This document shows, in pieces, positions 1-64,000 of a stretch of 64,000 nucleotides of DNA. The position numbers and the translations under genes are program-made. A model generated the notes under the pieces. It was not told the origin of the DNA, searched no databases, and saw only the letters and a program-made list of their open reading frames with translations. Source of the DNA: a virus. Its lineage: Duplodnaviria > Heunggongvirae > Uroviricota > Caudoviricetes. The stretch lies in the IMG/VR virus record IMGVR_UViG_2854558644_000001. One strand, written 5' to 3'. Numbering within the stretch: the stretch's first letter is position 1; the number at the start of each line of letters is the position of its first letter.

Positions 1-547
1 TAAATCATATGATGTAAGAAACTTTAATCCATTTTTGCTTTTATCTTGATATGCGTATATTGGTTGATAGAATTCGGTAAAAAGTCCTGTGTTAAATAGT
101 GCATATTCATTATTAATAATTACGTTCTTTTCAGAAGATAATTTTTTATATGTGTGAACCATATAATTTGTAAGAATTTTATTATTAGGGTATGTATCAT
201 TAGACCAATTTTCTTTATCTGCTATTTTAATTAGATCTTCTATATAATCATTCCAGTTTACATTGAAATACGCCATATATTCTGCTCCTTCTGTATTTTT
301 AAATGCTTCTGTAAGTATATCATATTTTCTTGATTCATGGAACGGGAAAATATCTGTATCATCTGGCTTGTACAATTTAAATGGATATAATTCATATTCT
401 TGTGATTCAAGTGGTATATATTCTCCTTGTAATTTCGTACATGCTTTTATATAAGCTTCTTGTGGTGTATCAGCATAAACAAAATAAATGTAATCATATG
501 GTTCATAACAATATGCTGCTGTTGTTGGTATTAAATATGTATTCATT
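1..547 (-). CDS. hypothetical protein, N-terminal part (gene continues past window start)
   Basis: minus-strand open frame from ATG (compl. 545-547) with AGGAGGG SD 6 nt upstream (compl. 554-560); >180 codons open to position 1; not in ORF track because no stop in window. Confidence 0.55.
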
Positions 548-1609
548 TGAAACCCTCCTTAGAAATGTGTTTTATACAATTTTATATTCTCTTTTTTAAA
601 TTTGTTTTAAGATAAAATTCTTTACATGGGATATAAGGCAAAAAATGTATGATTTTGAGTCTATTTTGGATTTTTATATGTCAGGTGGCTAGTTGTTAGG
701 GTAGAGGGTAAAAATTGAAATTTGAGCTGTGAGAGTGGATTTTTATATAGGCGTGAGAATTGATAATATTATTTATAGTAAATGTATGTGAATGTATATA
801 GATAGTTAATGTAATTTTGGGTGATGTAAAAAATTGACCTTGTATTTTGAGCATTTAGGTGGGTAAAAATGATTTTAGGTATTATTGGTAGGGTGGAATG
901 AAAAGACTGTGTATGGGCGTGATAGAGGGTTTAGATGAGAAATGGAATTTTTGAGTATTGCTATAGTAGGATTTTTTTATGGTTTGTATTGGATTTTTTT
1001 GGCTGTTTTTGTGATGTATATAGGTAATTTTAGATTTTTTGATGTGGTTTTTATGTAGCCCCCTTATTGTTGATTAGAGATTTATGATTTATGTAATTGA
1101 TTATAATGATGATTCTGGATTAAAAATGGTTATCGGTAAAAGTGCTTATAAATAAGGATAATTTTGGATTTGTGAGTGAATTTTTGATGAAATGAAAGTT
1201 TGATTTTTGGATTGTAAGATGGGTGAAAGTGGCTTGGTTAGTAGGTTTGAGCGATATGGGGTACGATAAGGGATTTGAGATGGGAAAATTGGGATTTTGC
1301 TTGATTTTATTGGGGATTTAATGGATTGAGAATAAGATAATTTATTTTTAATAAAAAATTTTTTGACTTGGTGTGTAAATAAACCTGCTATACCTGGTTT
1401 TACATTTCATAAGGGTTTAATCCGTTTTTGCCACCCCCATTCTCGCCATACTCAAAACCACGAAAAATAAGCATTTTTGGAAGTTTTGCACCGAAACAAG
1501 CAGAATTTTTTTGTGATAAGGTGTAGCCAAGCTGAACGGCTGACGAGCAGTTCAGTGAACAAAAAATATTTTTTTAAGTCTCTAAGATGAGACAGAAAGG
1601 TTGATAATT

Positions 1610-2038
1610 ATGAAAGAATTAAAGAATGCAGTTATCGTTAATGGAGTAGCTTATCAGATTAACGCTACAGAAGCACAGAAAATCGCTAAACTCTTAGGAC
1701 TTGGAGCAGTTGAACAGCCTAAGACAGAGACACCTAAAGACACAACACCTAAGTCAGAGCCTAAGACAGCATCTAAGAAGTCTACACGGATTGTCGGCTC
1801 TCTTGAGTGCGATGGCAAGTTCGTCCGTACAATCAAGGGTGCATTTCTGTCAAGCAAGGCTAGGTTTGCCATCAAGATGTCTGCGACCGAAGACTTTGGT
1901 GCAACTAAGCTTGGCAAGGGCAACAAGACATATGACGCACTTGCAAAGGATGACAAGTATGTGCAGATTTACGAGTTCAAGTCTGCTGAAGATGCTACAA
2001 AATTCATGGATAATCAGCAGAGCCGTATGGTTAAATAA
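1610..2038 (+). CDS. hypothetical protein (GC-richer than neighbours)
   Basis: ORF with GAAAGG SD 9 nt upstream of ATG 1610 (track ORF begins at TTG 1601); composition ~45% GC vs ~30% elsewhere. Confidence 0.55.
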   Translation: MKELKNAVIVNGVAYQINATEAQKIAKLLGLGAVEQPKTETPKDTTPKSEPKTASKKSTRIVGSLECDGKFVRTIKGAFLSSKARFAIKMSATEDFGATKLGKGNKTYDALAKDDKYVQIYEFKSAEDATKFMDNQQSRMVK

Positions 2039-3223
2039 CTCGACTAGGCGAGTATAAACCGTGTCAAGCCTAGTGCGTTACCCACTCTTTGAGTGGGTAG
2101 GTCACAAAATCTACATCATCATTTTGTGATGGGTTCTCCATCATCAACCCTATTTTTGACTTACATTTTCGTCAAGATAGGGTTCTTTTTTACTCAACCC
2201 ATAAGTCAATAAAAATACATAACATTAAACGCAATACAAATAAAACCGTGATAAGCCGTAGAGGTACGACAGTTCTTCCCAAACGGTCTATTAAAGTCAC
2301 CCAAAATTTAAAGACGCAATGCATAAAGGTTACTGTATGTGTATTCTAGTGTGATTAACCTACACACGACATCAATACACTTACACAAAATACAACCTAG
2401 TTAGGAGGTGTGCGTTAATAAGTAGGTGACGATAGACTTCAGGTTTTGTGGACAAGTAGATGTTCTGCTCTAAACTATCAGCACAACACTACAAGAATAC
2501 ATATGATTGAACGGTCAAGGGTGTGGTTTGCGAGAACCATAAACGAGGAGATGTCGTATAGGGCTGACAAGGGTGTTACGGAGCACTCCCAAGTGGCTAG
2601 GTCAGCGAATATAAACTCTATATTCGGGAAAACTTGGTGAACAGCGCATGAAAAGTGGTGGCTGGTGGCAAGTACATAATACATAGTGTGTAAACACTAT
2701 CACATAGCATCTTGGTACAAATATAGTGAGTGATTGACACAATTCACTATCATAAAAATTAACAATGATTCGATAGCTCAGTATATAGTTAGCGACTGGC
2801 GTTTCGGTAAAACGATGAAAACTTATGCTTGGTTATTTGAAAAGTTGCTAGTGGAACAATACACAAGAATTAGTGGTAACACTAATGTTGAATGTATCTA
2901 TCTACATTCGTGTATGAGGTATGAGCAGTACAATCCCTGCCTATAAATCCTACTGTCTAGTGTAACTAGGTTGATAGTATATTCTGTAATCAGTTCGAGA
3001 ATAATGTCACTGATAAAACCGTATGTCTTGCAATCGGTTTGTATAAAACAGTGTAAGGTATTCGTAACAGTTGGAGCGAATTAAAATAATAAACTGTTGA
3101 CTGCATAAGGGTTAGTCACCTGATGATAAGTAATAAGTGAATATACCATTTAATGTTTGAGGTCTACCTAATAGGAAATAAGTGAATATATAACAGAGGA
3201 TGTGAGGGCTACTTATCTTATTT

Positions 3224-3297
3224 GTGCTTATATGTGGTGAATAATATAATGCTAACAACATTATACTTATCAGTAGGTTCGATTCCTACAAGCACAT
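3224..3297 (+). tRNA. tRNA-like element (degenerate D-arm), anticodon loop cuAACaa
   Basis: 74 nt: 7-bp acceptor TGTGCTT/AAGCACA, perfect T-arm GTAGG-TTCGATT-CCTAC, 5-7 bp anticodon stem TAATG/CATTA with loop CTAACAA; D-stem only 2-4 bp. Confidence 0.3.
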
Positions 3298-3348
3298 TGA
3301 CATTTAATGTCGAAAATAAAATATAAATTATATAGGAGGGTTAATACT

Positions 3349-3564
3349 ATGAACAAAGAAGAACTTAAAAGGCAGTATTCAGTAAATGCCGAAAAGGTGG
3401 CATGGAAAGAATGTGAAAACGAAGGCTATAAATGGAAAACATCAAAAGTAAACAAAGATGGATTCTATATCAATGAAGAGAAAGGGAAATATACTGTTGT
3501 AGACAGTAAAACCAATAGTCGAACAAGATTCAGACATAATCTTGCAGACTTAGAAGAATTATAA
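3349..3564 (+). CDS. hypothetical protein
   Basis: ORF; AGGAGGG SD 8 nt upstream of ATG 3349. Confidence 0.5.
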   Translation: MNKEELKRQYSVNAEKVAWKECENEGYKWKTSKVNKDGFYINEEKGKYTVVDSKTNSRTRFRHNLADLEEL

Positions 3565-3574
3565 TATTCAAGAA

Positions 3575-3610
3575 AGCACCCAAAGCAAAACGCAAAGGGT
3601 GCTATTTTTA
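3575..3610 (+). terminator. rho-independent terminator
   Basis: 7-bp stem AGCACCC/GGGTGCT, 15-nt loop, followed by ATTTTTA. Confidence 0.5.
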
Positions 3611-3648
3611 TACCCAAAAAGCATATCATAAGAAAGGAAACTAAAGTA

Positions 3649-3984
3649 ATGCGAAAAGAAATCAAATTTACACATCAGGAAAAGAGAAAACTGCTCATGG
3701 CAACCTTAACAGTAACACTCTCAATTTCTGCCTTATTTATAGGTAGAGCAGTTCAAAAGGTAACTTACAACAATCACACATACCCACTATCAACAGTGAT
3801 TGAGTGTGTAAACGGAAATGAAATAACAGCCAAGGATTTCAACGGAAACCTTTGGACATTCACAGATAACACAGAAGATTGGCTCAAGGGAGATATCTGT
3901 TCATTAATAATGCACGACAATTATACAGATATCATCTATGACGACACAATTATCAAAGCTCAATATTCAGGTTTTGTAAGATAA
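3649..3984 (+). CDS. hypothetical protein with N-terminal TM helix
   Basis: ORF+SD (AGAAAGGAAA). Confidence 0.55.
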   Translation: MRKEIKFTHQEKRKLLMATLTVTLSISALFIGRAVQKVTYNNHTYPLSTVIECVNGNEITAKDFNGNLWTFTDNTEDWLKGDICSLIMHDNYTDIIYDDTIIKAQYSGFVR

Positions 3985-4002
3985 AGAAGGGAGAATATAA
4001 CT

Positions 4003-4158
4003 ATGTCAAAAGAAACCTACAATTACAAGAGAACGGCAATCACAACAGCAAGAGATTTATGTTATTCGGATGAAGTAATAATACAGATTCATAATGCAAA
4101 AACGGAAAATGAAATATCACGGATAATGCGTGATGCAAGATTAGCACAGGAGGTATAA
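4003..4158 (+). CDS. small hypothetical protein (51 aa)
   Basis: ORF+SD AAGGGAGAA; below 60-aa track cutoff. Confidence 0.4.
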   Translation: MSKETYNYKRTAITTARDLCYSDEVIIQIHNAKTENEISRIMRDARLAQEV

Positions 4159-4163
4159 AGGAA

Positions 4164-4397
4164 ATGGAAATGTTTAATTTTAGAATCATTAAATGTGCAA
4201 ATGGAGCAGAAATTATAGACAATACGCTGTCAACTCCATACAATTCATTAACTCCAATACAGATGGTGGATTATATCAATGTCGAGGATTCATTGTTTGC
4301 AATGGAAAGGAAAGCAAAGGTAAATGCTAAAAAGGCAAATACAGATAATACTATATTACATAGAATCAAGTCAGTATTAAGAAGGGCGTTAGCATGA
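4164..4397 (+). CDS. hypothetical protein
   Basis: ORF+SD AGGAGG. Confidence 0.5.
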   Translation: MEMFNFRIIKCANGAEIIDNTLSTPYNSLTPIQMVDYINVEDSLFAMERKAKVNAKKANTDNTILHRIKSVLRRALA

Positions 4398-4522
4398 TTA
4401 ATATAAAGGGATTTTATAACGGATTCGCATACATGGGTTATATTCCATCACTATGCAAATATCAGCAGTTTGAAAGCGAAGTTGAATACAGAAATTATCT
4501 AAAAGAAAGAGGTGAAGTGTAA
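4394..4522 (+). CDS. small hypothetical protein (42 aa)
   Basis: ATGA overlap with upstream stop; small ORF fills gap. Confidence 0.3.
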   Translation: MINIKGFYNGFAYMGYIPSLCKYQQFESEVEYRNYLKERGEV

Positions 4523-4683
4523 TGTATATCACATATGAAGAACCACTTAAATGCAAAACATTTACAGAAAAGCAAATGCATGAAGTCTACAGAAATATGG
4601 TAGACAAAACAGAATATCCAGATTTTGAGTGTTGGAAAACAGATATGCTCAAGTCAGGAGTGTTTGAAAAGTCTAGTAACTAA
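4522..4683 (+). CDS. small hypothetical protein (53 aa)
   Basis: ORF+SD AGAGGTGAAG; TAATG overlap. Confidence 0.4.
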   Translation: MYITYEEPLKCKTFTEKQMHEVYRNMVDKTEYPDFECWKTDMLKSGVFEKSSN

Positions 4684-4760
4684 ACGGCAAGCGAAAGCGA
4701 GCCGTTATTTTTTACTTAAAATACATATCAAAAATATTAAAAGAAAAGAGGTAGTTAATT

Positions 4761-5693
4761 ATGTGCAAAATGTTTGAAGTAGTAACAGGAAGAAAGTCAA
4801 AGGGAAGTGTTGACAAGTTAGAAGGTCTTACAAAGGCATACACTGATATACATGAAGACATTGCAATTATTAGAATACCTGTTGAGTTAATGGAAGTTGA
4901 TTCACGGTATCAGACAGACGAAAGAACGGAAAGGGATTTAAAATATCTAACTAATAATTGGGATGAAAGAAAGCTCATGCCTTTACTTGGTGTACCACAT
5001 TGGGAAGAAGGCAAAGTGTATATAGTTGATGGTTATGGAAGATGGATTGCAAGTCAGATTGTAGATAAGGATAAATATAAGGATTTAAAGGTGCAACTAA
5101 TTTTAAATGCACCAACGGAAGATTCTGAAAGAGTTGCATTTGAAGCTGAATTATATGCATTTCAGGGTGTATCAGTTAGAAAGGTAACGCCAATTCAGAA
5201 GCATGGTGCAATGCTTGTATTACATGATCCAGCAACGGAAACACTTGAAAAAATGAAAAATATCTATGGCTTTGAGTATAGAGAAAATGCAGGTAATAGA
5301 GGAAGTGGAGTTCTTGGTTCATATACAGAAGCATTGAGTCTCTGTTCAATCGACAATGGAGCTTGTGCAGAATATGTATATGACATAATAAGAGATTCTG
5401 GATTTGATAGAAAACATAGCGGATATGTAAGTTATATAACTCGTGCATTAAGAGATATGTATAAGTTATATGCACAGGATAGAAGCGAAACAAAGAGTTT
5501 TTTATCAAATGAGTTTAGAAAAATTACACCAGAAAATTTAAAGGCAAATGCTTGTGCAAAATATCCTATTTTAGATTTTAGAACAGCGGTATCTCTTTAT
5601 GTTGAGGATATGATTGTAGAAGGACTTGGACTTGAACAGTCAAGAGTGATTGAAGGTACAAAGGTTATATTTATCAAGAAGAGAACAGCATAA
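4761..5693 (+). CDS. ParB-like nuclease (ParB N-terminal domain) protein
   Basis: ParB/Srx-type motif IVDGYGRWIASQ; ORF+SD. Confidence 0.6.
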   Translation: MCKMFEVVTGRKSKGSVDKLEGLTKAYTDIHEDIAIIRIPVELMEVDSRYQTDERTERDLKYLTNNWDERKLMPLLGVPHWEEGKVYIVDGYGRWIASQIVDKDKYKDLKVQLILNAPTEDSERVAFEAELYAFQGVSVRKVTPIQKHGAMLVLHDPATETLEKMKNIYGFEYRENAGNRGSGVLGSYTEALSLCSIDNGACAEYVYDIIRDSGFDRKHSGYVSYITRALRDMYKLYAQDRSETKSFLSNEFRKITPENLKANACAKYPILDFRTAVSLYVEDMIVEGLGLEQSRVIEGTKVIFIKKRTA

Positions 5694-5758
5694 GAGAGAA
5701 CATATACATATAAAGCTGCACTATCAGGCTATACGGGTAACAGAAAGGAGTGAGATTT

Positions 5759-5956
5759 ATGCACAATTTTAGAAAGTCAAAGCGAATGCGTGACTTTGAT
5801 ATGATATTACGGAAGAACGGTTATACGCCGACAAGGTGCAAGGGAAGTCATTTCGTATATATCAACAGAAATACGCATAGGATAATGCCTGTTAATAAAG
5901 ATTTAAACGACATGGTAAGACAGAGATTAATTAAAGAGTATAACTTGGAGGTGTGA
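5759..5956 (+). CDS. hicA: HicA-family mRNA interferase toxin-like protein
   Basis: KGSHFVY...P...DL motif typical of HicA/YcfA; AAAGGAG SD 8 nt upstream of ATG 5759 (track started at GTG 5750). Confidence 0.6.
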   Translation: MHNFRKSKRMRDFDMILRKNGYTPTRCKGSHFVYINRNTHRIMPVNKDLNDMVRQRLIKEYNLEV

Positions 5957-5957
5957 T

Positions 5958-6434
5958 ATGAAAGAAAATCATAGAGAAATATTAGTGGTATCAAACACAA
6001 AAGGCAAAAAGTTCTCTCTTATTGAAACAAGTGATAATTATATTGTTGCTTGCGGTTATGATTCATCCCAAAGATGGGGTAGACAGTGGGAATATGGTGT
6101 GTATTACATGTTTTCAAACGACAAAGAGAAATTAGTTGCACTTAATAAAGCAACTGAAAAGCTGTTTGAAAAAGTAAATAAGAATTATATTTCACGGACA
6201 AGATTGGAAGAACTTGCAACACTTTTTAAAGATGGACTTATTTCTGATGATAGAGAAAATGCGTTTGAATTTTTCGAAAATTGTTGTGAGATGACAGATA
6301 AAGAGAAAGAGTGGTTCGGTATTGAAGAAGATAGTCCAATAGCAAACACAAAGTTCGAGAATCCTATGTACAATAAGGGATATGATGATGGGTTCTCTGA
6401 TGGTGCAAACAGCATAGAAAGTGAGAAAGAATGA
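5958..6434 (+). CDS. hypothetical protein (possible HicA partner)
   Basis: ORF+SD GGAGGTG; ATGA-coupled to hicA-like gene. Confidence 0.5.
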   Translation: MKENHREILVVSNTKGKKFSLIETSDNYIVACGYDSSQRWGRQWEYGVYYMFSNDKEKLVALNKATEKLFEKVNKNYISRTRLEELATLFKDGLISDDRENAFEFFENCCEMTDKEKEWFGIEEDSPIANTKFENPMYNKGYDDGFSDGANSIESEKE

Positions 6435-6446
6435 AGGAGAATGATT

Positions 6447-6959
6447 ATGAAATATAATTTAGAATTTAGCGGAAAAGATTGCAATGATGAAAAATATACT
6501 ATGTTAGGAACAGTGGAAATAAGTGAAAGCAAGTGTTTTCAGTATGGAAATGGCAAGATAATAAAATTCAATGTTACTGAAAAAGAGAAGGGATATTCAA
6601 ACACTAATTCATATGATATTAGATACGACACAAGATATAAAAATGATAAGGAAATAGAATACATAAGGAAGTTCATAAAAGATAATTTTTCACAGGTTGT
6701 TGAAACTTCGATTGTTATTTATAAGATAAATGAAAATATGGATATGTCAACATTTATCAAAGTAGGAAACAGAAGAGAAGCCTATAAAGATTATTGTGAG
6801 TTTGAGAGTGACTTTGATGATAACTGTAGAACGGAGTTATCTTATGAAGAGTTTTGTAAGGAACTTAATAAAGGTTATGGAAATTCAGATTGTATACAAA
6901 TTGCTAGATTATATGAAGATACGAAAGGAGTTGTTTGGTATGACAATGAATATATATAA
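6447..6959 (+). CDS. hypothetical protein
   Basis: ORF; SD AAGGAGA, second ATG has proper spacing. Confidence 0.5.
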   Translation: MKYNLEFSGKDCNDEKYTMLGTVEISESKCFQYGNGKIIKFNVTEKEKGYSNTNSYDIRYDTRYKNDKEIEYIRKFIKDNFSQVVETSIVIYKINENMDMSTFIKVGNRREAYKDYCEFESDFDDNCRTELSYEEFCKELNKGYGNSDCIQIARLYEDTKGVVWYDNEYI

Positions 6960-6987
6960 AAACATAGGAAAGATTGGAGAAAATAAA

Positions 6988-7188
6988 ATGAAATATGATG
7001 ATTTCACGAGCGGAGAATATGTGAAAAAAGAAGATGTAATGACATATTTAAGAGTGTTTGATTGGACTATGCCAAGAGAAGAATTAATTGAGAAATTTAA
7101 AGGCATTTCATCTATTACTCTTAACGACCAGGACATAAACAAAGTAAAAATAAATAAAGTGTTAAATGGTGAATGGAACAATGATTAA
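6988..7188 (+). CDS. hypothetical protein
   Basis: ORF+SD GGAG; upstream part of track ORF 6796 overlaps previous gene. Confidence 0.45.
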   Translation: MKYDDFTSGEYVKKEDVMTYLRVFDWTMPREELIEKFKGISSITLNDQDINKVKINKVLNGEWNND

Positions 7189-7229
7189 TTAGAAATGGAT
7201 ATTTCATAGTGAAAGGTAGGTAAAAAAGA

Positions 7230-7580
7230 ATGGATAAATTAAGAGTATGGTGGATTCCACAAGCAGGTGCAACAGAGAATTCATTTTATGTTCCTGTAGA
7301 AACAGTTGAAGAAGGCAAAAAAGTAATGGATATGTTAGCAGCATATGATGCATATCAAAGACAGAATAGAATTAAGCCTGATTATTGTAATTGCGGTGGA
7401 ATTCAGAGATGGGATGAAGACTCTCAGGACTGGGAAGATTGGCATATGGAAACAGAAGATGGCTACTTTGATGATGTGGATGATTATTGTGAGCAGTGTG
7501 AAAAGGCAGATAAACTTGAAGAGTTTAGAAATGAATTGTTTAAACAGATTGATTGGGAAAAGATAATGGAAATGTCTTAA
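7230..7580 (+). CDS. hypothetical Cys-rich protein
   Basis: ORF+SD. Confidence 0.55.
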   Translation: MDKLRVWWIPQAGATENSFYVPVETVEEGKKVMDMLAAYDAYQRQNRIKPDYCNCGGIQRWDEDSQDWEDWHMETEDGYFDDVDDYCEQCEKADKLEEFRNELFKQIDWEKIMEMS

Positions 7581-7613
7581 TAAATGCATGTTTTTTGGAT
7601 TGGAGGTATTTAT

Positions 7614-7862
7614 ATGAAAACATATTTTGATAAAAAAACAGATGAAATAAAAAGTTATTGGTATAAGAGATGTGAAAAACTTCTTAAAAAGTGCGAGAAG
7701 TTAGAAAGTGAAGCAGACAAACTTAATGAAAAGGCAGAAGAGCATCTTTCTAATGGCAATGAGTTAGAATGGGAAGAAGCCATAAAAGAAGCCATTGAAA
7801 AAGAGAACTATGCTTTAGGTATTAAAGAAGCGTTAAAAGAACTTGGATTCTTTTTAGAGTAA
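7614..7862 (+). CDS. hypothetical protein
   Basis: ORF+SD GGAGG. Confidence 0.5.
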   Translation: MKTYFDKKTDEIKSYWYKRCEKLLKKCEKLESEADKLNEKAEEHLSNGNELEWEEAIKEAIEKENYALGIKEALKELGFFLE

Positions 7863-7900
7863 ATGCGTGTTTTCTTGGATTAGAAAGGAAGGTAAGAAGA

Positions 7901-8215
7901 ATGAAATTAGTACAAGAAATTAAAAGGAATGAGTTATTAGGAAGTAGTTGGGGAATCTACGAATTAAACACCAACGAGAAAAAGAAATACGGAAATAATT
8001 ACGCATTGTCTCAGGGTGTGTTTTCTGAATATGCAATAAAAGAATTTGGTGCAGATGAACTGTTATCTAATCTTAAAGACTTTGCTTATGAAGGCTTTTT
8101 TGAAACACAAAAAGAAGCATATATGCAGGTAAAGTTAGTGGAAATGAAGAGTAAGATTGAAAGAATGGAACTTACCATGAAGGACGTATTGAAATTACAA
8201 ACACCAGAATGGTAA
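7901..8215 (+). CDS. hypothetical protein
   Basis: ORF+SD AAAGGAAGG. Confidence 0.55.
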   Translation: MKLVQEIKRNELLGSSWGIYELNTNEKKKYGNNYALSQGVFSEYAIKEFGADELLSNLKDFAYEGFFETQKEAYMQVKLVEMKSKIERMELTMKDVLKLQTPEW

Positions 8216-8253
8216 CAAAAATGTGTATTTTATTAGAGTTGGAGAAATAGAAA

Positions 8254-8403
8254 ATGAATAGAATTGATGAAATTATTTATAAAGAGACACAGAAGGCAGC
8301 TTATGAGGAACAGTGTGAACAGGGATTTGTTCATCAGGAACAGCCAAACGAAGATTATTTTGAAGGCTTAAATGATTATTTGGATGGAACAATGAGTATT
8401 TGA
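8254..8403 (+). CDS. small hypothetical protein (49 aa)
   Basis: ORF+SD GGAGAAA. Confidence 0.4.
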   Translation: MNRIDEIIYKETQKAAYEEQCEQGFVHQEQPNEDYFEGLNDYLDGTMSI

Positions 8404-8437
8404 AATTCGCATTTCTTTAAAAGATTGGAGGAAATAT

Positions 8438-8743
8438 ATGTTTGAATATAATGGATATCATTTTGAGTCAGTAAGAAAACTAAAAGAATCAGAAAAGAAG
8501 GATATATGCACATTCTCTAAACATATCAGAAGCGATAGAGAACTTGGGATATGTGATTATGATGTTGATTGGAAAAAACATGATTATAGTTGGAAAGATT
8601 TTTATTCAGCAAGTAATGACAGTCAATTAGACATATTCTTATGCAAAGAAAATGGAAAATTATATGTTCCTTGTGAACATGAATTATTTCAGTTTGAAGA
8701 AAAAGAACATAAACTACCTACTGCAAAGAAAATAAAGCGTTGA
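8438..8743 (+). CDS. hypothetical protein
   Basis: ORF+SD GGAGG. Confidence 0.55.
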   Translation: MFEYNGYHFESVRKLKESEKKDICTFSKHIRSDRELGICDYDVDWKKHDYSWKDFYSASNDSQLDIFLCKENGKLYVPCEHELFQFEEKEHKLPTAKKIKR

Positions 8744-8775
8744 AACTAACATTTACAAAGATTGGAGTAATTAAA

Positions 8776-9027
8776 ATGATAACAGAAAATGTACGGAAAC
8801 AGTTAGCAGATTATAGAAAGCATGGTAAAAAGTTAAAATATCTCATCAATTATCTTATGGGATTAATTGATGATGAGGATGATTTTGAAAATATCATCAT
8901 AAGGGAAATGAAAGCACTTGCATTTAATGAAGATGAAATTGTTGAATGTTTGGAGTATCATTTTGGGTTTGACATGAGTTGGCATCCAATGAGTGTGAAT
9001 TATAGAAAGGATGAGAATAATGGCTAA
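8776..9027 (+). CDS. hypothetical protein
   Basis: ORF+SD TGGAG. Confidence 0.5.
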   Translation: MITENVRKQLADYRKHGKKLKYLINYLMGLIDDEDDFENIIIREMKALAFNEDEIVECLEYHFGFDMSWHPMSVNYRKDENNG

Positions 9028-9163
9028 AGGAAAACCACGGTGGAAAGACTTACCATTTTATGAACGCTTTGCAAAACAGTTAAAACAGCATGGCGTTTCG
9101 GATGAAATGTGTGAGCATATTAGAGAAAGAGGAAAGAAAAAGGAAGAACAGAATAACAAGTAA
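9020..9163 (+). CDS. small basic protein (47 aa)
   Basis: ORF overlapping upstream stop; followed by terminator. Confidence 0.4.
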   Translation: MAKGKPRWKDLPFYERFAKQLKQHGVSDEMCEHIRERGKKKEEQNNK

Positions 9164-9170
9164 CCGCAAA

Positions 9171-9209
9171 GGCAGTTAGGAGAATAAATACCTAGCTGCC
9201 TATTTTATT
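9171..9209 (+). terminator. rho-independent terminator
   Basis: GGCAGTTAGG...CCTAGCTGCC 9/10 stem then TATTTTATT. Confidence 0.55.
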
Positions 9210-9226
9210 ACAAGGAGGAATACAGA

Positions 9227-9499
9227 ATGTTGAAGGTAAATGACAAAGTAAAAGTGCACATGTATGACACATGTAACAGAGAGATTAAGACACGGAACTA
9301 TGGAACTATATTTACAGTTCATGAAGATAATGGAAAGCTTGGTATTGATTGGAATACAGAGAAGTCACCGACAACTTGCAACGGAGAAGTGTTCACACCA
9401 TTTGAAACATTTTCATATTCAGTAATCTTTGAGAATGTGGAGAATGGAAAGAAGTACCATTGGAGTAACGCAAAAAACGGAATTGTAGAGGAGGTTTAA
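9227..9499 (+). CDS. hypothetical protein
   Basis: ORF+SD AAGGAGG. Confidence 0.55.
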   Translation: MLKVNDKVKVHMYDTCNREIKTRNYGTIFTVHEDNGKLGIDWNTEKSPTTCNGEVFTPFETFSYSVIFENVENGKKYHWSNAKNGIVEEV

Positions 9500-9500
9500 T

Positions 9501-9773
9501 ATGAGTAGATGGTTATATGATCCTGAAACGGATTCACGGAATGGAAAAGAGTTTACTTATAACTCACCAATACATGAGAATGACACATTATTTAATGGCT
9601 TTTCGTATAGAGAAGTTATGGATGTTGTGATTGCAAATTATGGTCATGACATTACAGAAAAACAGTTTGATAAGGCACTTAAAGAATTTATGGATATGCG
9701 AATTGAAGATATGAAAGAAAATCTGATATTGTGTAAGGCAAATATGTTAAAGGAAATTAGAAAGGCAGGTTGA
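9501..9773 (+). CDS. hypothetical protein
   Basis: ORF+SD GGAGG. Confidence 0.55.
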   Translation: MSRWLYDPETDSRNGKEFTYNSPIHENDTLFNGFSYREVMDVVIANYGHDITEKQFDKALKEFMDMRIEDMKENLILCKANMLKEIRKAG

Positions 9774-9778
9774 TTAGT

Positions 9779-10813
9779 ATGAGAGAAATTAAAGTTCAGT
9801 TATATAGAGGCGAAGATGACAATTATGTAGAACTTTGGAAAACAGTTGAAGAAATTGAAGGAAAACATAGATATTACGGAAGATATACATATGGAAATGA
9901 GGGAACTTGGTATTCAGTATGCGATCCGCTTGGTTACTGTGAATTAAATGCACCAATGGCAGATGATGTAATGTTTATCTGTTGTGATGAAAATGGAAAT
10001 GAAGTAATCAGATATTCAAATGCGGATGGAAATAAACTTCCAAAATTTGAAACGATAATCAAAAGAGAATGGAACAAGGTAAAGGAAAAGCTTCAGTATA
10101 ATGTGGAAGACTTGACTAAGAACTTTTGGGCTGAGTGTTGGAACGGAGATACCACAATGAAAATAAATCAGTGGTTGTTATCTTATAAAGATCCAGATTT
10201 ATATCCTGAAAAGGCAAAAGATTATGACGAAAATTGGACAGGATGTTGGGCAGAAAAGGAAATTGAATATGAACCTATTCCAGATACAGAATTTGAGTAT
10301 TTAGGTCATAAATATCAGTTCACGAAGGTAAAACATAAACATGAATATTGTGGTGTTGAGTGGTACGAGTTTGTATGTACTGATTCACCTTATGTAATGC
10401 AGGATACACCTTGGGTAAAGGATAGAGCATGGATTCAGTCTTATATGTATCTTGGAAATTGGTTTGATGATAAGACTTATGGAACAATGTATGATCAAAG
10501 AACTGCAAGAGAAAAGGTGGTTGCAGCACTTATCAAAAAGTTTCCTATGAAAGAGAAATGGGATAAGTTACTTTATGTAAAGAAGAGAACAGGAAATGAA
10601 TTTTATAATTGTGATTGCTGTTATGAAAAATCATATTCTGATATGGCAGATGTGCTTATTAACAGAAATTATCACAGAAAGGATGTTGACCATCTTTGTA
10701 AGTTCATCAACAAGGAAACGGAAGATATAGTGTTTGCAAGTAACAGAGGCAATAAATATACAATTAGACAGACTTATCCAGATATTTATGATTATGATAA
10801 TTGTCTGATATAA
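9779..10813 (+). CDS. hypothetical Trp/Cys-rich protein
   Basis: ORF; SD AAAGGCAGG 9 nt upstream of ATG 9779. Confidence 0.55.
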   Translation: MREIKVQLYRGEDDNYVELWKTVEEIEGKHRYYGRYTYGNEGTWYSVCDPLGYCELNAPMADDVMFICCDENGNEVIRYSNADGNKLPKFETIIKREWNKVKEKLQYNVEDLTKNFWAECWNGDTTMKINQWLLSYKDPDLYPEKAKDYDENWTGCWAEKEIEYEPIPDTEFEYLGHKYQFTKVKHKHEYCGVEWYEFVCTDSPYVMQDTPWVKDRAWIQSYMYLGNWFDDKTYGTMYDQRTAREKVVAALIKKFPMKEKWDKLLYVKKRTGNEFYNCDCCYEKSYSDMADVLINRNYHRKDVDHLCKFINKETEDIVFASNRGNKYTIRQTYPDIYDYDNCLI

Positions 10814-10830
10814 GAATTGAGGTGATTAAT

Positions 10831-11151
10831 ATGCAAATTCTTGATAAAGCAATTACACCAGATGGAATTGAAATTGAGTTACACGATTTAAGTAGAGAAC
10901 ACAAATTACCCGATTACAACGGAATGATAATTACATTTTGTACAGTTGCTAAAAATACTTTTCCGGAAGGTAAAGGGTGGTATTCACAAAAAGGGAAAGA
11001 ATTTCGGTCATCTATTTATAGTTGGGGAGAATATACAAAAGACATGATAAAGGCAGATTATGAAGCGTTGAAGAATGGGACAAAAACTCTTGCAGATTTA
11101 AAAGCACATCTTTGGAATCATCAGAGAGATTGTTTTGTACTTGGATTATAG
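10831..11151 (+). CDS. hypothetical protein
   Basis: ORF+SD GAGGTGATTAAT. Confidence 0.55.
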   Translation: MQILDKAITPDGIEIELHDLSREHKLPDYNGMIITFCTVAKNTFPEGKGWYSQKGKEFRSSIYSWGEYTKDMIKADYEALKNGTKTLADLKAHLWNHQRDCFVLGL

Positions 11152-11163
11152 GAGAAAACGCAA

Positions 11164-11553
11164 ATGGCAGCACAGAAATTTGAATTATTTATGGGTTGTA
11201 TGGGTAATGGAACTACTGTATGTAATAAAGCAGTATATGAACATGGAGATTATAAAACTATTGCACATATTTCTAATCATGGGGTAATTAAGTTTTATGT
11301 TCCTGAAGATTATATTCCAGCCGATGCAATGGAAAAGATAAAGAAAACAGCAGAACGAAGCAAGGCAGAATTTTTAGAGAAATGGAATCAGAAAACTACA
11401 AGACAGAAGTGTGAATATATGTTAGATATTCCTAGTATTGGCTATGGTGGAGTTATGAATCCATTTTATGTAATATGGGACAACAATAGAGATTTACCAT
11501 TTGAAGAAAGAGTTAAGTTGATGGAAGAGAAATTCTTTCAGACACACATGTAA
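11164..11553 (+). CDS. hypothetical protein
   Basis: ORF+SD. Confidence 0.55.
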   Translation: MAAQKFELFMGCMGNGTTVCNKAVYEHGDYKTIAHISNHGVIKFYVPEDYIPADAMEKIKKTAERSKAEFLEKWNQKTTRQKCEYMLDIPSIGYGGVMNPFYVIWDNNRDLPFEERVKLMEEKFFQTHM

Positions 11554-11565
11554 AGGAGTGATACT

Positions 11566-11889
11566 ATGGCACAGCAAATATATTATTTACATAGCTGTAA
11601 TGAATGGAAAGAGTATTCTAGTATGCGACTTCTTTTCATTGGAACATCACAACAAAAGTTAAAAATGAAAATCTCAAAGGAAATTGAAGAAGGTAACATG
11701 GAATATAAACCAGTTACTACTTATCATGATTGGGATGGAGAACATATTATATGTAAAGAAAAAGAGAATACTCCGAAACAACAAGCGAAATTATTTAGAC
11801 AGGATTGGGAAACGGAAACAAGAGACAATATTAATTCTGAATTAAAATATGGAGATTTTGATTATACATACAATAACGAAGAAATGTAG
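11566..11889 (+). CDS. hypothetical protein
   Basis: ORF+SD AAGGAG. Confidence 0.55.
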   Translation: MAQQIYYLHSCNEWKEYSSMRLLFIGTSQQKLKMKISKEIEEGNMEYKPVTTYHDWDGEHIICKEKENTPKQQAKLFRQDWETETRDNINSELKYGDFDYTYNNEEM

Positions 11890-11939
11890 TCTTAGGAAAT
11901 TGTAATTTACTTAGAAAGAGTGTGATTGAAATGGAATTT

Positions 11940-12077
11940 AGATTGACAAGTGAAAGTATGGAGTTGCTAATTGAATCTATTGTAGATGCAGTTGAAAATA
12001 CAGAAGATAGAGATATGCAATTTGAAATGGTAAAGACAATTCTTGAAGATAATGGAATTGTAGAAATTAAAGACTAA
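11940..12077 (+). CDS. small acidic protein (45 aa)
   Basis: small ORF filling gap. Confidence 0.35.
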   Translation, partial: RLTSESMELLIESIVDAVENTEDRDMQFEMVKTILEDNGIVEIKD

Positions 12078-12142
12078 TACAGAGAATAACAAGGCAGACG
12101 CAAACAAATGTGTCTGTCTTATTTATTAGAAAGGAAAATGAA

Positions 12143-12349
12143 ATGACTGATTATGATAATGCAGAAAGATTACGGAAACACTATTTATTAGACACAACAA
12201 AACATAAAACAAAAAATATTTGTAGAGCAAAGCCAAATTGGAATGGTTGCGATTATTGTGATGTCTATGCAGGAAGTGGTGAAGAATGTTGGAATCAGAA
12301 AAGTGATTTCAAATGTTGTCACTGTGAAAGAATCGAGGTGATTAAATGA
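12143..12349 (+). CDS. hypothetical Cys-rich protein
   Basis: ORF+SD AAGGAAA. Confidence 0.5.
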   Translation: MTDYDNAERLRKHYLLDTTKHKTKNICRAKPNWNGCDYCDVYAGSGEECWNQKSDFKCCHCERIEVIK

Positions 12350-12519
12350 AAACATTACGAAAAGGTACAAAAGTAAAATTACTTAATCCTGATGAAACAT
12401 GGGGAGAATATTTTACAGTACATAAAAAGGAAAAAGATTTTGTATATCTTGTTTCTGATAACAAACCAGATTTTGGTATATGTATGACGATTTCAATCAA
12501 CAAAGTAAAGTTAATATAA
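12346..12519 (+). CDS. small hypothetical protein (57 aa)
   Basis: ATGA overlap, SD GAGGTGA. Confidence 0.45.
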   Translation: MKTLRKGTKVKLLNPDETWGEYFTVHKKEKDFVYLVSDNKPDFGICMTISINKVKLI

Positions 12520-12538
12520 GAAAGGTTGGTAGATAACT

Positions 12539-13726
12539 ATGATGAAATTTACAATGAATGCAAAGGATTTAAAGGTAATGATGGAGAAGGGAATGGCTGC
12601 AATTAATAAAAAAGCACCTCTTTCTACACTGACAAGATTGTATTTCCAGATAGATGAAAATGGAATTCTCAAAGTTTGGGGAACTGATATAGAGCATTGG
12701 GTAGAAGTCAGAACAGATAATGTTTATGATGCTCACCCAGGAGTTCTTGGAATTGATGTGGATGATATTAAAATCATTTCAAAAATGAGTGGTGAAATTA
12801 CATTAGAGGATGTAACCACAGAAGATATGGAAGTAGGTAAAATCAATATTAAGTGTGGAAAGAAAATTGTTACAATCCCACGTTATCAGAACACAGATAT
12901 TTTCCTTCCGTCAATGGATGAAAGTGAAAAGAAAATCATGTCTATAAAGGGAAATTGGTTACTTGAAACGGTTGTTAATCTTAATACATATACAGCAGAT
13001 GATGACAACCGAAAGATGATGCAGGTATTTAATTTTAATACAAAGTCAAAGAGAATTGAAGCTCTTGATGGTCATAGAATTGGAATGAGAACACTTGAAA
13101 ATCAGACCATTTATGAGACAACGGAAAGTCCATTTGATACAGTAAAAATTCATAACAAGTGTGTTCCTGTATTTAAGAAGCTGATGGATAAGAAATCTGA
13201 AAAGGAAATTGAAATCTATCAGGATAAGAAATATATCAAGGTTGAAGGAAATGATTTTACATACATTATCCGTAGAATTGACGGAGAGTATTTCAAAGTA
13301 GATTCAATGCTTGATATGTCTGATGATTATAGATTTGTACCTGATAGAAAACAGATTCTTGATGCAATGAAGTATGACACAGAATTAAGAAAAACATCTG
13401 GTGCAGATAAGAAACCAGTCGTATTACATAGTGAGAATGGAAATTTATATTCATACATTGCAGCAGGTAAATATGAGGCATTTGATGAATTTGAGACAAG
13501 CGAAAATAACATGAAGGACAACTTCTATATTGGTTTTGATCCGCAGTTTCTAACAGATGCATTTAACATTGTTGATTCTGATAACCCTTTATGTTTTGGT
13601 ACAGGTAACAAAGCACCATTACTTATCAATGGAGATGAGTACAAGATTTTAGTATTACCTGTAAACATTGGGAGTGAAGATTATAGTGCAGAATTTACAA
13701 AGAGAATTAGAGGTGAGGTGGCATAA
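12539..13726 (+). CDS. DNA polymerase sliding clamp (DnaN/beta-clamp-like)
   Basis: 395 aa; N-terminal pattern MKFTMNAKDL...L...TLTRLYFQIDENGILKVWGTD resembles DnaN domain I. Confidence 0.5.
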   Translation: MMKFTMNAKDLKVMMEKGMAAINKKAPLSTLTRLYFQIDENGILKVWGTDIEHWVEVRTDNVYDAHPGVLGIDVDDIKIISKMSGEITLEDVTTEDMEVGKINIKCGKKIVTIPRYQNTDIFLPSMDESEKKIMSIKGNWLLETVVNLNTYTADDDNRKMMQVFNFNTKSKRIEALDGHRIGMRTLENQTIYETTESPFDTVKIHNKCVPVFKKLMDKKSEKEIEIYQDKKYIKVEGNDFTYIIRRIDGEYFKVDSMLDMSDDYRFVPDRKQILDAMKYDTELRKTSGADKKPVVLHSENGNLYSYIAAGKYEAFDEFETSENNMKDNFYIGFDPQFLTDAFNIVDSDNPLCFGTGNKAPLLINGDEYKILVLPVNIGSEDYSAEFTKRIRGEVA

Positions 13727-13755
13727 GCCACCTCACTTTTGGAAGGAGTGGTTAT

Positions 13756-13962
13756 ATGTTGGAAAGTTATGTTATGGAAAGTGCAGATTATGCAAAGATT
13801 AAGAAATTAAGGACACTACACAATATGGAAACATTTTGGGATGACGTTAGAAAATTTACAAAAAATGTGAGATCGGATCATAGTTTAGGAAGATGGCAGA
13901 TATTAGCAGAAGCGAGATATGGTGAACTGATGCAGGCAAAACGTAGTTTTTATGAAGATTAA
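13756..13962 (+). CDS. hypothetical protein
   Basis: ORF+SD GGAAGGAGTGG. Confidence 0.5.
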   Translation: MLESYVMESADYAKIKKLRTLHNMETFWDDVRKFTKNVRSDHSLGRWQILAEARYGELMQAKRSFYED

Positions 13963-14006
13963 AACCAAAAGAAAGAACTGTTTACAAAGAATAGGAGACA
14001 ATAATT

Positions 14007-14201
14007 ATGAAAGAAAAAGATATTAGAATTTGTCCAGTATGTAATAAGGAAGTAGAAAGAAATGATATGAATTTCACAAGAGACTGTCATGGAATCACTT
14101 TTAGATTAGTGTGTAATGATTGTTGGGAAAAATTAATGGAAAAAGGATATGACGGTCAATATTATAGTGAAGCAGATGAATGTATTGATGAAAATTATTA
14201 G
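14007..14201 (+). CDS. zinc-ribbon protein
   Basis: CPVCNK...CNDCWEK; ORF+SD. Confidence 0.5.
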   Translation: MKEKDIRICPVCNKEVERNDMNFTRDCHGITFRLVCNDCWEKLMEKGYDGQYYSEADECIDENY

Positions 14202-14214
14202 GAGGTAGCGTAAT

Positions 14215-14628
14215 ATGACATACTACGAAACAAAAATAGGAAAGATTATTGAGGAAGAGTTCGATTCACGAATGGGAAATGCAGTTATTTCTTACATTAT
14301 GGATAAAGGTATGAGTAACGTAAAAGAGGTTACTGACGAGCAGATTGAAAAGCTCGAAGGTAACGGACTTATGACACAGGATTTTGTTCAGTCATTAGTA
14401 AGGTGTGCAAGACGGATATGTAATGAATGCGAATGGATTGAACTAATAGAGTTCATTAGATTGCATTTATGGTGTACTCCAATAGTACATGATGTGTATT
14501 TATATAAGGAAGATTTTACTGATGAATCGTTTGCAGAATTGCTTGATAATCTGGATCTTGATGAAAGCGAAGCCGGTGAAGAGATTAAGTTATTTGCAGT
14601 AGTTGATAGTGATTGTTTAAAGGAGTGA
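14215..14628 (+). CDS. hypothetical protein
   Basis: ORF+SD AGGAGG. Confidence 0.55.
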   Translation: MTYYETKIGKIIEEEFDSRMGNAVISYIMDKGMSNVKEVTDEQIEKLEGNGLMTQDFVQSLVRCARRICNECEWIELIEFIRLHLWCTPIVHDVYLYKEDFTDESFAELLDNLDLDESEAGEEIKLFAVVDSDCLKE

Positions 14629-14633
14629 TTTAT

Positions 14634-14807
14634 ATGATGACAGAAGAGAGATTTAAAGAGACAAATTATAAAATGAGTTACGAGGAATACAAAAAGTGCG
14701 ATTGTACTGAATGTGATCAGGAAGATTGTATTCACAGAAACGCTTATAGAAGAGTGCCTGAGATTGATGGTGGACTTGGTTTATGTCCTAATCTGAAAGG
14801 AGAGTGA
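14634..14807 (+). CDS. small Cys-rich protein
   Basis: ORF+SD AAGGAGTGA. Confidence 0.45.
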   Translation: MMTEERFKETNYKMSYEEYKKCDCTECDQEDCIHRNAYRRVPEIDGGLGLCPNLKGE

Positions 14808-14812
14808 TTGAA

Positions 14813-15061
14813 ATGGTACAACCTACAAGCGGATTTCATGTCTATTCAGATTTGAATACATGGATTGATTTTATGATTGTAATTGATATATACGAAAATT
14901 TTTCAAAAGCAGAAAAAATTATAAGGGAAGCAGAAGAAACTTATTGGACGGATGAGGATGCTTATAGCGAAACAATGGCAGATTGGATTGGTAGTAAATT
15001 AGAAGATAACAATATTTCGTTTGAGATTTTCTTTAAAGATGAAGATGAGGAGAGTGATTAA
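14813..15061 (+). CDS. hypothetical acidic protein
   Basis: ORF+SD AAAGGAGAGTGA. Confidence 0.5.
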   Translation: MVQPTSGFHVYSDLNTWIDFMIVIDIYENFSKAEKIIREAEETYWTDEDAYSETMADWIGSKLEDNNISFEIFFKDEDEESD

Positions 15062-15062
15062 A

Positions 15063-15251
15063 ATGTACAAACTACGAATATATAAGTTGTCTGGTGCAGA
15101 TAAAGGAAACTTAGATCACGAAGAATTGTTTAATACCAAAGAGCAGATGGACAAAAGATATGACGAGTTATTCAAAAAGGATTTGTATGGCTTAAATCCG
15201 ACTGCATGGGAACAGAAAAATGGTGGATGGAAACGATTGGAAGGATATTAA
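15063..15251 (+). CDS. hypothetical protein
   Basis: ORF+SD GAGGAGAGTGA. Confidence 0.5.
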   Translation: MYKLRIYKLSGADKGNLDHEELFNTKEQMDKRYDELFKKDLYGLNPTAWEQKNGGWKRLEGY

Positions 15252-15324
15252 TGTTTAAGTATATTATCAGCTATAATGGCGGTCAATTAAGAGATAATGG
15301 AGAATAACTTAATAGTGATAGTTA

Positions 15325-15355
15325 AAGCAGAGATTTAATTATCTCTGCTTTTTCT
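15325..15355 (+). terminator. rho-independent terminator
   Basis: perfect 10-bp stem AAGCAGAGAT/ATCTCTGCTT, loop TTAATT, T-run. Confidence 0.7.
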
Positions 15356-15607
15356 ATAAATACATATGAGGAGGTGTTAGAGTGATTAAACCTTACAAAA
15401 TGTACGGCGACTTCTATGTACCAGGTTGTCCAAATGCTTTTCCAACTGAAGAAGAAGCATGGGAATACATAGAAGAGAATTGCTAACACAAGAGGCATCG
15501 GCTGGTGACACAGCCGTGTAAGTCCTCGCTCCTATATTAGTATTATAACACAAAATGGAAAGGAATAGTAATGTTTTTGTATTTATCTAAATTGAAGAGG
15601 TGAGAAG

Positions 15608-15907
15608 ATGACAAGCACAATAGAAAGAGACTTTGTAGTAAAAAATGATGTAGCAAGTTTCCCAATGAAAGAATATCCAAACTATTGCGGAATTGAAGAT
15701 ATTGGATATATTTCACACGGAGAATGGTCAGATGCAGAACTTGAATACAAGGGAAAATTATTCAATGAAAATGTGGTGTCAGATGCAATGTGGGAAAGAT
15801 TTATTGAAGAATTTCCTGATAAAGATGGAGATTACGAAGCGTTTAATCAGTATATGTACGACAATAAGGATGAAGTGTATGAGTTATTAGAAGATTGGAG
15901 TAATTAA
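15608..15907 (+). CDS. hypothetical protein
   Basis: ORF+SD GAGGTGAGAAG. Confidence 0.55.
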   Translation: MTSTIERDFVVKNDVASFPMKEYPNYCGIEDIGYISHGEWSDAELEYKGKLFNENVVSDAMWERFIEEFPDKDGDYEAFNQYMYDNKDEVYELLEDWSN

Positions 15908-15908
15908 T

Positions 15909-16202
15909 ATGGTAGATCAGTGGACAGGTAAATGGACGGAAGAAAAAGATTATAGTACATATCCAAAAGAGAAATGGTGTGACTATGATTGTATGGCTGC
16001 ATGGATCAGAGAACAGAAATATGAGCCAAAAACATCAATGGAAAACTTGATCACGAATATTTTCTTACATTATGATTGTGAAATTGAAGAAGAGTCAAGT
16101 AGTTATAATGCAGAGAATGGAAACTTTGATGGAACATATGTGGAAGCTGTACAGGCATATGTAACTGATACAGGATTAAGCGAATTTGATTATGAAGCAT
16201 AG
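15909..16202 (+). CDS. hypothetical protein
   Basis: ORF, coupled start. Confidence 0.5.
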   Translation: MVDQWTGKWTEEKDYSTYPKEKWCDYDCMAAWIREQKYEPKTSMENLITNIFLHYDCEIEEESSSYNAENGNFDGTYVEAVQAYVTDTGLSEFDYEA

Positions 16203-16208
16203 AGTGGA

Positions 16209-16415
16209 GTGATGGAAATGAAAATTACACAGACAAGAGTAAAACAATATAACAGTACATACAAAACAGTTATTGCAATTGATGGTGTTCCTGTATGTAT
16301 TACACGGAGTAATAAGAGAGCAAGTGACATTGTTTCTTATCTATCAGGATACGAGGTTGAAATTAACGATGGAAAATTAAAGAAGCAGTTGGATAAGATT
16401 AGAGATAAGAAATAG
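16209..16415 (+). CDS. hypothetical protein
   Basis: ORF+SD GGAGTGA. Confidence 0.5.
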   Translation: MMEMKITQTRVKQYNSTYKTVIAIDGVPVCITRSNKRASDIVSYLSGYEVEINDGKLKKQLDKIRDKK

Positions 16416-16446
16416 CAATTTCATTTTAAGATTGGAGAACAAAATT

Positions 16447-16665
16447 ATGGATAATATCACAGTAATTACATTAAATGCAAACGATGAACAAATAGAAACA
16501 GTCTTGACGGTGGATGAATTAATCTATGCTTGGCAGCACGATATAGATATTCCAACCAATGACGATACTGTTGTTAGTTGCGTGTTAAGTGAAACGCAGT
16601 TGTATTTTGAAACATTTGGTGAATTAATGGAAGCTTTGACTGGAAGCGATAGAAAGGATAGTTGA
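16447..16665 (+). CDS. hypothetical acidic protein
   Basis: ORF+SD TTGGAGAAC. Confidence 0.5.
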   Translation: MDNITVITLNANDEQIETVLTVDELIYAWQHDIDIPTNDDTVVSCVLSETQLYFETFGELMEALTGSDRKDS

Positions 16666-16670
16666 TTTAT

Positions 16671-17528
16671 ATGATATTTAATATAAAATTTTGGAGCATG
16701 GAAAAGTATTTACCTACAAAAAGATGTAGAAATTTAAGGCAGCGTTATGTAAAAAATAATATAGATGTAAATATTAAAGAATTGATTGAAACAGATTTTC
16801 CAGTTGCTTTTATTATACATGATTATCAAAGTGTATATGAAAATGCAAAATCTTATGATGATTTTTATGGAAACGGTGAATATAAAATGTTTTCGGAAGA
16901 AATGAGAACATACAACGGAAAATTATTCAAGCCAGTAAGAATTTCGCATGGAACGGCAATTAGTACAAACTTTGAGTCGTTTGACTATATTAAGCAGAGA
17001 ATACAAGATTATGATCCATATTGGAAAGGTGGAGAAGATTTCACCGAAAAATCTATTGTAAAGGAAAGCAATATAGAAGAATGTAAACAAATTATTTTTT
17101 CAAGAGCAGAAAATTATGTGATTTTCGATGGTAAGGTTTGGGAAACTTGCGGAGAACCAATGTACAATGTTACAACTTTTGGACTTGGACACAATCACGG
17201 AGGAACAGGATTTTTTATACAGTATAATTACAATTCAAACATTAGTAATAAAAATTATTTTAATGCTCTTGAAAGAGAAAAGGCGATTACATATGGAAAA
17301 CAAGTTGCTTTAAATCGTGGTGATACAAATAGTATTGATAATATGGGAGAACATGATATTATTGAAGTTTTGATGCCAGAAATGGTCACAAGAAACCCAC
17401 AGAAAGAACACGGAGAAGGAGATTCTTTTATGAATTTAATAGAAGATGTAATTACCAATACAGATAGTAGTATGGAAGCTGGATTATTAACAGCTTGTCT
17501 ATGTGCAAATGAAATTAGTAAGGAGTGA
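16671..17528 (+). CDS. hypothetical protein
   Basis: ORF; SD AGAAAGGATA 10 nt upstream of ATG 16671. Confidence 0.55.
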   Translation: MIFNIKFWSMEKYLPTKRCRNLRQRYVKNNIDVNIKELIETDFPVAFIIHDYQSVYENAKSYDDFYGNGEYKMFSEEMRTYNGKLFKPVRISHGTAISTNFESFDYIKQRIQDYDPYWKGGEDFTEKSIVKESNIEECKQIIFSRAENYVIFDGKVWETCGEPMYNVTTFGLGHNHGGTGFFIQYNYNSNISNKNYFNALEREKAITYGKQVALNRGDTNSIDNMGEHDIIEVLMPEMVTRNPQKEHGEGDSFMNLIEDVITNTDSSMEAGLLTACLCANEISKE

Positions 17529-17532
17529 TGAG

Positions 17533-17910
17533 ATGACAAAAAATGAATTAAAAATGAAATTAGAAGCAGGTGCATTTCTTGTAGATTTATTTGATTTGAC
17601 GTATGGACAGGAATGTTTGATTTATAAGGGAAATTTTGAAACCTCTGATCAGATTATTTATATTCCAGATGTTGATCTGAACGAAATTGATACAGAATCT
17701 GTATTAGAGGATGAAGAAATTGAAAATGTGCTTAATCATTGTTATACAGGAAATGATTTTGTTGATGAATGTAACGGTCATAGAGAAGTAGCAAAAGAAT
17801 TATTTGATTTTGTCGATTGGCAGAATCCAAATGTTCAGGATTTATTAGATGGATATGATGATGAAGAATTTGAAGAAAGATATGGATTTTCAATGGAAGA
17901 GTTACTATGA
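17533..17910 (+). CDS. hypothetical acidic protein
   Basis: ORF+SD AAGGAGTGATGAG. Confidence 0.5.
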   Translation: MTKNELKMKLEAGAFLVDLFDLTYGQECLIYKGNFETSDQIIYIPDVDLNEIDTESVLEDEEIENVLNHCYTGNDFVDECNGHREVAKELFDFVDWQNPNVQDLLDGYDDEEFEERYGFSMEELL

Positions 17911-17945
17911 AACAAGAGTTTCTTTGGAAGAATGGAGGATATAAT

Positions 17946-18224
17946 ATGCGATTACCACAAGAATTATTTGCAGAAGCCTTATGGTTGGAATGGGATAATC
18001 ATTATGGAATTATCCATAAAGAAAAATTACCAGATCTTCTCAGACGATACAATCTAAAATTAAAAAAGGAAAAGACTTTGGATGATATACAACTAGCTTT
18101 CGGTCGAGGTCTTAAAGGTACGTTTTGTAATACGGCAAAACAAATAGAGCAAATTGCTGAAGAAATTGACAAAATCTGTATCATTGCCAATTGGGAAGAT
18201 GCGGTTGCAAAGTATAAAATTTGA
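17946..18224 (+). CDS. hypothetical protein
   Basis: ORF; SD GGAGG 7 nt upstream; leader carries TTTCTTTGGAAGA motif. Confidence 0.5.
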   Translation: MRLPQELFAEALWLEWDNHYGIIHKEKLPDLLRRYNLKLKKEKTLDDIQLAFGRGLKGTFCNTAKQIEQIAEEIDKICIIANWEDAVAKYKI

Positions 18225-18263
18225 TGAAATGAGGATTTACTGTGAAGAATGGAGGTATATATT

Positions 18264-18512
18264 ATGAGTAACTATGTTGACGAATTGAGAAGAATTCAAA
18301 ATTTAACAAACGAAGAAATAAACGAAGGAAAGAAAAATAAATTGGCAACAGAAATTGTCGAATTATTTGAAGAACTTTTAGATAAAAAAGGAATTGAAAT
18401 TCCTTGTGAGGATGCGACTGAGCAAAAAGAAAGATACGATGGAAATAATGTCGCCAAACTATACGGAATGGAATATTTTGATTTAGTATCAAATGTTCAG
18501 AGCTTATTATAA
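18264..18512 (+). CDS. hypothetical protein
   Basis: ORF+SD GGAGG; leader nearly identical to that of 17946 gene. Confidence 0.5.
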   Translation: MSNYVDELRRIQNLTNEEINEGKKNKLATEIVELFEELLDKKGIEIPCEDATEQKERYDGNNVAKLYGMEYFDLVSNVQSLL

Positions 18513-18526
18513 AGGAGAGATGCATT

Positions 18527-18718
18527 ATGGTAAGAATTAAAGATGGAAATTATATAGCAATATTCCACGATAGAATGATTGAAGTAAAAGCAGATTCAAA
18601 AAGAGATGCTTATAATAAAGCAAAAAGATATTTTGAATCCAGAGAACATAGAGAATTATTTGATGGTGAGCTAAAAGTGTGTCAAATACCATCTATGATA
18701 GGTATTCTTGATGAGTAA
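18527..18718 (+). CDS. hypothetical protein
   Basis: ORF+SD AAAGGAGAG. Confidence 0.5.
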   Translation: MVRIKDGNYIAIFHDRMIEVKADSKRDAYNKAKRYFESREHRELFDGELKVCQIPSMIGILDE

Positions 18719-18767
18719 ATGAAACGATGATTTACAAGGAAATTAGAAAGGTTAAAATGGTGATAAT

Positions 18768-19400
18768 ATGGGACAGAGAAGCCAAATTTATATAAGATAT
18801 AATGTAAACTATGTGTATGGTTCGGCAACGGATCATCCAAAAACGCAGAACTTTAAAGGTTTAATCGCAAGATATTTCCAGTGGAATTACGGTGAGAGAA
18901 TGATTAGTCGTGCAAGATACATTATAGAGGAAATTAAAGATGAATTTATGGAATATAAATACTGTTTCAATGACAATGAAAAGCTTGAAAAGCTAAAACG
19001 TTTCTGTGAAACGAATTTTGACATGAAGGATATTGTATTTAGTTCTGATATTCTTAAAGAAGTTGAAGAATTTGACGGAGACTTACAGCTTTTATTTGGA
19101 CAACCAAATAATGATGGACAGCTTTTTATTGATATAACAGATGCTGGAATTAAATATTGCTTTATGAAATATTATAATGAAGGCGAGCCTATGAATGGCG
19201 AGAATTACATGAAATGGAATTGTGAAAATAAAGATCATCCAGATTGGCATATTCCTTATGAGTATATGAATAAGAAAACAATCTCATATACCGAAAGGAA
19301 TATTAAAAAGATTGATAAAATGGCTACACTTATGACACCTGAAGAAATTAAATCGTTTGTAGAAGATGATTATTCTTATTTATTTGCACCATTATTCTAA
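18768..19400 (+). CDS. hypothetical protein
   Basis: 210-aa ORF. Confidence 0.55.
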   Translation: MGQRSQIYIRYNVNYVYGSATDHPKTQNFKGLIARYFQWNYGERMISRARYIIEEIKDEFMEYKYCFNDNEKLEKLKRFCETNFDMKDIVFSSDILKEVEEFDGDLQLLFGQPNNDGQLFIDITDAGIKYCFMKYYNEGEPMNGENYMKWNCENKDHPDWHIPYEYMNKKTISYTERNIKKIDKMATLMTPEEIKSFVEDDYSYLFAPLF

Positions 19401-19437
19401 AAGCAACGAAACGGAAATTTCAGAAGGAGTTATTAAA

Positions 19438-19592
19438 TGAAAATAAAATTTAAAGACTTATATATGGATGGAGAAGTCGTAATACTTGACGTAAGCGATA
19501 TAAGAATGATGACAGGCGATCAGGATGAAACAATATTGATTGAGAATGTCGATGGAGTATTTTATAGGGCAATTGTCATTGAATTTGTTTAA
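19438..19592 (+). CDS. small hypothetical protein (51 aa)
   Basis: ORF+SD GAAGGAG. Confidence 0.4.
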
Positions 19593-19609
19593 GGAAAGGT
19601 AGAAAAGTT

Positions 19610-19807
19610 ATGGATAGGAAAGAATATTTATTAAGACAGGTACTAAAGTTATTTAAGCAACAGAAAGAAAGCCGTTATGTTTTAAATGTTGAAGAGATGA
19701 CTGTTATGTATGATGGAGCTGAATGCGATGGAAGTTGTCTTTGTGAAGATATTATGGATGAGTTAGGAATTGACAGCTTAGAAGATATTGAGGATGAGAA
19801 ATTATAA
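19610..19807 (+). CDS. hypothetical acidic Cys-containing protein
   Basis: ORF+SD AAGGAAAGG. Confidence 0.5.
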   Translation: MDRKEYLLRQVLKLFKQQKESRYVLNVEEMTVMYDGAECDGSCLCEDIMDELGIDSLEDIEDEKL

Positions 19808-19830
19808 TAATTGAATAATTTAGAGAACAT

Positions 19831-19867
19831 ATAAGAGATTGAAAATATCCAGTCTCTTATTTTTTTA
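19831..19867 (+). terminator. rho-independent terminator
   Basis: ATAAGAGATT/AGTCTCTTAT stem 9/10 then TTTTTTT. Confidence 0.65.
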
Positions 19868-19900
19868 TGGAAAGGAATGGATAATTTACAGTGAAAGGTT

Positions 19901-20134
19901 GTGATGAATATGTTTGATTACAAAGAATTTAAGAAGGAAATGGCTAAGAGAGGACATGAAGTACATAAGAATGGAAAGTACGTTACAATTATTCCTAATA
20001 ATAATTACGAGGGATACAGTAAAGGATTTTTGTTTGCAACGGATGTAATAAAGGGATTTGAGAATGTATTAAATTTCATTACTATGGATCACTACAATAC
20101 TTGGATATATAGTGCAAAATTTAAAATCATATGA
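19901..20134 (+). CDS. hypothetical protein
   Basis: ORF+SD GAAAGG. Confidence 0.5.
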   Translation: MMNMFDYKEFKKEMAKRGHEVHKNGKYVTIIPNNNYEGYSKGFLFATDVIKGFENVLNFITMDHYNTWIYSAKFKII

Positions 20135-20189
20135 TAGAATTAGAATAGTAATAGTGATACGTGAATAGTTAAATAGGAGGATTTGGATT

Positions 20190-20330
20190 ATGGGTACAGT
20201 TATAAGTATAATAATATTAATGTTTGTAATCGCAATATTTATAGATAATAAAAAAGAAGAAAAAAATAATGCAGAAAGAAATGCAGAAGAATTTATGAAA
20301 AAACATTTTGGTGAAGATTATAAAGAATAA
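20190..20330 (+). CDS. small single-TM membrane protein (46 aa)
   Basis: ORF+SD TAGGAGGA; hydrophobic core VISIIILMFVIAIF. Confidence 0.45.
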   Translation: MGTVISIIILMFVIAIFIDNKKEEKNNAERNAEEFMKKHFGEDYKE

Positions 20331-20347
20331 GAAAGGCGGTTAATTAT

Positions 20348-21109
20348 ATGAGTTTATTCGGATTATTTTATACAATATTTGGAATTGGTTGTAAAGGTGT
20401 CAATGATGTAAAAAATATTATAGAAGATAATGATCATAAGACGAGATATAGAAATAATGAAACCAACACTTATTTAGATCATAATATGAACAAAAGAGAC
20501 TTGTCTACCAATCATATTATGGTAACTGAGAGAGATTATAATGGTGATGTTTGGCTTAAAGATGCACAAACTGGTAGATATACTCAAAATATTACAGTTC
20601 GTAGAGTTGAACAAAAATATCAGGAAGAAAAAGCGAAAGCATTACGAGGGGAAAGTGATAGAACACATATTAAATACGGAGACGATGAGCATAGAAAAGA
20701 AGAATATCCAGGAATAAAATATAAAGATTTTAAAACGGGAAAATTATACGTTGAAAGATATATGATTTTTACTGAAGAACATTATAAAATGTTACATTTA
20801 TGGTCTGGCTATGGAATTTGTCAACAATCATTTTCCGTATTATTTGATCCTGAAACAAAGAAAATTGTTCGACTATCAGATGGAACAATTGAACAAATGC
20901 TAGGTCAAGGTGCTTTAATAGAAGATATAAATAAATTTTTCCATAAATATGTAAAAGAATATTATGAACATATGGCTGAACCATATAGTACATGGTATAA
21001 ACAAAAATTATATTACGAAACAACTTTACGCCCAATGGCTGACTCTTTAAAAGATAAATTTATAGAAGAAGGGGAAGCAAGAGTAAAATATAGACGAAGT
21101 GAAAAATAA
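20348..21109 (+). CDS. hypothetical protein
   Basis: 253-aa ORF+SD AAAGGCGG; very AT-rich islet. Confidence 0.55.
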   Translation: MSLFGLFYTIFGIGCKGVNDVKNIIEDNDHKTRYRNNETNTYLDHNMNKRDLSTNHIMVTERDYNGDVWLKDAQTGRYTQNITVRRVEQKYQEEKAKALRGESDRTHIKYGDDEHRKEEYPGIKYKDFKTGKLYVERYMIFTEEHYKMLHLWSGYGICQQSFSVLFDPETKKIVRLSDGTIEQMLGQGALIEDINKFFHKYVKEYYEHMAEPYSTWYKQKLYYETTLRPMADSLKDKFIEEGEARVKYRRSEK

Positions 21110-21122
21110 AGGAGATAAAATA

Positions 21123-21476
21123 ATGAAAGAATGGTATTATATTGCAAGTGATAAACCAGAGAAAAAAAATTATTTTGACAGCTATGATGATACGCAATTT
21201 GCTATTTTATGTATATTTAGATTTAAAGCGCCTATAAATGAAGTACCTGATTACGAGATTTATCATAATGGAAAATTATTTGAAACAGTTCCAGGTGATA
21301 TGTTGTTTAATATGTATATTGAAAATGGTGGTCATGTTTTTGAAGACTGCTTAAATAAGGAAACTGATAAAAAAGAAAATGAAGATGTAGAAGATTTATC
21401 TAAAACAATTGAAGACACTACAAATAGTTTGAAAAAATTATTAGATAGCATTGAAAAATTAAATAATATGCTATAA
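21123..21476 (+). CDS. hypothetical protein
   Basis: ORF+SD AAGGAGA. Confidence 0.5.
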   Translation: MKEWYYIASDKPEKKNYFDSYDDTQFAILCIFRFKAPINEVPDYEIYHNGKLFETVPGDMLFNMYIENGGHVFEDCLNKETDKKENEDVEDLSKTIEDTTNSLKKLLDSIEKLNNML

Positions 21477-21491
21477 AGGATGGTGATAAAA

Positions 21492-22502
21492 ATGAAAGGT
21501 AGATTAGAGCATTCATTACAAATTGAAAAAAATATAAAAGAAATATTATCTACATTACCACAATATGTAACTGAATATTATTATGAGTTCAAATCAGGAA
21601 GGCAACCAACAGCATGTAGAGAATATATAAGAAAAATAGCAAAATTTTTATATTTTATTGATTCGAGTGATATTAGACATATTAAAGCTACAGAAGTAAC
21701 AAAGTTTGATATTACTCGTTTTTTGGATTCAATAGAATATATAACAGATAACAATGGAAATAAAAAACAATCTTCATTATCTTATAGGAAGTGTTATCAT
21801 AGTGTACTAAAAAGTTTTTTTGATTTCTTAATAGAGAATGATTATATAACTGAAAATCCTATGAATAAAATAAAAAGGGTTCGTGGAGAAGATTTTGTTA
21901 ATAGAAAATTCTTAGACGAAGATGATTTAAAAGAAGTACTATTGGCTGTAGAATGTGGAGCAGGAAATAGAAGGTCAGTTGCTATGCAATATAAATGGAA
22001 ATCGAGAGACAGAGCAATTATGATGCTATTTATGCAAACTGGAATACGTGAAACAGCATTAAGCGAAATAAATATTGAAGATATCGACTTTGAGAATCAT
22101 TCTATTAAAAGTGTTATAGAGAAAGGACATAAAGAAAAAACATTTTCTATGAGTTCTCAATTAGAAAATGCAGTCTCAGAATGGATAAGTGATCGAAAAA
22201 GAATTATAGATAAAAATGAAGATGCATTATTCATTTCAAAATCAAAAACTCGTATGACACAAAGATCATTGTCGGATATTGTAATAAAATACACAAAGGA
22301 AGCTCTTGGATATTCGGTAACGCCCCATAAGTTAAGAGCATCATTTGCTAATATTATGTTGGAAAAGACAGATGAAAATATATATGTGGTTCAGCAGTTA
22401 TTAGGACATGCTAGAACAGAAACAACAAAAATATATTTGAAAAATAATTTAAATCAGTATAATGATATGGCTGCTGATATAATTGCTAAATCTATTTTTT
22501 AA
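21492..22502 (+). CDS. tyrosine recombinase / phage integrase family protein
   Basis: C-terminal HKLRASFA...LLGHARTETTKIYL (R-H-R-Y catalytic signature). Confidence 0.7.
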   Translation: MKGRLEHSLQIEKNIKEILSTLPQYVTEYYYEFKSGRQPTACREYIRKIAKFLYFIDSSDIRHIKATEVTKFDITRFLDSIEYITDNNGNKKQSSLSYRKCYHSVLKSFFDFLIENDYITENPMNKIKRVRGEDFVNRKFLDEDDLKEVLLAVECGAGNRRSVAMQYKWKSRDRAIMMLFMQTGIRETALSEINIEDIDFENHSIKSVIEKGHKEKTFSMSSQLENAVSEWISDRKRIIDKNEDALFISKSKTRMTQRSLSDIVIKYTKEALGYSVTPHKLRASFANIMLEKTDENIYVVQQLLGHARTETTKIYLKNNLNQYNDMAADIIAKSIF

Positions 22503-22516
22503 AGGAGAATAACATA

Positions 22517-23035
22517 ATGGAAATTAAAAGATATATTACGTTTAGAAATAAGAAAAATAATTTTCCAATTTTAAAAGAAAAAGAAAAAATACAATGGAAT
22601 TCAGATTTTTCAACATACGATAAAATTATTGATTTTTTAAATAAAACGTTTGAGATGGAATATTTAGAAGAGGAATATGTTTATATTATATCATTTAATT
22701 GTCAAATGATTCCGCAAGGAGTGTTTGAACTATCACATGGAACAGCAGATACTTCTATAATAAAAATGAGAGAGCTTGCAATATTTCTATTATTGTCTGG
22801 TGCGAATAAATTTATTGTAGCTCATAATCATCCAAATGGTTCAAAAGATGCAAGTGTAAATGATATTAATATCACAAGAAAAATTCAAGAAATGGCGAAT
22901 TTTATTGAAGTTGATTTTCTTCAACATTTTACAATAGGAAATGATGGTTATGATACTTGTATTGATAATGGAGAAGATGACGATATTTTTAAGAAAAATG
23001 GTGAAGAGGACGAAGACTATATGCCATTCAATTAA
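22517..23035 (+). CDS. RadC-like JAB/MPN domain protein
   Basis: HNHPNGSKDASVNDINITRKI JAMM-like motif typical of RadC/DUF2466. Confidence 0.7.
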   Translation: MEIKRYITFRNKKNNFPILKEKEKIQWNSDFSTYDKIIDFLNKTFEMEYLEEEYVYIISFNCQMIPQGVFELSHGTADTSIIKMRELAIFLLLSGANKFIVAHNHPNGSKDASVNDINITRKIQEMANFIEVDFLQHFTIGNDGYDTCIDNGEDDDIFKKNGEEDEDYMPFN

Positions 23036-23121
23036 ACGTAATGAAGTAATTGAGTTGTCTAATGATATCATGTAGAATAGAAACAAGTAAATTTAACTTT
23101 CTTTAGTTTGGAGGTAATGAT

Positions 23122-23412
23122 ATGACAAAAAGTCAAATAGAAAAATTCGCAGTAGGTTATTCTTCTTATCCTACAGACTGTGTGGAAGAAGTATTAAAAG
23201 TTACTAATTTCGATGAAGATGTGGCGAGAGAAATTTTAGATGACAAAGAGAAAACATTAGCAATTTGGCAGAATGGAACAATAATGATTGATGGAGTAAC
23301 ACTTTGTTGTGGATATGATTTCGCAGAAGATGCTTTTAGCAAAAAGATAAATATTGGTTATTGCCCGATTTGTGGAAGAAAAATTGTAATTAAGAAGCCA
23401 ATGAATGAATGA
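23122..23412 (+). CDS. zinc-ribbon protein
   Basis: C-terminal CPICGRK; ORF+SD TGGAGG. Confidence 0.5.
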   Translation: MTKSQIEKFAVGYSSYPTDCVEEVLKVTNFDEDVAREILDDKEKTLAIWQNGTIMIDGVTLCCGYDFAEDAFSKKINIGYCPICGRKIVIKKPMNE

Positions 23413-23442
23413 TTTACTCGGAAGATTGGAAGAGGTGATATA

Positions 23443-23631
23443 GTGAAAGAATTTAGAAATACTGACGAGATTACAAAAGAAGACCTTGAGAAAATGTATA
23501 ACGCAATCGTTAAATTTGATAATTATATTTCATCAGCAACAAGGAAGCCAACAGATGAAAACATTGGACTATATGAACATTGGATTGATTGCAGGTATGA
23601 TATAGAAAATTTAATTGTAACTGAAAGATAA
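23443..23631 (+). CDS. hypothetical protein (GTG start)
   Basis: ORF; SD AGAGGTGA 4 nt upstream of GTG. Confidence 0.45.
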   Translation: MKEFRNTDEITKEDLEKMYNAIVKFDNYISSATRKPTDENIGLYEHWIDCRYDIENLIVTER

Positions 23632-23643
23632 GAGGTGATACAT

Positions 23644-23811
23644 ATGTCAAAAACAATGAATAACCCCAATAAGGTAAAAGCAAAACTTATTGTAGAAGTT
23701 GAAGGAGAATTCTATGATGATGAGTCATCAGAAGAAACATTGAGATATTGTGTTGAACAGGATTTAGAAGATGCTGGATTAAATGTTATTGATGTGTCAG
23801 TAATGAAGTGA
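23644..23811 (+). CDS. small acidic protein (55 aa)
   Basis: ORF+SD GAGGTGATACAT. Confidence 0.45.
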   Translation: MSKTMNNPNKVKAKLIVEVEGEFYDDESSEETLRYCVEQDLEDAGLNVIDVSVMK

Positions 23812-23821
23812 GGTGTGATTG

Positions 23822-24028
23822 ATGGAAAGATATATGGAGTGTTCTAAATGTGGTAAGTCATTACTTGAAAATTCAATTATTGTTGTAAGAACTGGGTTTA
23901 CAGATAAATATTGTTCATATGGTTGTGCAGCAATTGATAGTGGACTTTTTAAAAATATAAAATTAACTGATGAAATTGTCCAAGAACACAAATCTTGTGA
24001 TGGAAGAGATTGGTTAATAGGAAATTGA
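23822..24028 (+). CDS. zinc-ribbon protein
   Basis: CSKCGK...CSYGC; SD GAGGTGTGA. Confidence 0.5.
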   Translation: MERYMECSKCGKSLLENSIIVVRTGFTDKYCSYGCAAIDSGLFKNIKLTDEIVQEHKSCDGRDWLIGN

Positions 24029-24038
24029 GGTGATATAA

Positions 24039-24326
24039 ATGTATGAAGAAGAAATAAATGCGGCATTGATATCCATACAACAATTTAAAATCGCATATAG
24101 TAATGAAAATGGAGTTATTGCAGTTGGTGATATTGAAGATTTAATGGCTAATATTGATACCATAGAAGAATGTGTAAGAAAACAAAAGAGATTTCCAACA
24201 AATAATAAAAGAGAATTTAGCTTATTTGGAAAATCAACAATTGTACATCAGTGCGGTATTTGTGGTAGTAATGTATATTCTACAAATACATATTGTCCTC
24301 AATGTGGGCAAAAATTTTGTATGTGA
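24039..24326 (+). CDS. zinc-ribbon protein
   Basis: CGICGS...CPQCGQK; ORF+SD GAGGTGATATAA. Confidence 0.5.
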   Translation: MYEEEINAALISIQQFKIAYSNENGVIAVGDIEDLMANIDTIEECVRKQKRFPTNNKREFSLFGKSTIVHQCGICGSNVYSTNTYCPQCGQKFCM

Positions 24327-24369
24327 AGTATTGGATTTGATTAATGAGCAGAAGAAACGAGGTGATATA

Positions 24370-24567
24370 ATGATAAATATGACACTAAAAGAGTTGATAG
24401 AATATGAAAGAGAATTGTGCAGCTTACAACAAGAATATGAGGGTAAACTGACTAAGATATATGGAGAGACTGATTCCTCAAGTGAAAAGAGGAGACTAAC
24501 AATTGTTTTGAATCTTATTATTGAAGAAAGACAGAAAGTAAATCGTCAAAAATATAAACCAGTGTAG
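24370..24567 (+). CDS. hypothetical protein
   Basis: ORF+SD GAGGTGATATA. Confidence 0.5.
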   Translation: MINMTLKELIEYERELCSLQQEYEGKLTKIYGETDSSSEKRRLTIVLNLIIEERQKVNRQKYKPV

Positions 24568-24606
24568 TAAATGACGATTTCTTGGTAAATAGAAGGAGAT
24601 GATTAA

Positions 24607-25407
24607 ATGGCGAGAAAGAAAGTAAATAAAGAATTAACCATAGAAGAACAGTTACAGAAAGAAAGAGAAAATGGATTAAGTTTTATTAAAGATGAAGTGT
24701 TACATCTGAATGAACCAACTTATAGATTTGAAGTAGGAGATAAGGTAAAATATGGTGCATTAAAAGACTGTACAGTAAAAGAAGTGTTATATGATGGAAA
24801 GGTATACGGATTACATTGTATTTCTACTGAAGAAAATTATGGGAATCCTTATGATAGAGAAGTATATAGAGTTGCTGAATGGACTAGCGTTAGACCGCTT
24901 ACTAATGGGGATTCAAGGTTTAGTAAAAATCAGGATGTAAAAATCAATTTTATCAATTCAATGATTGAGTCTCTTATCCATAAATATTATGCATTTGGAG
25001 TAGATATGAATCCTGAATATCAGAGAGGATATGTATGGGAGTTAGAAGATAAACAGTTGCTTATAGACAGTATTTTTAACAATATTGATATAGGTAAATT
25101 TGCTTTTATTCATTTGGATGATAAGAAATGGACTGAGACGGGTAATGGATATGAAATACTTGATGGTAAGCAGAGATTAAGCACAATTATTGATTTTTAC
25201 GAGAATAGATTTCCATATAACGGAGTTTATTACAATGACTTATCGGCTAAAGATAAGAATGTTTTCTTAAACCATCATATTGTACAAGGGGAAGTAAGAG
25301 AAGCAGATAGAAGGGCAGTATTAAAATATTTCTTAATGCTCAATAGAACTGGAAAGTCAATGGATCAGTCACACCTTGATAAAGTTGAGAAAATGTTAGA
25401 AGAATAA
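24607..25407 (+). CDS. DUF262 (ParB-like nuclease superfamily, GmrSD N-domain-like) protein
   Basis: LDGKQRLSTI matches DGQQR signature of DUF262. Confidence 0.55.
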   Translation: MARKKVNKELTIEEQLQKERENGLSFIKDEVLHLNEPTYRFEVGDKVKYGALKDCTVKEVLYDGKVYGLHCISTEENYGNPYDREVYRVAEWTSVRPLTNGDSRFSKNQDVKINFINSMIESLIHKYYAFGVDMNPEYQRGYVWELEDKQLLIDSIFNNIDIGKFAFIHLDDKKWTETGNGYEILDGKQRLSTIIDFYENRFPYNGVYYNDLSAKDKNVFLNHHIVQGEVREADRRAVLKYFLMLNRTGKSMDQSHLDKVEKMLEE

Positions 25408-25514
25408 CCCAAAGAAAAATTGCTTTCTTATTGAAAACAAATCAAATATAGAAACAAGTATTAGAAGCAGAAATACCTGCTTCTTTTTTATTGCGGAAAT
25501 GAGGTGAATAATTT

Positions 25515-25820
25515 TTGAGTAGATATAAGAATGGAAATCCAAAACATGCAAGCAGATTCATATGTATGAAATGTATGAATGAAAATATGTTAGCCAGTGG
25601 AATTCAGAGACAGAGACAAAGAGAACGAAAACATATTAAAGATTTGTATTGTTTGAAGTGCGGAGAGGTAACGAAGTGTATCGAAGTAAGATTTTGTGAT
25701 TCATATGAAGAAATTTTTGAGGCTGCAAAGATAAAAAGAGAGAATTATTACATAGACGAATATGAAAGTGAGGTTGATGAATATGTGTTACAAAATAGAA
25801 GTACAAAACAAAAATGCTGA
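25515..25820 (+). CDS. zinc-ribbon protein (TTG start)
   Basis: CMKCMNEN...CLKCGE; SD GAGGTGA 7 nt upstream of TTG. Confidence 0.45.
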   Translation: MSRYKNGNPKHASRFICMKCMNENMLASGIQRQRQRERKHIKDLYCLKCGEVTKCIEVRFCDSYEEIFEAAKIKRENYYIDEYESEVDEYVLQNRSTKQKC

Positions 25821-26763
25821 AAAGCTTAATAGGAAGTTGGATGAGTTAAATTTTCCTATATATATGAGAAAATATTTCACTGTTAAAATTGAAAGTAAAG
25901 CAGGTGCTTTAAATTATCTTGGAGTTATTGTAGATTTGCTCAATTGGTTTATTGAAGAGAAACTTATTGATAAAACAAATATTTCAGATATTGAGCCATC
26001 AGATTTTACTGACATTATGGCAGAAGATATCACGTTATATTTAAAGACTAAAGAACAGAATGGAATGTCACCTACGACATTAGAAACTAGAAAACATATA
26101 ATAAGTAGTTTTTGGGATTATATGAGTAGAGTGAAGGGAACTGAAATTAAAGATGGATTCTTTAAAGATGTAACTTATAAAGGGATTCCATCTGGAAACA
26201 AGTTAACTAAAAAACTTCCAACAGAAAAGCAACTTAATGATATGGAAGAAAAAATAATGTGGAAAAAGGATATTTCAGTAAGAAATAGAAATATTGCTAT
26301 TTTTCGAGTATTAAGAGGAACTGGAATAAGAGAATCTGAACTTGCTGGTTTGGATTTATCTAATTTGCATTTAGATGAAGAAATGCCTTATATTACTATT
26401 CTTGGTAAAGGTGTGTACAGAGAAATGCAAAATAGAATGGTATATCTTAGCGGATCTGCTTTAAAAGCTATAAGAGAGTGGTTAGAATACAGAAGCACAT
26501 TAAGTAACATTATTGATACAGAAGCTGTGTTTGTAAATAAAAATGGAACTCGTACAACAGAAAGAAATATCAAACAGATATTTGAGAATTATGGAAATGG
26601 TATAACACCACATATGATGCGTCATTATTATGCTAGTATAATGAACAGAAATGGAAATCTTGCATTTGTACAGCAGCAGTTAGGACATAGTAATGTAAAT
26701 ACAACAGTTAATAATTATGCAAATGGTGCAGTGGGGATGAAAGATGTGTTAAACAATATGTAA
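25777..26763 (+). CDS. tyrosine recombinase / phage integrase family protein
   Basis: HMMRHYYAS...LGHSNVNTTVNNY catalytic signature; overlaps upstream gene by ~40 nt. Confidence 0.7.
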   Translation: MNMCYKIEVQNKNAEKLNRKLDELNFPIYMRKYFTVKIESKAGALNYLGVIVDLLNWFIEEKLIDKTNISDIEPSDFTDIMAEDITLYLKTKEQNGMSPTTLETRKHIISSFWDYMSRVKGTEIKDGFFKDVTYKGIPSGNKLTKKLPTEKQLNDMEEKIMWKKDISVRNRNIAIFRVLRGTGIRESELAGLDLSNLHLDEEMPYITILGKGVYREMQNRMVYLSGSALKAIREWLEYRSTLSNIIDTEAVFVNKNGTRTTERNIKQIFENYGNGITPHMMRHYYASIMNRNGNLAFVQQQLGHSNVNTTVNNYANGAVGMKDVLNNM

Positions 26764-26777
26764 AGGATGATACAAAG

Positions 26778-26999
26778 TTATTTTGTATCGTCCTTAATAA
26801 ATAATTCGCATGGTGTACATTCTAATGCTTCACACAATTTATTAATTGTATCAAGTCTAATATTGATTGTTTCTCCATTATAGATTTTGCTTACATTATT
26901 TGCGGATATCCCTGTTTGTTTAGAAAGCCAATATTGTGTTTTACCTTTTGCATCTAAAAGATTTTTTACATTAAGCTTGTACATATAGCACCTCTTCAT
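26778..26999 (-). CDS. XRE-family helix-turn-helix transcriptional regulator
   Basis: LSKQTGISANNVSKIYNGE HTH; divergent from MazF-like gene. Confidence 0.7.
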   Translation of the reverse strand: MKRCYMYKLNVKNLLDAKGKTQYWLSKQTGISANNVSKIYNGETINIRLDTINKLCEALECTPCELFIKDDTK

Positions 27000-27052
27000 A
27001 TATTATTTATTTGTATTATAGTAAAAAATAATATATTAATCAATAATATATG

Positions 27053-27081
27053 TTGACATATATTATAATATGATGTATTAT
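27053..27081 (+). promoter_or_regulatory. sigma-70-type promoter for mazF-like gene
   Basis: TTGACA-17 nt-TATTAT with A/T-rich upstream. Confidence 0.5.
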
Positions 27082-27125
27082 ATAAAATATCAAAAGGGAC
27101 AAACAGAGAAAGGAGGGCTAACATA

Positions 27126-27476
27126 ATGGAAATTAAACGTGGTGAAATATATTTCGCTGATATAACTAAATACGATTCTAAAGGCTCAGAACAGAGTGGT
27201 AAAAGACCGGTACTGATATTGCAAAACAATATTGGCAATAAGTTTAGCCCTACCACTATAATTGCCATTATAACAACCAAGTCTAAAAGAGAATTGCCAA
27301 CACATGTAGAAATACATAAAGATGAGCTTAATGGACTAAAATATGATTCTGTTGTGGCATTAGAGCAGATTACAACGATTGATAAAGATCGGATTCAATT
27401 TAAAATTGGTGAATTATCTGCTGAAGATAGTTTAAAGGTTATGGAAGCGATGAAAATAAGTTTGGCTTTGATATAA
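27126..27476 (+). CDS. MazF/PemK-family endoribonuclease toxin-like protein
   Basis: EIKRGEIYFADI...SGKRPVLILQNN...TTIIAIITTK pattern of PemK/MazF. Confidence 0.7.
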   Translation: MEIKRGEIYFADITKYDSKGSEQSGKRPVLILQNNIGNKFSPTTIIAIITTKSKRELPTHVEIHKDELNGLKYDSVVALEQITTIDKDRIQFKIGELSAEDSLKVMEAMKISLALI

Positions 27477-27494
27477 GGGAGAGGAGAGAATATC

Positions 27495-27791
27495 ATGAAG
27501 ACAGAAACATATGATTATACCTCAATTGACGAAGCAATTGAAAGATTACAAAAGCTGAAAGCTGAAGGGAAAAATCCTAAGAATGTAGTAATACTTACAA
27601 TGGATTTTGATAATAATACTTCTTCAAAGAAAATTGCAACACCTGATGATGGGTGCTTATTAGTTAGAAAATCAAAAACAATAATTGTGAATGAGGATGA
27701 GTACATTCCTCATATGCAACTATTTAATGTCGAACAGGACATAAAAAATATTATTAAGAAGGGAATTATGCATGATATTTTGCTAAGATAA
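27495..27791 (+). CDS. hypothetical protein
   Basis: ORF+SD GGGAGAGGAG. Confidence 0.5.
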   Translation: MKTETYDYTSIDEAIERLQKLKAEGKNPKNVVILTMDFDNNTSSKKIATPDDGCLLVRKSKTIIVNEDEYIPHMQLFNVEQDIKNIIKKGIMHDILLR

Positions 27792-27818
27792 TTTCTCGAA
27801 TTTTTGTTCGAATTTATA

Positions 27819-27849
27819 TTGACACAAACACATGTTCGGAGTAATATAA
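27819..27849 (+). promoter_or_regulatory. sigma-70-type promoter
   Basis: TTGACA-17 nt-TAATAT (TATAAT with 19 nt). Confidence 0.5.
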
Positions 27850-27869
27850 TGGAAAAGAAAATAAAAAAT

Positions 27870-27905
27870 GCTTGACTAGCCAGCTACCAACTTTCTAGTC
27901 AAGCA
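27870..27905. repeat. 10-bp perfect inverted repeat GCTTGACTAG/CTAGTCAAGC (16-nt loop)
   Basis: seen directly; downstream of promoter in 300-nt intergenic. Confidence 0.6.
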
Positions 27906-28092
27906 ACATACAAAATCTATTTCTTGGGGGAAAAAGACTAGTACGCATTTAAATTATACATATCAATTATATAAAAATCAATGCATTCGCAGAATTTTTC
28001 CAAATTTTAACAATTTAATAGCATTTTAATTTTTCTTTGGTATACCCAAGGCTTATTAAAGTGCGTCAAAAATCAGAGAGGAGTGATGTTTT

Positions 28093-28761
28093 TTGTTTAT
28101 TCTAACAGATGGAAAAAATTATGTTATGGAGAATCCTATGAAGTCAGGTGAGTATATGATAACGACTTCGAGTTCTATGGCAAAGGAGTTTACTTACAAA
28201 CAAGCGAGGTCATTAGTACAGAACAGCAGAAAGAAGTATTCATGGATTAAGAAATATAATCTTATTGATGTGGATACGGGGCAGAAGTCTGATAAATCTC
28301 TTTATTATAGAGGAAATGCAGATATCTATATAGGAGATAAAAATAATTTTGATTATGCCTTATTAGACAAGATTGAATCAGAAGCTAATTCCATTTTGGG
28401 ATTAGTGGGTTGGGACGACAATCAACTTATAACATATAAAAATTTATTAAATACGGAGTTGTCAAAGTGTGATAGTGCTGAGAGTGATATTAATCATGCA
28501 TTAGAAAAATATAAGAAAATACATAATGGTAAGAAACCACAAGCTCATAAGGTAGCAAAGATAGGATATTTACTTGATGATATACGAGATAAGCATAAAC
28601 GAATAAAGCAATGTATAAGGTACGTTCAGGTTATGCAAGATGCGATAGTCAAAGGATACAACATCGAGAAGATAAAATTAGAACTTAGTAAAGTCACTAG
28701 CGATGATTACAAAGGAAGAACGGAATATTGGAAAATGGCTAATGATATATTGGAGGATTAA
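28093..28761 (+). CDS. hypothetical protein (TTG start or internal ATG 28138)
   Basis: ORF; SD AGAGGAG 7 nt upstream of TTG 28093. Confidence 0.5.
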   Translation: MFILTDGKNYVMENPMKSGEYMITTSSSMAKEFTYKQARSLVQNSRKKYSWIKKYNLIDVDTGQKSDKSLYYRGNADIYIGDKNNFDYALLDKIESEANSILGLVGWDDNQLITYKNLLNTELSKCDSAESDINHALEKYKKIHNGKKPQAHKVAKIGYLLDDIRDKHKRIKQCIRYVQVMQDAIVKGYNIEKIKLELSKVTSDDYKGRTEYWKMANDILED

Positions 28762-28763
28762 TT

Positions 28764-28964
28764 ATGGTGATATGTAGAAACTGTTTAATTCCTATGGTAG
28801 AGACTATGAGTTTTCAACCAGGAGAAAGAAATCGACATAATAGATATTGTAAGTGTCCAAAATGTAAAAGAGAAACTAAGCATATTAAAATTATGAATTC
28901 TGAATTGTCTTTCGGGGAATATATGAATAAAGAAATTCAAAAGGCGGGTAGAAGAAATGATTAA
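28764..28964 (+). CDS. zinc-ribbon protein
   Basis: CRNC...CKCPKCKRE. Confidence 0.5.
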   Translation: MVICRNCLIPMVETMSFQPGERNRHNRYCKCPKCKRETKHIKIMNSELSFGEYMNKEIQKAGRRND

Positions 28965-29598
28965 TGAAGAGATGATGAGGGTTATTAACAATAATCCTGA
29001 AATGATGAAAATTATTAATGATTATTCAGACAACGAAAACAAAAAATTAAAAAGAATATGTCATAAGATTTGGCATGGAAAAGTTGAAGTTAGTGAATAC
29101 GATGATTTATATGAGGTGGCAATGGATTGTCTTATGGAAGCAGTAGTCTCATTTGATCAAAATAAATCTCGTTTTGAAACTTTTCTGACGGGTAATATTG
29201 CAAGAAAGACAAGCACATGGATGAGAGACAACAAATATAGGTTAAAGCGTCAGAATCTCTTAAGGGACGAAAATGGAAAACTAATTCTTGATGAAAAGGG
29301 TAATCCTCAAATTATTATGAATGTCTCATTGGATGTTAATACAGATGAGGTGAAAAGTATTAAAGAGAATTTACCTTCAAGAGAGAATGTAGAAAGAGAA
29401 ATATTCACAGAAGAATATACTGACAAGGTTGAGTTATATTTACAGCAATTACCACGAAAACAGGAAAGGGTAGCGAGGTTATTATCTCAACAATATACAA
29501 AAGATGAGATATTGAAAATATTACATATAACTGCAAATGAATACAATGATTGTTTATCAGGGTTAAGAAAATATGAATACATATCATTATTATTTTAA
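28957..29598 (+). CDS. sigma-70 family RNA polymerase sigma factor-like protein
   Basis: region-2-like DDLYEVAMDCLMEAVVSFDQNKSRFETFLTGNIARK and region-4-like LPRKQERVARLL...TKDEILKILHIT. Confidence 0.5.
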   Translation: MINEEMMRVINNNPEMMKIINDYSDNENKKLKRICHKIWHGKVEVSEYDDLYEVAMDCLMEAVVSFDQNKSRFETFLTGNIARKTSTWMRDNKYRLKRQNLLRDENGKLILDEKGNPQIIMNVSLDVNTDEVKSIKENLPSRENVEREIFTEEYTDKVELYLQQLPRKQERVARLLSQQYTKDEILKILHITANEYNDCLSGLRKYEYISLLF

Positions 29599-29615
29599 TT
29601 AGGAGGAAACAAGTT

Positions 29616-31052
29616 ATGACAATGGTGGGAAGAGACAAAGTTAAAAAAGATCAGATGATGTTAGGAACATTACTTAATCAGTTTAAAAGAGGTCAGATTA
29701 ATAAGAATCATCCTTTGCAGAGAAAGCCTGATCAATGGTCAGATGAGGCAAAGTCAGGACTTGCTGCCACTATAATCAAAGGAGAGGATATTGATTCCAT
29801 TAAAATATGTGAGCAGATTGTAAGCTCGACAGAGTTCATTCTTTGGCTTATTGATGGATTGCAGAGATTAACTGTTCTTGAATCATTTAAGAATAATGCT
29901 TTTGAAATTAAGAAGAGTCTTGAAATGCCAATTATGTACTATCAAGGAGTTGATGAGAATGGAAAAGTTGGAGTTATTAAATATGATCTTAGAGGTAAAA
30001 AATACAAAGATTTACCAGATGAATTAAAGGAAAAATTCGATAGTTATGCTGTTGATATAGTCAAACATCTTGATTGTACAGATGAAGAAATAGCCTATCA
30101 TATTGCAAGATATAACAGACAGACAAGTATGAATGTAAATCAGAAAAATATTTTGGTTGCTTGGAAGATAGCACCTGAGATAAAAAAACTCGTCAGCAAT
30201 CGTTTCTTTATGGATTGTGGAAATTATAATCCAAAAGAAGATACAAAGGAAGTATTTAACAGAATTGTGTGTGAATCTATTATGACTATGTTTCATCTTG
30301 ATAACTGGAAGAAATCAAAACAAATGAGTTTGTATCTTAATGAAAATGCAACGAAAGATGAATTTGAGGTATTTGAGAATGAACTCAATAGGTTGTATGA
30401 GATTACTGATCAAGACACAGTAGGTAAATTGTTTAATTCAAAAAATTCATTTATATGGTTCGCTGCTTTTCATACATTTACACAGTTTGGAATTGAAGAT
30501 ATTAAATTTATTGATTTTCTTGAAGAGTTTCAGAAAACATTACATAGCAAGACATTTGTAGAATATGAGAATAAGAGTTTCGATACTTATGATGATGGTA
30601 AGGGAACTAAAGATAAGAAAGTTGTTAAGGCAAAACTTAACATGCTCGAACAGCTTATGAAGGAATATTTACATATTACAGAAGAAACTAATTCAGAAAC
30701 AGAGAATAATATAAATGAGTCTGATACAAAGTCGTGTGAATCAGATTCAACGCTTGAATTTATTCAGAATAATGTTTCAAAAGATGTATCAAATGAAGAT
30801 ATTGAAGAATATCAGGATTTTATGGATTCATATGTAAACATTGATTCTGAATTATACAAGCAGTGTTCTATAGCATTAATGGCTTTAACTGCTTATGCTT
30901 ACAAATGCGATAGAGATGTTGAATTAGGAAAATGGATTGAAAATTGTCAGTCAAGAAAGTGGCAGAATCTCAGTCCTTCGCAGGAAGTCAATTTCAAATA
31001 TATGAAGAGAAGTTTTGATAATTTCGTCAATGCAAATGGAGGAGCTGCTTAA
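29616..31052 (+). CDS. DUF262 domain protein with long C-terminal extension
   Basis: LIDGLQRLTVL matches DGQQR motif of DUF262. Confidence 0.55.
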   Translation: MTMVGRDKVKKDQMMLGTLLNQFKRGQINKNHPLQRKPDQWSDEAKSGLAATIIKGEDIDSIKICEQIVSSTEFILWLIDGLQRLTVLESFKNNAFEIKKSLEMPIMYYQGVDENGKVGVIKYDLRGKKYKDLPDELKEKFDSYAVDIVKHLDCTDEEIAYHIARYNRQTSMNVNQKNILVAWKIAPEIKKLVSNRFFMDCGNYNPKEDTKEVFNRIVCESIMTMFHLDNWKKSKQMSLYLNENATKDEFEVFENELNRLYEITDQDTVGKLFNSKNSFIWFAAFHTFTQFGIEDIKFIDFLEEFQKTLHSKTFVEYENKSFDTYDDGKGTKDKKVVKAKLNMLEQLMKEYLHITEETNSETENNINESDTKSCESDSTLEFIQNNVSKDVSNEDIEEYQDFMDSYVNIDSELYKQCSIALMALTAYAYKCDRDVELGKWIENCQSRKWQNLSPSQEVNFKYMKRSFDNFVNANGGAA

Positions 31053-31294
31053 TGGATATAACAATGTGTACAAGCCAAAGTTGTCAGAATAGAAAACAAT
31101 GTTATAGAGCTATGGCAAAGCCAGATAAGTATCAATCATATGCTGATTTTACCAAGCTCTGTGCTGAGAAAGATTATCAGTGTATGTGGGTAATTAAGGG
31201 TGGAGATGTTCTTATAAGTGATATAGATAATATTAAGACGAGGTGTCGATATGAACAAAGAAGAATTAAGAGAACAATTACAGAATTATTCTAA
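31052..31294 (+). CDS. Cys-rich hypothetical protein
   Basis: ORF, ATGA-like coupling. Confidence 0.5.
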   Translation: MDITMCTSQSCQNRKQCYRAMAKPDKYQSYADFTKLCAEKDYQCMWVIKGGDVLISDIDNIKTRCRYEQRRIKRTITELF

Positions 31295-31423
31295 ACCGAA
31301 GCTTGTTGAGATGTGTATTAAGTTATTGGAAGAGAAAGAAAAGAGTCTGTCTGATAATGCTGCTACATATGATGAGCTATTGGAAATGGAATGGAATGAT
31401 AAGTAAAAAGGAGAATAATTAAA

Positions 31424-31582
31424 TGGAAGTATTTTTTATATTAATTGCAGTTGGATTAATGATTATATGGTTTCTACTGTCAAGATTTTTTCAAAAAATA
31501 GGGAATTCTACTATTAATAAAATAAAAGATGTTGTAACAGATGAAATAAATAACGAAGAAGAAAAGGAGACAAAACAACAAT
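31424..31582 (+). CDS. small membrane protein (52 aa) upstream of SPFH gene
   Basis: ORF+SD GGAGAATAA; TM segment; ATGA overlap with next gene. Confidence 0.45.
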
Positions 31583-32450
31583 GAAGAAAGTTGTAGGTGG
31601 CGTTGTATCTGCCATAGTGATACTATTTTTAGCAATAATTTTATTTAAGTCAACAGTTCGTGTTCCAGCGGGATATGTTGCAATCCAGTACAGTATGTCG
31701 GGTGGAATCAAAGGTGACGTATTAACACAGGGATGGCATTTCAAGTCACCCACAGTAAAGACTACATTATATTCTGTAAGCTTAGAACAGTCATATCTTA
31801 CAGCAGGTAAGGACGGAGACTCTAAAGATGATGATAGTTTTTCAGCTAGTTCATCTGAAGGTAAGGCTATGACATTAGATTTAACATTTACATATCAGTA
31901 CAACACTGAAAAGGTCGCTGATTTATTTACAAGGTTTAGAGGACAATCTGGTAAGGAAGTAAGAGATAGTTTTATTAAGCCTAATATCATTTCTTGGACA
32001 AAAGAAGTCGTGGCGCAGTATAAAGTATCTGATATTCTCGGTTCTGAAAGAGCAAATGTTAATGCAGCATTAACAGATTATCTTAATAAAAGATTTTCTA
32101 CATATGGAATTAATATTACAAATGTATCTCTTATTAATATTACTGTAGATGAAAATACGATGGAAGCTATTAATGCAAAGATTACAGCACAGCAGGCAGC
32201 CGAAACTCAGGAAATTAATAATCAGACAGCTATTAATAAGGCAAAGGCTGATGCAGAAGTAACTAAGGCAGAAGCACAAGCAAAGGCTGATGCACAGTTA
32301 ATCGAAGCCAAAGCACAGGCAGAGGCGAATAATAAGTTAAGTTCTTCTATTACAGATGAGCTTATAAGAATGAAGGAAGCCGAAGCAAGAAATAAATTTG
32401 GTTGGGTTACTATTTCTGGAACTAACAATACAGTTGTAACAGATAAGTAA
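31581..32450 (+). CDS. SPFH/band-7 (prohibitin/flotillin-like) membrane protein
   Basis: N-terminal TM, band-7 core and Ala/Gln/Lys-rich coiled coil. Confidence 0.7.
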   Translation: MKKVVGGVVSAIVILFLAIILFKSTVRVPAGYVAIQYSMSGGIKGDVLTQGWHFKSPTVKTTLYSVSLEQSYLTAGKDGDSKDDDSFSASSSEGKAMTLDLTFTYQYNTEKVADLFTRFRGQSGKEVRDSFIKPNIISWTKEVVAQYKVSDILGSERANVNAALTDYLNKRFSTYGINITNVSLINITVDENTMEAINAKITAQQAAETQEINNQTAINKAKADAEVTKAEAQAKADAQLIEAKAQAEANNKLSSSITDELIRMKEAEARNKFGWVTISGTNNTVVTDK

Positions 32451-32488
32451 TTAATAATAAGGGCGTAGTTAATTCTACGCCTTGCTAA

Positions 32489-32561
32489 TGGGATGTGGTG
32501 AAGCGGTCAACACATCAGATTTTGATTCTGACATTCGTGGGTTCGAATCCCACCATCCTAG
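32489..32561 (+). tRNA. tRNA-Gln (anticodon UUG)
   Basis: cloverleaf: acceptor TGGGATG/CATCCTA, D-loop AAGCGGTCAA, anticodon stem TCAGA/TCTGA loop TTTTGAT, T-arm GTGGG-TTCGAAT-CCCAC. Confidence 0.85.
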
Positions 32562-32565
32562 CTGT

Positions 32566-32638
32566 GTGCCATTAGCTCAATAGGTAGAGCACTTGACTTT
32601 TAATCAAGATGTTGAGGGTTCAAGTCCCTTATGGCACA
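32566..32638 (+). tRNA. tRNA-Lys (anticodon UUU)
   Basis: acceptor GTGCCAT/ATGGCAC, D-arm GCTC-AATAGGTA-GAGC, anticodon stem CTTGA/TCAAG loop CTTTTAA, T-arm GAGGG-TTCAAGT-CCCTT. Confidence 0.9.
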
Positions 32639-32693
32639 TTAAATATTAAAGAAAGGAGAAATAATGGTTTTAGATTCAAATGGAGGTACTTAA

Positions 32694-32987
32694 ATGATTT
32701 TAGCAGCAGCTATTAAATATCACATAGATAAAACTGATTCAGATGTTGTTTTATGTGGTGCAAGACATGGTGATGTATTCGTTCAATTGGAGCAGCTAGG
32801 ATTTGAACCAAGAAAAGGATATCAGGAAATTGAACAAGGTTTTATTGATCATAAGAACAATTTTCTTACAAGAGAAGAAGCATACGAACATGCAAAAATG
32901 TGTGGTCAGATATGTGAGAAGATTATTGATGAACGAGAGAATAAAAGTATGTTTGGTAAACAGATGATATCTGAAGATTTGTGGTAG
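32694..32987 (+). CDS. hypothetical protein
   Basis: ORF+SD GGAGG. Confidence 0.55.
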   Translation: MILAAAIKYHIDKTDSDVVLCGARHGDVFVQLEQLGFEPRKGYQEIEQGFIDHKNNFLTREEAYEHAKMCGQICEKIIDERENKSMFGKQMISEDLW

Positions 32988-33026
32988 GAAGAATGTTCGA
33001 TTTCTTTAGAAGAGAGGTGAATATAA

Positions 33027-33182
33027 ATGGCATGTGATTATTGTGCGTATCGTTATTCTTATGATTGTGATGATGGTTGGAATCAGCATAAAAATTGTGA
33101 AAGTTTTAAGTTGGATTGGGATAGTTTATCTGATAAAGATAAGAAAACTATTCAGAAGATTTTAGATAGAAGAGGAGGCTAA
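33027..33182 (+). CDS. small Cys-rich protein (51 aa)
   Basis: ORF+SD GAGGTGAATATAA. Confidence 0.4.
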   Translation: MACDYCAYRYSYDCDDGWNQHKNCESFKLDWDSLSDKDKKTIQKILDRRGG

Positions 33183-33185
33183 GTT

Positions 33186-33395
33186 ATGGAACAGATTCAG
33201 GAAAATGAACAGTGGAAATTGAATGGCAACTGTGAAAAATGTAGAAGGAATAATTATTGTTCAAAAACATGTACTCGTCATAATAGGCGAATAAGAGCAG
33301 AATTTAAAGGTCTTGTTGCAGATACAATGAATAAAATGACTGGTGGTGTAATGAGGGAAGCTATTGATAAGACGGTAAATGGAATTTTTTGGTAA
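33186..33395 (+). CDS. Cys-rich hypothetical protein
   Basis: ORF+SD GGAGG. Confidence 0.5.
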   Translation: MEQIQENEQWKLNGNCEKCRRNNYCSKTCTRHNRRIRAEFKGLVADTMNKMTGGVMREAIDKTVNGIFW

Positions 33396-33413
33396 ATTAG
33401 AAAGGAGATTTAC

Positions 33414-33788
33414 ATGAAAGGCTATACAGATTTTGCAATGGGATTTTTGGGAGCAAGTGTAGTAGCAACAAAACCTATTGGTGCAATGAAATTTATGGAT
33501 TGGAACAAAGTTAAAGAGGTTGTAGAAAGTCATCCTAATTCAATAATTTACGCTGGACTTATGGAAGATTGGAATAATACGAGTGGTCTTATTTATGCAA
33601 AAGGCAAGTATTATAACGGATATGTCTATGGTTGTTCAAATTGGGCTACACCAATTGTAGATGTAGATGGTGAAGAAATTGAATGTTGGACTAATAATGA
33701 AACTGAATGGGGTTCTGACAAACCTAGTTGGTGGGGTAACGGAGAAAAATTATATGATGCATGGGATTTTGATGAGGACGAAAATTAA
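33414..33788 (+). CDS. hypothetical protein
   Basis: ORF+SD AAAGGAG. Confidence 0.55.
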   Translation: MKGYTDFAMGFLGASVVATKPIGAMKFMDWNKVKEVVESHPNSIIYAGLMEDWNNTSGLIYAKGKYYNGYVYGCSNWATPIVDVDGEEIECWTNNETEWGSDKPSWWGNGEKLYDAWDFDEDEN

Positions 33789-33888
33789 ATTCCTCAGTAA
33801 AACTTCGTTTCCTTTAGATTATAAACGGAGAATATAACAATAGAAGTAATTAATAAAAAATAAATATAAGAAAGAAGAGGTACAAAAC

Positions 33889-35946
33889 ATGGATGGATTT
33901 ATGATGTTTAAGAAGGCTTTACAGAAGCACTTCGATGAAATGCAGAAAGAGGCAACACATTTATTTGAGGTAAATGTAGATAAGGACGAATTATGGAATA
34001 CATATCTTGATAGCTTCCCTGCCGGTACAAATGAGATTTTCAGGGAACGTAGAGAGCATGATTGCAGTTGTTGTAGACAGTTTATTAAGAATATTGGTTC
34101 TGCTGTCACTATCAAGGATAATCAGATCCACACAATCTGGGAACTGAATCTTGGTGATACAACATATCAGTCAGTATGTGATGCACTTGATACTTTTGTA
34201 AAAGCTCATACAGTTACAGATATTTATACAACCAAGTTCCCTAAGATTGGTACAGATTTTAACTTTGAGGAAATTAATGGAAAGTCTCATCAGTGGGATC
34301 ATTTATTCTTAGAGCTTCCAAGCAAGTTCGTAAATAGAAGTAGTCGTTCAAACGAGGAAGTTAAGGGACAGTTCAGGGACACAAGAAATGTATTTAAGCG
34401 TTCTCTTGATGAGATTACTATGGAAGCACTTGATACAATTCTTGAACTTATCAATTCAAATACACTTTACAAGGGTGAAGAGTGGAAAGGTGTACTCACA
34501 GAGTTCAAGAAGTATAAGAAGGAATATGATAAGCTGACTTCTGATACTGAAAAGGACTTATATGCTTGGGAGAAGTCGGTAACATCAGGCATGGCTATCG
34601 GTAGAATTAGAAATCATTCTATTGGAACACTTCTTATTAATGTAAGCGAGGATATGGATCTTGACACAGCAGTTAAGAAGTATGAGCAGATTACAGCACC
34701 GAGCAACTATAAAAGACCAAAGGCTATTTTTACAAAGAAAATGCTTGAGGATGCAAAGAAGACTATTACAGAACTTGGATATATGGATTCATTACAGAGA
34801 AGATTTGCTAATCTGAATGATATTACTGTAAATAATGTACTGTTCTCAAATAAGAGTGCTGCAAGAAGAATGGTTGGTGCAGATGATATTTTTGGTCAGA
34901 TGGAAAAGGATATTGCTGTAAGTCCTAAAAAATTCTCTAAGGTTGAAGAGATTTCAGCACAGGATTTTATTGATAAGGTGCTTCCAACTGCAAAGGAGAT
35001 TGAAGCATTTGTAGAGAATAAGCATGAGAAGAACTTTGTATCTATGATTGCACCAGTTAATCCAGATGCTAAGACAATGTTTAAGTGGAACAATGGATTA
35101 TCTTGGGCTTATTCAGGAAACATTACAGACTCAGATATGAAACAGAATGTCAAAGCGGCTGGCGGTAATGTTGATGGTGTACTCAGATTTTCTATTCAGT
35201 GGAATGAAGATGGTCATGATAATTACGACCTTGATGCACATTGTATTGAGCCAGATAAGAATGAAATTTTCTTTAGAAATTGTAGAAAGCCAAGTGTTTC
35301 AAGAATGGGTGGTCAGTTAGACGTTGATATTATTCATCCAAATGGAAAGGTTGCAGTAGAGAATATTACTTGGGAAGACCTGTCAAGAATGAAACCAGGT
35401 GTTTATAAATTCTTTGTACATCAGTATTCGGGAAGCGTAAGGCATGGATTTAGAGCTGAGATTGAATTTAATGGAGAAATTTACAAGTTTGATTACGATA
35501 AGTCAATGAGAACTGATGAAAAGGTTCAGGTTGCAGAAGTAACACTCGATGAGAATGGAAACTTCTCAATTAAGGAGAAATTAGCAGGAAATTCATCTAT
35601 TTCAAGCCGTGAGATTTGGAGTGTAAATACAAATCAGTTCGTTCCTGTATCAGTAATCAGTTATAGTCCAAACTATTTTGACGAGCAGGACGGAATTGGT
35701 CATAGACATTTATTCTTCTTCCTGAAGGATTGTGTGAACAATGAAGAGCCTAATGGATTCTATCTTGAGTTCCTTGACAATGATTTAATGAAGCATAAGA
35801 GAGTATTTGAAGCTTTAGGGGCTAAATGTCATGTAGCAGACACAAAAGATCAGTTATCAGGCATTGGTTTTTCGATGACAAAAAGAGCTGAATTGGTTGT
35901 TAAAGTAAAAAGTAATATTGAGAGAGTGGTGAAAATTAAATTTTAA
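33889..35946 (+). CDS. large hypothetical protein (685 aa) with HDCSCCRQF Cys cluster
   Basis: long ORF+SD AAGAGG. Confidence 0.6.
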   Translation: MDGFMMFKKALQKHFDEMQKEATHLFEVNVDKDELWNTYLDSFPAGTNEIFRERREHDCSCCRQFIKNIGSAVTIKDNQIHTIWELNLGDTTYQSVCDALDTFVKAHTVTDIYTTKFPKIGTDFNFEEINGKSHQWDHLFLELPSKFVNRSSRSNEEVKGQFRDTRNVFKRSLDEITMEALDTILELINSNTLYKGEEWKGVLTEFKKYKKEYDKLTSDTEKDLYAWEKSVTSGMAIGRIRNHSIGTLLINVSEDMDLDTAVKKYEQITAPSNYKRPKAIFTKKMLEDAKKTITELGYMDSLQRRFANLNDITVNNVLFSNKSAARRMVGADDIFGQMEKDIAVSPKKFSKVEEISAQDFIDKVLPTAKEIEAFVENKHEKNFVSMIAPVNPDAKTMFKWNNGLSWAYSGNITDSDMKQNVKAAGGNVDGVLRFSIQWNEDGHDNYDLDAHCIEPDKNEIFFRNCRKPSVSRMGGQLDVDIIHPNGKVAVENITWEDLSRMKPGVYKFFVHQYSGSVRHGFRAEIEFNGEIYKFDYDKSMRTDEKVQVAEVTLDENGNFSIKEKLAGNSSISSREIWSVNTNQFVPVSVISYSPNYFDEQDGIGHRHLFFFLKDCVNNEEPNGFYLEFLDNDLMKHKRVFEALGAKCHVADTKDQLSGIGFSMTKRAELVVKVKSNIERVVKIKF

Positions 35947-36098
35947 CTAGAGAAGAATTAATTTCCCAATATCAGCTTATAGAGAACACATCTAAAAAAT
36001 ATTATAATGGTTCGATTTGGAACTCTATAAGCTGTGGACGTTTTAAAATAATTGGGAAAACGAATAGATGTAACAAAAAGGGATCGTATATTTATTGT

Positions 36099-36710
36099 TT
36101 GTGTGAATTTGAAGATGGGGCAATCGTTGAAAGTGATTTTACCAACATAAGTAAAGGAAACCTCAAAAGTCCTAATTTTCCAAATGTGTTTAATGTAGGA
36201 TATTTGGGTCAGGGTAAGTGGAAATGTAAAATAAATGGAAGCGTCACTAAAGAATATACTACATGGCATCATATGATAGAAAGATGTTATTCTGAAAAAG
36301 CACATTTAAAAAGTAATGCGTATGTAGGTGTAACAGTTTGTGATAGGTGGCATAATTTTCAGAATTTTTGTGACGATATCGTTTATTTAGATGGATATGA
36401 TCTTTGGAAAAATGGAGAATATGAATTAGATAAAGATTTTTTGTGTGAGAAATTAGGCTTAAAAAATAAAATATATTCCCCTGTCACATGTAAATTTATT
36501 CCAAGACCTATGAATATATCAGAAGCTACAACAAGAAAAAATTTAACTGGTAATACATACGTTGGAATTTCACCAAATGGAACAATATATGAATTTAAAA
36601 ATAAAAAGAAATTTGCAAGTGAACATACTGACATAAGTTATAGTTCGATTGACAGATGTTTAAATGAAAATAGGAAAATTAAAGGTTGGATATTTAAAAT
36701 TAAAAATTAG
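36099..36710 (+). CDS. putative free-standing homing-endonuclease-like protein (HNH_3/AP2-like)
   Basis: YTTWHHMIERCY...YVGVTVCDRW motifs; frame open from 35940 without ATG, TTG 36099 as possible start. Confidence 0.4.
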   Translation: MCEFEDGAIVESDFTNISKGNLKSPNFPNVFNVGYLGQGKWKCKINGSVTKEYTTWHHMIERCYSEKAHLKSNAYVGVTVCDRWHNFQNFCDDIVYLDGYDLWKNGEYELDKDFLCEKLGLKNKIYSPVTCKFIPRPMNISEATTRKNLTGNTYVGISPNGTIYEFKNKKKFASEHTDISYSSIDRCLNENRKIKGWIFKIKN

Positions 36711-36727
36711 AAAAGGAGATTATTATT

Positions 36728-37114
36728 ATGACAAACAATGAATTATTTATCAATGCAACAAGAGCAAACTATCAGTTCCCATTCAGAGGAATGATTAACG
36801 TAATTGATTTGTGGGATTTATCTCTCACAAATCTGGACTCAGTATTTAAGACACTCAATGCAGAAGTAAAGAAGTCTGAAGAAGAGAGTCTTCTGAATAC
36901 TAAGTCAAAGGAAGATGAAGAGATTTCTAATAAGATTGAAATTGTTAAGTATATTGTTGGTGTGAAGCTGGATGAAAAGAAGAAGAGAGAAGACGCTAAA
37001 AAGAACGCTGAGATGAGACAGAGATTGCTCGAAATCAAGGCTAAGAGACAGGATGCTGCACTTGAGAATATGTCTGATGAGGATCTTGATAAGGCACTTG
37101 CAGAGTTAAAGTAA
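36728..37114 (+). CDS. hypothetical coiled-coil protein
   Basis: ORF+SD AAAAGGAG. Confidence 0.55.
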   Translation: MTNNELFINATRANYQFPFRGMINVIDLWDLSLTNLDSVFKTLNAEVKKSEEESLLNTKSKEDEEISNKIEIVKYIVGVKLDEKKKREDAKKNAEMRQRLLEIKAKRQDAALENMSDEDLDKALAELK

Positions 37115-37123
37115 TGTTTTATG

Positions 37124-37158
37124 GGCTGGCTGACGAACAGTTGGTCAGTCCTTTTTTA
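37124..37158 (+). terminator. rho-independent terminator
   Basis: GGCTGAC...GTCAGTCC stem then TTTTTT. Confidence 0.6.
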
Positions 37159-37182
37159 CAATAGAAAGAGAGAGGTACATAC

Positions 37183-37396
37183 TATGACTGAAAAGAAATT
37201 ATATACCTGCGATATTTGTAAGACTGATTATGCGGATAAGGAAAAGGCTAAACAGTGCGAGAAAAATCACAAGCTTTTAGAAAAAGCTACGATTGTTGGC
37301 GACTATAAATCTATGGGTAGTATTCCAATAGGAGAACCAATTAAAATTCGAGTTAAATTTCCAAACACAGATAAATGGATCGAATACAAGCGATAG
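37183..37396 (+). CDS. zinc-ribbon-like small protein
   Basis: ORF+SD AGAGAGAGG; CDICK...C. Confidence 0.5.
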
Positions 37397-37450
37397 TTTT
37401 GTTTAACTTGAATTTCACGATTCATGTGGAATTTAGAAAGGAAAGAATAT

Positions 37451-37696
37451 ATGGTTAGATATTTTTGCGATTTATGTGATAAGGAAGTTGATAAATATAA
37501 TGAGTATTCGTTGCCGATTGCAGTCACTTTTATAAATGGTGAACCATGTGATTTAATTCAAGTTCCTGGGTTTAATTTGTGTAAAGATTGTAGAAGTAGG
37601 TTTTACGGAGTCGTTGAAAGTATTGTTCCAAAGCAGAAGATTGAAGAATTAAATAAGAGGGCTTTGGATATAAAAATGGGAAGATGTGATGAGTAA
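37451..37696 (+). CDS. zinc-ribbon small protein
   Basis: CDLCDK...CKDC; ORF+SD AGAAAGGAAAG. Confidence 0.5.
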   Translation: MVRYFCDLCDKEVDKYNEYSLPIAVTFINGEPCDLIQVPGFNLCKDCRSRFYGVVESIVPKQKIEELNKRALDIKMGRCDE

Positions 37697-37736
37697 CAAG
37701 AATCGCACATTTCTTCAGGAATTTTGGAGGTGAAAT

Positions 37737-37916
37737 ATGAATATTTTAAACATTATTTTATTAATTATGGGAATTTTTAACCTTATTGTTGGGATAACAT
37801 GGACGAAAAAGAATGTTGTCAACTTTGTGTTCAAATTATTATTCTTGGCAGGTGGTGGGTATTTAGTCTTCTATGCTTTATATCTAAGTAACATTCTGAT
37901 TGTTTTGAATAAGTAA
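37737..37916 (+). CDS. small two-TM membrane protein (59 aa)
   Basis: ORF+SD GGAGGTGA; hydrophobic. Confidence 0.45.
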   Translation: MNILNIILLIMGIFNLIVGITWTKKNVVNFVFKLLFLAGGGYLVFYALYLSNILIVLNK

Positions 37917-37928
37917 GAGGAGAATAGC

Positions 37929-38090
37929 ATGTATAAATCTACAATAAGATTTTTAATATGGCTTATGACATTAAATTTATTAATGAATTTTATTTTTCCT
38001 GAACCAGTTGAATTATGGAAAATTTTATTAATAGAGCCATGTTTGGGATTTTTATCATTTATTATGGTTGATTGGAAAGAAGATAAGTGA
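37929..38090 (+). CDS. small membrane protein (53 aa)
   Basis: ORF+SD GAGGAGAA. Confidence 0.4.
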   Translation: MYKSTIRFLIWLMTLNLLMNFIFPEPVELWKILLIEPCLGFLSFIMVDWKEDK

Positions 38091-38099
38091 GGTGAGAGA

Positions 38100-38245
38100 A
38101 TGAAAATATTTTTAGCAATTTTGATTCTAATTTCAGCATTGAATATAAATCTGACTTTAGAAAAGTTAAATGGTACAAAAAAGAGATATGATTTGCATTG
38201 TATCGTGTCGTTATTAGCATTTGTTTTGTTTATATTTTTCTTTTA
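38100..38245 (+). CDS. small membrane protein (48 aa)
   Basis: ORF+SD GGTGAGAGA. Confidence 0.4.
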
Positions 38246-38337
38246 AATAGAGAATAATCTAATATAGAAGTAATTCTATTCATGGCTGATCAGCCAAATT
38301 TTCCAAAAAAGTAACAAGAAATATTTTTTCATTCGAT

Positions 38338-38358
38338 TAGGCAGACGTGCCTATTTTC
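38338..38358 (+). terminator. rho-independent terminator
   Basis: TAGGCA-GACG-TGCCTA then TTTTCG. Confidence 0.45.
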
Positions 38359-38452
38359 GAGTGATTTTACAACAAAATAATATTAAGAAGAAAGGATTTA
38401 ACAGTAACTCCTAGGTATAAATGATTGCGCAATCTCTGTAGATTAAAGGATT

Positions 38453-39961
38453 TTGACAGAGAATAAAGAAAAAAATAATTATTGTGAGTTAAGTGTAATT
38501 GAACTTTGCAGTGGCATTGGAGCACAGATGAAGGGTATTGATAATACTCATCTATTTAATGCAAATATGATTGCAACAGCAGATTTAGATAAAGAAGTCG
38601 TGGTTAGTTATGCTGCAATTCATTGTGGTTTGACTAATGAAATGATTGAAAACTATGAAGATTATCCAAGCAAAGAAGAAATGGTAAAACAGCTTACAGA
38701 TAAGAGACTTGGATATGATTTTAAGAAAGATGTTCTGTATGATTGGGAGAAACTTTCACGAAAGAAGGACAAAACGAAAGGTATTGAGAAATATTGGTTA
38801 GCAGACCATATTTCACATAATCTTGGCGATATGATGCAGATTGAGTCACTGCCATATAGTGATTTACTTACATACTCGACTCCATGTACAGATCTTTCCA
38901 TTGCTGGTAAGCAAGAAGGATTAAAGTGGACATGTCATGATTGTGGTTGTGAATATGATCCATCAGAATTAGATGTAGATACTCGTTATACTTGCCCTAA
39001 TTGTGGCAGCCACAATATTAAATCAACTCGTTCAGGTTTATTGTATGAAGTTGAGAGACTTCTTGTAAAAGCAAAAGAGAATAATACATTACCAAAGTAT
39101 TTGCTTATGGAGAATGTAGATGCTCTTGTATCAAAGAAGTATATTGACAGTTTTAAGGATTGGTTGATTCGACTTGATAACTTGGGATATAACTCATATT
39201 ATCAGACAATCAATGCAAAGAATACTGGTATTCCACAGAATCGTAATAGAATCTTCTGTATCTCTATTCGTAAGGATATTGATACCAAGTCATTTGAATT
39301 TCCACAGCCTTTTGATACAGGAATCAGATTAAAGGATTTATTAGAAACAGATAGCAGTGTTCTGGAGAAATATTTCTTATCTGATGAAGTACAAAAAAGA
39401 CTTCAGATAACAGATCCAAAATTTGAAAAGAATGTAGTAGGAACAACAATTGGACAAAATTGTACCAGGTTAGGTAACAGAGATTTAGTTTATCAGCAGG
39501 ATTCAGTAATGGGTGCTTTAGTGGCAACTGATTATAAACAACCAAAACAGATTTTTGCCAATTCAAACGAACCAATACATATTGCTGATTTATGCAGCGA
39601 AAAGTTTCAGAGAATGCATGAGCAGTCTCGCAGAGTATATAGCGAAGATGGAATTGCACCAGCTATGCATACTTGCGGTGGTGGTAATACAGAACCAAAG
39701 GTTGAGAGAGATAATTTAAAAGTCGTAAGAAAGCTTACACCAAAAGAGTGTCATAGGCTCATGGGATTCAATGATATTGATTATGAGAATTGTAAAGCAG
39801 TTGGAATGTCTGATACTCAGGGATATAAACAAAGCGGTAACAGTATAGTGACAACTTGCATCTCTTTGTTGATTGAGCATTTATATAAGGCTCAGTATGA
39901 TAATACATATATTTGTACAGATGAGAAGATGGTAAATTTTCATCAGCCACAAGTGGATTAA
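38453..39961 (+). CDS. DNA (cytosine-5)-methyltransferase with zinc-ribbon insertion
   Basis: motif I LCSGIGAQ, motif IV TPCTDLSIAGK, motif VI LLMENVDAL, motif VIII GIPQNRNRIF, TRD-end RRVYSEDGIAPAMHTCGGG, IX RKLTPKECHRLMGF, X GNSIVTT; starts at TTG (first ATG would delete motif I). Confidence 0.8.
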   Translation: MTENKEKNNYCELSVIELCSGIGAQMKGIDNTHLFNANMIATADLDKEVVVSYAAIHCGLTNEMIENYEDYPSKEEMVKQLTDKRLGYDFKKDVLYDWEKLSRKKDKTKGIEKYWLADHISHNLGDMMQIESLPYSDLLTYSTPCTDLSIAGKQEGLKWTCHDCGCEYDPSELDVDTRYTCPNCGSHNIKSTRSGLLYEVERLLVKAKENNTLPKYLLMENVDALVSKKYIDSFKDWLIRLDNLGYNSYYQTINAKNTGIPQNRNRIFCISIRKDIDTKSFEFPQPFDTGIRLKDLLETDSSVLEKYFLSDEVQKRLQITDPKFEKNVVGTTIGQNCTRLGNRDLVYQQDSVMGALVATDYKQPKQIFANSNEPIHIADLCSEKFQRMHEQSRRVYSEDGIAPAMHTCGGGNTEPKVERDNLKVVRKLTPKECHRLMGFNDIDYENCKAVGMSDTQGYKQSGNSIVTTCISLLIEHLYKAQYDNTYICTDEKMVNFHQPQVD

Positions 39962-40748
39962 GTTCTGCTTGTGGTGATAAACCACAATTAGTTGGTGGTG
40001 TCGGTGAAATAAATTTTGGGAAGCAATTTCGTCAGGGTAATAGAGTATATGATTCAGATCATGTAGCAATGTGTTTATTAGCACAGCCTGTAGGTAATGC
40101 TGGTGGGTTCAGTTACTTGTATACGGTGGCAAAAAATTTTAATTTGCCCTCTATTCTAAATGTAACTTATGAAAATGATGTTCAAAGAGTTGGAACTGTA
40201 AGTGAGAATAGTCTTATTGGCGGTAGAGTTATAGGAATAGAGGGTATTTGTTTCACATTAATGGCTTGTACTCATGGTTATGGTATGGAAAACATCTATG
40301 ACAGTAGAAAGTTGGTGTTAGATGAAAAATTCAGAAAATACACCAAATGAATTGATTTTTGTTGGTGGTATAGATAGTAAGTTATGGTTGGATAATGGCA
40401 AACAGTTATCTAGGAACTTTAAACAAGGATACAGAGTTTACAGTAGTGAAGGAGTTGCCTGTTCTATTACGACAAATGGTGGAGGTCTAGGTGGTTGTAC
40501 TGGACTCTATCTTATAGAAAGAGAGAATAATGAATAAGAATATACAATTTGAATCATTAACTCGAAGTAAGTGGGTTAATGATAAATATAAAGAGTTTTA
40601 TCGTAAAAATGGTTATCTTCCTAAATATTTTGATGTATATAATGGTACAGAAATTACAGATTATGCACCTACATTGTCAACAAGAAGTAATGGAGCAATG
40701 GGAAGTGGTACTGTATTGATTATGATTGATAAACATGATATTGAATAG
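39925..40748 (+). pseudogene. tandem C5-MTase TRD-end fragments in three overlapping frames (decayed multispecific MTase or silent TRD cassettes)
   Basis: four copies of TRD-end block: QGNRVYDSDHVAMCLLAQPVGNAGG, GGRVIGIEGICFTLMACTHGYG, QGYRVYSSEGVACSITTNGGGLGG, ITDYAPTLSTRSNGAMGSG; no motifs I-X. Confidence 0.5.
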
Positions 40749-40754
40749 AAAATA

Positions 40755-40797
40755 ACAATATATAGCGATTATAAATACAATACATACTATATATTGT
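40755..40797. repeat. 11-bp perfect inverted repeat ACAATATATAG/CTATATATTGT (21-nt spacer)
   Basis: seen directly upstream of gene 40860. Confidence 0.6.
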
Positions 40798-40859
40798 ATA
40801 AAAATTAAGACCAAAAGAAAGCGGAATTTCTTGCGATGAAACATGAAGGGAGAAAGAAT

Positions 40860-41588
40860 ATGTATCCAGAATACGATGATTTTTATGAGCCAAGTGAAGG
40901 CGAAATGTTTTTTGATGAAATGAAAGAAAAGTTCAGAGAGATTTTACGTGAAGATGTAAACTCTGAAATTAACAGATTAACAGAAGAAAATGCAGAATTA
41001 AGGCAAAAGGTTAAAGAGTACAATGATAAAAATTTAAATCTTTCTTGTAGAGAAAGAGATTTGCAGTACAAAATGGACAATTACAAACGAGAGGTAGAAA
41101 ACGATTTTTATAATAAAACAATGGAAGAAGTTTTTGAGAAATTATTAGAAGACTCAGAAGTGTGGTATGCAGAACATGTTCCTCATGAGAAACCAAAATG
41201 TAATTTATGTAACGAAGAAAGAAAACTCGTTGCAGTATATCCAAATGGTGAAACTGTGACCAAGGAGTGTGAATGTTCTCGACCAACATATATTTATGAG
41301 CCAGTAATTTCATTGAATAAAGAGATTAAGTTTCATAAAGCATATAAGCCAAGATACAGTGATAAAAAGAAAATCTATTTTACTAAAAATCACAGACCAA
41401 ACAAGGATTATGCAGATGCGTATGATTATTATAGTGAATTCAGAATAGAAAATATTTTTGATGATTTTAATGATGATGTAATTGCATATCACAATGGTAA
41501 AAGATATGGAGAAAAAATTGCATTCAGAAGCAAAGAGGCTTGTCAGAAATATTGTGATTGGCTTAATGTTAATGAGGAGTATAAGTAA
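40860..41588 (+). CDS. hypothetical coiled-coil protein with CxxC pair
   Basis: ORF+SD GAAGGGAG. Confidence 0.55.
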   Translation: MYPEYDDFYEPSEGEMFFDEMKEKFREILREDVNSEINRLTEENAELRQKVKEYNDKNLNLSCRERDLQYKMDNYKREVENDFYNKTMEEVFEKLLEDSEVWYAEHVPHEKPKCNLCNEERKLVAVYPNGETVTKECECSRPTYIYEPVISLNKEIKFHKAYKPRYSDKKKIYFTKNHRPNKDYADAYDYYSEFRIENIFDDFNDDVIAYHNGKRYGEKIAFRSKEACQKYCDWLNVNEEYK

Positions 41589-41933
41589 ATGGTAGTTAAA
41601 GTAAATTTAAGTGAAGTTAATAAAACAATAAAAGAATATGAAGACCTCGGATATTTACACGTTGCAACTGTTCCAAGTATTGATGGTGTAATTCTTAGGT
41701 TCAGAGATCCAATTGTTCCAGAAGAGAATTTGATTAAAATACCGAATGTTTCATCTGCTGTTATAAGTACAACTCCAAGAGTATTTCTTTTTAAAACAGA
41801 TTTACCATTTGACGATGCCGAGAAAATAGGTGAATGGATTTATAAAAGCATTAAGAAAGGTGTGCTTGTTATTCCAGAATGTGTTGAATTTATAGGCGTA
41901 GAAGATTTGTTTAAGACAGAAAGGACAGAGTGA
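41589..41933 (+). CDS. hypothetical protein
   Basis: coupled ORF (TAAATG). Confidence 0.55.
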   Translation: MVVKVNLSEVNKTIKEYEDLGYLHVATVPSIDGVILRFRDPIVPEENLIKIPNVSSAVISTTPRVFLFKTDLPFDDAEKIGEWIYKSIKKGVLVIPECVEFIGVEDLFKTERTE

Positions 41934-41937
41934 GTAA

Positions 41938-42144
41938 ATGAACAAAGAAAAACAAATTGAGGTATTAGAAGACCTAAAATCTTATGTAAATGAAGAGTGG
42001 GATGAGTATGAATACGCAGATGATATAAAGGATGCCAATGTAGCACTGGATGTAGCAATAGCTTTAATCAAATCGTCTAATGTTGCAGGTACATTATCTA
42101 TAAATGATAAAAATTATATAGTTCTTGAAGGTCAAGAATCATAG
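41938..42144 (+). CDS. hypothetical acidic protein
   Basis: ORF. Confidence 0.5.
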   Translation: MNKEKQIEVLEDLKSYVNEEWDEYEYADDIKDANVALDVAIALIKSSNVAGTLSINDKNYIVLEGQES

Positions 42145-42182
42145 ATTTCCTTTGGAGAATAAATTAGTAGGAGGTAAGCAAT

Positions 42183-42719
42183 ATGGAATATAGAAAGATT
42201 GATTTTCTTTGCGGTTGGACTATTAAACGAGCTGTAAAGGAATTGCACGAAAGAGCAAAGGATGGAAATAAATATTGCGGTGAATTCAATGAGAATAAAC
42301 TAACATCTGATATGTCTTTAGATGATGCTTATATGCTTTGTATAGGTAAAACTTTTGACGAATTTAATAAAGAGCAAGAAGAAAGTCGTCAAAGATTAAT
42401 TCGTGAAGAGGAAGAACATAAAAGAAAAATCCCTGAATTATCAAAGTATTGGATAGAAGAAGGTCATAAGGTTTTATCTAAAGATAAGTGGGATATGTGG
42501 GATAAATGTGTTTCTATTCGACTTAATGATCTATACAGGGGAATGGAACTTGGTCAGTGCTTAGATATTATCAAAACTGTTAAAGAAAAATCTATCCAAG
42601 ATGGAATTAAAATTATGAAAAATCAGGGACATTCTGGTATGTCATGGGGATTAATGAAGTCTATGATTAGAGAATTTTGTGATTATGGAAATGAATTCTT
42701 AGAACAGTTGGGAGAATAA
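42183..42719 (+). CDS. hypothetical protein
   Basis: ORF+SD TAGGAGG. Confidence 0.55.
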   Translation: MEYRKIDFLCGWTIKRAVKELHERAKDGNKYCGEFNENKLTSDMSLDDAYMLCIGKTFDEFNKEQEESRQRLIREEEEHKRKIPELSKYWIEEGHKVLSKDKWDMWDKCVSIRLNDLYRGMELGQCLDIIKTVKEKSIQDGIKIMKNQGHSGMSWGLMKSMIREFCDYGNEFLEQLGE

Positions 42720-42720
42720 T

Positions 42721-42981
42721 ATGGCAGGATTTATATCAAAACAACCGAATGGATTATATTGTAGATTTTCGAGTGTCACGGATTGTCCTACAGCATGGAA
42801 TATGACACGAGAAGATTATATCAATATGAAAATGCAAGAAGCAAAAGAAGATGCTGAAGATGTGTTGGATAATTATTTGAAGCCGTTTGATATGGTGGTG
42901 GATATGTATTATCCAAACAATATGACAAAAGAGGAATTTGATGAGTTCCTTGAAGAGACTGGCTATAGTAAAGGAGAATAA
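42721..42981 (+). CDS. hypothetical protein
   Basis: ORF+SD GGAGAATAA. Confidence 0.5.
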   Translation: MAGFISKQPNGLYCRFSSVTDCPTAWNMTREDYINMKMQEAKEDAEDVLDNYLKPFDMVVDMYYPNNMTKEEFDEFLEETGYSKGE

Positions 42982-42986
42982 ACCAT

Positions 42987-43136
42987 ATGAAGAAATGTGT
43001 AATTTTAGAAATGGAAAACAGCAATGATTTTGAGAATGCTATGAATGATTATTTGAATGATGGATACAAAGTAGAATCTAGTTCATGCAATAGTAGATAC
43101 TATAAAGCAATTCTTGTATTAAAGGAGGACGAGTAA
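42987..43136 (+). CDS. small hypothetical protein (49 aa)
   Basis: ORF+SD AAGGAGAATAA. Confidence 0.4.
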   Translation: MKKCVILEMENSNDFENAMNDYLNDGYKVESSSCNSRYYKAILVLKEDE

Positions 43137-43141
43137 ATCAT

Positions 43142-43414
43142 ATGAAGAAGAAAATTTTAGCAGTTGTATTAGGATTAACATTGTGTTTTGGAATGACTGG
43201 ATGCCAGTCTGTTACAAAAGATTTTGGTGGATCAACAACAATTGAGCTTGCACCAAACCAGAAACTTGAAGAGATTACATGGAAAGATGATTCATTATGG
43301 TATCTTACAAGACCTATGACAGATGATGACATTGCGGAAACACATACCTTTCAACAGTCATCAAATTTTGGTGTATTTGAGGGTACTGTAACTATTATTG
43401 AAAAGAAGGAATAA
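43142..43414 (+). CDS. putative lipoprotein
   Basis: signal peptide MKKKILAVVLGLTLCFGMTGC with lipobox-like Cys. Confidence 0.55.
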   Translation: MKKKILAVVLGLTLCFGMTGCQSVTKDFGGSTTIELAPNQKLEEITWKDDSLWYLTRPMTDDDIAETHTFQQSSNFGVFEGTVTIIEKKE

Positions 43415-43419
43415 GTAAA

Positions 43420-43653
43420 ATGAAAGTTAAAGAATTAATCGAAAAATTATCGACTATGCCACCTGATGCAGAATTAGTTTCATATCAAAGTGATCTTGAA
43501 AAAAGTGGAATAAAACCAATAAATTATTCACCAACTTTGAAAAATTTTAAGGTTGAAACTCATTATGTATATGATGTGTTTAATCATACACATATTCCAT
43601 TTGATATTTTGGAAGAGGATGAAGATGGCGAATTTATAGGTGTAGAAATGTAG
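43420..43653 (+). CDS. hypothetical protein
   Basis: ORF+SD GAAGGAATAAG. Confidence 0.5.
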   Translation: MKVKELIEKLSTMPPDAELVSYQSDLEKSGIKPINYSPTLKNFKVETHYVYDVFNHTHIPFDILEEDEDGEFIGVEM

Positions 43654-43695
43654 GCACAGTAAACCGAAGTTTCTTGGTGATTTAGGAGGTGGAAG

Positions 43696-44004
43696 ATGGG
43701 CAAAAATTATGAATTAGAGCTGTATAAATTACTAATCAATCCAGAAGAAGACGACATTGACATCCAATATGTAGAAGAATTTGGATGGGTTAGTAATACA
43801 GAGTTTTATGTTTGGATTAATCTTAATTGGTTTAATGAATTTGTCAAACGATTGAATGATATTTTTGGCTATTCGCTTTTTGATGAAGGTGGAATTGAAG
43901 CAAGAATTTGTAGTGATTGTGTATGTATCGACTTAGAAGAAGTTATTTCTGGATATGGAGTTGATCTTGAAGAAGTATTTCCAAGAAGTAAATATACACA
44001 TTAA
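43696..44004 (+). CDS. hypothetical protein
   Basis: ORF+SD AGGAGGTGGAAG. Confidence 0.55.
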   Translation: MGKNYELELYKLLINPEEDDIDIQYVEEFGWVSNTEFYVWINLNWFNEFVKRLNDIFGYSLFDEGGIEARICSDCVCIDLEEVISGYGVDLEEVFPRSKYTH

Positions 44005-44035
44005 GAGAATAATATATCGAAAGGAGCATGAGATT

Positions 44036-44266
44036 TTGCAGAATAAATATTCTAAAAAGCAATTAGAAGAATTGTATAATTGCGATATTTTTAAAGATTC
44101 AGGCTTTGATGATAGTCACTTATTTTGGGTAGCGCAGGGATTACCATTTACAGAAGATGGAGATGATTGCTTATTCGTACATGCAGATGGATGGGATCTG
44201 GATGAGTTACACGAAAATATCAGAGAAGCAATTAGAGAGCATTGCATCGTATTTGATGGAGAATAA
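44036..44266 (+). CDS. hypothetical acidic protein (TTG start)
   Basis: SD AAAGGAG 9 nt upstream of in-frame TTG; no in-frame ATG near. Confidence 0.45.
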   Translation: MQNKYSKKQLEELYNCDIFKDSGFDDSHLFWVAQGLPFTEDGDDCLFVHADGWDLDELHENIREAIREHCIVFDGE

Positions 44267-44327
44267 TACATTGAAAGGAGCGAGAGATTTGCTGCAGCAT
44301 TAAATCTGGATTTGCTCTGAGTAAGAA

Positions 44328-45071
44328 ATGTTAGAAATTAACAAAATATACAATGAAGATTGCCTTGAAGGTATGAAAAAGATTGATGATAAATCGGTCG
44401 ATGCGATTATTACGGATCTTCCTTATGGACAAACTTCACGAAATAAATGGGATTCAGTTATTCCATTTAAACCATTATGGGAACAGTATGAAAGAATCAT
44501 TAAAAACAATGGTGCAATTATTCTATTTGCGAATGGTATGTTTACTGCAGATTTAATGCAAAGCAATCGTAAGCTTTGGAAATATAATCTGATTTGGGAG
44601 AAAACACAGCCAACAGGATTTCTAAATGCTAAGAAAATGCCATTACGCTCACACGAAGATATCTGTATTTTCTATAAAAAACTTCCAACTTATAATCCAC
44701 AGAAAACAACTGGACATCCAAGAAAAGTTAGCAAAGCAGAACATAAGACTAACTGTAAAGAGACTACTGATTATGGAGAACATGGTCTTACTACTTATGA
44801 TAGTACAGAAAGATACCCTAAGTCGGTATGGACATTTGCAAAGGATATCCAAAAGTCGGCACTTCATCCGACACAAAAGCCTGTAGCACTGATTGAAGAG
44901 TTGATCAAGACCTACACAAATCCAGGAGATTTAGTTCTTGATTCATGTGCAGGAAGTTGTACAACTGCAGTTGCAGCTTTGAATACAGGTAGAAATTACA
45001 TATGTTTTGAGAAGGACAAGGATATTTTTGAGGTTGGAAGTAAGAGAGTGAGAGAATACATAAATGAGTAA
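44328..45071 (+). CDS. beta-class DNA methyltransferase (N6-adenine or N4-cytosine; N6_N4_Mtase family)
   Basis: motif IV AIITDLPYG N-terminal and motif I VLDSCAGSCTTAVAA C-terminal. Confidence 0.75.
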   Translation: MLEINKIYNEDCLEGMKKIDDKSVDAIITDLPYGQTSRNKWDSVIPFKPLWEQYERIIKNNGAIILFANGMFTADLMQSNRKLWKYNLIWEKTQPTGFLNAKKMPLRSHEDICIFYKKLPTYNPQKTTGHPRKVSKAEHKTNCKETTDYGEHGLTTYDSTERYPKSVWTFAKDIQKSALHPTQKPVALIEELIKTYTNPGDLVLDSCAGSCTTAVAALNTGRNYICFEKDKDIFEVGSKRVREYINE

Positions 45072-45261
45072 ATGCGGTAATAATGACTGCCAATGGCACA
45101 AATATTGCGAAGGCGGTTTGATGTGGTATGACGAAGATATTACAGAATGTCGTAGTTGGATTAAGCCAAAACCAACTAAGATGAAAAACATCAAAGTAGC
45201 TGAATCAGATTATGATAAGGCAGTTAAGGTATTAAAAAGAAATAAGATAGAGTTCAAATGA
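45064..45261 (+). CDS. Cys-rich small protein
   Basis: ORF overlapping MTase stop. Confidence 0.45.
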   Translation: MSKCGNNDCQWHKYCEGGLMWYDEDITECRSWIKPKPTKMKNIKVAESDYDKAVKVLKRNKIEFK

Positions 45262-45293
45262 TACATTGAAAGAAATCTTTCTTTGGAAGAGAG

Positions 45294-45686
45294 GTGATAA
45301 CAATCAAGAAAGAAACAAAGCAAAGTATTCAATATTTAATGATTATTATATGTATATTAGCATCTATATTTTTTGGTGCTTATAAGTTTTCATTATATGC
45401 AGATTATACAGAAGAATACTCGTATGAGTTAGAAGAAGTGAAGTCAGGAACTTATGCAATATATAATACCGTTTCTTCTACTGTTCCTGCTCATAATTAT
45501 AACATGGTTACGATTTGTTACAATGGTCAAATTCATGTATTTCAAGGAACTGTGAATATTTGTCAGACAAGCAATAAACCTCATGCAGATATTATAAGCA
45601 AACCTCATAAGAATTATAGCGATGAGATAACAATTTATGTTCCAAAAGGAACTATTGAGTTTGCTGAAGGCGTTGGAGTTAAATAA
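45294..45686 (+). CDS. hypothetical membrane-anchored protein (non-ATG start)
   Basis: frame opens at GTG inside SD GAGAGGTG; in-frame ATA/ATC at ideal spacing; TM helix. Confidence 0.45.
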   Translation: MITIKKETKQSIQYLMIIICILASIFFGAYKFSLYADYTEEYSYELEEVKSGTYAIYNTVSSTVPAHNYNMVTICYNGQIHVFQGTVNICQTSNKPHADIISKPHKNYSDEITIYVPKGTIEFAEGVGVK

Positions 45687-45711
45687 GGAATAGGAATAGA
45701 GGTGAATAAAT

Positions 45712-45903
45712 TTGAGAGTAGAATTAAGAGAATATATTCCACCAGAATCGGTTGATGAAAATATCATCAAAGCTATTAATACTGTAAAAGAATATTGTAA
45801 AACTCATGCAGAATATGAAGACTGTAGAAGATGTGTATTGGGTGATGGTATTCATAATTGTGGATGTAGTAGCCCTTATTTATGGAGTATACGAAAGGAA
45901 TAA
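45712..45903 (+). CDS. Cys-rich small protein (TTG start)
   Basis: SD GAGGTGA 7 nt upstream of TTG. Confidence 0.45.
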   Translation: MRVELREYIPPESVDENIIKAINTVKEYCKTHAEYEDCRRCVLGDGIHNCGCSSPYLWSIRKE

Positions 45904-45907
45904 TTAA

Positions 45908-46177
45908 ATGACAGAAAAATTTTCAATAGTAAGACAGCTTGATACAGAGAAATTAAGTGGAAGAATTGCTTATTTTGTATATGAGAATGGACACAATCCA
46001 TATATTTTTGCGAATAATGCAACTTTAGAAGCATTAAAGAAGCCATATGAACAGGAAATGGTGTTTACCAGTTTTGATGGTAAGAAAACTCTTTGTAAAG
46101 GTCTAATTGGTAGGTATCAAGGTTACAAGATGTTTGAAGATAACACATTAAAATATGGTGAGATTGAATTGAGATAA
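45908..46177 (+). CDS. hypothetical protein
   Basis: ORF+SD AAAGGAATAA. Confidence 0.5.
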   Translation: MTEKFSIVRQLDTEKLSGRIAYFVYENGHNPYIFANNATLEALKKPYEQEMVFTSFDGKKTLCKGLIGRYQGYKMFEDNTLKYGEIELR

Positions 46178-46203
46178 GAGAATAAAGATTGTGAGGGAAT
46201 AAA

Positions 46204-46596
46204 ATGTATGATTTGTTTGAAGATATTTGTATGGAACGTTTGATATTTGATGATGTTCCGTCTGACGACATACTATTAATGTATCCATATAAATTACGAA
46301 ATGAATCAATATTACGAGATAATATCTGTAATATGAAGAATGTTATTAGAGAATATATCAAAGAAGTGGAACAATATTCTATGTGTGTTAGCGTTATTTC
46401 AAAATTGATATGGGATTCTCAGAAAATATCTATGCAGAACGAAGCAGATGAACATCAGAGAAAAGCAGATAAACTAGCAGAGCAAATGAATGATGGGATT
46501 AGTCCTTATGCTTGGTGTATCAAGAAAAATTTTGATAAATACATAGATTATATTCATTATAAGGCTGATTATCTTGTTTATTTGGATAAGATATGA
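46204..46596 (+). CDS. hypothetical protein
   Basis: ORF+SD GTGAGGGAATAA. Confidence 0.55.
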   Translation: MYDLFEDICMERLIFDDVPSDDILLMYPYKLRNESILRDNICNMKNVIREYIKEVEQYSMCVSVISKLIWDSQKISMQNEADEHQRKADKLAEQMNDGISPYAWCIKKNFDKYIDYIHYKADYLVYLDKI

Positions 46597-46877
46597 CAAC
46601 CAATGAATCTCGCATTTCACAAGGAGGCAAAATATTGAGGATTGGTGACAAAGAAAATGTTAATGAAATCACACTCAGACATAAGGGCAGAGATATTAAA
46701 TTTGAATGTTTTATCAAACCATTTCCTTACGCAGAAAGATTGGATTTAAAAGAAAAAGATCCAGTTGAGATTCTTTTTGATGATTTGACAGAAGTAGATG
46801 CATTAATTGATATGTTAAAAAGATTCAAACAGGAGTCACAGGAATATATAGGCGTTTGGAAGAGGAGTGGAAATTAA
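46593..46877 (+). CDS. hypothetical protein
   Basis: ATGA-coupled ORF. Confidence 0.5.
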   Translation: MTTNESRISQGGKILRIGDKENVNEITLRHKGRDIKFECFIKPFPYAERLDLKEKDPVEILFDDLTEVDALIDMLKRFKQESQEYIGVWKRSGN

Positions 46878-47090
46878 ATGGATATTTATAATACAAAACG
46901 AAGAAAAATTAAATGTGTTAGAAACGATGATGACGTATGGGGTGGTGGCGGTGAAAATCATCACTTATTGGAAGTTGGTAAAGAATATACATTGGAAGAT
47001 ATTGTAGTTCATTCTTGGCACACAATTGTATATATAAAAGAGTTTCCAGATGTGGAATTCAATAGTGTTGCATTTGAAGAAATTGAATAG
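46878..47090 (+). CDS. hypothetical protein
   Basis: ORF+SD GGAGTGGAAA. Confidence 0.5.
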   Translation: MDIYNTKRRKIKCVRNDDDVWGGGGENHHLLEVGKEYTLEDIVVHSWHTIVYIKEFPDVEFNSVAFEEIE

Positions 47091-47100
47091 GAGGGAAATC

Positions 47101-47457
47101 ATGTATCAGAATTGTTGTAAAAAGTGTGGAAGTGTTGCACTTCATACAGAAGTAAAAGGTAATAATACAGGATTGTATTGTGATGATTGTGGTGCTTGGG
47201 TGAAATGGCTTGGCAAGGATGAACTGAGAGCATTTGAATATTCTCAGAAATCAAAGTTACCAAAGACAAGTTGTAACATTCCAATGCCAAAAGTGGCTGT
47301 TGTTGGTGCTCCTGGTATTATTGCAAAAATCAAATTATGTGGTGGTGCTTTTACAATTAATGTAGACGAAACAATGCAGTGGAAGAAACCAACTGATGAA
47401 CAGATTAAGAATTTGCATGATATGTTATGTATTGATGTGGAAATGTTAGGAGAATAA
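47101..47457 (+). CDS. zinc-ribbon protein
   Basis: CCKKCGS...CDDCGAW; SD GAGGAGGGAAA. Confidence 0.5.
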   Translation: MYQNCCKKCGSVALHTEVKGNNTGLYCDDCGAWVKWLGKDELRAFEYSQKSKLPKTSCNIPMPKVAVVGAPGIIAKIKLCGGAFTINVDETMQWKKPTDEQIKNLHDMLCIDVEMLGE

Positions 47458-47461
47458 CCAT

Positions 47462-47812
47462 ATGGAAGATTCAGTGAGATTTATGCTGTTTTACGCCTCA
47501 ATACTATTATCTTGTAAGGATGAAGAATTAGCTGATTTTATTGATAATACAGCAAGTGTTAATTATGTTGGTGGAATTCCAATTGATTTACATGAATGTT
47601 CTATTGAAGAATTAAGTGGTATTAGAGAAGGATTTGTGAGGCAAGTTCTGAGTCAAGCAAAAGATGAACTGGATAAATTGGCAACAGTGCAGCCATTAAG
47701 ATACAAACCTGTATATGATGGACAAATTGATATGTGGGATGAATTTTATAGGATAAATGGAATGGTAAGGATGAAAGATGCTATTGTTAGATTGGTTAAA
47801 GAAGGAGAATAA
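47462..47812 (+). CDS. hypothetical protein
   Basis: ORF+SD GGAGAATAA. Confidence 0.55.
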   Translation: MEDSVRFMLFYASILLSCKDEELADFIDNTASVNYVGGIPIDLHECSIEELSGIREGFVRQVLSQAKDELDKLATVQPLRYKPVYDGQIDMWDEFYRINGMVRMKDAIVRLVKEGE

Positions 47813-47817
47813 TTATA

Positions 47818-48269
47818 TGAGCAAGAAAGAAGAATGGATGGTTCATATTTGGGGTGGTGCATGGAATCACGATGCCAATCCATCCATCGAGAAAGATTTA
47901 GGTATAAAAGAGGGCTATTACTATTTTAATACTGAAGAAGAAAAGAACAAGTTTATTCAGTTAATCAGACAGGATAAATATGAGAAACAAGGACTGGCAA
48001 CTGATTGTAAACATGGAATTATGACTCATAAGAGGACAATTTTTGTTGCCACTCTTAAATACAGGGACAAAACATTTGTCATTCATTATGACTTAGGATA
48101 TGAATATCCAGAAGATAGCGCAATTTTTTATTTCACAGAAGGTAATTTTGGTTGTGATTGTAATAGAAGCCTTGCTATCAGATGGGAATATGGAGAAGAT
48201 GCTATTCCTGAATTACCTTGTGGAGATGAGATTGAAATGACAGATTATCATGTCGAGTATCAAGATTAG
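47818..48269 (+). CDS. hypothetical Cys/Trp-rich protein
   Basis: ORF+SD GAAGGAGAATAA. Confidence 0.55.
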
Positions 48270-48482
48270 TAAATAATAATAAAAAGCAAGGTCTTAAAAA
48301 TAAGGGCTTTTGAAAATGAATTTTGACTTGAAATTTTGGTTTCATGACTTGTCACGAAAACTATACAATATTCGAGACAAAAGAGAATAAATAATCAGAT
48401 AGTTGCAAATATCTGAAAATATTGAAATAGGAGGAAATGAGGTTTGAAGCTTCGTTAAATGTACATTTACTCCTAAATAAGA

Positions 48483-49370
48483 TTGAAACAAAAATATGAA
48501 TGTATTGTATCACCCATATTTTATATGGGTAATAAGAAAAAACTTATTCAAAGGGGATTAATAGAACTATTCCCAAAGGACATTGATTGCTTTATTGATG
48601 TTTTTGCAGGTAGTTCAGTAGTCTCTATGAATACAAAAGCTAATAAATATTTCATTAATGATAATGATAAAAACTTAAAGCAGTTATATAAGTTATTCAA
48701 AATATATAATTCTGATACAATTATTAATCATATCATTTCCAGAATTGATGAATATGGATTAGCGCAAGAAAGAACAAGTCATAAAGTATTTAATGATGAC
48801 AGAAAAGATAGATATAAAAATTCTTATTATGAATTTAGGAATTATTATAACACTCATAAAAATGCTCTTGATTTCTACACGCTTATGTTTTATTCATTTT
48901 CACAACAGTTTAGGTTCAATGATAAAGGTGAATTTAATATGCCATGTGGTAACGATTGTTTTTCTGATAAAAATCAAAAATATATTCGTAATGGTTGCAC
49001 ATTTTATCATTCTGATAATGTCCATATATTCAGTATGGACTTTCGCTCAATTCCAATAGATTCGATTACAACTAAAGATTTTGTATATTTAGATCCTCCA
49101 TATTTTAATACCACTGCTACATACAACGAGGCAGGTGGTTGGACTGAAAATGACGAAAATGATTTATATGATTTTTGTGAAAGACTTTCTGAGAATAATA
49201 TAAAATGGGGAATGTCTAATGTGTTTGAGAATAAAGGAATTATAAATCAAAAGTTGGTTGATTGGTGTGATAAGAACAATTTAAATGTATATACATTTGA
49301 TAAATTTACATATATGGCTTGTGGTAAAGGTAATTCAAATGCTAAAGAAGTATTTATAACAAACTATTAG
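48483..49370 (+). CDS. Dam-like (D12 class) N6-adenine DNA methyltransferase
   Basis: N-terminal SPIFYMGNKKKLI (FLKWAGGK-like), FAGSSVV motif I, YLDPPYF motif IV; TTG start needed to retain N-terminal motif. Confidence 0.75.
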   Translation: MKQKYECIVSPIFYMGNKKKLIQRGLIELFPKDIDCFIDVFAGSSVVSMNTKANKYFINDNDKNLKQLYKLFKIYNSDTIINHIISRIDEYGLAQERTSHKVFNDDRKDRYKNSYYEFRNYYNTHKNALDFYTLMFYSFSQQFRFNDKGEFNMPCGNDCFSDKNQKYIRNGCTFYHSDNVHIFSMDFRSIPIDSITTKDFVYLDPPYFNTTATYNEAGGWTENDENDLYDFCERLSENNIKWGMSNVFENKGIINQKLVDWCDKNNLNVYTFDKFTYMACGKGNSNAKEVFITNY

Positions 49371-49434
49371 AGAATAAATATAAGGAAAGGATAAGAGTAC
49401 CATGGGTAAGCTGCGCAGCACTTAGGTATAAGTA

Positions 49435-49977
49435 TTGGCATTAAATGTAGGATATTTAACATCAGATAAAGAAGACAATGAGTTATACACACCTTATTAT
49501 GCAGTGGATCACATTGTAAAATATCTCCCAAAAGATAAGACTATATGGCTTCCATTCGATGAGGAGTGGTCGTCTTTTAACAAAAGATTGACAGAATTAG
49601 GTTACAAAGTAGTCAGAAGTTCATTAGCTGAAGGTCAGGATTTCTTCAATTACGAACCTGAAAAATGGGATATTATAGTTAGTAATCCACCTTTCTCAAT
49701 CAAAGATAAAGTCCTAGAAAGACTCTATTCATTCAATAAACCATTTGCGGTTCTTCTACCGCTTAATTCCCTACAAGGTAAAACAAGATATAAATATTTC
49801 AAAGATGGTATTCAGATTCTTAGTTTTGATGCAAGAATTTGTTATCACGATAAAGATCATATGGATTCAGTTGTTAAAGGTAGTCCATTTGCAACGGCAT
49901 ATTTCTGTAGAGATTTATTACCAAAGGATCTAATTGTTGAAAAATTGATTACATATGAAAGACCATTAGGAGAATAA
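49435..49977 (+). CDS. small gamma-like N6-adenine methyltransferase domain protein (TTG start)
   Basis: IIVSNPPFS (NPPF motif IV); no in-frame ATG near start. Confidence 0.5.
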   Translation: MALNVGYLTSDKEDNELYTPYYAVDHIVKYLPKDKTIWLPFDEEWSSFNKRLTELGYKVVRSSLAEGQDFFNYEPEKWDIIVSNPPFSIKDKVLERLYSFNKPFAVLLPLNSLQGKTRYKYFKDGIQILSFDARICYHDKDHMDSVVKGSPFATAYFCRDLLPKDLIVEKLITYERPLGE

Positions 49978-49981
49978 AAGT

Positions 49982-50170
49982 ATGGGAGCGACAAAAATAT
50001 CAAAAGGTATCTACAAGTATAAAGGGTACAGAATTAGTAATTATGGTTATTATGAACCCGATCATTGTGTATGGTGGGAAGCTGTTGATATGCAGACAGG
50101 ATGCGCTGATTATCATGCAACTACAAAGAAGTTTCTAATGGAACAAATTGATGATGATTTAAAAAAATAA
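49982..50170 (+). CDS. hypothetical protein
   Basis: ORF+SD GGAGAATAA. Confidence 0.5.
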   Translation: MGATKISKGIYKYKGYRISNYGYYEPDHCVWWEAVDMQTGCADYHATTKKFLMEQIDDDLKK

Positions 50171-50209
50171 AACTAAGTAAAACCACGTTTCTTTCGAGGA
50201 GGTGATTGA

Positions 50210-50371
50210 TTGGATACATCATGTGAAACTTGTAAATGTAATACCTGTAAGATGAATGAAAATGGTGGTATTTATGGTGGATGTTTTGATTGTGAAGATT
50301 GCAAAGAACAAAATCTTTATTGTGAAGATTGTTCAATGTATGAATATGACAAATACAGACTGAGTAATTAG
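50210..50371 (+). CDS. small 4xCxxC zinc-binding protein (TTG start, 53 aa)
   Basis: SD GAGGAGG 7 nt upstream of TTG; CETCKCNTC...CFDCEDC...CEDC. Confidence 0.4.
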   Translation: MDTSCETCKCNTCKMNENGGIYGGCFDCEDCKEQNLYCEDCSMYEYDKYRLSN

Positions 50372-50383
50372 GAGAATAACAAT

Positions 50384-50662
50384 ATGAATAAAAGACAGAA
50401 AAAGAAGTTATTTAAACAGACACTTATTAAGGTTAGAAAACTGCATCCACAGAAGGGTGATGTGATTTGTTTTCAGCCAAATTTAAATTGGATTGATGTC
50501 GAGACTATGTGCCAGTTTATGAATTTATACGCTGACAATAAAGTTTTTGGTGAAACAATATTGGCTTTTGTACCTGCTGATATTAAGCAGCTTAGACATA
50601 AAAAGGATGCTCAGATATATGTTGATAAGTTACAAAGCATTGTAGATCAGATGGGAGAATAA
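50384..50662 (+). CDS. hypothetical protein
   Basis: ORF+SD AGGAGAATAA. Confidence 0.55.
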   Translation: MNKRQKKKLFKQTLIKVRKLHPQKGDVICFQPNLNWIDVETMCQFMNLYADNKVFGETILAFVPADIKQLRHKKDAQIYVDKLQSIVDQMGE

Positions 50663-51013
50663 ATGTTTAGTCAAGTTGAGTCAAAAAGCATAGATATTGG
50701 TGAAAAGAAATATTATCTTGTAACTCCTGAAGGTCTAATATTCCATGAAATTCCATTTGAAGAAATACACAACCTAACAAGAGAAGTATGGGTATCAAGC
50801 TGTCCTTGTTGTGGTGGAATTCAAGGATATTATTATTCAAAAAATGAAGCCAAACAAATTAGCAAATTTTGTGTTCAATGTAGTTGTATTCATTTGTTTC
50901 CAGTAAAGAGATACAAAGGGTATTATAAACAGAATGTGAATTTCAGACTTTTGACAAAAGGTTATAAGGAATATAGAGGAATTAAGTATCCTTATATGGA
51001 TATTCACGGTTAG
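50663..51013 (+). CDS. zinc-ribbon protein
   Basis: CPCCGG...CVQCSC; SD GGGAGAATAA. Confidence 0.5.
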   Translation: MFSQVESKSIDIGEKKYYLVTPEGLIFHEIPFEEIHNLTREVWVSSCPCCGGIQGYYYSKNEAKQISKFCVQCSCIHLFPVKRYKGYYKQNVNFRLLTKGYKEYRGIKYPYMDIHG

Positions 51014-51096
51014 CAGGAATGAAGCATTTCCTTCGGAGTTTTGTAAAAATAAGAGAGAATACATAGGTGACATTAAATTATAAGGAGATATGTTTT

Positions 51097-51720
51097 ATGC
51101 GAAGAAAAGATAAAAAATTTAAAATCCAATACAAAGTCGATGATAAGGTATTGTCTTTGAGGTTCGAGACAATACGGGATTTTTTAGAAACCGATTTTCC
51201 TAAGAATAATAATTCAATGTCACCTACAAACGATACGGAATTATTATCCGTAACTTGGCACAAGCAACCGCTATTTGAAAAATGTTTTAAATTAGGTGAA
51301 GTAAAAACGCTTTTAAAAGATTTTAATCCTACAAAATTACTTAGGAAAGAAATCTATTCAATAGAAGAAGCCAGAGATAAGGTTAAAGATGTTTTATTTG
51401 AGAAAGATAAAAAACTTGTAAAAGTTGATTTTGATGGAGATTTGATTAAGGGCAATAGCCAAAGATATCAAACATTTTTTACTAAAGGTTGTAAATGTGT
51501 AGTTTGTGGAATTGAAGGAAAATATTTTGCAAAAGAAAGACATTTACAGGATAAAAGTTATCATCTGAATTTGTATGCAGTTGATAATAATGGTGATGAA
51601 ATTTTAATGACAAAAGATCATATTATGCCACGCTCAAAAGGTGGTATTGATGATATTAGTAACTATCAAACGATGTGTAAGCTTTGTAATGAGGCAAAAG
51701 GCAACAAATTAGAAGATTAA
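51097..51720 (+). CDS. HNH endonuclease
   Basis: C-terminal CKCVVCG...DHIMPRSKGG...CKLCNEAKGNK HNH His-Me finger. Confidence 0.7.
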   Translation: MRRKDKKFKIQYKVDDKVLSLRFETIRDFLETDFPKNNNSMSPTNDTELLSVTWHKQPLFEKCFKLGEVKTLLKDFNPTKLLRKEIYSIEEARDKVKDVLFEKDKKLVKVDFDGDLIKGNSQRYQTFFTKGCKCVVCGIEGKYFAKERHLQDKSYHLNLYAVDNNGDEILMTKDHIMPRSKGGIDDISNYQTMCKLCNEAKGNKLED

Positions 51721-51789
51721 AGAAGAAAGGAAAAATAGAAAGTTCCTATAGGATAAAGTGCGCACTACTTACTAAGGTAAGAGGAACTT

Positions 51790-53109
51790 ATGTATTGTGC
51801 TTATATCACAACATTAAAAGGATTAAGAAAACATAGTAACGCTGATAGATTACAGTGTGTAGAAGTATTTGGACAGAATGTAATTGTAGATTTGAGTTAT
51901 CAGGAAGGACAGAAAGTAGTCTTCTTCCCATCTGATGGTCAGTTGTCACTTGAATACGCAACAGATAATAACCTTGTTAGGAAGAAAGACGAGAATGGAA
52001 ACAATATTGGTGGCTACATGGATGCTGAAAAAAGAAACGTAACTGCCATTAGACTTAGAGGCGAGAAGTCAGAAGGTCTTGTGTTGCCAATTGAGACACT
52101 TGCTAAGTATACAGATATTTCAAAATTAAAAGATGGCGATCAGATTACAGTTCTTGGTGGTCATGAAATTTGTCAGAAATATATCCCAAGAGGAAAGAGT
52201 CGTTCAAAAAACAATGGAAACAATTCAAATAAGAAGAACAAGTTTCAGAAAGAGACAATATCATATCCATTTTTTGAAGAACATAAGGATACTGCACAGC
52301 TTGCATATAATATGTCAGCATTTAAGCCAGGAGATACGATTTATATTACTCGTAAGCTCCACGGAACATCAGCTCGTACTATGAAGACTGTCAAGGTTAC
52401 AAAGAAGAATAGTAAGCTGAGAAAGTTTTTACATATAAAGCCAAAGGTTATAAGAGAAGTTTCTGTTGTATCTGGTAGCAGAAGAGTTGTGTTAAAGGAT
52501 ATGACAAAGAATGATGGATATTATGCTGATAATGGATTTAGAAAGAAGTACCACGATTTATTAAAAGATAAGCTTCCTGAAGGGGCTGAAATTTTCTATG
52601 AAATTGTTGGTTATGTAAATGAAACAACACCTATTATGGGTTCTGTGTCTAATAAAGGTGTTAAAGAAAAGAAATTTACAAAGAAGTTTGGCGACACTAC
52701 AACATTCTCATATGGTTGTGAACCAGGTGAAAATGAGATGTATGTATATCGAATGACAATGACAACAGCAGATGGAACAGTTGTTGAAGTACCTTGGGAG
52801 ACTGTAGAAGTATGGTGTGACAAGTTAGGTGTTAAGCATGTACCTGATTTAGAGAAGTTTATCTATACTACACCAGAAGATTTGAAAGAAAGAGTAAATA
52901 AATATCTTGATGGTATGCCAGCAGATGAAATCGGCAAGACACATGTTGCCGAAGGTATAGTTGTTCGTATTGATAACAGAGCAACATTCACGGCTTATAA
53001 GGATAAGGTGTTTGAATTTAAGGTAATTGAGGGAATCGCCAAAGATACATCTGATGTACCTGATATGGAAGAAGCTGAAGAATTATTTGAGGAGACATTA
53101 AATGAATAA
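51790..53109 (+). CDS. ATP-dependent RNA ligase (Rnl family, KxHG motif I)
   Basis: YITRKLHGTSAR nucleotidyltransferase motif I like T4 Rnl2 KIHGTN; adjacent to polynucleotide kinase. Confidence 0.55.
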   Translation: MYCAYITTLKGLRKHSNADRLQCVEVFGQNVIVDLSYQEGQKVVFFPSDGQLSLEYATDNNLVRKKDENGNNIGGYMDAEKRNVTAIRLRGEKSEGLVLPIETLAKYTDISKLKDGDQITVLGGHEICQKYIPRGKSRSKNNGNNSNKKNKFQKETISYPFFEEHKDTAQLAYNMSAFKPGDTIYITRKLHGTSARTMKTVKVTKKNSKLRKFLHIKPKVIREVSVVSGSRRVVLKDMTKNDGYYADNGFRKKYHDLLKDKLPEGAEIFYEIVGYVNETTPIMGSVSNKGVKEKKFTKKFGDTTTFSYGCEPGENEMYVYRMTMTTADGTVVEVPWETVEVWCDKLGVKHVPDLEKFIYTTPEDLKERVNKYLDGMPADEIGKTHVAEGIVVRIDNRATFTAYKDKVFEFKVIEGIAKDTSDVPDMEEAEELFEETLNE

Positions 53110-53992
53110 ACCTACATTATGGGTTATGTGTGGTTTGAGTGGTAGTGGCAAATCAACCATTGCCACTCAGATTGCTAATGAAAATCCAAATACAATAATC
53201 GTATCATCAGATGCAATTCGTGAAGAATTAACTGGTAATTACGAAGACCAAGAACATAATGAAGAAGTGTTTAAAATTTTTCACAATAGAATCCGTAAGA
53301 ATTTGGAGAATAAAAAGAATGTAATTGCAGATGCAACTAATCTGACTATGAAATCTCGTAGAGCAATTATGATGAAAGTAAATGGTTTAAATGTTAGAAA
53401 AGTGTGTGTGATTATTCCAAAGCCATTTGAACAGTGTAAGATTGATAATAAAAATCGTGAGCATCCTGTTCCTAATGAAGTATTGGATAAACAGATTAGA
53501 AGATTTCAGATCCCATTTTACGAAGAAAAATTTGATGAGATTCAGATAAATGTATTTCATAAAGAGAATCGTTTAACTCTTGGAGAAATGTTTTCTATGA
53601 TGGAAGGGTTTGATCAGAAAAACCCTCATCATACTATGGATTTATATAATCACTCATTTCATACATATGAGTTATTTAGTAGTAAATGCTATCCAGCAAA
53701 ATATAATATAGCTGCATTATTACACGATTTTGGAAAAATGTATTGTCAAACATTTGATGAGAATGGCATAGCTCATTACTATGAACATCATGCAATCGGT
53801 TCTTATTTAATTTTAGAGAACCTATCAGGTATATTTTACGAAAATATTGGTGACATATGTTTTCTTATCAACTATCATATGATGCCTTTTAGTTGGGATA
53901 CTGATAAAGCAAAGCAGCGTTGGAAAGAAAGATTTGGAGAATATAAATATAAGATGCTTTTAGATTTTAACGAATGTGATAGAGCGAGGTAA
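53102..53992 (+). CDS. polynucleotide kinase (P-loop) fused to HD-domain phosphohydrolase
   Basis: Walker A GLSGSGKST; HD motifs HHTMDLYNH...LLHDFGK. Confidence 0.65.
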   Translation: MNKPTLWVMCGLSGSGKSTIATQIANENPNTIIVSSDAIREELTGNYEDQEHNEEVFKIFHNRIRKNLENKKNVIADATNLTMKSRRAIMMKVNGLNVRKVCVIIPKPFEQCKIDNKNREHPVPNEVLDKQIRRFQIPFYEEKFDEIQINVFHKENRLTLGEMFSMMEGFDQKNPHHTMDLYNHSFHTYELFSSKCYPAKYNIAALLHDFGKMYCQTFDENGIAHYYEHHAIGSYLILENLSGIFYENIGDICFLINYHMMPFSWDTDKAKQRWKERFGEYKYKMLLDFNECDRAR

Positions 53993-53996
53993 GTGT

Positions 53997-54173
53997 ATGT
54001 GTAATCGTTGTGATTATGACTCACCAGACAATCAGATATATGTAGATCCATTAACAAATGAATATTATTTGAATATTGAAACATCTGAATGGGATGAGTA
54101 TGATGACGGATTTGTTCATCAGAAAGAGTATATTGCGTATTGTCCTTGGTGTGGTAGGAAGTTAGGAGGATAA
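53997..54173 (+). CDS. zinc-ribbon small protein
   Basis: CNRCDY...CPWCGRK; SD GAGGTAAGTG. Confidence 0.5.
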   Translation: MCNRCDYDSPDNQIYVDPLTNEYYLNIETSEWDEYDDGFVHQKEYIAYCPWCGRKLGG

Positions 54174-54177
54174 AGAT

Positions 54178-54642
54178 ATGAAGATAGAATTAATTAGATT
54201 AAAATTTAATAATACTCATTCGTACAAGTACAAGTTATTTACACATTGCTGCAATAAAATTCAGAATGATAAAGCTATTATATTTACAGGTGAAGATTTA
54301 ATTCATAGCGATGATTGTTTGGATGACGAAAGATATGTTCCACAGTTTTGTACTTCGCATACAGAAGTTATTACTTCATATGAAGACGAGTGGGAGCAGA
54401 CAAACAATTATCCAATCCAGTTTTGTCCTCATTGTGGAAAAAAGATTGATATTGCAGTTGTAGATGAGATTGATGTATCTGATAAGTACAAAGAATTATC
54501 TAAGCAACGTGATGAATTATGGAGGAAATGTCAGAGAACAGATAGCAAGAAGAAAGAATCTGAATTAAGAGAGCAAGTTAGAAAGCTGGATGACCAGATA
54601 AACGATTTCTATGAATTGTGTGAGTGGAAAGGAGAATATTAA
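54178..54642 (+). CDS. hypothetical protein with CPHCGKK zinc ribbon
   Basis: ORF+SD TAGGAGGATAA. Confidence 0.55.
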   Translation: MKIELIRLKFNNTHSYKYKLFTHCCNKIQNDKAIIFTGEDLIHSDDCLDDERYVPQFCTSHTEVITSYEDEWEQTNNYPIQFCPHCGKKIDIAVVDEIDVSDKYKELSKQRDELWRKCQRTDSKKKESELREQVRKLDDQINDFYELCEWKGEY

Positions 54643-54979
54643 AATAGCAAATAGATTATTATTTGAGAGTGAAGTGATTAAAACAGTAGATAAACATACA
54701 AACGATGAGAATCAGTTAGATAATGACATTAGCTGTATTCTTGAAGAAGCAAAGACAGCCACAGTAGAACTTCCACCTATTTTATTAGAGAACAAAGTAG
54801 AGAATAAACCAGTAAAAAAACAGAAACGAGTTCAGTTATTCGAAAATGAAGATGTTGTATTAGAGCAACGTGGCAACAGATATTATTTGTCTTTGTATGA
54901 TAAGGAAGGAAAATTTCAAAGAGAAGTTACTATTGATGTTAAGGATGATTACAAGGTTGGACTTGGGAATTGCAAGTAA
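54611..54979 (+). CDS. hypothetical protein (start uncertain)
   Basis: ORF; ATG 54611 overlaps upstream gene by 32 nt, no clear SD. Confidence 0.4.
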   Translation: MNCVSGKENIKIANRLLFESEVIKTVDKHTNDENQLDNDISCILEEAKTATVELPPILLENKVENKPVKKQKRVQLFENEDVVLEQRGNRYYLSLYDKEGKFQREVTIDVKDDYKVGLGNCK

Positions 54980-55035
54980 ATTCAGGTTTCATTTGACTGA
55001 AAGAGAGAATATTAAAGTGAGGAGGTATTTAAAAA

Positions 55036-55685
55036 TGTCTAGTTGGACTTATATCAATGGCACAGTAACAGTTCGCCCTATGGGGAGAACACAGCCTGAG
55101 AAGAGATATATTCTTGAAACAGTGCTAAATCATCTGCCAAGAGCAACAGGTTCTGAAGGTGATATGGATGTATATATCATCCAGAAAAATGGTCACAACG
55201 GTTCATGCTCATGCGATGAATTTGGTGAAGTGACAAACAATTTGGTAGATAGATATGGGAATAAGAGTCGCAATAGAGGATGGTTACAGACACAAGATGA
55301 ATATATCATTGTTGTAAATGCAGCTTTAAGAGACAGAGAATTTGAAGAAACCTACAGAGAATTTATGAAATGGTTTGTAAGGCTCTGCAAGAGAGTAGGT
55401 TGTGAAGATATCCTTGTAGAAATAAAAGGATATGACAAATCAACTATTATTAAAGACAGGAATATTCAGAGAAAAAAGTATTCTTGGAAGAGTGTGTTTG
55501 ATGACTTATTTGAAGATCCAAGCTGGTGTAATAACAATAAAAACGGATATAAAGAACCGAATTGGTGTGAATTTATGATGTGGGATAGAGCAAAAGATTC
55601 AAATTATCCTATGACTCTTGCTTATAAATATTTCAACGGTGAAGAAAACGACAAGGAAGTTGAGAGAAGAATGAATTATAGATAG
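55036..55685 (+). CDS. hypothetical protein
   Basis: ORF+SD GTGAGGAGG. Confidence 0.55.
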
Positions 55686-55729
55686 CTTCATTAAGAAAGT
55701 AGCATATCCTTGGAGTGTAGAGGTGATAT

Positions 55730-56020
55730 ATGAAACGAGAAAATTTAGAAAAAGCAACAAAAATTAATCAAGAAATCAAGAGACTTGAACAGGAAATTGA
55801 TTTTCTTGACGATGCAAATATGAGAAGAACACATTCAATAGTTAAGGCGTTGATGCCAAAGAAGTATACATATAAAGGTTATTTTTGTTCAGAAAGAGAC
55901 ATTGACTGTGTTGACTCATGTATATATTTAGATCATAAAGAATGTGTATCTCTTGCAGATTTTAAACGAAATGAAATTGAAGAATTGCAGAAGCAATATG
56001 AATTATTGGATTCTGAATAA
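55730..56020 (+). CDS. hypothetical protein
   Basis: ORF+SD AGAGGTGATATA. Confidence 0.5.
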   Translation: MKRENLEKATKINQEIKRLEQEIDFLDDANMRRTHSIVKALMPKKYTYKGYFCSERDIDCVDSCIYLDHKECVSLADFKRNEIEELQKQYELLDSE

Positions 56021-56052
56021 AAGAGAATAATACATTGGAGGTGAAAATATAA

Positions 56053-56313
56053 ATGAAGATTCTTTCAGTAATGAACAATCATATTGAAGAAGCGGAAAAG
56101 AAAGATTACGGATATGGATGTACTTGTGATAATTGTGGAACAACTTTTATTTTTGAGAGTTCAGAAGCCGCATATCCAAGGCACATTAATCCTAAACCGA
56201 ATGAATGTTATGTGTCTTGCCCAAATTGCAAACATATTATTACTTTAGCAAAATGTACTAAATTTAAAACATTATATGAGTTGAATGATTTTAAAAGAAT
56301 TTATGACGAATAA
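56053..56313 (+). CDS. zinc-ribbon protein
   Basis: CTCDNCG...CPNCKH; SD GGAGGTGAAAA. Confidence 0.5.
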   Translation: MKILSVMNNHIEEAEKKDYGYGCTCDNCGTTFIFESSEAAYPRHINPKPNECYVSCPNCKHIITLAKCTKFKTLYELNDFKRIYDE

Positions 56314-56448
56314 GTTAATTCGCAGTAAACCAATCTTTCTTTGGAAAATTTTTAATCGTATCTAAGCCATTCGGCTATGGGAATCCCAACAAATAAGAGA
56401 ATATTACAGTGTAACTAATAAAAATATTACATATAAAGGAGATTTTAA

Positions 56449-57000
56449 ATGAAGAACACAAATTGGAAAGTGCCAGTAATTATTGGCGTAGGAGTATTAG
56501 CGGTTATTTTGATGATTGTATTTGGTGTACAGAGTTCGCAGAATAAAGCTATTGCACTTGAGGAGCAGGTAAATACAGCATCATCAGATATTAAAGTACA
56601 GGAAAAGCGAAGAGTTGACCTTGTGTATAACCTTGCTGATTGCGTAAAACAGTATGACAAACATGAAGCTGATACATTGACAGCAGTTGCGGATGGTCGT
56701 GGATCAACAGGAGATATTGAGAATGTAACAACAGCTATTACGGCAGTTGCAGAAGCATATCCTGAGCTGAAGTCCAATGAGAATTATAAGACTCTTATGA
56801 ATGAATTATCTATGACAGAGAATATGATTGCAGAGTATCGCAGCAATTACAATAAACAGATTAAGGAATACAAACGATATGTGAGAAAGTTCCCTACAAG
56901 ACAGTTTCTTGGATTGCTTGGATACGAAGTGCAGGAATATGAGTATCTGGATTACAATGCGCCAGTTGATGCTCCACAGGATTTGTTTAAAGAGGATTAG
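56449..57000 (+). CDS. lemA: LemA-family membrane protein
   Basis: N-terminal TM then RRVDLVYNLADCVKQYDKHE...EAYPELKSNENYKTLMNELSMTENMIAEYRSNYN...FPTRQF, matches LemA family along its length. Confidence 0.75.
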   Translation: MKNTNWKVPVIIGVGVLAVILMIVFGVQSSQNKAIALEEQVNTASSDIKVQEKRRVDLVYNLADCVKQYDKHEADTLTAVADGRGSTGDIENVTTAITAVAEAYPELKSNENYKTLMNELSMTENMIAEYRSNYNKQIKEYKRYVRKFPTRQFLGLLGYEVQEYEYLDYNAPVDAPQDLFKED

Positions 57001-57003
57001 TAT

Positions 57004-57756
57004 ATGAGATATGGTTTTGATTTTGGCGATTTTGAAATAACAAAACGTGAAATCTTGGCTAGTATTTCTATCATTGCAGTTATGATTCTGTTTGGTATTC
57101 TGATTTCTTCTAAGATTTCAGAACACCAAATGGATAAAAATGAAATTTATAACAAAGCTGTTAAGATAGAAAGTCAAGAAATGTTCCAATATGGAATGGA
57201 TACAAATGTTGGTAATGCATTTGTATATGGTGATTTGAAAGCAGTAGATGCAGTTACATATCCTGAAATTAGTGGAGAATATATGTATGTAGAAAAAGTC
57301 AAAGAGCGATACACAATGCATACAAGACAAGTAGCTCATACAAGAACTGTTAATGGCAAATCACAAACTTATTATACAACAGAAACATATTGGACTTGGG
57401 ATAGAGTCGGAAGTGAAAATATTAAGTGTAAAGAAGTATCATTTTGTGGAGTAAATTTCACAAGTAATAAAATTAATTTACCTGGTACTGATTATATTGA
57501 CACAATTAAAGAGTCGAGTCATGTAAGATATAAATATTATGGTGTTGGTACTGAATATAAAGGAACAATTTTTACAGATTTGAGAGATAAAACCATTTCT
57601 GATAACACATCATTTTATAATAATTCGACTATTGACGAGACGATAGAAAGATTAGAATCTGATTTTCCAATTATTATTTTCTGGTTCTTTTGGGTTATTT
57701 TAATCGGTGGAATGGTATTTGGGTTCTACTATTTGGATAACAGGTGGTTAGATTAA
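57004..57756 (+). CDS. membrane protein (N- and C-terminal TM helices), LemA operon partner
   Basis: ORF+SD GAGGATTAG; TM at both ends. Confidence 0.55.
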   Translation: MRYGFDFGDFEITKREILASISIIAVMILFGILISSKISEHQMDKNEIYNKAVKIESQEMFQYGMDTNVGNAFVYGDLKAVDAVTYPEISGEYMYVEKVKERYTMHTRQVAHTRTVNGKSQTYYTTETYWTWDRVGSENIKCKEVSFCGVNFTSNKINLPGTDYIDTIKESSHVRYKYYGVGTEYKGTIFTDLRDKTISDNTSFYNNSTIDETIERLESDFPIIIFWFFWVILIGGMVFGFYYLDNRWLD

Positions 57757-57775
57757 GGATAAGAAAGGAGAACAA

Positions 57776-58414
57776 ATGAGTAGCAGTGGCATTTATGGAA
57801 TAAGAAAAGATTATACAGGAGAAGAGATATTTGAATATAAAAACTCATGGTGGTTTTCTCCTATAATTTGGAGTGTCTTACCAGATAAATATATTCATGA
57901 TTACATTCAAACACCATTTGGTTTTAAAAAGGGAATTATTGGAATGGATGGGAACGATGTATGGACAAGAACTAACAAATCCATTAATGAGTGCGATAAC
58001 ACACCTGATAGGGTTTGTTGGGAGATGTCGAATCAACAGATTTTTCATACATCTGACAAACAAATTATTTCAGATTCTATTATGCAATTCTTAAAACAAA
58101 ATGATACTTATGATGTATCAGAAGAAGATAATGTTCCCGTTTTAAAAAGAGAACATATCATTGAGAGATTTACAGAAATAGCAAATGATATTTTATCAAT
58201 TGATGAAAATGAATTTCCATATTTTGTATTTAAAAATACAACAGTGGATGATGGTGTTGAGAGATGGTTTGAAAAATATGACGAGGAATCTGATGAATAT
58301 GTTTCGTGTGCAATGTCAGAAAATACAGATGATTTTTATGCAGAATTTGTATTTTTCAAAGATGGAAAAATTAACAAATTTGTAAGTAACAAAGATTATC
58401 AGTTTGAATCATAG
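57776..58414 (+). CDS. hypothetical protein
   Basis: ORF+SD AAAGGAGAACAA. Confidence 0.55.
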   Translation: MSSSGIYGIRKDYTGEEIFEYKNSWWFSPIIWSVLPDKYIHDYIQTPFGFKKGIIGMDGNDVWTRTNKSINECDNTPDRVCWEMSNQQIFHTSDKQIISDSIMQFLKQNDTYDVSEEDNVPVLKREHIIERFTEIANDILSIDENEFPYFVFKNTTVDDGVERWFEKYDEESDEYVSCAMSENTDDFYAEFVFFKDGKINKFVSNKDYQFES

Positions 58415-58438
58415 AAAGAAATTTTTCTTTCTTGGGAG

Positions 58439-58630
58439 GTGATTAATATATTTCGTATAGAGAAAACTGAAGTTGTAAATGGATGTGATTGTTGGGGAAG
58501 ACCAGAATATGATGATGTATATGAAGTTTATTGTAATGATGAATTTGTATGTCGTATGTCAAGTGATCCAACAATATTAGTTGATAAGATAAATGATGTT
58601 TTAAATAGTTATAGGAGAATAATTATATAG
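58439..58630 (+). CDS. hypothetical protein (non-ATG start)
   Basis: frame opens at GTG inside SD GGGAGGTG; in-frame ATA 8 nt after SD; CDCWG motif. Confidence 0.45.
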   Translation: MINIFRIEKTEVVNGCDCWGRPEYDDVYEVYCNDEFVCRMSSDPTILVDKINDVLNSYRRIII

Positions 58631-58677
58631 GACAGCTAATTAATAAAACAGTATTATGAAAAATCGGAGGAAAAAGA

Positions 58678-58881
58678 ATGAAAAGAGGAGATATTATTGA
58701 ATTAATTGAGGATACAACATTTTATAAAAAAGGTAAGAAGGCTTATTTTATTGGTAGATCAAATTTTAATCCTAATAAAATTGAAATTGTTTGGGTTGGT
58801 GAAGAACAGGCTTATAAAGATGGCGATATAGACGAATTTCCAGCTAGATTGTTTAAGCAGGTTGAACATGGCGATAGGTGA
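58678..58881 (+). CDS. hypothetical protein
   Basis: ORF+SD CGGAGGAAAAAG. Confidence 0.55.
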   Translation: MKRGDIIELIEDTTFYKKGKKAYFIGRSNFNPNKIEIVWVGEEQAYKDGDIDEFPARLFKQVEHGDR

Positions 58882-59158
58882 TGGAAGAAGAACATATTCA
58901 GATAGTACATTAAAGTCTATGACAAAAGATGAGCTGATTGATATTATTCGCTGCTTAGAAAGTAATCTTAGAAATGCACATGAGACAAATGATATTCAGT
59001 ATGAGAATTGTAAGAGGTTGCTAAGTGAAAATGGGATAATTCAAGGTGGATATAAGAAGAAAATTGATGAACAGACAGAGGCTTGGATTAAAGCAGGATT
59101 GACATTATCAGAAGCAGACAAAGAAGAATTGATGAGAATGTCGCAGTTAAGAGAATAA
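58868..59158 (+). CDS. hypothetical protein
   Basis: ORF overlapping upstream gene by 14 nt. Confidence 0.45.
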   Translation: MAIGDGRRTYSDSTLKSMTKDELIDIIRCLESNLRNAHETNDIQYENCKRLLSENGIIQGGYKKKIDEQTEAWIKAGLTLSEADKEELMRMSQLRE

Positions 59159-59200
59159 GTAATTGTAAACAATAATTTTATATCATAGGAGGAAATAAAT

Positions 59201-59818
59201 ATGATGAACAATTTTTTAAATGGCATGTTTGGTAAGGTAGGAAGTGGAATGTGTAGACTTTCTATGAATGGTGGAATTGCAGTTAAGACAAATGGTGGTT
59301 ATAAGACATATAACATCAAGACTGGCAAGCTCACAAACTGTAGTAACTTTGTATTTGATATTGGAGAGGAATTCTTCTTTATTATTCCAACTAATAAGGT
59401 AGAGAAGGGTGACATCATTCTTGTAAATGGTAAGCCAAGATGTGTTATTGAAGCCGATAAGACAAAGATTACAGTAATCAATTATGAGGACTCAACAATT
59501 GAAACCGTGCTTCCTGAAAGACATGTATTTATGGGCAATACATATTTTTATGGAAAGATTGTTTCGATGTTTGGAAGTGATGTTATTAAAGGTAAGAAAG
59601 GTACAAATAATATCTTTAAGTACATGATGCTTTCTCAGATGATGAAAAGTGATAATGGTTCTGCTGGCATGATGAATGGCAATGGTGGAATGAGTTCTAT
59701 GTTACCACTTATGATGATGGGTGGAAATATGGGTGATATGTTTGACGGAATGTTCGACTTTGATATGAGTAGCAATGATGACGATGATACAGAAGTAGAT
59801 GAAGAGGAGGAGGCATAA
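59201..59818 (+). CDS. hypothetical protein with Gly/Met-rich and poly-acidic C-terminus
   Basis: ORF+SD TAGGAGGAAATAA. Confidence 0.55.
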   Translation: MMNNFLNGMFGKVGSGMCRLSMNGGIAVKTNGGYKTYNIKTGKLTNCSNFVFDIGEEFFFIIPTNKVEKGDIILVNGKPRCVIEADKTKITVINYEDSTIETVLPERHVFMGNTYFYGKIVSMFGSDVIKGKKGTNNIFKYMMLSQMMKSDNGSAGMMNGNGGMSSMLPLMMMGGNMGDMFDGMFDFDMSSNDDDDTEVDEEEEA

Positions 59819-59819
59819 T

Positions 59820-60698
59820 ATGGGATGCGGTTCATGGACAAGAGATAGTTATGTAAGTTATTCAACAACAAAGGGTATGAGTGTTTCAACGGATGGTATG
59901 ATTAGAGGTTCTTATTCTAATCAGGACATGTTTAAGGCAAGAAATATTGATTCTGCACTTGATCCTAAGAATGTTATTAGAGAGTGTTGCGATACAGAGG
60001 AACATCCAAACACAATTCCTGTTATTCTTGCACTTGATGTAACTGGTTCTATGGGACAGGCTGCCGTTGAAGTGGCAAAGAAGTTAAATGTAATTATGAC
60101 TAAGTTATATGAAAAGGTTACAGATGTTGAGTTCCTTATCATGGGTATTGGTGATTTAGCTTGTGATAGCTATCCAATTCAGGCTTCACAGTTTGAGTCA
60201 GATATTCGTATTGCTGAACAGCTTGACAAGATTTATTTTGAATTTGGCGGTGGTGGAAATAGTTATGAATCCTACACAGCAGCATGGTATTTCGGTTCTC
60301 GTCACACAAAGCTTGATTGCTTAAACCGTGGAAGAAAAGGAATTATTATTACAATGGGTGATGAGCAGTTAAATCCATATCTTCCATTTAAGAGTAGAGG
60401 TCATGGCTTATCAGAGGTGACAGGTGATAACCTTCAGTCTGATGTAGAGACTAAGGATTTATACGAAGAGGCTTCTCAGAAGTTTAACATTTATCATTTA
60501 GATGTAAATCACGGTCACAGATGGGATGAAGAAGAAATTGAGAAGTCCTACAAGAAGTATCTTGATGATACACACTTTAGAAGAGTAACTATGGATAGTA
60601 TTACAAATGAGATTGTAGATATTATTGTTAGTGAAGCAGAGAATAATGTTACAGATACAGTTACTACACCTTCTAACTCAGAAGGAATTACTTGGTAG
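59820..60698 (+). CDS. von Willebrand factor A (vWA) domain protein
   Basis: MIDAS-like LALDVTGSMG and downstream ITMGDEQ; SD GAGGAGGAGG. Confidence 0.65.
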   Translation: MGCGSWTRDSYVSYSTTKGMSVSTDGMIRGSYSNQDMFKARNIDSALDPKNVIRECCDTEEHPNTIPVILALDVTGSMGQAAVEVAKKLNVIMTKLYEKVTDVEFLIMGIGDLACDSYPIQASQFESDIRIAEQLDKIYFEFGGGGNSYESYTAAWYFGSRHTKLDCLNRGRKGIIITMGDEQLNPYLPFKSRGHGLSEVTGDNLQSDVETKDLYEEASQKFNIYHLDVNHGHRWDEEEIEKSYKKYLDDTHFRRVTMDSITNEIVDIIVSEAENNVTDTVTTPSNSEGITW

Positions 60699-60715
60699 GA
60701 TAGGAGATTTAAGAG

Positions 60716-61807
60716 ATGAAAGACATTAAGATTGTAATAGGTGCTAACTTTGGAGATTGTGGAAAGGGATTAATGACAGATTATTTCTCACAGAAACCTA
60801 ATAGTATTGTTGTTTGTTCAAATGGTGGTGCTCAGAGAGGACATACCGTAACAACGCCTGATGGAATCAGACATGTCTTTCATCATTTTGGATCTGGAAC
60901 ATTCAATCATGCAAGTACATATTTATCTGAGGATTTTATTGTTAATCCAATTATCTTTAAGCAGGAATATGATGAATTGATGAAATTAGGATATATTACG
61001 AATGTTTATATCAATCAAAATTGTATGTTGACTACACCTTTTGATATGATGGCAAATCAGATTATAGAAGAAAATCGTGGAAAAAATAAACATGGTAGTT
61101 GTGGCTTGGGAATTTTTGAAACTATCAAAAGATATAAAGCTGGCATAACTGATGTAGATAATCATATCAGGGAATACTACTTAGAACAATTTGAAAGAGA
61201 GAATATTATATTAACAGATGAATGGTCAAAAATATTCCTTGATAATGGTATATTTGAACACTTTTTAGATGATTGGGATTTTATGAATAATCACTCATTG
61301 GCTATATCAGATAATTATTTCTTAAATCAATTTGACAATATTGTATTTGAAGCTGCACAAGGTTTATTGCTTGATCAGAACAACACAGAATATTTTCCAC
61401 ATCTAACACCGTCTAATACAGGTATTAAAAATCCCAAGAGAATAATTGAAAATGTTGAATGGAATGATGAGATAAATATTGAAACTTGTTATGTATCTCG
61501 TACTTATTTAACAAGACATGGTGCTGGTAAATTCCCATCTGAATGTAATAAGAGATTTATCAACGAATATATGTTTGATAAAACAAATGTGCCAAATCCA
61601 TTCCAGGATACATTGAGATATGGAACACTGGATTTAGGAGAATTATATAGTAGATGCTCTAATGATATAGGAAACTTTGGAGATAAAAAATCAATCACCA
61701 TTACACATTGTAATGAATATGATTGGGATAATGATAAATTGATTGAGTTATTCAAGGATTGGAATATTTATTACTCAGATGGTGAAACACATAATGATGT
61801 GAACTGA
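60716..61807 (+). CDS. adenylosuccinate synthetase family protein (PurA/PurZ-like, short form)
   Basis: N-terminal VIGANFGDCGKGLMTDYF (GDEGKGK-like P-loop) and NGGAQRGHTV...HVFHHFGSG (QGGHNAGHT...LIPSG-like); 363 aa. Confidence 0.7.
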   Translation: MKDIKIVIGANFGDCGKGLMTDYFSQKPNSIVVCSNGGAQRGHTVTTPDGIRHVFHHFGSGTFNHASTYLSEDFIVNPIIFKQEYDELMKLGYITNVYINQNCMLTTPFDMMANQIIEENRGKNKHGSCGLGIFETIKRYKAGITDVDNHIREYYLEQFERENIILTDEWSKIFLDNGIFEHFLDDWDFMNNHSLAISDNYFLNQFDNIVFEAAQGLLLDQNNTEYFPHLTPSNTGIKNPKRIIENVEWNDEINIETCYVSRTYLTRHGAGKFPSECNKRFINEYMFDKTNVPNPFQDTLRYGTLDLGELYSRCSNDIGNFGDKKSITITHCNEYDWDNDKLIELFKDWNIYYSDGETHNDVN

Positions 61808-61849
61808 GAACAAGAAAGATTCGTTCTTTTGGAAATATGGAGGTAAAAA

Positions 61850-62410
61850 ATGGAGAAATTTTATATTGTAACAAATGAAGATTTTTTAAAAGGGTTACAT
61901 CGTGATGAAGTAATAGAAAAAAACAGAAGAGAATTTATCAAAGATTTTTTCAATCGCATAGGAATAAGTGGAAATCATTATTATATGCGTGGAGATGGTA
62001 ATGTTAATGTTGCGTTTAAGGAAAACACAAAAAGTAATATTGAATTGTATATTGATGATGTGCAGGAAAATAGTGAAAAATTTGGTAATCAATTAAACAA
62101 ACCTAAAATGTTTGAAGGTCAAAGTATGAGAAAGTTTAAAAAAGGTTGCAAAATATTAAAGCAATTTCAAGATGAATGTATTAAAAAGGAGATAGTTATT
62201 AATGCTTATCCTTTGAGGTGTGGAGACTACTTCGAAGAAACGGAAATGGGTGGCTATTCAAGAACAAGTTTTGAATACAATGGAAAACAATACTTACGTA
62301 TGAGTACTAATCGCTATAATTCATTAACTCCTTATGAAAATGGTTTTGAAGAGATAAAAGGCAGTGAGTTTTATAAAGCATTTGAAGAATTTGAATCAAA
62401 AAATAAGTAA
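61850..62410 (+). CDS. hypothetical protein
   Basis: ORF+SD TGGAGGTAAAAA. Confidence 0.55.
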   Translation: MEKFYIVTNEDFLKGLHRDEVIEKNRREFIKDFFNRIGISGNHYYMRGDGNVNVAFKENTKSNIELYIDDVQENSEKFGNQLNKPKMFEGQSMRKFKKGCKILKQFQDECIKKEIVINAYPLRCGDYFEETEMGGYSRTSFEYNGKQYLRMSTNRYNSLTPYENGFEEIKGSEFYKAFEEFESKNK

Positions 62411-62437
62411 TATCGGTTTCGTGTGGAGGTGAAACGA

Positions 62438-62674
62438 ATGATAACACCATCAGTAATGCAAGGATTAACAAATGAAAATACAATGCTGTCAAGTGTTTCT
62501 ATAGAAGATTTAGAAGAGTATAAGAAAAATGCTTGTAAAATTCTTAGAAGTCAGACGCAGTGTGCTACTGCAAAAATCGTAGAAGAATTGATTGATCAGG
62601 AAATTATGAATAGAAGAATTATTGAAGAGTGGAATAAAATCTATGAAAAATTTCCTGAATATGTTGGAATGTAG
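62438..62674 (+). CDS. hypothetical protein
   Basis: ORF+SD GTGGAGGTGAAA. Confidence 0.5.
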   Translation: MITPSVMQGLTNENTMLSSVSIEDLEEYKKNACKILRSQTQCATAKIVEELIDQEIMNRRIIEEWNKIYEKFPEYVGM

Positions 62675-62677
62675 GAG

Positions 62678-63115
62678 GTGATACCAATAGAATTAGAGAA
62701 TAATTCAAAACAGATTGAAGAAAATCTTAAAACTATACTTACATTAGAATATATGGGAATTCATATTGAAGACACAAAAGAGCAAGATTTTAAGCAGTTA
62801 TATTATTTTTCTGTACCAGAAAAATCAACAATAGAAACAAATGATTTTCTAAATGATCAAATCAAGACATCAGACGGATTAATACAGGTTGCAAAAGATT
62901 TTTTAGCTGTGATGATTATTAGTTCATGTAAATCTGAATTTGATGATAGTGAAGAGGACGAAAAATTTTACGAAGATGTGGAAAATAATATTTCAGAATA
63001 TGCTTTATTCTTTGCAAGGGTTAGACAAGGTGAAATATGGAATAAAGAAATGGGCAAGGTTGCTGTTAATAAGGTATTAGGAAAGCTCCAAAATCAGTTA
63101 TATAAACAGGTTTAA
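62678..63115 (+). CDS. hypothetical acidic protein (non-ATG start)
   Basis: frame opens at GTG inside SD AGGAGGTG; in-frame ATA 8 nt after SD. Confidence 0.45.
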   Translation: MIPIELENNSKQIEENLKTILTLEYMGIHIEDTKEQDFKQLYYFSVPEKSTIETNDFLNDQIKTSDGLIQVAKDFLAVMIISSCKSEFDDSEEDEKFYEDVENNISEYALFFARVRQGEIWNKEMGKVAVNKVLGKLQNQLYKQV

Positions 63116-63130
63116 AAGGAGGATGAATAA

Positions 63131-63505
63131 ATGACTTGTAAGTACCCAATAACTAGCAGAAGTTATAAATTTTGTATAGGCTGTAGCGATATAGATTGTT
63201 GTAAAGATGCAGTTACTCCAATCATTTCTATGCCAAAATTTCAGTCACCAAAGAATGTTATTCCGTCTGCATCAGAAGCAAATAAAATGACAAATAATGC
63301 AATTGATAATTGCACTACACAGCAATTAGCAGAGTTATCAAAATTGATTAGAGATGCGATTGCAGATGGCAAATTTTCAATCAGTGAAGATGGTTGTTTA
63401 AAACTTGAAACACGAAAGAAATTAGAGGAATTTGGTTATAAAGTTGAAACTGGGAATCAATACAATGAATCGTATTACAGTATCAGTTGGAGAGAAACGA
63501 AATAA
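63131..63505 (+). CDS. hypothetical Cys-rich protein
   Basis: ORF+SD AAAGGAGGATGAATAA. Confidence 0.55.
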   Translation: MTCKYPITSRSYKFCIGCSDIDCCKDAVTPIISMPKFQSPKNVIPSASEANKMTNNAIDNCTTQQLAELSKLIRDAIADGKFSISEDGCLKLETRKKLEEFGYKVETGNQYNESYYSISWRETK

Positions 63506-63535
63506 ATTTCGATTTTATATGAGGAGGTAAAGATA

Positions 63536-63781
63536 ATGGCATATAAAAATACAAATTATAGAGAACAAATAGACAAAGAAGCATATCAGTATGGTGATTT
63601 AGCTGATTATGAATTTGATGATAGGGAAGAATTTATTCCCAAAAGTGTTGTTATTCAAATAATTGACGAAATTGAATCTGATATAAATGATATCAATCAC
63701 AAGTTAGAACATATAAATGGTTTAACAGAAGTGGATGAAATTAAAAAACAAGTTTCTGAATTAAGTACGAAATTATATTAG
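63536..63781 (+). CDS. hypothetical protein
   Basis: ORF+SD GAGGAGG. Confidence 0.55.
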   Translation: MAYKNTNYREQIDKEAYQYGDLADYEFDDREEFIPKSVVIQIIDEIESDINDINHKLEHINGLTEVDEIKKQVSELSTKLY

Positions 63782-63820
63782 TAAGAGAGAATATAAAAGT
63801 AAAGAAAGAGAGGTACATAT

Positions 63821-64000
63821 ATGCCAGTACATGATGATTTAGGCGTTAGGATGAAGACATTTTATGAGCAGATTCCAAAGACAAAACTGATGAGAAGGTG
63901 TCCAGTTGCTATCAGAATTGATGGAAAAGCGTTCCACACATTCACAAGAGGATTTCAGAAGCCTTTTGATGAAGTTTTGATTAAATCAATGCAGGAAACA
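63821..64000 (+). CDS. Thg1-like protein (tRNA-His guanylyltransferase-like 3'-5' polymerase), N-terminal part; continues past window
   Basis: VRMKTFYEQ...RRCPVAIRIDGKAFHTFTRGFQKPFDEVLIKSMQET matches Thg1 N-terminal RLDGRNFHRF...KPND block. Confidence 0.6.
   Translation, partial: MPVHDDLGVRMKTFYEQIPKTKLMRRCPVAIRIDGKAFHTFTRGFQKPFDEVLIKSMQET

Follow-up and report, generated by a model that had tools for sequence, protein, structure and literature searches.

A conserved C-poor, G/T-rich non-coding tract between divergent gene blocks of a gut phage: a probable cis-acting site for replication or control

The window analyzed here is a stretch of 64,000 nt of tailed-phage DNA (Caudoviricetes), in which two gene blocks diverge close to the left end. 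A minus-strand gene with a DUF3825 domain match begins at 546 and is read leftward. From 1601 to 64000, every gene of at least 100 aa that does not overlap a longer + strand ORF is located on the + strand. The initial annotation had placed a flip of gene orientation at the non-coding tract between both blocks, and this was borne out by the DUF3825 gene leaving leftward from 546 and the + strand genes starting from 1601 on. The features of the locus are listed in Table 1. At the left edge, the segment 548..619 carries the signals of the leftward gene, is of ordinary composition and lies outside the C-poor tract; a GAGAATA..TATAA element recurs beside the first leftward gene in related phages.

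Table 1. Features identified at the divergence point and in the adjoining conserved island
Feature	Position	Strand	Basis
RBS AAGGAGGG of the DUF3825 gene	complement of 551-558	-	direct sequence reading
Promoter-like -10 TATAAA, within GAGAATATAAAAT	complement of 581-586	-	direct sequence reading
Module A, C-poor, G/T-rich, lineage-specific	612..1010	+	90% identical to L007 3624-4000
CCCCC run, 5' boundary of module B	1059..1063	+	relatives' alignments
Module B core, single-copy, C-poor	1121..1342	+	nhmmer envelope
C-containing motif GGTTATCGG	1128-1136	.	nearly invariant columns (A1 and 18-sequence alignments)
Palindrome CTTATAAATAAG	1145-1156	.	nearly invariant columns (A1 and 18-sequence alignments)
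Direct repeat CGATATGGGGTA / CGATAAGGG, best-conserved block of module B	1252..1273	+	
Three GGGATTT-led units, 21-22 nt apart (1271, 1292, 1314)	1271..1330	+	sole iteron-like sub-array
A/T-only 28-nt stretch, right end of module B	1337..1364	.	sequence
Conserved block TTGACTTGGTGTGTAAATAAACCTGCTATACC	1363..1394	+	all lineages
C-rich conserved segment GTTTTTGCCACCCCCATTCTCGCCATACTC, directly right of the tract	1424..1453	+	ACCCCC invariant
Weak A/U hairpin and U run	1462..1480	+	sequence
P1, candidate extended -10 promoter for ORF142 and the RNA island	1512..1522	+	alignment columns
5'-UTR hairpin CTGAAC..GTTCAG	1532..1555	+	alignments
ORF142, first gene of the rightward block, T/S-P-K-rich linker	1610..2038	+	conserved protein
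Pistol self-cleaving ribozyme	2038..2106	+	Rfam RF02679, 60 bits vs gathering score 34.5
Large structured non-coding RNA, ~1.2 kb	2106..3300	+	RNAalifold and covariation

The tract is followed by a conserved RNA island, which is a more striking find than the tract itself. The pistol ribozyme overlaps ORF142 by one nucleotide, the final base of its stop codon, and was present in all nine relatives tested (60-73 bits). For the large RNA downstream of it, RNAalifold proposed 126 pairs over 2100-2770 plus 103 over 2740-3320, 97.6% of the cells being paired. Double changes were found at 40 pairs, against 21 in shuffled alignments (none of 500 reached 40) and 2-7 in slid controls. Its 3' element (3223-3297) is tRNA-like and was called tRNA-Val-like by ARAGORN. 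No Rfam family matched this RNA at E<=5, and nhmmer gave no support to its being a homologue of the long non-coding RNA (lncRNA) of Staphylococcus phage K.

ORF142 has 329 homologues, none of which carries a Pfam domain, and no Pfam or PHROG match was obtained for the protein itself. Its AF2 model is of low confidence (pLDDT 61) and yielded neither a fold match nor a recognizable DNA-binding fold, so that an assignment of function from the fold was rejected. When homologues were sought in GTDB species genomes, as prophage copies pointing to the host, none were found. The genes around the tract are those for DUF3825, ORF142, RelA/SpoT-like, Bro-N-like and endolysin proteins. Among the neighbor genes there was no match to Rep, O, DnaA-like, helicase-loader or primase proteins, a negative that is not absolute, since ORF142 belongs to no known family. 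The nearest replication-type gene found, about 11 kb from the tract, was an ORF resembling a clamp. Annotation of the genes near the tract revealed no terminase.

The C-poor, G/T-rich character of the non-coding stretch at the divergence point is real and conserved. Over the 833 nt of 548-1380, 36 C were counted on the + strand; the core (640-1376, 737 nt) contains 25 C, i.e. 3.4%, together with 26% G and 41% T, and the tract is about 70% A+T overall. The C content of the + strand is 3.4-3.7% in 620-1380 as compared with 10.8% over 3300-64000, and the GC skew in 200-nt windows reaches 0.66-0.83 across 601-1400 and is close to zero on both flanks. Among all 700-nt windows of the 64 kb, the lowest in C coincides with the tract (24 C), the next unrelated locus having 41. 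The near-absence of C from the + strand reported in the initial annotation was therefore confirmed, with 25 C in the 737 nt of the core and the skew given above. The accompanying claim of some 830 nt free of ORFs held for the coding potential, the longest ORF being 52 aa and the longest stop-free stretch 77 codons; as to the extent, the first 70 nt (548-619) serve the leftward gene as an ordinary RBS and promoter zone and do not belong to the tract.

The composition was also compared with that of four-fold degenerate sites, where C amounts to 5.9% and G to 8%, against 3.7% and 26% in the tract. The low C of the tract is thus near or below the four-fold-site background, and its distinctive features are the strand-specific excess of G and the excess of T-tracts. 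Relative to four-fold sites, it is chiefly A that is exchanged for G; the purine fraction stays at about 55%, and T exceeds A. Other intergenic DNA on the same strand contains 11% C and 18% G.

About 18 distinct relatives were found in human-gut metagenomes, and all of them carry a C-poor tract at the same place. No similarity to GenBank phages was detected by megablast or blastn, and two exact-pattern scans of viral contigs returned mostly chance matches and no further family members. On sequence comparison, the tract consists of two parts, modules A and B, without detectable homology to each other. Module A is missing from L005, L008, L009 and L012; in L007, it is split from module B by an inserted minus-strand gene with a RelA/SpoT domain. 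The possibility that module A is a diverged copy of module B was rejected, as the module-B HMM never matched it and local alignment gave p ~0.07. Tract length is highly variable, and diverse accessory genes (RelA/SpoT-like, Bro-N-like and others) are inserted inside.

Module B forms the left end of a 2.2-kb conserved island comprising ORF142, the pistol ribozyme and the ~1.2-kb structured RNA. A search with the module-B HMM (nhmmer) gave exactly one match per genome, with E values from 1e-16 to 1e-56. Across 1150-1349, the mean over 13 lineages is 2-5% C and 30-38% G, and a content of 2-5% C and 26-38% G is kept across lineages though sequence and length vary. Mean pairwise identity is 0.53-0.67 in module B and 0.31-0.35 in its flanks. 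The module can be aligned in every relative, including the rare C's and the motif positions, and evolves faster than ORF142 and the structured RNA. Neither the sequence to its left nor the genes beyond 3300 are conserved. An element which can be aligned in all genomes, occurs once in each and is bordered by non-conserved flanks shows the pattern expected of an essential cis site.

The left boundary of module B is marked in most relatives by TAGTTTTATGGTAG before the CCCCC run and by a GGG run 5-10 nt downstream, which could form a small hairpin with CCCCC; this hairpin is missing in the lineage of the window. Scanning L162 revealed a promoter-like TTGATA-16-TATGGT on the + strand, the end of which immediately precedes the C run, and, a little upstream, a hairpin that is terminator-like on both strands. 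Several lineages (L162-type) share this left-edge arrangement; in the window's own lineage, the promoter-like site is degenerate.

Inside module B, GGTTATCGG and CTTATAAATAAG are candidate protein-binding sites in view of their nearly invariant columns; a palindrome similar to the latter, CCTTATAATAAGG, is found at a second place in L161. The half-site of the direct repeat at 1252..1273 is the inverse of TTATCG at 1131-1136, and every lineage, the distant L139 and L164 among them, keeps CGATA unchanged in each of the two copies. The three GGGATTT-led units are partly conserved in the relatives. The A/T-only stretch at 1337..1364 occurs in about half of the lineages (it is missing in the L152/L162/L009, L159 and L139 groups) and falls in the least conserved 50-nt bin, with an identity of 0.43. 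Next to it, the conserved block TTGACTTGGTGTGTAAATAAACCTGCTATACC has a hexamer spacing unlike that of a canonical sigma-A promoter, no conserved PWM promoter being detected at 1363..1394, and has no second copy elsewhere in the window.

To the right of the tract, conserved long-range pairing of the C-rich segment 1424-1453 with the G runs of the tract was considered and rejected, because the best duplex sites differ between lineages. At the position of the weak A/U hairpin, L139, L164 and L147 carry a 9-bp hairpin, ACGGATTTT..AAAATCCGT, with ATTTTTTG after it, an arrangement resembling a + strand intrinsic terminator; the scan omits it because its loop is 9 nt long. The sequence of the candidate promoter P1, TGTGaTAAGGT, is unique in the window; L012/L159 have TGTGcTATAGT in its place, and L010 has TGgCATAAT. 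Neither GGTGTGTAGATAAA nor TAAGGT..AGCC recurs in the 64 kb, and both were dropped as a recurrent phage promoter motif. In the 5'-UTR hairpin, a compensatory change (CTCAAC..GTTGAG) is seen in L012 and L161.

The tract had been described as containing short motifs recurring more than ten times in an iteron-like array. When counted exactly, the words named in that description were found three times (TGGATTTTT), not at all (GATTTTGG) and once each (GGGATTTTG and TGATTTTTGG). The recurrence stood for a degenerate family, with 15 occurrences of GAT(3+), 10 of GATTTT and 8 of GGATTT. In 500 dinucleotide-preserving shuffles, the control set beforehand for such an enrichment, GGATTT was expected 1.8 times and GATTTT 2.7 times (z ~5), so that both lie about 4-6 times above the shuffle counts; the density of GGATTT in the tract is some 13 times that along the remaining + strand of the window. 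The array, on the other hand, was not recovered. TRF reported no tandem array over the tract, autocorrelation gave no lag above controls and no cryptic tandem period, and the repeat finder returned just pairs or triples of 9-19 nt with irregular spacing; near-identical tandem units of 17-22 bp were absent by all three approaches. TRF and autocorrelation also ruled out a decayed short-period tandem repeat. The sole regular spacing of GGATTT, 21-22 nt, is confined to two mini-clusters (969/991 and 1271/1292/1314).

Runs of T4+ are 2-3 times enriched in module B in all 13 lineages, and GAT(3+) is enriched there in 12 of the 13. When pooled over lineages, the phasing of the T-tracts peaked at 10.25 and 22.5 nt, a test which is inflated by shared ancestry; for the window sequence alone the phasing is borderline. 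No DnaA box was found in the tract, and their count over the window corresponds to chance. A CRISPR-repeat-like reading of TTTGAGC (3 copies) was dropped because the motif is not kept in relatives. A G-quadruplex array was likewise rejected, runs of G3+ being enriched in some lineages and not in others, with a G4Hunter maximum of 0.8-1.8. The idea of a telomere or template was abandoned as well: the 11-nt complementarity of 812-822 to the structured RNA does not exceed chance expectation, and some lineages have no module A.

RNA folding of the tract was analyzed on both strands. For 13 tract sequences, RNAalifold returned -1.3 kcal/mol and eight pairs, none of which lies in the C-poor part, and no covariation. 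The MFE z-scores, -0.3 for the + strand and -0.9 for the minus strand, indicate that the tract is no more structured than shuffled sequences; the minus strand of module B has an MFE of -5.5 kcal/mol over 291 nt. No Rfam family matched the tract. A structured non-coding RNA in the tract was rejected on these three grounds, the RNA at 2106-3300 passing the same test. The promoter scan detected fewer promoter-like sites than in shuffles and none on the + strand inside 620-1380, and a PWM scan of 18 relatives found no conserved canonical sigma-A promoter in the tract on either strand, canonical promoters being present elsewhere in the window. A cluster of early sigma-A promoters was rejected on the basis of both scans. 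A ribosome or Shine-Dalgarno sponge was not retained, since strong SD-like sites are depleted (0 observed vs 3.5 +/- 1.5 expected), nor was a CsrA-type GGA sponge, 16 GGA being observed against about 15 predicted from base composition. The minus strand of the tract, with 26% C, 3.7% G and no structure, has the composition of rut sites, which are C-rich, G-poor and unstructured over at least 80 nt of RNA.

Taken as a whole, the tract probably acts in cis, in replication or in control. Our tentative preference, which we consider possible and not established, is for a strand-polar zone of DNA unwinding and replication initiation of the R-loop type, or of control, heading the rightward early block, rather than a protein-coding or structured-RNA gene. 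As predicted from the module B sequence, proteins would bind to the palindrome CTTATAAATAAG, to the direct and inverted CGATA repeats and to the oriented GAT(3+) motifs, which sit in DNA where all T-tracts would lie on one strand. Since the + strand is almost without C and the minus strand almost without G, neither strand once separated would form G-C hairpins, and the region could therefore stay open. Rightward transcription from the left-edge promoter-like site would produce a G-rich RNA that pairs with the C-rich template and displaces the G/T-rich strand. The resulting R-loop would prime leading-strand synthesis, as at T4 oriF/oriG, ColE1 and mitochondrial OH, in the direction of the 64 kb of + strand genes. 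In this scheme, the position, conservation, composition and strand specificity of the tract, its lack of structure, its enrichment in motifs and T-tracts and its boundaries are observed, and we infer protein binding, duplex opening, transcription across the tract, hybrid formation and priming.

The origin suggested by the initial annotation was upheld in part. The flip position, which is the same in all relatives, the conservation, the single-copy module B and the oriented motifs are consistent with it; iterons, DnaA boxes and an adjacent initiator, helicase-loader or primase gene were not found. An iteron mechanism is thus not supported, and an origin is the leading guess, unproven as it stands. 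The composition is shared by modules without detectable homology and kept across lineages, and the G excess is strand-specific (26% vs 8% at four-fold sites). The lack of consensus structure, with the minus strand at -5.5 kcal/mol over 291 nt and the + strand at z -0.3, agrees with a region that can stay open. The T4+ runs (13/13), the GAT(3+) motifs (12/13) and the pooled phasing at 10.25 and 22.5 nt also point to an origin, as do the left-edge promoter-like site and hairpin of several lineages and the right-edge terminator-like hairpin of two groups; the phasing argument is limited by its borderline value in the window and the shared ancestry in the pooled test. In 12-kb relatives, the cumulative G-C reaches a local minimum at the tract or immediately to its left, 0.8-2.8 kb before ORF142 starts, but this switch of skew is not diagnostic because the flip of gene orientation alone gives the same switch. 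Other observations argue against the reading. The A/T-only stretch 1337-1364, a possible unwinding element, is missing from about half of the lineages, there is no conserved canonical sigma-A promoter, and the left-edge site is degenerate in the lineage of the window. For the R-loop variant, a G content of 26-38% is below what R-loop predictors require, and G3+ runs are not consistently enriched.

Known systems offer partial parallels. T4 oriF(uvsY)/oriG(34), ColE1 RNA II and mitochondrial OH/CSB are transcription-primed (R-loop) origins. Like the tract, they present a non-coding zone after a promoter-like site, with a G-rich non-template strand at the head of the leading strand (a would-be one here), and the G+T / A+C strand pair of the tract resembles the heavy and light strands of mtDNA. 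However, typical R-loop-forming sequences have a higher G content and density of G runs, and ColE1 RNA II is structured whereas the tract is not. With iteron origins (lambda ori, SPP1 oriL, plasmid iterons) the tract shares a short repeated motif in one orientation, one-sided A/T tracts, a spacing that is 21-22 bp in places and, in some lineages only, an A/T-only stretch beside the repeats. Unlike them, it has no set of near-identical 17-22-bp units and is not located within or next to an initiator gene.

The closest analogy of position is with Staphylococcus phage K, where the 450-bp region of lowest GC is the sole untranscribed locus and lies directly upstream of gp191, which is followed by a 1.15-kb early, very abundant lncRNA and tRNAs; the authors proposed the 450-bp region as an origin (PMC9241854). 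In both phages, a non-coding region, a small gene, a ~1.2-kb RNA and tRNA or tRNA-like elements follow one another (gp190-gp191 region of the Kayvirus). Both phages are large and of the myovirus type; phage K infects a Firmicute, and the present phage presumably does so too. The analogy may favor an origin here, but the phage K region is AT-rich (81% A+T, with 10% C and 9% G), contains two ~190-nt direct repeats and lacks the G/C asymmetry of the tract, and its status as an origin is itself inferred. Furthermore, comparison of the two loci revealed no similarity in sequence, no pistol ribozyme is annotated in that of phage K, and its flanking genes are on the same strand, whereas they are divergent here. 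The first 50 kb of SPO1 contain no comparable tract, which also counts against the origin reading; together with the absence of G/C asymmetry in phage K, this led us to reject a general feature of the Herelleviridae.

The tract might instead serve transcriptional or architectural control alone, as the long region that separates the leftward promoter from P1, with no part in replication, a reading that is possible although we would not expect it. Operators and one-sided T-tracts would let a phage or host DNA-binding protein assemble and time both gene blocks, ORF142 with its T/S-P-K-rich linker being a possible candidate for the binder. The p4/p6 region of phi29 works as such a control platform, and for p6 assembly a periodic bendability (~24 bp) matters more than the exact sequence. 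Both regions are non-coding and lie between divergent transcription (from early and late promoters in phi29), and the ~24 bp may be set beside the 10.25 and 22.5 nt of the pooled T-tract phasing, itself weak evidence; the phi29 region is shorter, at ~220 bp, and no p4/p6 homologues were found here. The position between divergent units, with a promoter-like -10 at the left gene and P1 at the right, the conserved palindromic and repeated C-containing motifs, the enriched and phased T-tracts, the adjacent gene for the most conserved protein of the locus, ORF142, and edge hairpins that could insulate against read-through all suit this reading. Yet control regions seldom need 300-800 nt, module A is dispensable in many lineages, ORF142 shows no recognizable DNA-binding fold, and double-strand recognition or bendability leaves unexplained why the G of G:C pairs is almost constantly on the + strand. 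A further reading, which we regard as unlikely, is that the tract functions as a + strand RNA of 0.3-0.45 kb, unstructured and G/U-rich, either the leader of the RNA island or separate. Being nearly devoid of C, it would be invisible to Rho; by exposing single-stranded motifs rich in G and in U, it could serve as a decoy or sponge or pair with other RNAs, e.g. with C-rich sRNA seeds like the conserved CCACCCCC just downstream. The strand-specific composition, the promoter-like + strand site that several lineages carry at the 5' edge, with a CCC..GGG hairpin after it, the terminator-like hairpin with U run at the 3' edge of two lineage groups, the avoidance of strong Shine-Dalgarno-like sites (0 vs 3.5 +/- 1.5) and the demonstrably RNA-centered adjoining locus speak for it. 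Against it are the absence of consensus structure, covariation or conserved pairing with the C-rich segment, the lack of a conserved canonical promoter, the edge promoter being degenerate in the window lineage, the unenriched GGA motifs (16 vs ~15) and the many U-tracts, which would favor pausing and release of RNA polymerase. In a related form, which we hold equally doubtful, a C-free, structure-free G/U-rich RNA would act single-stranded, either by persistent R-loop priming or as a Rho-invisible sponge or pairing platform with the RNA island; its partners there would be the conserved C-rich segment, the ribozyme and the structured RNA of 1.2 kb that ends in a tRNA-like element.

A mostly functionless spacer in an insertion hot spot for accessory genes, at a strand-asymmetric mutation equilibrium and with a few selected module-B motifs, is another improbable explanation. 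Such DNA would result if the + strand, being single-stranded much of the time, underwent deamination (C to T and A to G), and the G+T enrichment of the vertebrate mtDNA H strand arises through deamination of the exposed strand. The four-fold-site C of already 5.9%, the A-to-G shift at constant purines (~55%) with T above A, the composition common to modules without detectable homology, the very variable length with its varied insertions (RelA/SpoT-like, Bro-N-like and others) and the faster evolution of module B than of the ORF and structured RNA are as expected from this process. It fits poorly with a module B that can be aligned (0.53-0.67) where the flanks cannot, and with conserved motif positions and rare C's. 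Moreover, other intergenic regions of the same strand have 11% C and 18% G, so the mutation regime would have to be local; this would call for a special state, such as persistent strand exposure, and leads back to the origin/R-loop idea. A Rho-loading (rut) insulator on the minus strand, halting antisense or read-through RNA before the leftward block, appears very unlikely. A leftward RNA would be C-rich, G-poor and unstructured like rut sites (26% C, 3.7% G, -5.5 kcal/mol over 291 nt) and thereby an ideal substrate for Rho, and L162-type lineages have a minus-strand terminator-like hairpin at the left edge of module B. Against this reading, the 64 kb to the right contain neither a gene nor a conserved promoter of the minus strand, the inserted genes are already bordered by intrinsic terminators, and 300-800 nt far exceed the need, and the known length, of rut sites. 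Least credible to us is a packaging signal or terminal-repeat boundary, with the motifs as small-terminase sites or a genome end in or next to the tract. The pac regions of SPP1 (pacL/pacR) have oriented repeated motifs and one-sided T-tracts, which the tract resembles, and 12 of 14 short ORF142 contigs have an upstream arm shorter than the downstream one (binomial p ~0.007). These contig ends are scattered from -69 to -1.8 kb without a single position, and fit equally well with low coverage of DNA of extreme composition or with leftward strain variation; long contigs have the locus internal, at arbitrary positions. No terminase was found among the annotated neighbor genes. Nothing specific was found in favor of the packaging site that the initial annotation had offered as an option.

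To our knowledge, hardly any origins or other cis-acting sites have been mapped in the large virulent phages that infect Gram-positive bacteria. Being conserved, compositionally extreme, single-copy and placed at the strand switch of an uncultured 150-180-kb gut-phage family, the tract, read as an origin or control zone, is a concrete candidate for testing. If its G excess reflects chronic single-strandedness or R-loops, composition alone could locate such sites in metagenomic phage genomes. The tract is also the left border of a conserved island whose 1.2-kb RNA matches no Rfam family, and whose organization parallels that of the locus encoding the early, abundant lncRNA in phage K, which is used in therapy. 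Should the tract act as a single-stranded RNA, it would constitute together with the island a hitherto undescribed early module based on RNA, in large virulent phages that infect gut Firmicutes.

The non-coding tract at 620-1380 is real, conserved and compositionally unusual. To its right, all substantial ORFs lie on the + strand from 1601 on, over 62 kb. The core of the tract (640-1376) holds only 25 C in 737 nt of + strand (3.4%) and no ORF in 620-1380 exceeds 52 aa, so that the C-poor, asymmetric and non-coding character proposed in the initial annotation was confirmed. Over 620-1380 the other bases are G 26%, T 41% and A 29%, and each 200-nt window has a GC skew between 0.66 and 0.83, whereas the + strand elsewhere has 10.8% C and a skew near 0.3. 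It is the lowest-C 700-nt window within the 64 kb.

As the four-fold degenerate sites of the + strand genes contain only 5.9% C (A 47.5%, G 8.1%, T 38.5%), the low C of the tract is near the background of weakly constrained sites. Compared with these sites, the tract has three times as much G, confined to one strand, and T exceeds A, unlike at the four-fold sites, while the purine fraction is the same (about 55%). Intergenic regions elsewhere have 11% C and 18% G. Since recognition and bendability of double-stranded DNA are indifferent to the strand on which G lies, the cause should be an oriented motif, a single-strand function or a local mutation regime. The last would be deamination (C to T and A to G) on an exposed + strand, for which the mitochondrial heavy strand is a precedent.

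The short motifs quoted initially turned out to be rare (0-3 copies each), whereas the degenerate family to which they point is frequent, with 15 occurrences of GAT(3+), 8 of GGATTT and 10 of GATTTT. The expected enrichment over dinucleotide-preserving shuffles held for GGATTT and GATTTT (4-5-fold, z about 5), and the density of GGATTT is about 13 times that of the + strand in the rest of the window. The description as an iteron-like array overstated the regularity: a tandem-repeat search of the tract found no array, its autocorrelation revealed no cryptic period, and a 21-22-nt spacing was limited to two small clusters. Among 13 lineages, GAT(3+) is enriched in 12 and T4+ runs in all 13 (2-3-fold); G3+ runs showed no consistent enrichment. 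T-tract positions pooled over lineages gave periods of 10.25 and 22.5 nt, with a significance inflated by kinship; the phasing is borderline in the window sequence alone.

In every relative with upstream sequence, the C-poor tract (170-840 nt) ends about 200 nt before the start of ORF142, the first gene of the rightward block, even where ORF142 identity is only 42-76%. Module A, the left part of the tract, is 90% identical to a segment of the relative L007, in which a minus-strand RelA/SpoT-like insert with its own terminator parts it from the remaining tract; several lineages are without module A. Module B, on the right, is alignable in all lineages, and its profile HMM gave exactly one match per genome and none to module A. 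Mean pairwise identity is 0.53-0.67 in module B and about 0.8 in ORF142 and the downstream RNA; the flanks are unalignable (0.31-0.35, far below module B). The composition of module B is kept in all lineages (C 2-5%, G 30-38%), and its few C's fall in conserved motifs, namely GGTTATCGG, the palindrome CTTATAAATAAG and the direct repeat CGATATGGGGTA/CGATAAGGG. All relatives share a collinear island of 2.2 kb, which begins on the left with module B and outside which the sequence varies on either side. The accessory genes between or beside the modules differ by lineage, and thus the locus is also an insertion hot spot. Among the inserts are genes for a protein with a RelA/SpoT domain and for one that faintly matches Bro-N; in L010, as in L007, the insert brings a terminator of its own.

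Coordinates of features in the window and, where a locus is named, in relatives from human-gut metagenomes
Feature	Position	Strand	Remark
DUF3825 gene, left end of window	start codon 546-544, RBS 551-558	-	truncated by window start
Module A	612-1010
Module B	1121-1342
Conserved island	1120-3300		module B through large RNA
Conserved block	1363-1394		right of tract
C-rich segment	1424-1453		right of conserved block
P1, extended -10 promoter candidate	1512-1522
5'-UTR hairpin	1532-1555		compensatory change
ORF142	1610-2038	+	329 homologues, no known family
Pistol ribozyme	2038-2106
Large RNA	2106-3300
tRNA-like element	3223-3297
Pistol ribozyme in relatives	L005 6432-6501, L007 6444-6512, L012 6423-6491, L139 4565-4636, others
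Accessory genes in or beside tract	L007 4107-5264, L010 4518-5375, L161 1458-2327, L165 4051-5351	-
Tyrosine recombinase genes	21480-22502, 25762-26763		about 4 kb apart
ORF with weak sigma-70 region 2 match	28957-29598		213 aa
Three DNA methyltransferases (C5, N6/N4, D12 class) and GmrSD N-terminal domain protein	38453-39961, 44328-45071, 48483-49370, 24607-25407
RNA ligase, then AAA_33 kinase and HD-domain protein (Pnk/HD)	51790-53992
Adenylosuccinate-synthetase-like ORF (PurZ/PurA-like)	60716-61807

Between the tract and ORF142, the C-rich segment is followed by a weak hairpin and a U run, replaced in two lineage groups by a good + strand terminator-like hairpin. The stretch 1424-1480, which comprises the invariant C-rich GCCACCCCCATTCTCGCC and then this hairpin and U run, is similar to the C-rich seeds of sRNAs in Firmicutes and, more loosely, to the anti-Shine-Dalgarno end of 16S rRNA, and may be a separate small RNA. 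ORF142 is highly conserved with many invariant residues, and neither Pfam nor PHROG has a family that it matched. The low-complexity linker of the protein contains TPKD, TPKS, EPKT and SKKS, which are reminiscent of S/TPKK motifs that bind the minor groove; a low-confidence AF2 model (pLDDT 61) gave no fold match.

ORF142 overlaps a self-cleaving pistol ribozyme by one base, the last of its stop codon; the ribozyme was detected in 9/9 relatives tested (60-73 bits). It is directly followed by a structured non-coding RNA, about 1.2 kb long, for which RNAalifold predicted 126 and 103 pairs in the first and second halves. Covariation is strong: of the cells in the first half, 97.6% are paired, and 40 pairs show double changes, against 21 in column shuffles (0/500 shuffles reach 40) and 2-7 in slid controls. 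No Rfam family was matched at E<=5. In some relatives, the middle of this RNA contains insertions specific to the lineage (columns 1-300 of an alignment of relatives). Its 3' end is a tRNA-like element in which an acceptor stem, a T-arm with the canonical GGTTCGATTCC and an anticodon-like arm are recognizable, but no clear D-arm; ARAGORN names it tRNA-Val(aac), and the Rfam tRNA model scores it below threshold. The element could signal processing by RNase P or RNase Z. The predicted ribozyme cleavage would sever the ORF142 mRNA from the downstream RNA.

By the tests that this RNA passes, the tract is unstructured. The consensus structure of the aligned relatives reached -1.3 kcal/mol and left the C-poor part unpaired, the + strand MFE z-score against shuffles was -0.3, and the - strand gave only -5.5 kcal/mol over 291 nt.

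Concerning the phage itself, no nucleotide match was found among GenBank phages; a 685-aa protein is 60-62% identical to Bacillus Herelleviridae proteins. A Firmicute host is suggested by strong Shine-Dalgarno sites and by the TTGACA/TATAAT promoters that occur elsewhere in the window. The relatives come from human-gut metagenomes, mostly as contigs of 150-180 kb, and a virulent lifestyle is probable, since no copy is present in GTDB species genomes. Some contigs with the island are far longer: OBHX01000001.1 has 420 kb, ERZ825159.7 has 273 kb and certain Logan/ENA contigs have 669 kb. These may represent much larger relatives, concatemers, misassemblies or contigs linked to host DNA. Genes in the window include those for a clamp-like protein, two tRNAs and two tyrosine recombinases; for the recombinases, inversion, dimer resolution or integration are candidate roles. 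The methyltransferases and the GmrSD protein look like an anti-restriction/anti-defence set, and the RNA ligase and Pnk/HD genes resemble a tRNA repair pair of the T4 Pnk/Rnl type. The adenylosuccinate-synthetase-like ORF matches a PHROG family annotated as PurZ type (E 1e-65), which, if correct, would suggest a 2-aminoadenine genome; against this reading, the window also has a Dam-like N6-adenine methyltransferase (48483-49370). The 213-aa ORF, with its match just under the Pfam cut-off (E 7e-5), may be a phage sigma factor, in which case non-canonical promoters would be expected in this genome.

In Staphylococcus phage K, RNA-seq showed that only one locus is untranscribed, the 450 bp between gp190 and gp191, where GC is lowest; the authors of that study proposed it as the origin (PMC9241854). 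It directly precedes gp191, a 1.15-kb abundant early lncRNA and tRNAs (PMC9241854 and annotation), that is, parts in the same order as here. The phage K region differs in being 81% A+T without G/C asymmetry and in carrying two repeats of about 190 nt; sequence similarity between the two loci was not detectable, and the first 50 kb of SPO1 contain no comparable tract.

We tentatively rank first, at low confidence, a strand-polar zone of unwinding or initiation and control, possibly R-loop-primed from rightward transcription. This reading best unites where the tract lies, its conservation as a single copy, the lack of structure in its single strands, the excess of G on one strand and the parallel with phage K. 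Proteins would bind the tract, the duplex would open there, rightward transcription would cross it, and an RNA-DNA hybrid would form and prime replication. The initial interpretation is supported in part, with a plausible origin and an unsupported iteron mechanism. No DnaA boxes were found in the tract and no initiator or terminase gene among the annotated genes nearby. In the 12-kb relatives, the local minimum of cumulative G-C falls at the tract or slightly to its left, 0.8-2.8 kb before ORF142 starts, a position that the change of gene orientation would produce by itself. The second reading, only slightly less probable than the first, is that of a control region with a purely transcriptional or architectural role. 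No canonical sigma-A promoter is conserved in the tract on either strand; L162-type lineages carry a + strand promoter-like TTGATA-16-TATGGT ending at the CCCCC boundary, with a terminator-like hairpin, on both strands, just upstream.

An unstructured, Rho-invisible G/U-rich RNA is unlikely; no conserved pairing partner for the downstream C-rich segment was found in the tract, while the depletion of strong SD-like sites there speaks for such an RNA. Equally unlikely is a largely neutral spacer shaped by asymmetric mutation; the C content at four-fold sites speaks for it and the conserved motifs of module B against it. We regard a minus-strand rut insulator as very improbable, although the weakly folding - strand would suit it. 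A pac site or terminal-repeat boundary is the least probable reading, and nothing specific for packaging was found. Short ORF142 contigs have the shorter arm upstream in 12/14, with scattered ends, and low coverage of extreme composition or strain variation explains these breaks as well as a physical terminus. Such contigs (L146, L149, L151, L154, L160, L163, L001, L167 and others) end preferentially 0-1.8 kb upstream of ORF142.

The tract, with a function that is a candidate only, belongs with the non-coding origin or control regions of large phages and differs from the known ones. The ribozyme-processed large-RNA island beside it has the better support and is probably the more important lead.

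Follow-up and report, generated by a model that had tools for sequence, protein, structure and literature searches.

Between 20.3 and 27.8 kb of the 64-kb stretch of phage DNA analysed here (the window), a series of small genes surrounds two integrase-family recombinases, Int1 and Int2, and includes a single minus-strand gene, the XRE regulator (Table 1). The genes listed by the first-pass annotation (Int1, the RadC-like JAB protein, the DUF262 protein, Int2, XRE and MazF) are all present, with Pfam matches. It had also counted four zinc-ribbon genes; a CxxC...CxxC pattern is indeed seen in p96, p69, p95 and p101, but Pfam zinc-ribbon models give one weak match only. The interval lies within the early/regulatory region of a ~150-160 kb SPbeta-like temperate phage of human-gut bacteria. 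The window belongs to contig QSFM01000002.1 (365,782 bp) of assembly GCA_003466985.1; relatives were found on contigs 0.2-3 Mb long and, in IMG/VR, on contigs of ~145-160 kb. Comparing the interval with more than 200 related loci divides it into the three stretches given in Table 1.

Table 1. Features in and bordering the 20.3-27.8 kb interval (window coordinates)
Feature	Position	Strand	Description
p46	20190..20330	+	Small hydrophobic protein (ORF); left cassette border zone lies here
Accessory cassette	~20.25-23.08 kb		p253, p125, Int1, RadC; minority of relatives
p253	20348..21109	+	First cassette gene; N-terminal hydrophobic anchor
p125	21099..21476	+	Second cassette gene; 117 aa from ATG at 21123
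Int1	21480..22502 (likely start 21492)	+	Xer-like tyrosine recombinase, accessory; Pfam Phage_integrase 2.6e-28
RadC-like JAB protein	22517..23035	+	Last cassette gene; Pfam 4.6e-22, NCBIfam RadC
Swap zone	23.1-25.5 kb		Run of small zinc-ribbon genes and DUF262 slot
p96, p62, p58, p69, p95, p76	23122..24567	+	Six small genes, three with CxxC pairs
DUF262/GmrSD_N protein	24607..25407	+	266 aa, N-terminal domain only; Pfam 9.8e-19
Terminator-like hairpin	25463..25484		End of swap zone, upstream of p101-Int2
Core module	25.5-27.8 kb		p101, Int2, minus-strand XRE, MazF, p98; essentially every relative
p101	25515..25820	+	Zinc-ribbon protein; end overlaps Int2 start; PHROG 1257 at 4e-10
Int2	25783..26763 (ORF from 25762; relatives start 25783)	+	Xer-like tyrosine recombinase, core; Pfam Phage_integrase 3.4e-28
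Hairpin, 15-bp stem	26762..26796		Between convergent Int2 and XRE genes
XRE/Cro-CI-type HTH regulator	26778..26999	-	73 aa; Pfam HTH_26 4.4e-17
Divergent promoter/operator region	27000..27125		-35 TTGACA 27053-27058; -10 TATTAT 27076-27081
MazF/PemK-type toxin-like endoribonuclease	27126..27476	+	Pfam 9.8e-31; PHROG 1936
p98	27495..27791	+	Downstream of MazF

The four genes of the cassette are linked in one group of relatives (L107-L120) and in a lineage with a 67%-identical Int1. In that group p253 accompanies Int1, with which p125 likewise co-occurs, and the L122 lineage encodes the two proteins at 60 and 39% identity, respectively. Neither p253 nor p125 matches a family in Pfam, PHROGs or PADLOC, and a single-sequence AF2 model of p125 (pLDDT 68) was left unused. 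The RadC-like protein, whose translation shows the motif HNHPNGSKDASVND, adjoins Int1 homologues down to 46% identity, in one case with the order reversed. Comparison with relatives by blastn places the left homology breakpoints at 20166-20326 and the right border at 23047-23098, and the exact positions vary by lineage (left 20214, 20251 or 20326; right 22984, 23047 or 23081). The cassette is present in five of the eight scorable closest relatives. The close relatives L024-L026 lack it and carry other genes in its place. Among IMG/VR relatives, Int1 was detected in 17 and Int2 in 137; because relatives were detected by exact peptide patterns of uneven sensitivity, describing the cassette as a minority feature is approximate. 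All carriers hold it in the same syntenic slot, and copies 83-89% identical occur in backgrounds whose flanks can barely be aligned.

The interval had been described as extra AT-rich. This is real for the interval as a whole, the GC content of which (29.0%) is the minimum among all segments of 7.45 kb (z = -5.5), but the deficit is carried only by its left part: positions 20200-23080, at 26.8%, are the minimum among all 2.9-kb segments (z = -3.9), whereas the remainder (23081-27800) has 30.0% (z = -1.9) and the Int2-XRE-MazF block within it, at 29.6% (z = -1.2), falls inside the background range. GC3 is 15-16% in all four cassette genes (15% in p253) as against 23.7 +/- 4.9%, and the cassette lies 3-7 GC points under its flanks in every one of five lineages.

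In the swap zone, the content of the small-gene run differs among relatives, as seen in a presence/absence matrix, with an insertion point at 23101|23399. The adjoining DUF262 slot, delimited at 24581 and 25406/25464 by comparing junction sequences, is occupied in relatives by a 657-aa ResIII/DEAD helicase or by a pair of 173- and 104-aa proteins. The DUF262 protein itself matches the PADLOC model NsnA (1.1e-17) and has the N-terminal DUF262 (ParB-like) domain of GmrSD/DUF262-DUF1524 type IV restriction enzymes. It differs from these closest known systems in that it is only 266 aa long, has no DUF1524/HNH nuclease domain and is encoded by a phage gene whose slot alternates with unrelated genes. 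The hairpin that closes the zone is retained, with an altered loop, in relatives with other cassettes.

The core module is the constant part of the interval. Int2, XRE and MazF are syntenic in essentially all 81 relatives, whereas the 20.25-23.08 kb cassette is either present or absent. The small protein p101, which matches nothing in Pfam or NCBIfam and whose AF2 model (pLDDT 47) is unusable, is found in 80 of the 81 Int2 loci. In one lineage (L128), an unrelated tyrosine recombinase occupies the position of Int2 and precedes homologues of XRE (minus strand), MazF, p98, p222, the sigma-like protein and p478; its R, K, HxxR, H and Y motifs are visible by eye.

Int1 and Int2 share only 30% identity, and they do not form an obligate pair, since Int1 is missing from most of the genomes that have Int2. 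Their best PDB and NCBIfam sequence matches are to the Xer family (XerC/XerD, XerS, XerH and archaeal XerA) and to Cre of phage P1 (for Int1, the best PDB relatives are XerC-like, XerA, XerH and XerD). Like these enzymes, both are two-domain proteins of ~330 aa that have no arm-binding domain and retain every catalytic residue. For Int1, each of R190, K215, H283, R286, H310 and Y319 occurs in 98% or more of 114 homologues (30-95% identity), and R190, R286 and H310 occur in all of them. The catalytic motifs of Int2 align in register with those of XerD and XerA; R183, K209, H277, R280 and H302 are invariant in 59 distinct orthologues (54-100% identity) and Y312 is present in 58. We consider Int1 and Int2 most likely to be catalytically competent Xer-type recombinases rather than the phage integrase. 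Since the ~94 relatives include no rearranged variant, this activity is read only from the conserved residues. Scores against the NCBIfam Xer equivalog models, including those of Int1, fall far under the cut-offs (for example, 149 versus 220 bits for XerA and 137 versus 335 for XerC). No recombination site was found for either enzyme, with neither a dif- or lox-like site or pair near the genes nor a dispersed repeated motif in the window. Cre of phage P1 is a non-integrase phage recombinase that serves genome closure and dimer resolution; in contrast to P1, the phage of the window is integrated and not a plasmid prophage.

In every context seen, Int1 and Int2 have phage DNA on both flanks, and neither lies at a prophage end. 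The right prophage end, roughly 65 kb away, was observed in close relatives (DHH gene 95-96% identity) rather than on the window's own contig, and is occupied there by a Tn916-type Xis/Int pair: Xis matches PF09035 (3.7e-23), the Int has the Tn916 arm-binding domain, and the pair recurs at the same contig end. On one IMG/VR contig (3300029544_000210), the terminal xis (L206) occurs alongside an orthologue of Int2 (L094). The phage thus most likely integrates through this separate pair, and because relatives have it at their right end, the first-pass proposal that the interval brings its own excision machinery is without basis.

Annotated maps of Bacillus phage SPbeta, a large temperate phage of Firmicutes, show that our phage is collinear with it, and tblastn finds homologues of YorJ, YorK, YorL, YonO, YosS and MtbP. 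Both genomes run from a YonO-type RNA polymerase on the minus strand through a long series of plus-strand small early genes to a replication block (Sak4/AAA_24-x-DnaB-x-RecJ-DnaE), and past DnaE to ribonucleotide reductase, dUTPase, a directionality factor and att. Each also has two integrase-family genes inside the prophage, distant from att. In SPbeta, these belong to the sro operon (yopM-yopR), which encodes the integrase-like YopP and the integrase-fold master repressor YopR (MrpR/SroF) and is followed by the minus-strand XRE gene yopS. The local layout there is yopR (325 aa, plus strand), a terminator, a palindrome, yopS (74-aa XRE, minus strand) and plus-strand small genes; its counterpart in the window is Int2 (326 aa), a hairpin, XRE (73 aa, minus strand) and a divergent promoter. 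Int2 would thereby sit at a regulatory hub of the phage, in the place and orientation of YopR before YopS. The parallel is positional only, because BLASTP matches neither Int1 nor Int2 to YopP or YopR. The systems differ further in that Int1 and Int2 retain the full catalytic set that MrpR has lost, that a MazF-p98 pair follows XRE in the window, and that the terminal integrase is of the Tn916 tyrosine type with Xis in relatives of our phage but the serine integrase SprA with SprB in SPbeta. Nothing AimR/AimP-like was recognised among the genes of the window.

We favour, at a probability of about 0.6, reading the interval as a composite of three adjoining units with distinct histories (accessory cassette, swap zone and core module) whose recombinases are not integrases. 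That the whole of it is a single moron or mobile insertion bringing excision machinery of its own, as first proposed, is hardly credible. The interval is the GC minimum for its size and contains two recombinases together with a toxin module, and its left 2.9 kb is optional and compositionally foreign; yet this does not extend to the whole block, as the GC deficit ends at 23.1 kb, the right two-thirds are syntenic in essentially all relatives, internal breakpoints fall at 23.08, 24.58 and 25.41/25.46 kb, and flanking repeats were not found. A smaller self-mobile element, formed by the cassette and inserted or excised by Int1 at a specific site in these phages, would explain its presence/absence polymorphism and sharp borders, its persistently low GC, its high identity where the flanks scarcely align and the conserved catalytic residues of Int1. 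We nevertheless regard it as improbable: no direct or inverted repeats beyond chance occur at the borders, which themselves differ between lineages; genomes without the cassette carry other genes there, not an empty site; only one syntenic slot is used; and a circular or excised form was not seen. Under the composite reading, the cassette would most likely come and go through homologous recombination among related phages, not by moving itself.

Two further readings concern the function of the recombinases. The first-pass suggestion that they act as a pair that inverts or shuffles phage DNA elsewhere, for example at methyltransferase specificity cassettes (tail-fibre genes being another possible target), is in keeping with two simple Xer-like enzymes, weak matches to tyrosine-type DNA invertase models (1e-10 to 2e-9) and methyltransferase genes that vary among relatives. 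However, this variation is whole-gene replacement, no meaningful inverted or direct repeats occur in the 64-kb window (structural genes lie outside it) or around the methyltransferase genes (36-46 kb), the genes of the block keep one orientation throughout ~94 relatives, and Int1 is missing from most Int2 genomes, which leaves this role very unlikely. Less remote, though still doubtful, is that Int2, possibly together with XRE, acts as a lysogeny repressor that only binds DNA and no longer recombines it. It would then resemble SroF/MrpR of SPbeta, which has been shown to be an integrase-fold repressor (PMC10516654; bioRxiv 10.1101/2025.11.27.690993). The collinear genomes, the yopR-yopS-like layout and the retention of the position even where the recombinase has been replaced (L128) point in this direction. 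But MrpR retains only three of seven catalytic residues (PMC10516654), whereas five of six are invariant in Int2 and the sixth nearly so; the unrelated L128 replacement shows the catalytic motifs as well, similarity to YopR or YopP is lacking by BLASTP, and the window contains no dispersed long operator motif. Keeping to a competent recombinase, our best guess is that Int2 still cuts and joins phage DNA, for example to resolve circular multimers or close the genome in a Cre-like manner, and it may have an additional DNA-binding regulatory role.

Downstream of Int2, the hairpin at 26762..26796 is conserved beside differing XRE alleles, with changes in the stem that compensate each other, and is probably a terminator shared by Int2 and XRE. 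Of the 81 loci, 77 have a MazF homologue after Int2. The downstream neighbour of MazF, p98, which matches no family in Pfam, PADLOC, PHROGs or NCBIfam, occurs at 32 of the 33 loci where MazF identity reaches 80% or more and at none of the 43 where it stays below 60%, and is likely the cognate partner (putative antitoxin) of MazF. The pair resembles MazEF/PemIK type II toxin-antitoxin systems in its MazF/PemK domain and in the tight co-inheritance of toxin and small neighbour gene, but differs in that p98 is encoded after the toxin and matches none of the antitoxin families, and that XRE is upstream and divergent. XRE alleles (33-100% identity) assort independently of those of both Int2 and MazF. 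The MazF-side promoter is the best match in the region (11/12), and a palindrome at 27043-27066 (ATAATATATG-TTGA-CATATATTAT) overlaps its -35 element, through which XRE would repress it.

In the window, where many small genes are tightly packed on the plus strand (the XRE gene lying on the minus strand) at about 31.7% GC, Pfam searches bear out the genes that the first-pass annotation had listed between about 20.3 and 27.8 kb: two tyrosine recombinases (Int1 and Int2), a RadC-like protein, a DUF262 protein, an XRE regulator and a MazF-like protein. Paired CxxC motifs can be read in the translations of four small proteins, which had been listed as zinc ribbons, and the RadC metal motif HxHx7Sx2D is present in translation as HNHPNGSKDASVND.

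Coordinates and Pfam assignments of the main genes between 20.3 and 27.8 kb
Feature	Position	Strand	Pfam match
Int1	21480-22502	+	PF00589, 99.4 bits (cut-off 27.1)
RadC-like JAB protein	22517-23035	+	78.7 bits (cut-off 22.1)
DUF262/GmrSD_N protein	24607-25407	+	Pfam match
Int2	25762-26763	+	PF00589, 99.0 bits (cut-off 27.1)
XRE regulator	26778-26999	minus	Pfam match
MazF/PemK protein	27126-27476	+	106.6 bits (cut-off 23.1)

The region had also been described as an extra-AT-rich islet. Its overall GC content of 29.0% is the lowest among same-size windows; the deficit is carried by 20200-23080 (26.8% GC, z = -3.9), where all four genes have a GC3 of 15-16%, compared with 23.7 +/- 4.9% for the genes of the window. 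The description holds for this segment and fails for 23081-27800 (30.0% GC) and for the Int2-XRE-MazF block (29.6%), both of which are near background.

Over the catalytic domain, Int1 and Int2 share only 30% identity. Both contain PF00589 only, without an arm-binding domain in Pfam, and have Xer enzymes as their best PDB matches (XerA, XerC-like, XerH, XerD); in an alignment, their catalytic motifs are in register with those of XerD and XerA. Their best NCBIfam matches are Xer models as well, with scores far under the equivalog cut-offs (Int1: XerA 149.5 vs 220 and XerC 137.2 vs 335; Int2: XerC 119.1 vs 335 and XerS 108.8 vs 267), which sets both proteins apart from the XerC, XerD, XerS and XerA equivalogs. 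Within the Int1 family (114 homologues, 30-95% identity), R190, R286 and H310 are present in all members, Y319 in 113, H283 in 112 and K215 in at least 98%; among 59 distinct Int2 orthologues (54-100% identity), five catalytic residues are invariant and Y312 is found in 58. Because the active sites are so strongly constrained, we infer that both proteins are active enzymes. The L128 lineage has an unrelated 332-aa tyrosine recombinase in the Int2 position, in which the catalytic motifs are recognizable by eye and which is followed by homologues of XRE (minus strand), MazF, p98, p222, a sigma-like protein and p478 (small proteins are named by their size in aa). The phage group thus conserves a recombinase at this position. 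No candidate recombination site for Int1 or Int2 was found among the repeats of the window or at the cassette borders. In the vicinity of the recombinase genes, a search for a dif-type site (an 11-6-11 imperfect palindrome) turned up short-spacer inverted repeats of two kinds, a hairpin whose loop is 5 nt long and operator palindromes.

Neither Int1 nor Int2 is the integration module of the phage. In all contexts, both are flanked on either side by phage genes, and neither is located at a prophage end. The prophage end lies about 65 kb rightward of them and carries a dedicated Xis/Int pair, known from close relatives of the window's phage: a 416-aa integrase that contains the Tn916 arm-binding domain (PF02920) and an adjoining 67-aa Tn916-type excisionase (PF09035). 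This pair stands at a contig end common to many relatives, with about 470 bp of non-coding sequence beyond it. On IMG/VR contig 3300029544_000210, the terminal xis (L206) occurs together with an Int2 orthologue (L094). The proposal that the region has its own excision machinery thus finds no support, the two recombinases lacking an adjacent excisionase as well as the arm-binding domain. Recognizing that the recombinases at 21-27 kb are not the integrase averts mis-annotation of prophage borders and lifestyle. In most full-length IMG/VR contigs, Int2 is located about 88-92 kb from one end, and in a few contigs of 146-150 kb (L065, L084, L086 and L096) it is 12-19 kb from an end; these differences suggest that some assemblies represent the free phage genome in circularly permuted form and are not prophages.

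Comparison with loci of relatives on other contigs divides the region into parts with different histories. Presence/absence polymorphism among close relatives is restricted to about 20.25-23.08 kb, a cassette comprising p253, p125, Int1 and RadC. Three close relatives (L024-L026) align to about 20166 and resume at about 23077, with other small genes in between, and in cassette carriers with different flanks the match is limited to a segment that begins at 20214-20326 and ends at 22984-23082. The cassette is present in five of the eight scorable closest relatives, and IMG/VR scans returned 17 relatives of Int1 vs 137 of Int2. The four genes are always inherited as a set and retain an identical order in a lineage with an Int1 that is 67% identical; the adjacency of RadC and the recombinase is kept even at 46% identity, there in reversed order. 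In five lineages, the GC content of the cassette is 3-7 points under that of its surroundings. Its site is constant, between homologues of window positions of about 16-19 kb and about 23.6-25.5 kb, and it was not found at differing genomic sites among the relatives. The repeats expected to flank a mobile block did not materialize: the border zones of the cassette share no 9-mer or longer word and fewer 8-mers than the shuffle mean, and neither flanking direct nor terminal inverted repeats above chance were detected there. Most plausibly, the cassette is an optional module that is passed between related phages via homologous recombination in a hot spot.

The persistent linkage of Int1 and RadC in evolution would interest specialists, as a lead on what mobile elements use RadC-like JAB proteins for; literature searches on RadC together with tyrosine recombinases in phages returned nothing specific. 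For p125, a single-sequence AlphaFold2 model (pLDDT 68) was too poor for a fold search. One metagenome contig, L007, joins the phage sequence at window position of about 20555, within p253, to Bacteroides-type genes (AhpC/AhpF, a hybrid two-component regulator and a SusC-like N-terminus; L007:8900-9200), and the phage sequence runs on well past the cassette. We rejected this junction as an att site, since the join lies inside both the SusC-like gene and p253 and has only an 11-nt microhomology, CTTAAAGATGC; it is likely a chimeric assembly.

To the right of the cassette lies a swap zone (23.1-25.5 kb) with sharp breakpoints at 23101/23399 and 24581/25406-25464, which bound the positions with differing genes in relatives. 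In the slot of the DUF262 protein, relatives carry either a 657-aa ResIII/DEAD helicase or a pair of 173 and 104 aa. The DUF262 protein itself has only GmrSD_N matches (residues 122-231 of 266) and, without the DUF1524 HNH domain of the GmrSD type IV restriction enzyme, is not a full GmrSD enzyme. It also matches the N-terminal part of PADLOC NsnA; a 478-aa core protein (29616-31052, plus strand) matches positions 45-383 of 385 of the same model (2.6e-17). A third protein of the ParB-like kind is encoded at 4761-5693. An integron-like reading of the small-gene run was rejected because its intergenic spacers, of merely 3-40 nt, leave no space for integron-type sites. The two mosaic breakpoints flanking this run carry an exact 13-nt direct repeat, ATAGAAACAAGTA (23077-23089 and 25448-25460), which is confined to the closest relatives and is not significant, being equalled in 10 of 100 shuffles. 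Motif CAATATATAGTGG of the alternative cassettes shows no enrichment within the window.

The first-pass annotation had taken the whole region for a single mobile insertion or, alternatively, for a recombinase pair serving inversion or shuffling elsewhere, for example of methyltransferase cassettes. Presence/absence variation agrees with an insertion for about 20.25-23.08 kb and speaks against one for the core module at 25.5-27.8 kb, where no such polymorphism was seen and a MazF homologue follows Int2 in 77 of 81 loci. Two results speak against shuffling: neither the 64 kb nor the surroundings of the methyltransferases contain inverted or direct repeats able to support a shufflon, and across about 94 loci of relatives the homologues of 25 local genes are all oriented alike. 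The region is neither a self-contained island nor a shufflon.

Within the core module, p101 is found beside Int2 in 80 of 81 loci, and the XRE alleles, which are 33-100% identical, assort independently of both Int2 and MazF. Of 33 loci with a MazF at least 80% identical, 32 contain the small protein p98, against none of 43 loci with a MazF below 60%, and MazF and p98 therefore appear to be a cognate pair. The MazF/PemK toxin domain is shared with MazEF systems; however, there is no upstream MazE/PemI-type antitoxin here, the upstream gene being the divergent XRE, and the co-varying partner p98 sits downstream and matches no family, so that the operon is not canonical. The best promoter match of the region (TTGACA-17-TATTAT, 27053-27081) is located between XRE and MazF and has a 10-4-10 palindrome over its -35 element, through which XRE would most likely repress the MazF-side promoter.

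Directly after the Int2 stop codon, a hairpin (26762-26796) is conserved across XRE alleles with compensatory changes. In L027-L106, its outer arms AAGGACGAT/ATCGTCCTT are kept and compensatory inner changes occur across unrelated XRE alleles; several alleles have a T-run after it. As a recombination core site the hairpin was rejected, given its 15-bp stem and 4-5-nt loop vs a 6-8-bp crossover. Other lineages have a plus-strand HTH gene beginning right at the Int2 stop in place of the hairpin. For p101, a single-sequence AlphaFold2 model (pLDDT 47) was too poor for a fold search. The PHROG family that it matches, 1257, carries the label 'ribosome associated inhibitor A; zinc finger domain', and both recombinases have a match (E 4e-7 and 1e-4) in PDB 9i5v chain 14 (401 aa), whose deposited name is 'Ribosome-associated translation inhibitor RaiA'; the two RaiA labels may reflect either annotation carry-over or a real link. 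Upstream of p222, a 300-bp non-coding stretch (27792-28092) contains a plus-strand promoter match (TTGACA-17-TAATAT, 27819-27847) and a minus-strand promoter match (27981-27953) facing a hairpin with a 10-bp stem, GCTTGACTAG...CTAGTCAAGC (27870-27904), which is followed by a T-run on the minus strand. This arrangement looks like a small antisense RNA unit.

On a larger scale, the gene order is collinear with that of the Bacillus phage SPbeta. Upstream of the window, the minus strand encodes a YonO-type polymerase, which is followed by a long plus-strand early region. Rightward of the window end, there is a replication block with AAA_24, a DnaB-like helicase, a DHH/RecJ-like nuclease, a 1109-aa DnaE-type polymerase, an ERCC4 nuclease, an NAD-dependent ligase and ThyX, and then NrdD/NrdG and dUTPase; equivalents of yorG-yorL, ribonucleotide reductase, dUTPase, the directionality factor and att come in the same order as in SPbeta. 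Homologues of YorJ, YorK, YorL, YonO, YosS and MtbP were found by tblastn. The collinearity, together with the terminal Xis/Int pair, thus indicates a temperate gut phage, distantly SPbeta-like, that has a terminal integration module of its own. Literature searches on gut SPbeta-like phages returned nothing specific.

In this alignment of gene orders, the place of Int2 matches that of yopP (integrase-like), yopQ and yopR. The last encodes a 325-aa integrase-fold master repressor, MrpR/SroF (PMC10516654; 10.1101/2025.11.27.690993), with, downstream of it, a terminator, a palindrome, yopS (a 74-aa XRE protein on the minus strand) and plus-strand small genes; the Int2-XRE layout is nearly a gene-for-gene copy of yopR-yopS. 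Such an equivalent position in a collinear genome argues for the main rival explanation, that Int2 acts as a repressor only. However, whereas MrpR keeps three of seven catalytic residues and has lost the other four (PMC10516654), the catalytic set of Int2 is intact and conserved, and BLASTP of Int2 against YopR gave no match with E below 0.5. Exact k-mers and intergenic blastn revealed no repeated motif that could serve as a dispersed operator in the 64 kb, a search that degenerate motifs could escape.

From these sequence comparisons, we favour Int2 as an active recombinase that would act on phage DNA at a regulatory hub, with Cre-like multimer resolution or genome closure as its most ordinary candidate role. 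A more far-reaching reading is that Int2 is a still-active recombinase in the SroF/MrpR niche of SPbeta, either a dual-function enzyme and regulator or a living intermediate on the way from recombinase to repressor, and that the linked, widely conserved Int1-RadC is a second recombinase system traded among large phages; we consider this combination unlikely, with a probability of roughly 0.15. The match in position to the SPbeta repressor locus, together with the intact active site, provides a concrete system for how integrase-fold repressors arose, and specialists would be interested to see the active site intact in a place equivalent to that of SroF. The region as such is a known arrangement in new form, namely internal integrase-family genes in an SPbeta-like control region.

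Exact protein matches assign the window to about 149.9-213.9 kb of contig QSFM01000002.1 (365,782 bp) in NCBI assembly GCA_003466985.1. Phages of this family are encountered very often in human gut metagenomes. The index lists their ParB-like protein in 916 data blocks; contigs that carry it measure 0.2-0.4 Mb, and one measures 3.09 Mb. In IMG/VR, the family is represented by many contigs, about 145-160 kb long, and a search of genome contigs with Int2 gave one 52%-identical match, on a 2.8-kb MAG contig. Among cultured phages, a near-identity DNA search gave no match, no close relative came to light in the phage collection, and protein searches returned distant or unannotated records only.

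Several further features of the window were observed. The first 1600 nt are nearly ORF-free (27% GC, with a negative AT skew in the first kilobase) and divide upstream minus-strand genes (DUF3825, dCMP deaminase and the YonO-like 'RdRP' polymerase) from the plus-strand early genes; this stretch may serve as an origin or house early promoters, and would then correspond to the yonO/yonR divergence of SPbeta. A Pistol self-cleaving ribozyme (2038-2106, plus strand; Rfam RF02679, 60 bits, E 2e-8) directly follows the ORF at 1601-2038. Some phages have 2-aminoadenine DNA, made by PurZ-type enzymes of the adenylosuccinate-synthetase family, and a homologue of this family is encoded at 60716-61807 on the plus strand (PHROG 1211, '2-aminooxy adenylosuccinate synthetase', 1.3e-65; Pfam Adenylsucc_synt). 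There are genes for tRNA-Val (3223-3297) and tRNA-Gln/Lys (32489-32639), as well as an RNA-repair set (window 51790-53992; L136:10691-11545) that comprises a T4-type RNA ligase, a polynucleotide kinase/AAA_33 protein and a Thg1-like protein.

What the first reader, a model, noticed from the sequence alone, without database searches (positions are those of the whole stretch)
32489..32638. tRNA-Gln(UUG) and tRNA-Lys(UUU) pair, the classic anticodon-nuclease substrates, in a genome that also encodes RNA ligase, kinase-phosphatase and a Thg1-like enzyme
Two clean cloverleaf tRNAs lie 4 nt apart. tRNA-Lys(UUU) is the target of PrrC- and RloC-type anticodon nucleases. tRNA-Gln and tRNA-Lys are also targets of other tRNA-cleaving toxins. 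The same window encodes an Rnl-family ligase plus a kinase-HD protein (51790..53992) and a Thg1-like 3'-5' polymerase (63821..). Together these suggest a strategy to withstand host tRNA-depleting defences by both replacing and repairing tRNAs, rather than simple codon-usage compensation.
Basis: partly seen in the sequence, partly recalled or inferred. Interest (0 to 1): 0.6.

Follow-up and report, generated by a model that had tools for sequence, protein, structure and literature searches.

The report
Gut phage Gln/Lys tRNA cassette
Two real tRNA genes, Gln(UUG) and Lys(UUU), sit in a frequently swapped and often decayed accessory slot of a large gut phage that also carries RNA-repair enzymes; this combination is already known from other phages, and the sequence cannot show whether the tRNAs serve codon supply or counter-defence.

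Summary
tRNA-Gln(UUG) lies at 32489-32561 and tRNA-Lys(UUU) at 32566-32638. Both are perfect cloverleaves (Rfam 64.8 and 76.5 bits), 4 nt apart, with no encoded CCA. The window also encodes an Rnl5-like RNA ligase, a polynucleotide-kinase/HD fusion and the start of a Thg1-like protein.

The window comes from an uncultured phage of about 155 kb and 31% GC. Its relatives occur in gut metagenomes and are binned with Clostridia/Lachnospiraceae MAGs.

In relatives the slot after a conserved SPFH gene is a recombining cassette. States seen are Gln+Lys, Gln alone, a 3'-truncated Lys, a truncated Gln, Lys(CUU), Met-like or empty. Intact copies show compensatory stem changes, so they are functional where kept but dispensable.

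Both anticodon loops are canonical. The Lys copy carries the exact sequence cut by E. coli PARIS AriB, so nothing marks it as a nuclease-resistant variant.

Gln and Lys are the only A/G codon pairs where this AT-rich phage under-uses the A-ending codon (CAA 39%, AAA 63%). That fits supply of scarce U34 tRNAs.

The replace-and-repair counter-defence reading stays possible, supported by synteny in relatives and a weak ligase/Lys association, but it is unproven and already published as a hypothesis. Verdict: new member of a known kind, low to moderate interest.

The parts
31581..32450 (+). SPFH/Band-7 gene, the conserved anchor just upstream of the tRNA slot
   Evidence: Pfam Band_7 E 2.6e-25. 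Relatives at 82-100% identity in 41 IMG/VR loci, each followed by the variable tRNA slot. Homologues at 37-39% identity in smaller phages are also followed by tRNA arrays.
32462..32481 (+). Stem-loop between the SPFH stop codon and tRNA-Gln (GGCGTAG-ttaatt-CTACGCC), with no T-run on the + strand
   Evidence: Sequence. The scan calls it terminator-like only on the - strand. Relatives have a hairpin at the same place with a different sequence, so the structure is conserved and travels with the cassette.
32489..32561 (+). tRNA-Gln(UUG): U1-A72, G73, anticodon loop UUUUGAU, no CCA
   Evidence: Across 15 distinct alleles, 93.7% of cells are paired, 3 pairs change on both sides, and the anticodon stem is 100% paired.
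32562..32565 (+). 4-nt spacer CTGT
32566..32638 (+). tRNA-Lys(UUU): A73, anticodon loop CUUUUAA, anticodon stem CUUGA/UCAAG, no CCA
   Evidence: Across 12 distinct alleles, 95.6% of cells are paired and 4 pairs change on both sides. The 26-nt D-arm to anticodon-arm stretch is identical to more than 118 other tRNA-Lys genes in IMG/VR.
51790..53109 (+). ATP-dependent RNA ligase, Rnl5-like (N-terminal OB domain plus nucleotidyltransferase domain)
   Evidence: PF09414 and PF21189. TIGR02306 DraRnl E 3e-14, below the equivalog cut-off. A profile of 14 homologues hits Naegleria RNA ligase 5COT at E 0.003. Motifs KLHGTS, EIFYEIVG, EGIVVR and KDKVFEFK are present. 52% identical to the ligases of Bacillus phages Kirov, PBC2 and Thrax.
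53102..53992 (+). 5'-OH polynucleotide kinase fused to a C-terminal HD phosphohydrolase domain (Pnk-HD); overlaps the ligase gene by 8 nt
   Evidence: AAA_33 E 7e-27 and HD E 2e-4. C. thermocellum Pnkp kinase 4GP7 E 6e-10. The HD region resembles that of CCA-adding enzymes, TIGR02692 E 2.5e-7. The AF2 model (overall pLDDT 71, HD domain about 90) matches the CthPnk/T4 Pnk fold in the N-terminal domain and the HD fold (PhnZ) in the C-terminal domain.
63821..64000 (+). N-terminal 60 residues of a Thg1-like protein (3'-5' nucleotidyltransferase), cut by the window end
   Evidence: PF04446 E 1.5e-11. A relative whose first 60 residues are identical encodes a 288-aa protein that hits Bacillus thuringiensis TLP 4KGK at E 4e-61.

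Best explanation
The two genes are functional elongator tRNAs. They are transcribed together from the long rightward early/accessory operon, released by RNase P and 3' trimming, and completed by a CCA-adding enzyme. They form an exchangeable accessory cassette downstream of the SPFH gene in a roughly 155-kb, 31% GC phage of gut Clostridia.

Their most likely role is to raise the pool of the U34 isoacceptors that read CAA and AAA. The host probably serves these poorly because it relies on C34 isoacceptors for CAG and AAG. Mutation pressure keeps generating A-ending codons in this AT-rich phage.

Shown: the tRNAs are real, structurally constrained, dispensable and mosaic; the codon pattern is as described. 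Inferred: expression, processing, the host tRNA pool and the selective benefit.
For: - **Real and constrained.** High Rfam scores. Compensatory changes keep all four stems across alleles.
- **AAA demand.** AAA is the third most used codon, 59.5 per 1000.
- **Codon deviation is specific.** Among A/G-ending codon pairs only Gln (CAA share 0.39) and Lys (0.63) are depressed. Glu is 0.75, Leu TTR 0.74 and Arg AGR 0.84. Bacillus phage Kirov (35.7% GC) has CAA 0.78, and another AT-rich relative has 0.90. The deviation is therefore specific to the two amino acids whose U34 tRNAs the phage carries.
- **No tRNA-Glu(UUC) at the loci sampled from close relatives**. This fits supply, because Firmicute hosts normally decode both Glu codons with one abundant tRNA (general knowledge, not tested here). 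It fits less well a nuclease aimed at all xm5s2U tRNAs.
- **Other tRNAs in relatives are also U34 readers of A-ending codons:** Ile(UAU) and Leu(UAA).
- **tRNA-Gln(UUG) was acquired repeatedly.** At least 10 sequence-distinct lineages occur in this phage group.
- **Canonical anticodon stem-loops**.
Against: - The host is not identified. Only MAG bins of Lachnospiraceae, Clostridium and Clostridia were found, so the host tRNA pool and codon usage are assumed, not measured.
- CAA is rare in absolute terms (about 11 per 1000). AGA, TTA, ATA and GGA are more frequent, yet close relatives carry no tRNAs for them at the loci sampled, so demand alone does not predict Gln as the most persistent tRNA.
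- Local codon usage does not differ between relatives with and without intact tRNAs.
- Only about 75 kb of a roughly 155-kb genome could be scanned for tRNAs.
- A depressed CAA/AAA share is also what long-term depletion of these tRNAs by host nucleases would produce.
Confidence: 0.45

Rival explanations
1. Counter-defence. Host anticodon or anticodon-stem nucleases (PrrC/RloC-, PARIS- or Cas13a/HEPN-like) deplete tRNA-Lys(UUU) and tRNA-Gln(UUG) on infection. The phage replenishes them from its own genes and repairs broken ones with Pnk-HD (healing), the Rnl5-like ligase (sealing) and the Thg1-like protein (5'-end rebuilding).
For: - Lys(UUU) is the documented target of PrrC and PARIS. Lys(UUU) and Gln(UUG) are among the four preferred Cas13a substrates.
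- All enzymes of a heal-and-seal pathway are present.
- In relatives L366 and L461 the order is HNH, ligase, Pnk-HD, SPFH and then a tRNA array within about 8 kb. L366 adds a CCA-adding enzyme, RlaP and Thg1 nearby.
- All 7 contigs that carry both the window-family tRNA-Gln and a detected ligase have an intact Lys(UUU), against 16 of 29 others (hypergeometric p about 0.03, uncorrected).
- Patchy presence, cassette swapping and neighbouring anti-defence genes (three DNA methylases; Tad2-like and NAD-salvage genes in relatives) are typical of arms-race loci.
- Unpaired positions in tRNA-Lys alleles concentrate in the anticodon stem, including position 39, which is the T5 escape position.
Against: - The window's own copies are canonical. 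Lys has U36AAUC|A41 and U16, the AriB-sensitive states, and a standard CUUUUAA loop.
- AriB does not cut tRNA-Gln(UUG).
- Overexpressing Lys, Gln, Glu and Leu tRNAs did not rescue growth under Cas13a targeting.
- There is no phage tRNA-Glu(UUC), which a nuclease aimed at all U34 tRNAs would make most limiting.
- About 77 of 84 ligase-bearing contigs lack this tRNA family. At least 8 near-complete genomes with the tRNA slot have no detected ligase.
- Thg1-like genes occur in 162 cultured-phage records with very different tRNA sets.
- The association test is confounded by shared ancestry and incomplete contigs.
Confidence: 0.3
2. Neutral passenger. A fragment of a Firmicute tRNA operon was captured at a recombination hot spot and is slowly decaying, so the Gln-Lys pairing reflects the donor's gene order and not selection.
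For: - A Staphylococcus-type chromosomal operon has the same Gln then Lys order with a 3-nt gap.
- Many relatives carry truncated or mismatched copies.
- The flanks are mosaic: SPFH is 96% identical where Lys is only 81%.
Against: - Compensatory substitutions maintain the stems over many alleles.
- tRNA-Gln(UUG) recurs in at least 10 independent sequence lineages in this phage group.
- The window copies are flawless.
- Identity to the Staphylococcus-type operon is only 75%, and the phage genes lack the encoded CCA.
Confidence: 0.1
3. Self-protection during host takeover. The phage's own RNases (PemK/MazF-like 27126-27476, HicA-like 5750-5956) or host shut-off destroy or stop renewal of host tRNAs, and the phage tRNAs and repair enzymes keep phage translation running.
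For: - A MazF-family toxin with no obvious antitoxin and a HicA-like ORF lie in the same early region.
- Loss of the host tRNA pool as a driver of tRNA acquisition is a published hypothesis, summarised in PMC13015707.
Against: - No evidence on the specificity of this MazF.
- No linkage between the toxin and the tRNA slot was examined.
- A general shut-off would call for a broad tRNA set, not two.
Confidence: 0.08

Closest known systems
Phage T4 tRNA genes plus Pnkp/Rnl1 repair of PrrC-cleaved tRNA-Lys
   Same: A large virulent-type phage carries its own tRNAs together with a 5'-kinase/3'-end-healing enzyme and an ATP-dependent RNA ligase. tRNA-Lys(UUU) is the relevant substrate.
   Different: The healing phosphoesterase here is an HD domain, not the T4 DxDxT/HAD domain. 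The ligase is Rnl5-like (N-terminal OB domain), not Rnl1. No PrrC-like host nuclease is known for this phage. T4 does not rely on a phage tRNA-Lys.
Phage T5 tRNA-Lys(UUU), Thr and Asn variants that neutralise PARIS (AriB)
   Same: A phage-encoded tRNA-Lys(UUU) sits in an accessory tRNA region. Some relatives carry anticodon-stem changes at or near T5's escape positions.
   Different: T5 tRNA-Lys has U39A, A41C and U16C. The window copy has the sensitive U39, A41 and U16. There is no Thr(UGU) or Asn(GUU) partner. tRNA-Gln is not an AriB substrate.
RNA ligase plus polynucleotide kinase module of large Bacillus siphophages (Kirov, PBC2, Thrax; Andregratiavirinae)
   Same: The ligase is 52% identical and is immediately followed by a polynucleotide kinase gene.
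   Different: Different host group. No DNA-level similarity. No tRNAs lie in the 25-kb Kirov stretch examined.
Runella slithyformis HD-Pnk and Clostridium thermocellum Pnkp bacterial RNA end-healing enzymes
   Same: A P-loop 5'-OH polynucleotide kinase of the CthPnk clade is combined with a metal-dependent phosphoesterase and linked to an RNA ligase gene.
   Different: The domain order here is Pnk then HD, whereas Runella is HD then Pnk (from the literature, not tested here). CthPnkp uses a calcineurin-type phosphoesterase and carries its own ligase domain.
Bacterial Thg1-like proteins (BtTLP, PDB 4KGK)
   Same: E 4e-61 over the full length of the relative's orthologue. This is the family that rebuilds 5'-truncated tRNAs by templated 3'-5' addition.
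   Different: Only 60 residues lie in the window. The activity and substrate of phage versions are untested. Such genes are already annotated in 162 cultured-phage records.

Membership tests
tRNA (Rfam RF00005) | Cloverleaf with a 7-bp acceptor stem, D, anticodon and T arms, U33, a TTCRANY T-loop and G18G19 | tested here: met
   64.8 and 76.5 bits against a gathering score of 29, full-length alignments. ARAGORN agrees.
tRNA (Rfam RF00005) | Stems kept by compensatory change among homologues | tested here: met
   Lys has 4 pairs and Gln 3 pairs with changes on both sides. 0 of 500 shuffles reach the observed covariation score. Slid controls pair at only 26-49%.
tRNA-Gln / tRNA-Lys identity | Gln: U1-A72, G73, U35. 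Lys: U35, A73 (identity elements from the literature) | tested here: met
   Read directly from the sequence. Aminoacylation itself cannot be tested with these tools.
Nuclease-resistant phage tRNA variants (T5 / mycobacteriophage type) | Substitutions, relative to the host tRNA, at the nuclease's recognition or cleavage positions in the anticodon stem-loop | tested here: inconclusive
   Against the only mapped determinants available (E. coli AriB: U16, U39, A41, motif UAAUC|A) the window tRNA-Lys has the sensitive states. Its D-arm to anticodon-arm 26-mer equals more than 118 other tRNA-Lys genes. The true host and its nucleases are unknown.
T4-type Pnkp/Rnl1 tRNA repair | 5'-OH polynucleotide kinase P-loop domain | tested here: met
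   GLSGSGKST P-loop. CthPnk 4GP7 E 6e-10. Fold match to CthPnk and T4 Pnk.
T4-type Pnkp/Rnl1 tRNA repair | DxDxT (HAD) 3'-phosphatase domain fused to the kinase | tested here: not met
   The C-terminal domain is an HD fold (PF01966 E 2e-4; TIGR02692 HD region E 2.5e-7; Foldseek hits PhnZ). The role is analogous but the family is different.
T4-type Pnkp/Rnl1 tRNA repair | Rnl1-family ligase | tested here: not met
   No Rnl1 hit was returned. The best matches are DraRnl (TIGR02306) and NgrRnl (5COT), with T4 Rnl2 only at E 0.14.
Rnl5 (DraRnl/NgrRnl) RNA ligases | N-terminal OB domain followed by a nucleotidyltransferase domain with KxHGxS motif I and motifs III, IV and V | tested here: met
   PHA02142 OB domain at residues 6-101 and RNA_ligase at 183-398. 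Motifs read. NgrRnl E 0.003 over the OB domain. The score is below the TIGR02306 equivalog cut-off, so this is a distant member or sister group.
Rnl5 (DraRnl/NgrRnl) RNA ligases | Seals 3'-OH/5'-PO4 nicks in duplex RNA | not testable with these tools
   Needs biochemistry.
Thg1-like proteins (TLP) | Thg1 catalytic N-terminal domain and full-length similarity to bacterial TLPs | tested here: met
   PF04446 E 1.5e-11 on the 60 residues in the window. The 288-aa orthologue in L187 hits BtTLP 4KGK at E 4e-61.
Suppressor tRNA / stop-codon recoding phages | An anticodon complementary to a stop codon plus in-frame stops in genes | tested here: not met
   The window anticodons are UUG and UUU. The 139 tightly packed ORFs read normally in the standard code. 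The one UUA allele (L027) sits in a locus that uses TAA for 13 of 17 stops.

The most novel reading that the evidence does not exclude
The slot after the SPFH gene is an arms-race cassette. Alleles of tRNA-Lys that differ in the anticodon stem (pair 29-41 as U-A, C-G or A-U; mismatches at 31-39, 30-40 and 28-42; a UUU to CUU switch) are shuffled by recombination to escape stem-cutting tRNases of gut Clostridia, such as PARIS-AriB-like Toprim nucleases. A duplex-nick-sealing Rnl5-type ligase with Pnk-HD and a Thg1-like protein forms a matching repair arm that specialises in stem nicks and not loop nicks.
Probability: 0.15. Interest if true: 0.6.

Novelty: new member of a known kind. Interest (0 to 1): 0.3.

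Why it matters
If the counter-defence reading were shown, this abundant and uncultured clade of roughly 150-kb gut Clostridia phages would be a natural system for studying tRNA-targeting immunity outside E. coli. It offers ready-made allelic series: intact, mismatched, anticodon-switched and truncated tRNA-Lys.

As it stands, the finding mainly adds another phage that combines tRNA genes with heal-and-seal RNA repair enzymes. Its useful by-product is a specific, testable codon-usage signature: only the Gln and Lys boxes deviate. Measured host data could use that signature to separate the supply and defence hypotheses.

Tried and rejected
- **Close relatives in curated collections.** Megablast of the tRNA region, the repair region and 24 kb of the window against cultured phages and plasmids gave no match.
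- **Host identification.**
  - The genome-contig scan with the ligase returned only MAGs at <=69% identity.
  - Cluster look-ups gave no organism names.
  - Encoding contigs are all metagenomic.
  - The host therefore stays inferred as Clostridia/Lachnospiraceae.
- **Third tRNA.** The ARAGORN tRNA-Val(AAC) call at 3223-3297 was rejected because Rfam finds nothing there even at E<=1.
- **Suppressor or recoding role.** Rejected.
- **tRNA-dependent lysogeny or an att site.** The two tyrosine recombinases lie 6-11 kb upstream, not beside the tRNAs. Not pursued.
- **Codon usage versus tRNA state.** No link was seen across 41 relatives.
- **Ligase against PDB.** The single sequence gave nothing. Only a profile gave a marginal NgrRnl hit.
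- **Neighbouring ORFs.** PHROGs and PADLOC on the neighbours of the tRNAs and repair genes found nothing RNA-related.
- **Own promoter.** No + strand sigma-70-like site lies near the tRNAs.
Full report
**Observation**

ARAGORN and the Rfam tRNA covariance model agree on two tRNA genes on the + strand.
- tRNA-Gln(UUG) lies at 32489-32561 (64.8 bits, E 8e-12).
- tRNA-Lys(UUU) lies at 32566-32638 (76.5 bits, E 5e-15).
- Both cover the whole model with no non-canonical pairs.
- They are separated by the 4 nt CTGT. Neither encodes CCA.
- Gln has U1-A72 and G73. Lys has A73. Both have standard T-loops and G18G19.

A third ARAGORN call, Val(AAC) at 3223-3297, gets no Rfam support even at E<=1, so I do not count it.

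- An RNA ligase at 51790-53109.
- A kinase-HD fusion at 53102-53992.
- The first 60 residues of a Thg1-family protein at 63821-64000.

**Genome context**

- The window is 31% GC.
- It holds about 139 tightly packed ORFs, all on the + strand.
- It has no DNA-level relative among cultured phages or plasmids.
- Pfam annotation of every ORF shows an early/accessory region: three DNA methylases, HNH endonucleases, two tyrosine recombinases, RadC, DUF262/NsnA-like proteins, a PemK/MazF toxin, a HicA-like ORF, a sliding-clamp homologue, LemA, an SPFH protein and a PurA-like protein.
- Just beyond the window end, relatives continue with the Thg1-like gene followed by a replication module with a helicase and a primase.
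- IMG/VR holds hundreds of related contigs of about 110-200 kb. Further relatives were found in human gut (Hadza) metagenome assemblies.
- One contig, IMGVR_UViG_3300045988_154984 (159,485 bp), is identical over the SPFH gene and both tRNAs. It is only 96% identical in the ligase, so the window is a mosaic relative of it.
- The only hint at the host is that related contigs were binned into Lachnospiraceae, Clostridium and Clostridia MAGs.

**The tRNA slot in relatives**

In 41 loci whose SPFH protein is 82-100% identical to the window's, the stretch after the SPFH stop codon starts with a hairpin. The hairpin's sequence varies but its structure is kept. After it comes a variable tRNA cassette.

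The states seen are:
- Gln(UUG) plus Lys(UUU).
- Gln followed by a tRNA-Lys that has lost its 3' half.
- A different tRNA-Gln truncated in the T arm.
- Gln plus Lys(CUU).
- Gln plus Met.
- A Met-like tRNA alone.
- A second, unrelated tRNA-Gln 1.4 kb further on.
- One allele whose Gln anticodon reads UUA.

A pattern search for the window-type tRNA-Gln found 36 contigs.
- 23 have an intact Lys(UUU) next to it.
- 8 have the truncated Lys.
- 3 have a CUU or decayed copy.
- 2 have none.

The cassette is mosaic relative to its flanks. Loci with a 96% identical SPFH gene have a Lys gene only 81% identical. Loci with an 87% identical SPFH gene have a 99% identical Gln gene.

Intact alleles show clear compensatory evolution.
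- tRNA-Lys: four pairs change on both sides.
- tRNA-Gln: three pairs change on both sides.
- 94-96% of cells are paired, against 26-49% when the partners are slid.

The tRNAs are therefore functional where they are kept. They are also dispensable and turn over quickly.

In tRNA-Lys the unpaired cells concentrate in the anticodon stem (88% paired). In tRNA-Gln that stem is always paired.

tRNA-Gln(UUG) is the signature tRNA of the wider group.
- It is present in 30 of 41 close SPFH loci and 19 of 24 distant ones.
- It occurs in at least ten sequence lineages that are less than 85% identical to each other. That points to repeated acquisition.

**Codon usage**

Over 18,379 codons of the window:
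- AAA is the third most used codon (59.5 per 1000).
- CAA is rare (about 11 per 1000) and is the minor Gln codon (39%).

The share of the A-ending codon in each A/G pair is:

| Pair | A-ending share |
|---|---|
| Gln (CAA) | 0.39 |
| Lys (AAA) | 0.63 |
| Leu TTR (TTA) | 0.74 |
| Glu (GAA) | 0.75 |
| Arg AGR (AGA) | 0.84 |

The same holds across relatives, where CAA is 0.26-0.52. A Bacillus phage of similar composition (Kirov locus, 35.7% GC) has CAA 0.78 and AAA 0.67. Another AT-rich relative (L350) has CAA 0.90.

So the only two boxes in which this clade departs from its own AT bias are those whose U34 tRNAs it carries. The simplest reading is a host that decodes CAG and AAG well through C34 isoacceptors and has few U34 isoacceptors. 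This also explains the absence of a phage tRNA-Glu, because bacteria normally read both Glu codons with one abundant tRNA.

The reading has weaknesses.
- It rests on an unidentified host.
- It does not explain why no tRNAs for the commoner AGA, TTA or ATA codons were found at the loci sampled from close relatives. More distant relatives do carry Ile(UAU) and Leu(UAA).
- Long-term nuclease depletion of these two tRNAs would leave the same codon signature.

**Test of the resistant-replacement idea**

The window's anticodon loops are canonical: CUUUUAA for Lys and UUUUGAU for Gln.

The 26 nt from the D arm through the anticodon arm of tRNA-Lys are identical to more than 118 other tRNA-Lys genes in IMG/VR. 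Many of these lie at the ends of contigs.

The one nuclease with mapped determinants is E. coli PARIS AriB (PMC12409363).
- It cuts between positions 40 and 41 within U36AAUC|A41.
- It is blocked by the T5 changes U39A, A41C and U16C.
- It does not cut tRNA-Gln(UUG).

The window tRNA-Lys has U16, U39 and A41, the sensitive states. Some relatives differ at exactly these places: pair 29-41 is U-A, C-G or A-U, and L023 has C39. That is suggestive, but pair 29-41 also varies between bacterial species.

Cas13a prefers Lys(UUU), Glu(UUC), Gln(UUG) and Thr(UGU). In that study, overexpressing the Lys, Gln, Glu and Leu tRNAs did not rescue growth (PMC11042736).

**The RNA-repair genes**

*Ligase.*
- It has an N-terminal OB domain (PF21189) and a nucleotidyltransferase domain (PF09414).
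- Motif I is KLHGTS, and motifs III, IV and V are present.
- Its nearest characterised relatives are the Rnl5 enzymes DraRnl (TIGR02306, E 3e-14, below the cut-off) and Naegleria RNA ligase (profile E 0.003).
- It is 52% identical to the ligases of Bacillus phages Kirov, PBC2 and Thrax, where a polynucleotide kinase gene also follows.

*Pnk-HD.*
- The next gene overlaps the ligase gene by 8 nt.
- It encodes a P-loop polynucleotide kinase of the C. thermocellum Pnkp clade (4GP7, E 6e-10).
- This is fused to an HD domain that resembles the HD domain of CCA-adding enzymes.
- An AlphaFold model (mean pLDDT 71, HD domain about 90) matches Pnk folds in the N-terminal domain and HD folds in the C-terminal domain.

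*Thg1-like protein.* The full-length orthologue (288 aa) hits Bacillus thuringiensis TLP at E 4e-61. Such genes are already annotated in 162 cultured-phage records.

Together these are a plausible heal-and-seal pathway plus 5'-end rebuilding. It is analogous to T4 Pnkp/Rnl1 but built from different families.

**Are the tRNAs and the repair genes linked?**

*For linkage.*
- In more distant relatives (L366, L461) the gene order is HNH, ligase, Pnk-HD, three small ORFs, SPFH, a phosphoribosyltransferase, a Tad2-like gene and then a tRNA array that includes Gln(UUG). All of this lies within about 8 kb.
- L366 also has a Thg1-like gene, RlaP and a CCA-adding enzyme just upstream.
- Among the 36 contigs with the window-type tRNA-Gln, the 7 that also appear on the ligase lists all have an intact Lys(UUU), in four different alleles. 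Among the other 29, 16 do. The hypergeometric p is about 0.03.

*Against linkage.*
- That test is not corrected for shared ancestry, and detection was limited by pattern-based searches and partial contigs.
- About 77 of 84 ligase-bearing contigs lack this tRNA family.
- At least eight near-complete genomes with the slot have no detected ligase.
- In the window the two modules are 19 kb apart.

They are separable accessory modules.

**Synthesis**

I commit to the following.
- **Settled:** the two genes are functional, co-transcribed, CCA-less elongator tRNAs in a recombining accessory cassette.
- **Most likely benefit (0.45):** supply of scarce U34 decoders for CAA and AAA in an AT-rich phage whose host favours CAG and AAG.
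- **Main rival (0.30):** The anticodon-stem allele series in tRNA-Lys is its most interesting lead.
- **Minor alternatives:** a decaying passenger captured from a Firmicute tRNA operon, given that the same Gln-Lys order exists in a Staphylococcus-type operon; and protection from the phage's own RNases or host shut-off.

The counter-defence idea is already in the literature, including the pairing of a phage tRNA-Lys with an RNA ligase (PMC10264068). This is a new member of a known kind.

**Limits**

- The host is unknown.
- Only about 75 kb of the genome was searched for tRNAs.
- Expression and charging are inferred.
- The co-occurrence statistics are rough.

Noticed in passing
window 2038-2106 (+): Pistol self-cleaving ribozyme, 60 bits against a gathering score of 34.5. 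It lies right after the stop of ORF 1601-2038 and opens a stretch of about 1.2 kb with no convincing ORF.
   Followed up: no
window 3223-3297 (+): tRNA-like element that ARAGORN calls tRNA-Val(AAC). It has a good acceptor stem and T arm, a long anticodon stem and a poor D arm. Rfam gives no hit even at E<=1.
   Followed up: partly
window, all ORFs; also L187, L366, L461, L346: In a 31-33% GC phage clade CAG is preferred over CAA (CAA share 0.27-0.45) and AAA is only mildly preferred. Every other A/G pair is strongly A-biased. Bacillus phage Kirov has CAA 0.78.
   Followed up: yes
window 60716-61807 (+): Short (363 aa) adenylosuccinate-synthetase-like protein. PurA models score 83-99 bits and the PurZ model 43.6 bits, all far below their cut-offs. 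Whether it makes a modified purine was not examined.
   Followed up: no
window 27126-27476 and 5750-5956 (+): A phage-encoded PemK/MazF-family endoribonuclease (E 3e-29) with no obvious antitoxin next to it, and a HicA-like ORF.
   Followed up: no
window 21480-31052 (+): An island with two tyrosine recombinases, RadC, two DUF262 proteins that hit the PADLOC NsnA model (E 1e-17), a MazF toxin and a sigma-like protein, ending just before the SPFH gene and the tRNAs.
   Followed up: no
L027 6856-6928: One relative's tRNA-Gln allele has anticodon UUA (ochre-suppressor-like), and its neighbouring tRNA-Lys is decayed. The locus uses TAA for 13 of 17 stops and has normal coding density, so there is no sign of recoding.
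   Followed up: yes
L044-L049, about 7435-7509: In smaller phages with a distant SPFH gene, the same tRNA reads Arg(ACG) in some contigs and 'His'(AUG) in others through a single C35-to-U change. The same arrays hold a tRNA with the unusual anticodon AAU.
   Followed up: partly
L040, L041, L431, L450 (slot after SPFH): A tRNA-Lys allele with anticodon CUU whose anticodon stem has a C28-A42 mismatch. It looks like a recombinant of a Lys(CUU) 5' half, as in L035, and a Lys(UUU) 3' half.
   Followed up: partly
L366 1-20891; L362 1-20900: Relatives lie on metagenomic contigs of 580 kb and 481 kb. L366 clusters Thg1, RlaP, a CCA-adding enzyme, ligase, Pnk-HD, SPFH, Tad2-like genes and tRNAs. L362 has NAMPT, NADAR and NAD synthase (NAD salvage) upstream of the methylases, ligase and Pnk-HD, and a metallophosphoesterase right after Pnk-HD.
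   Followed up: partly
L331 (tRNA-Gln near the ligase): A tRNA-Gln(UUG) of 94 nt with an insert of about 21 nt in the variable region.
   Followed up: no
L044-L067 and L003-L043: An SPFH/Band-7 gene is immediately followed by a tRNA array in two phage groups whose SPFH proteins are only 37-39% identical. This is a conserved but unexplained linkage.
   Followed up: partly
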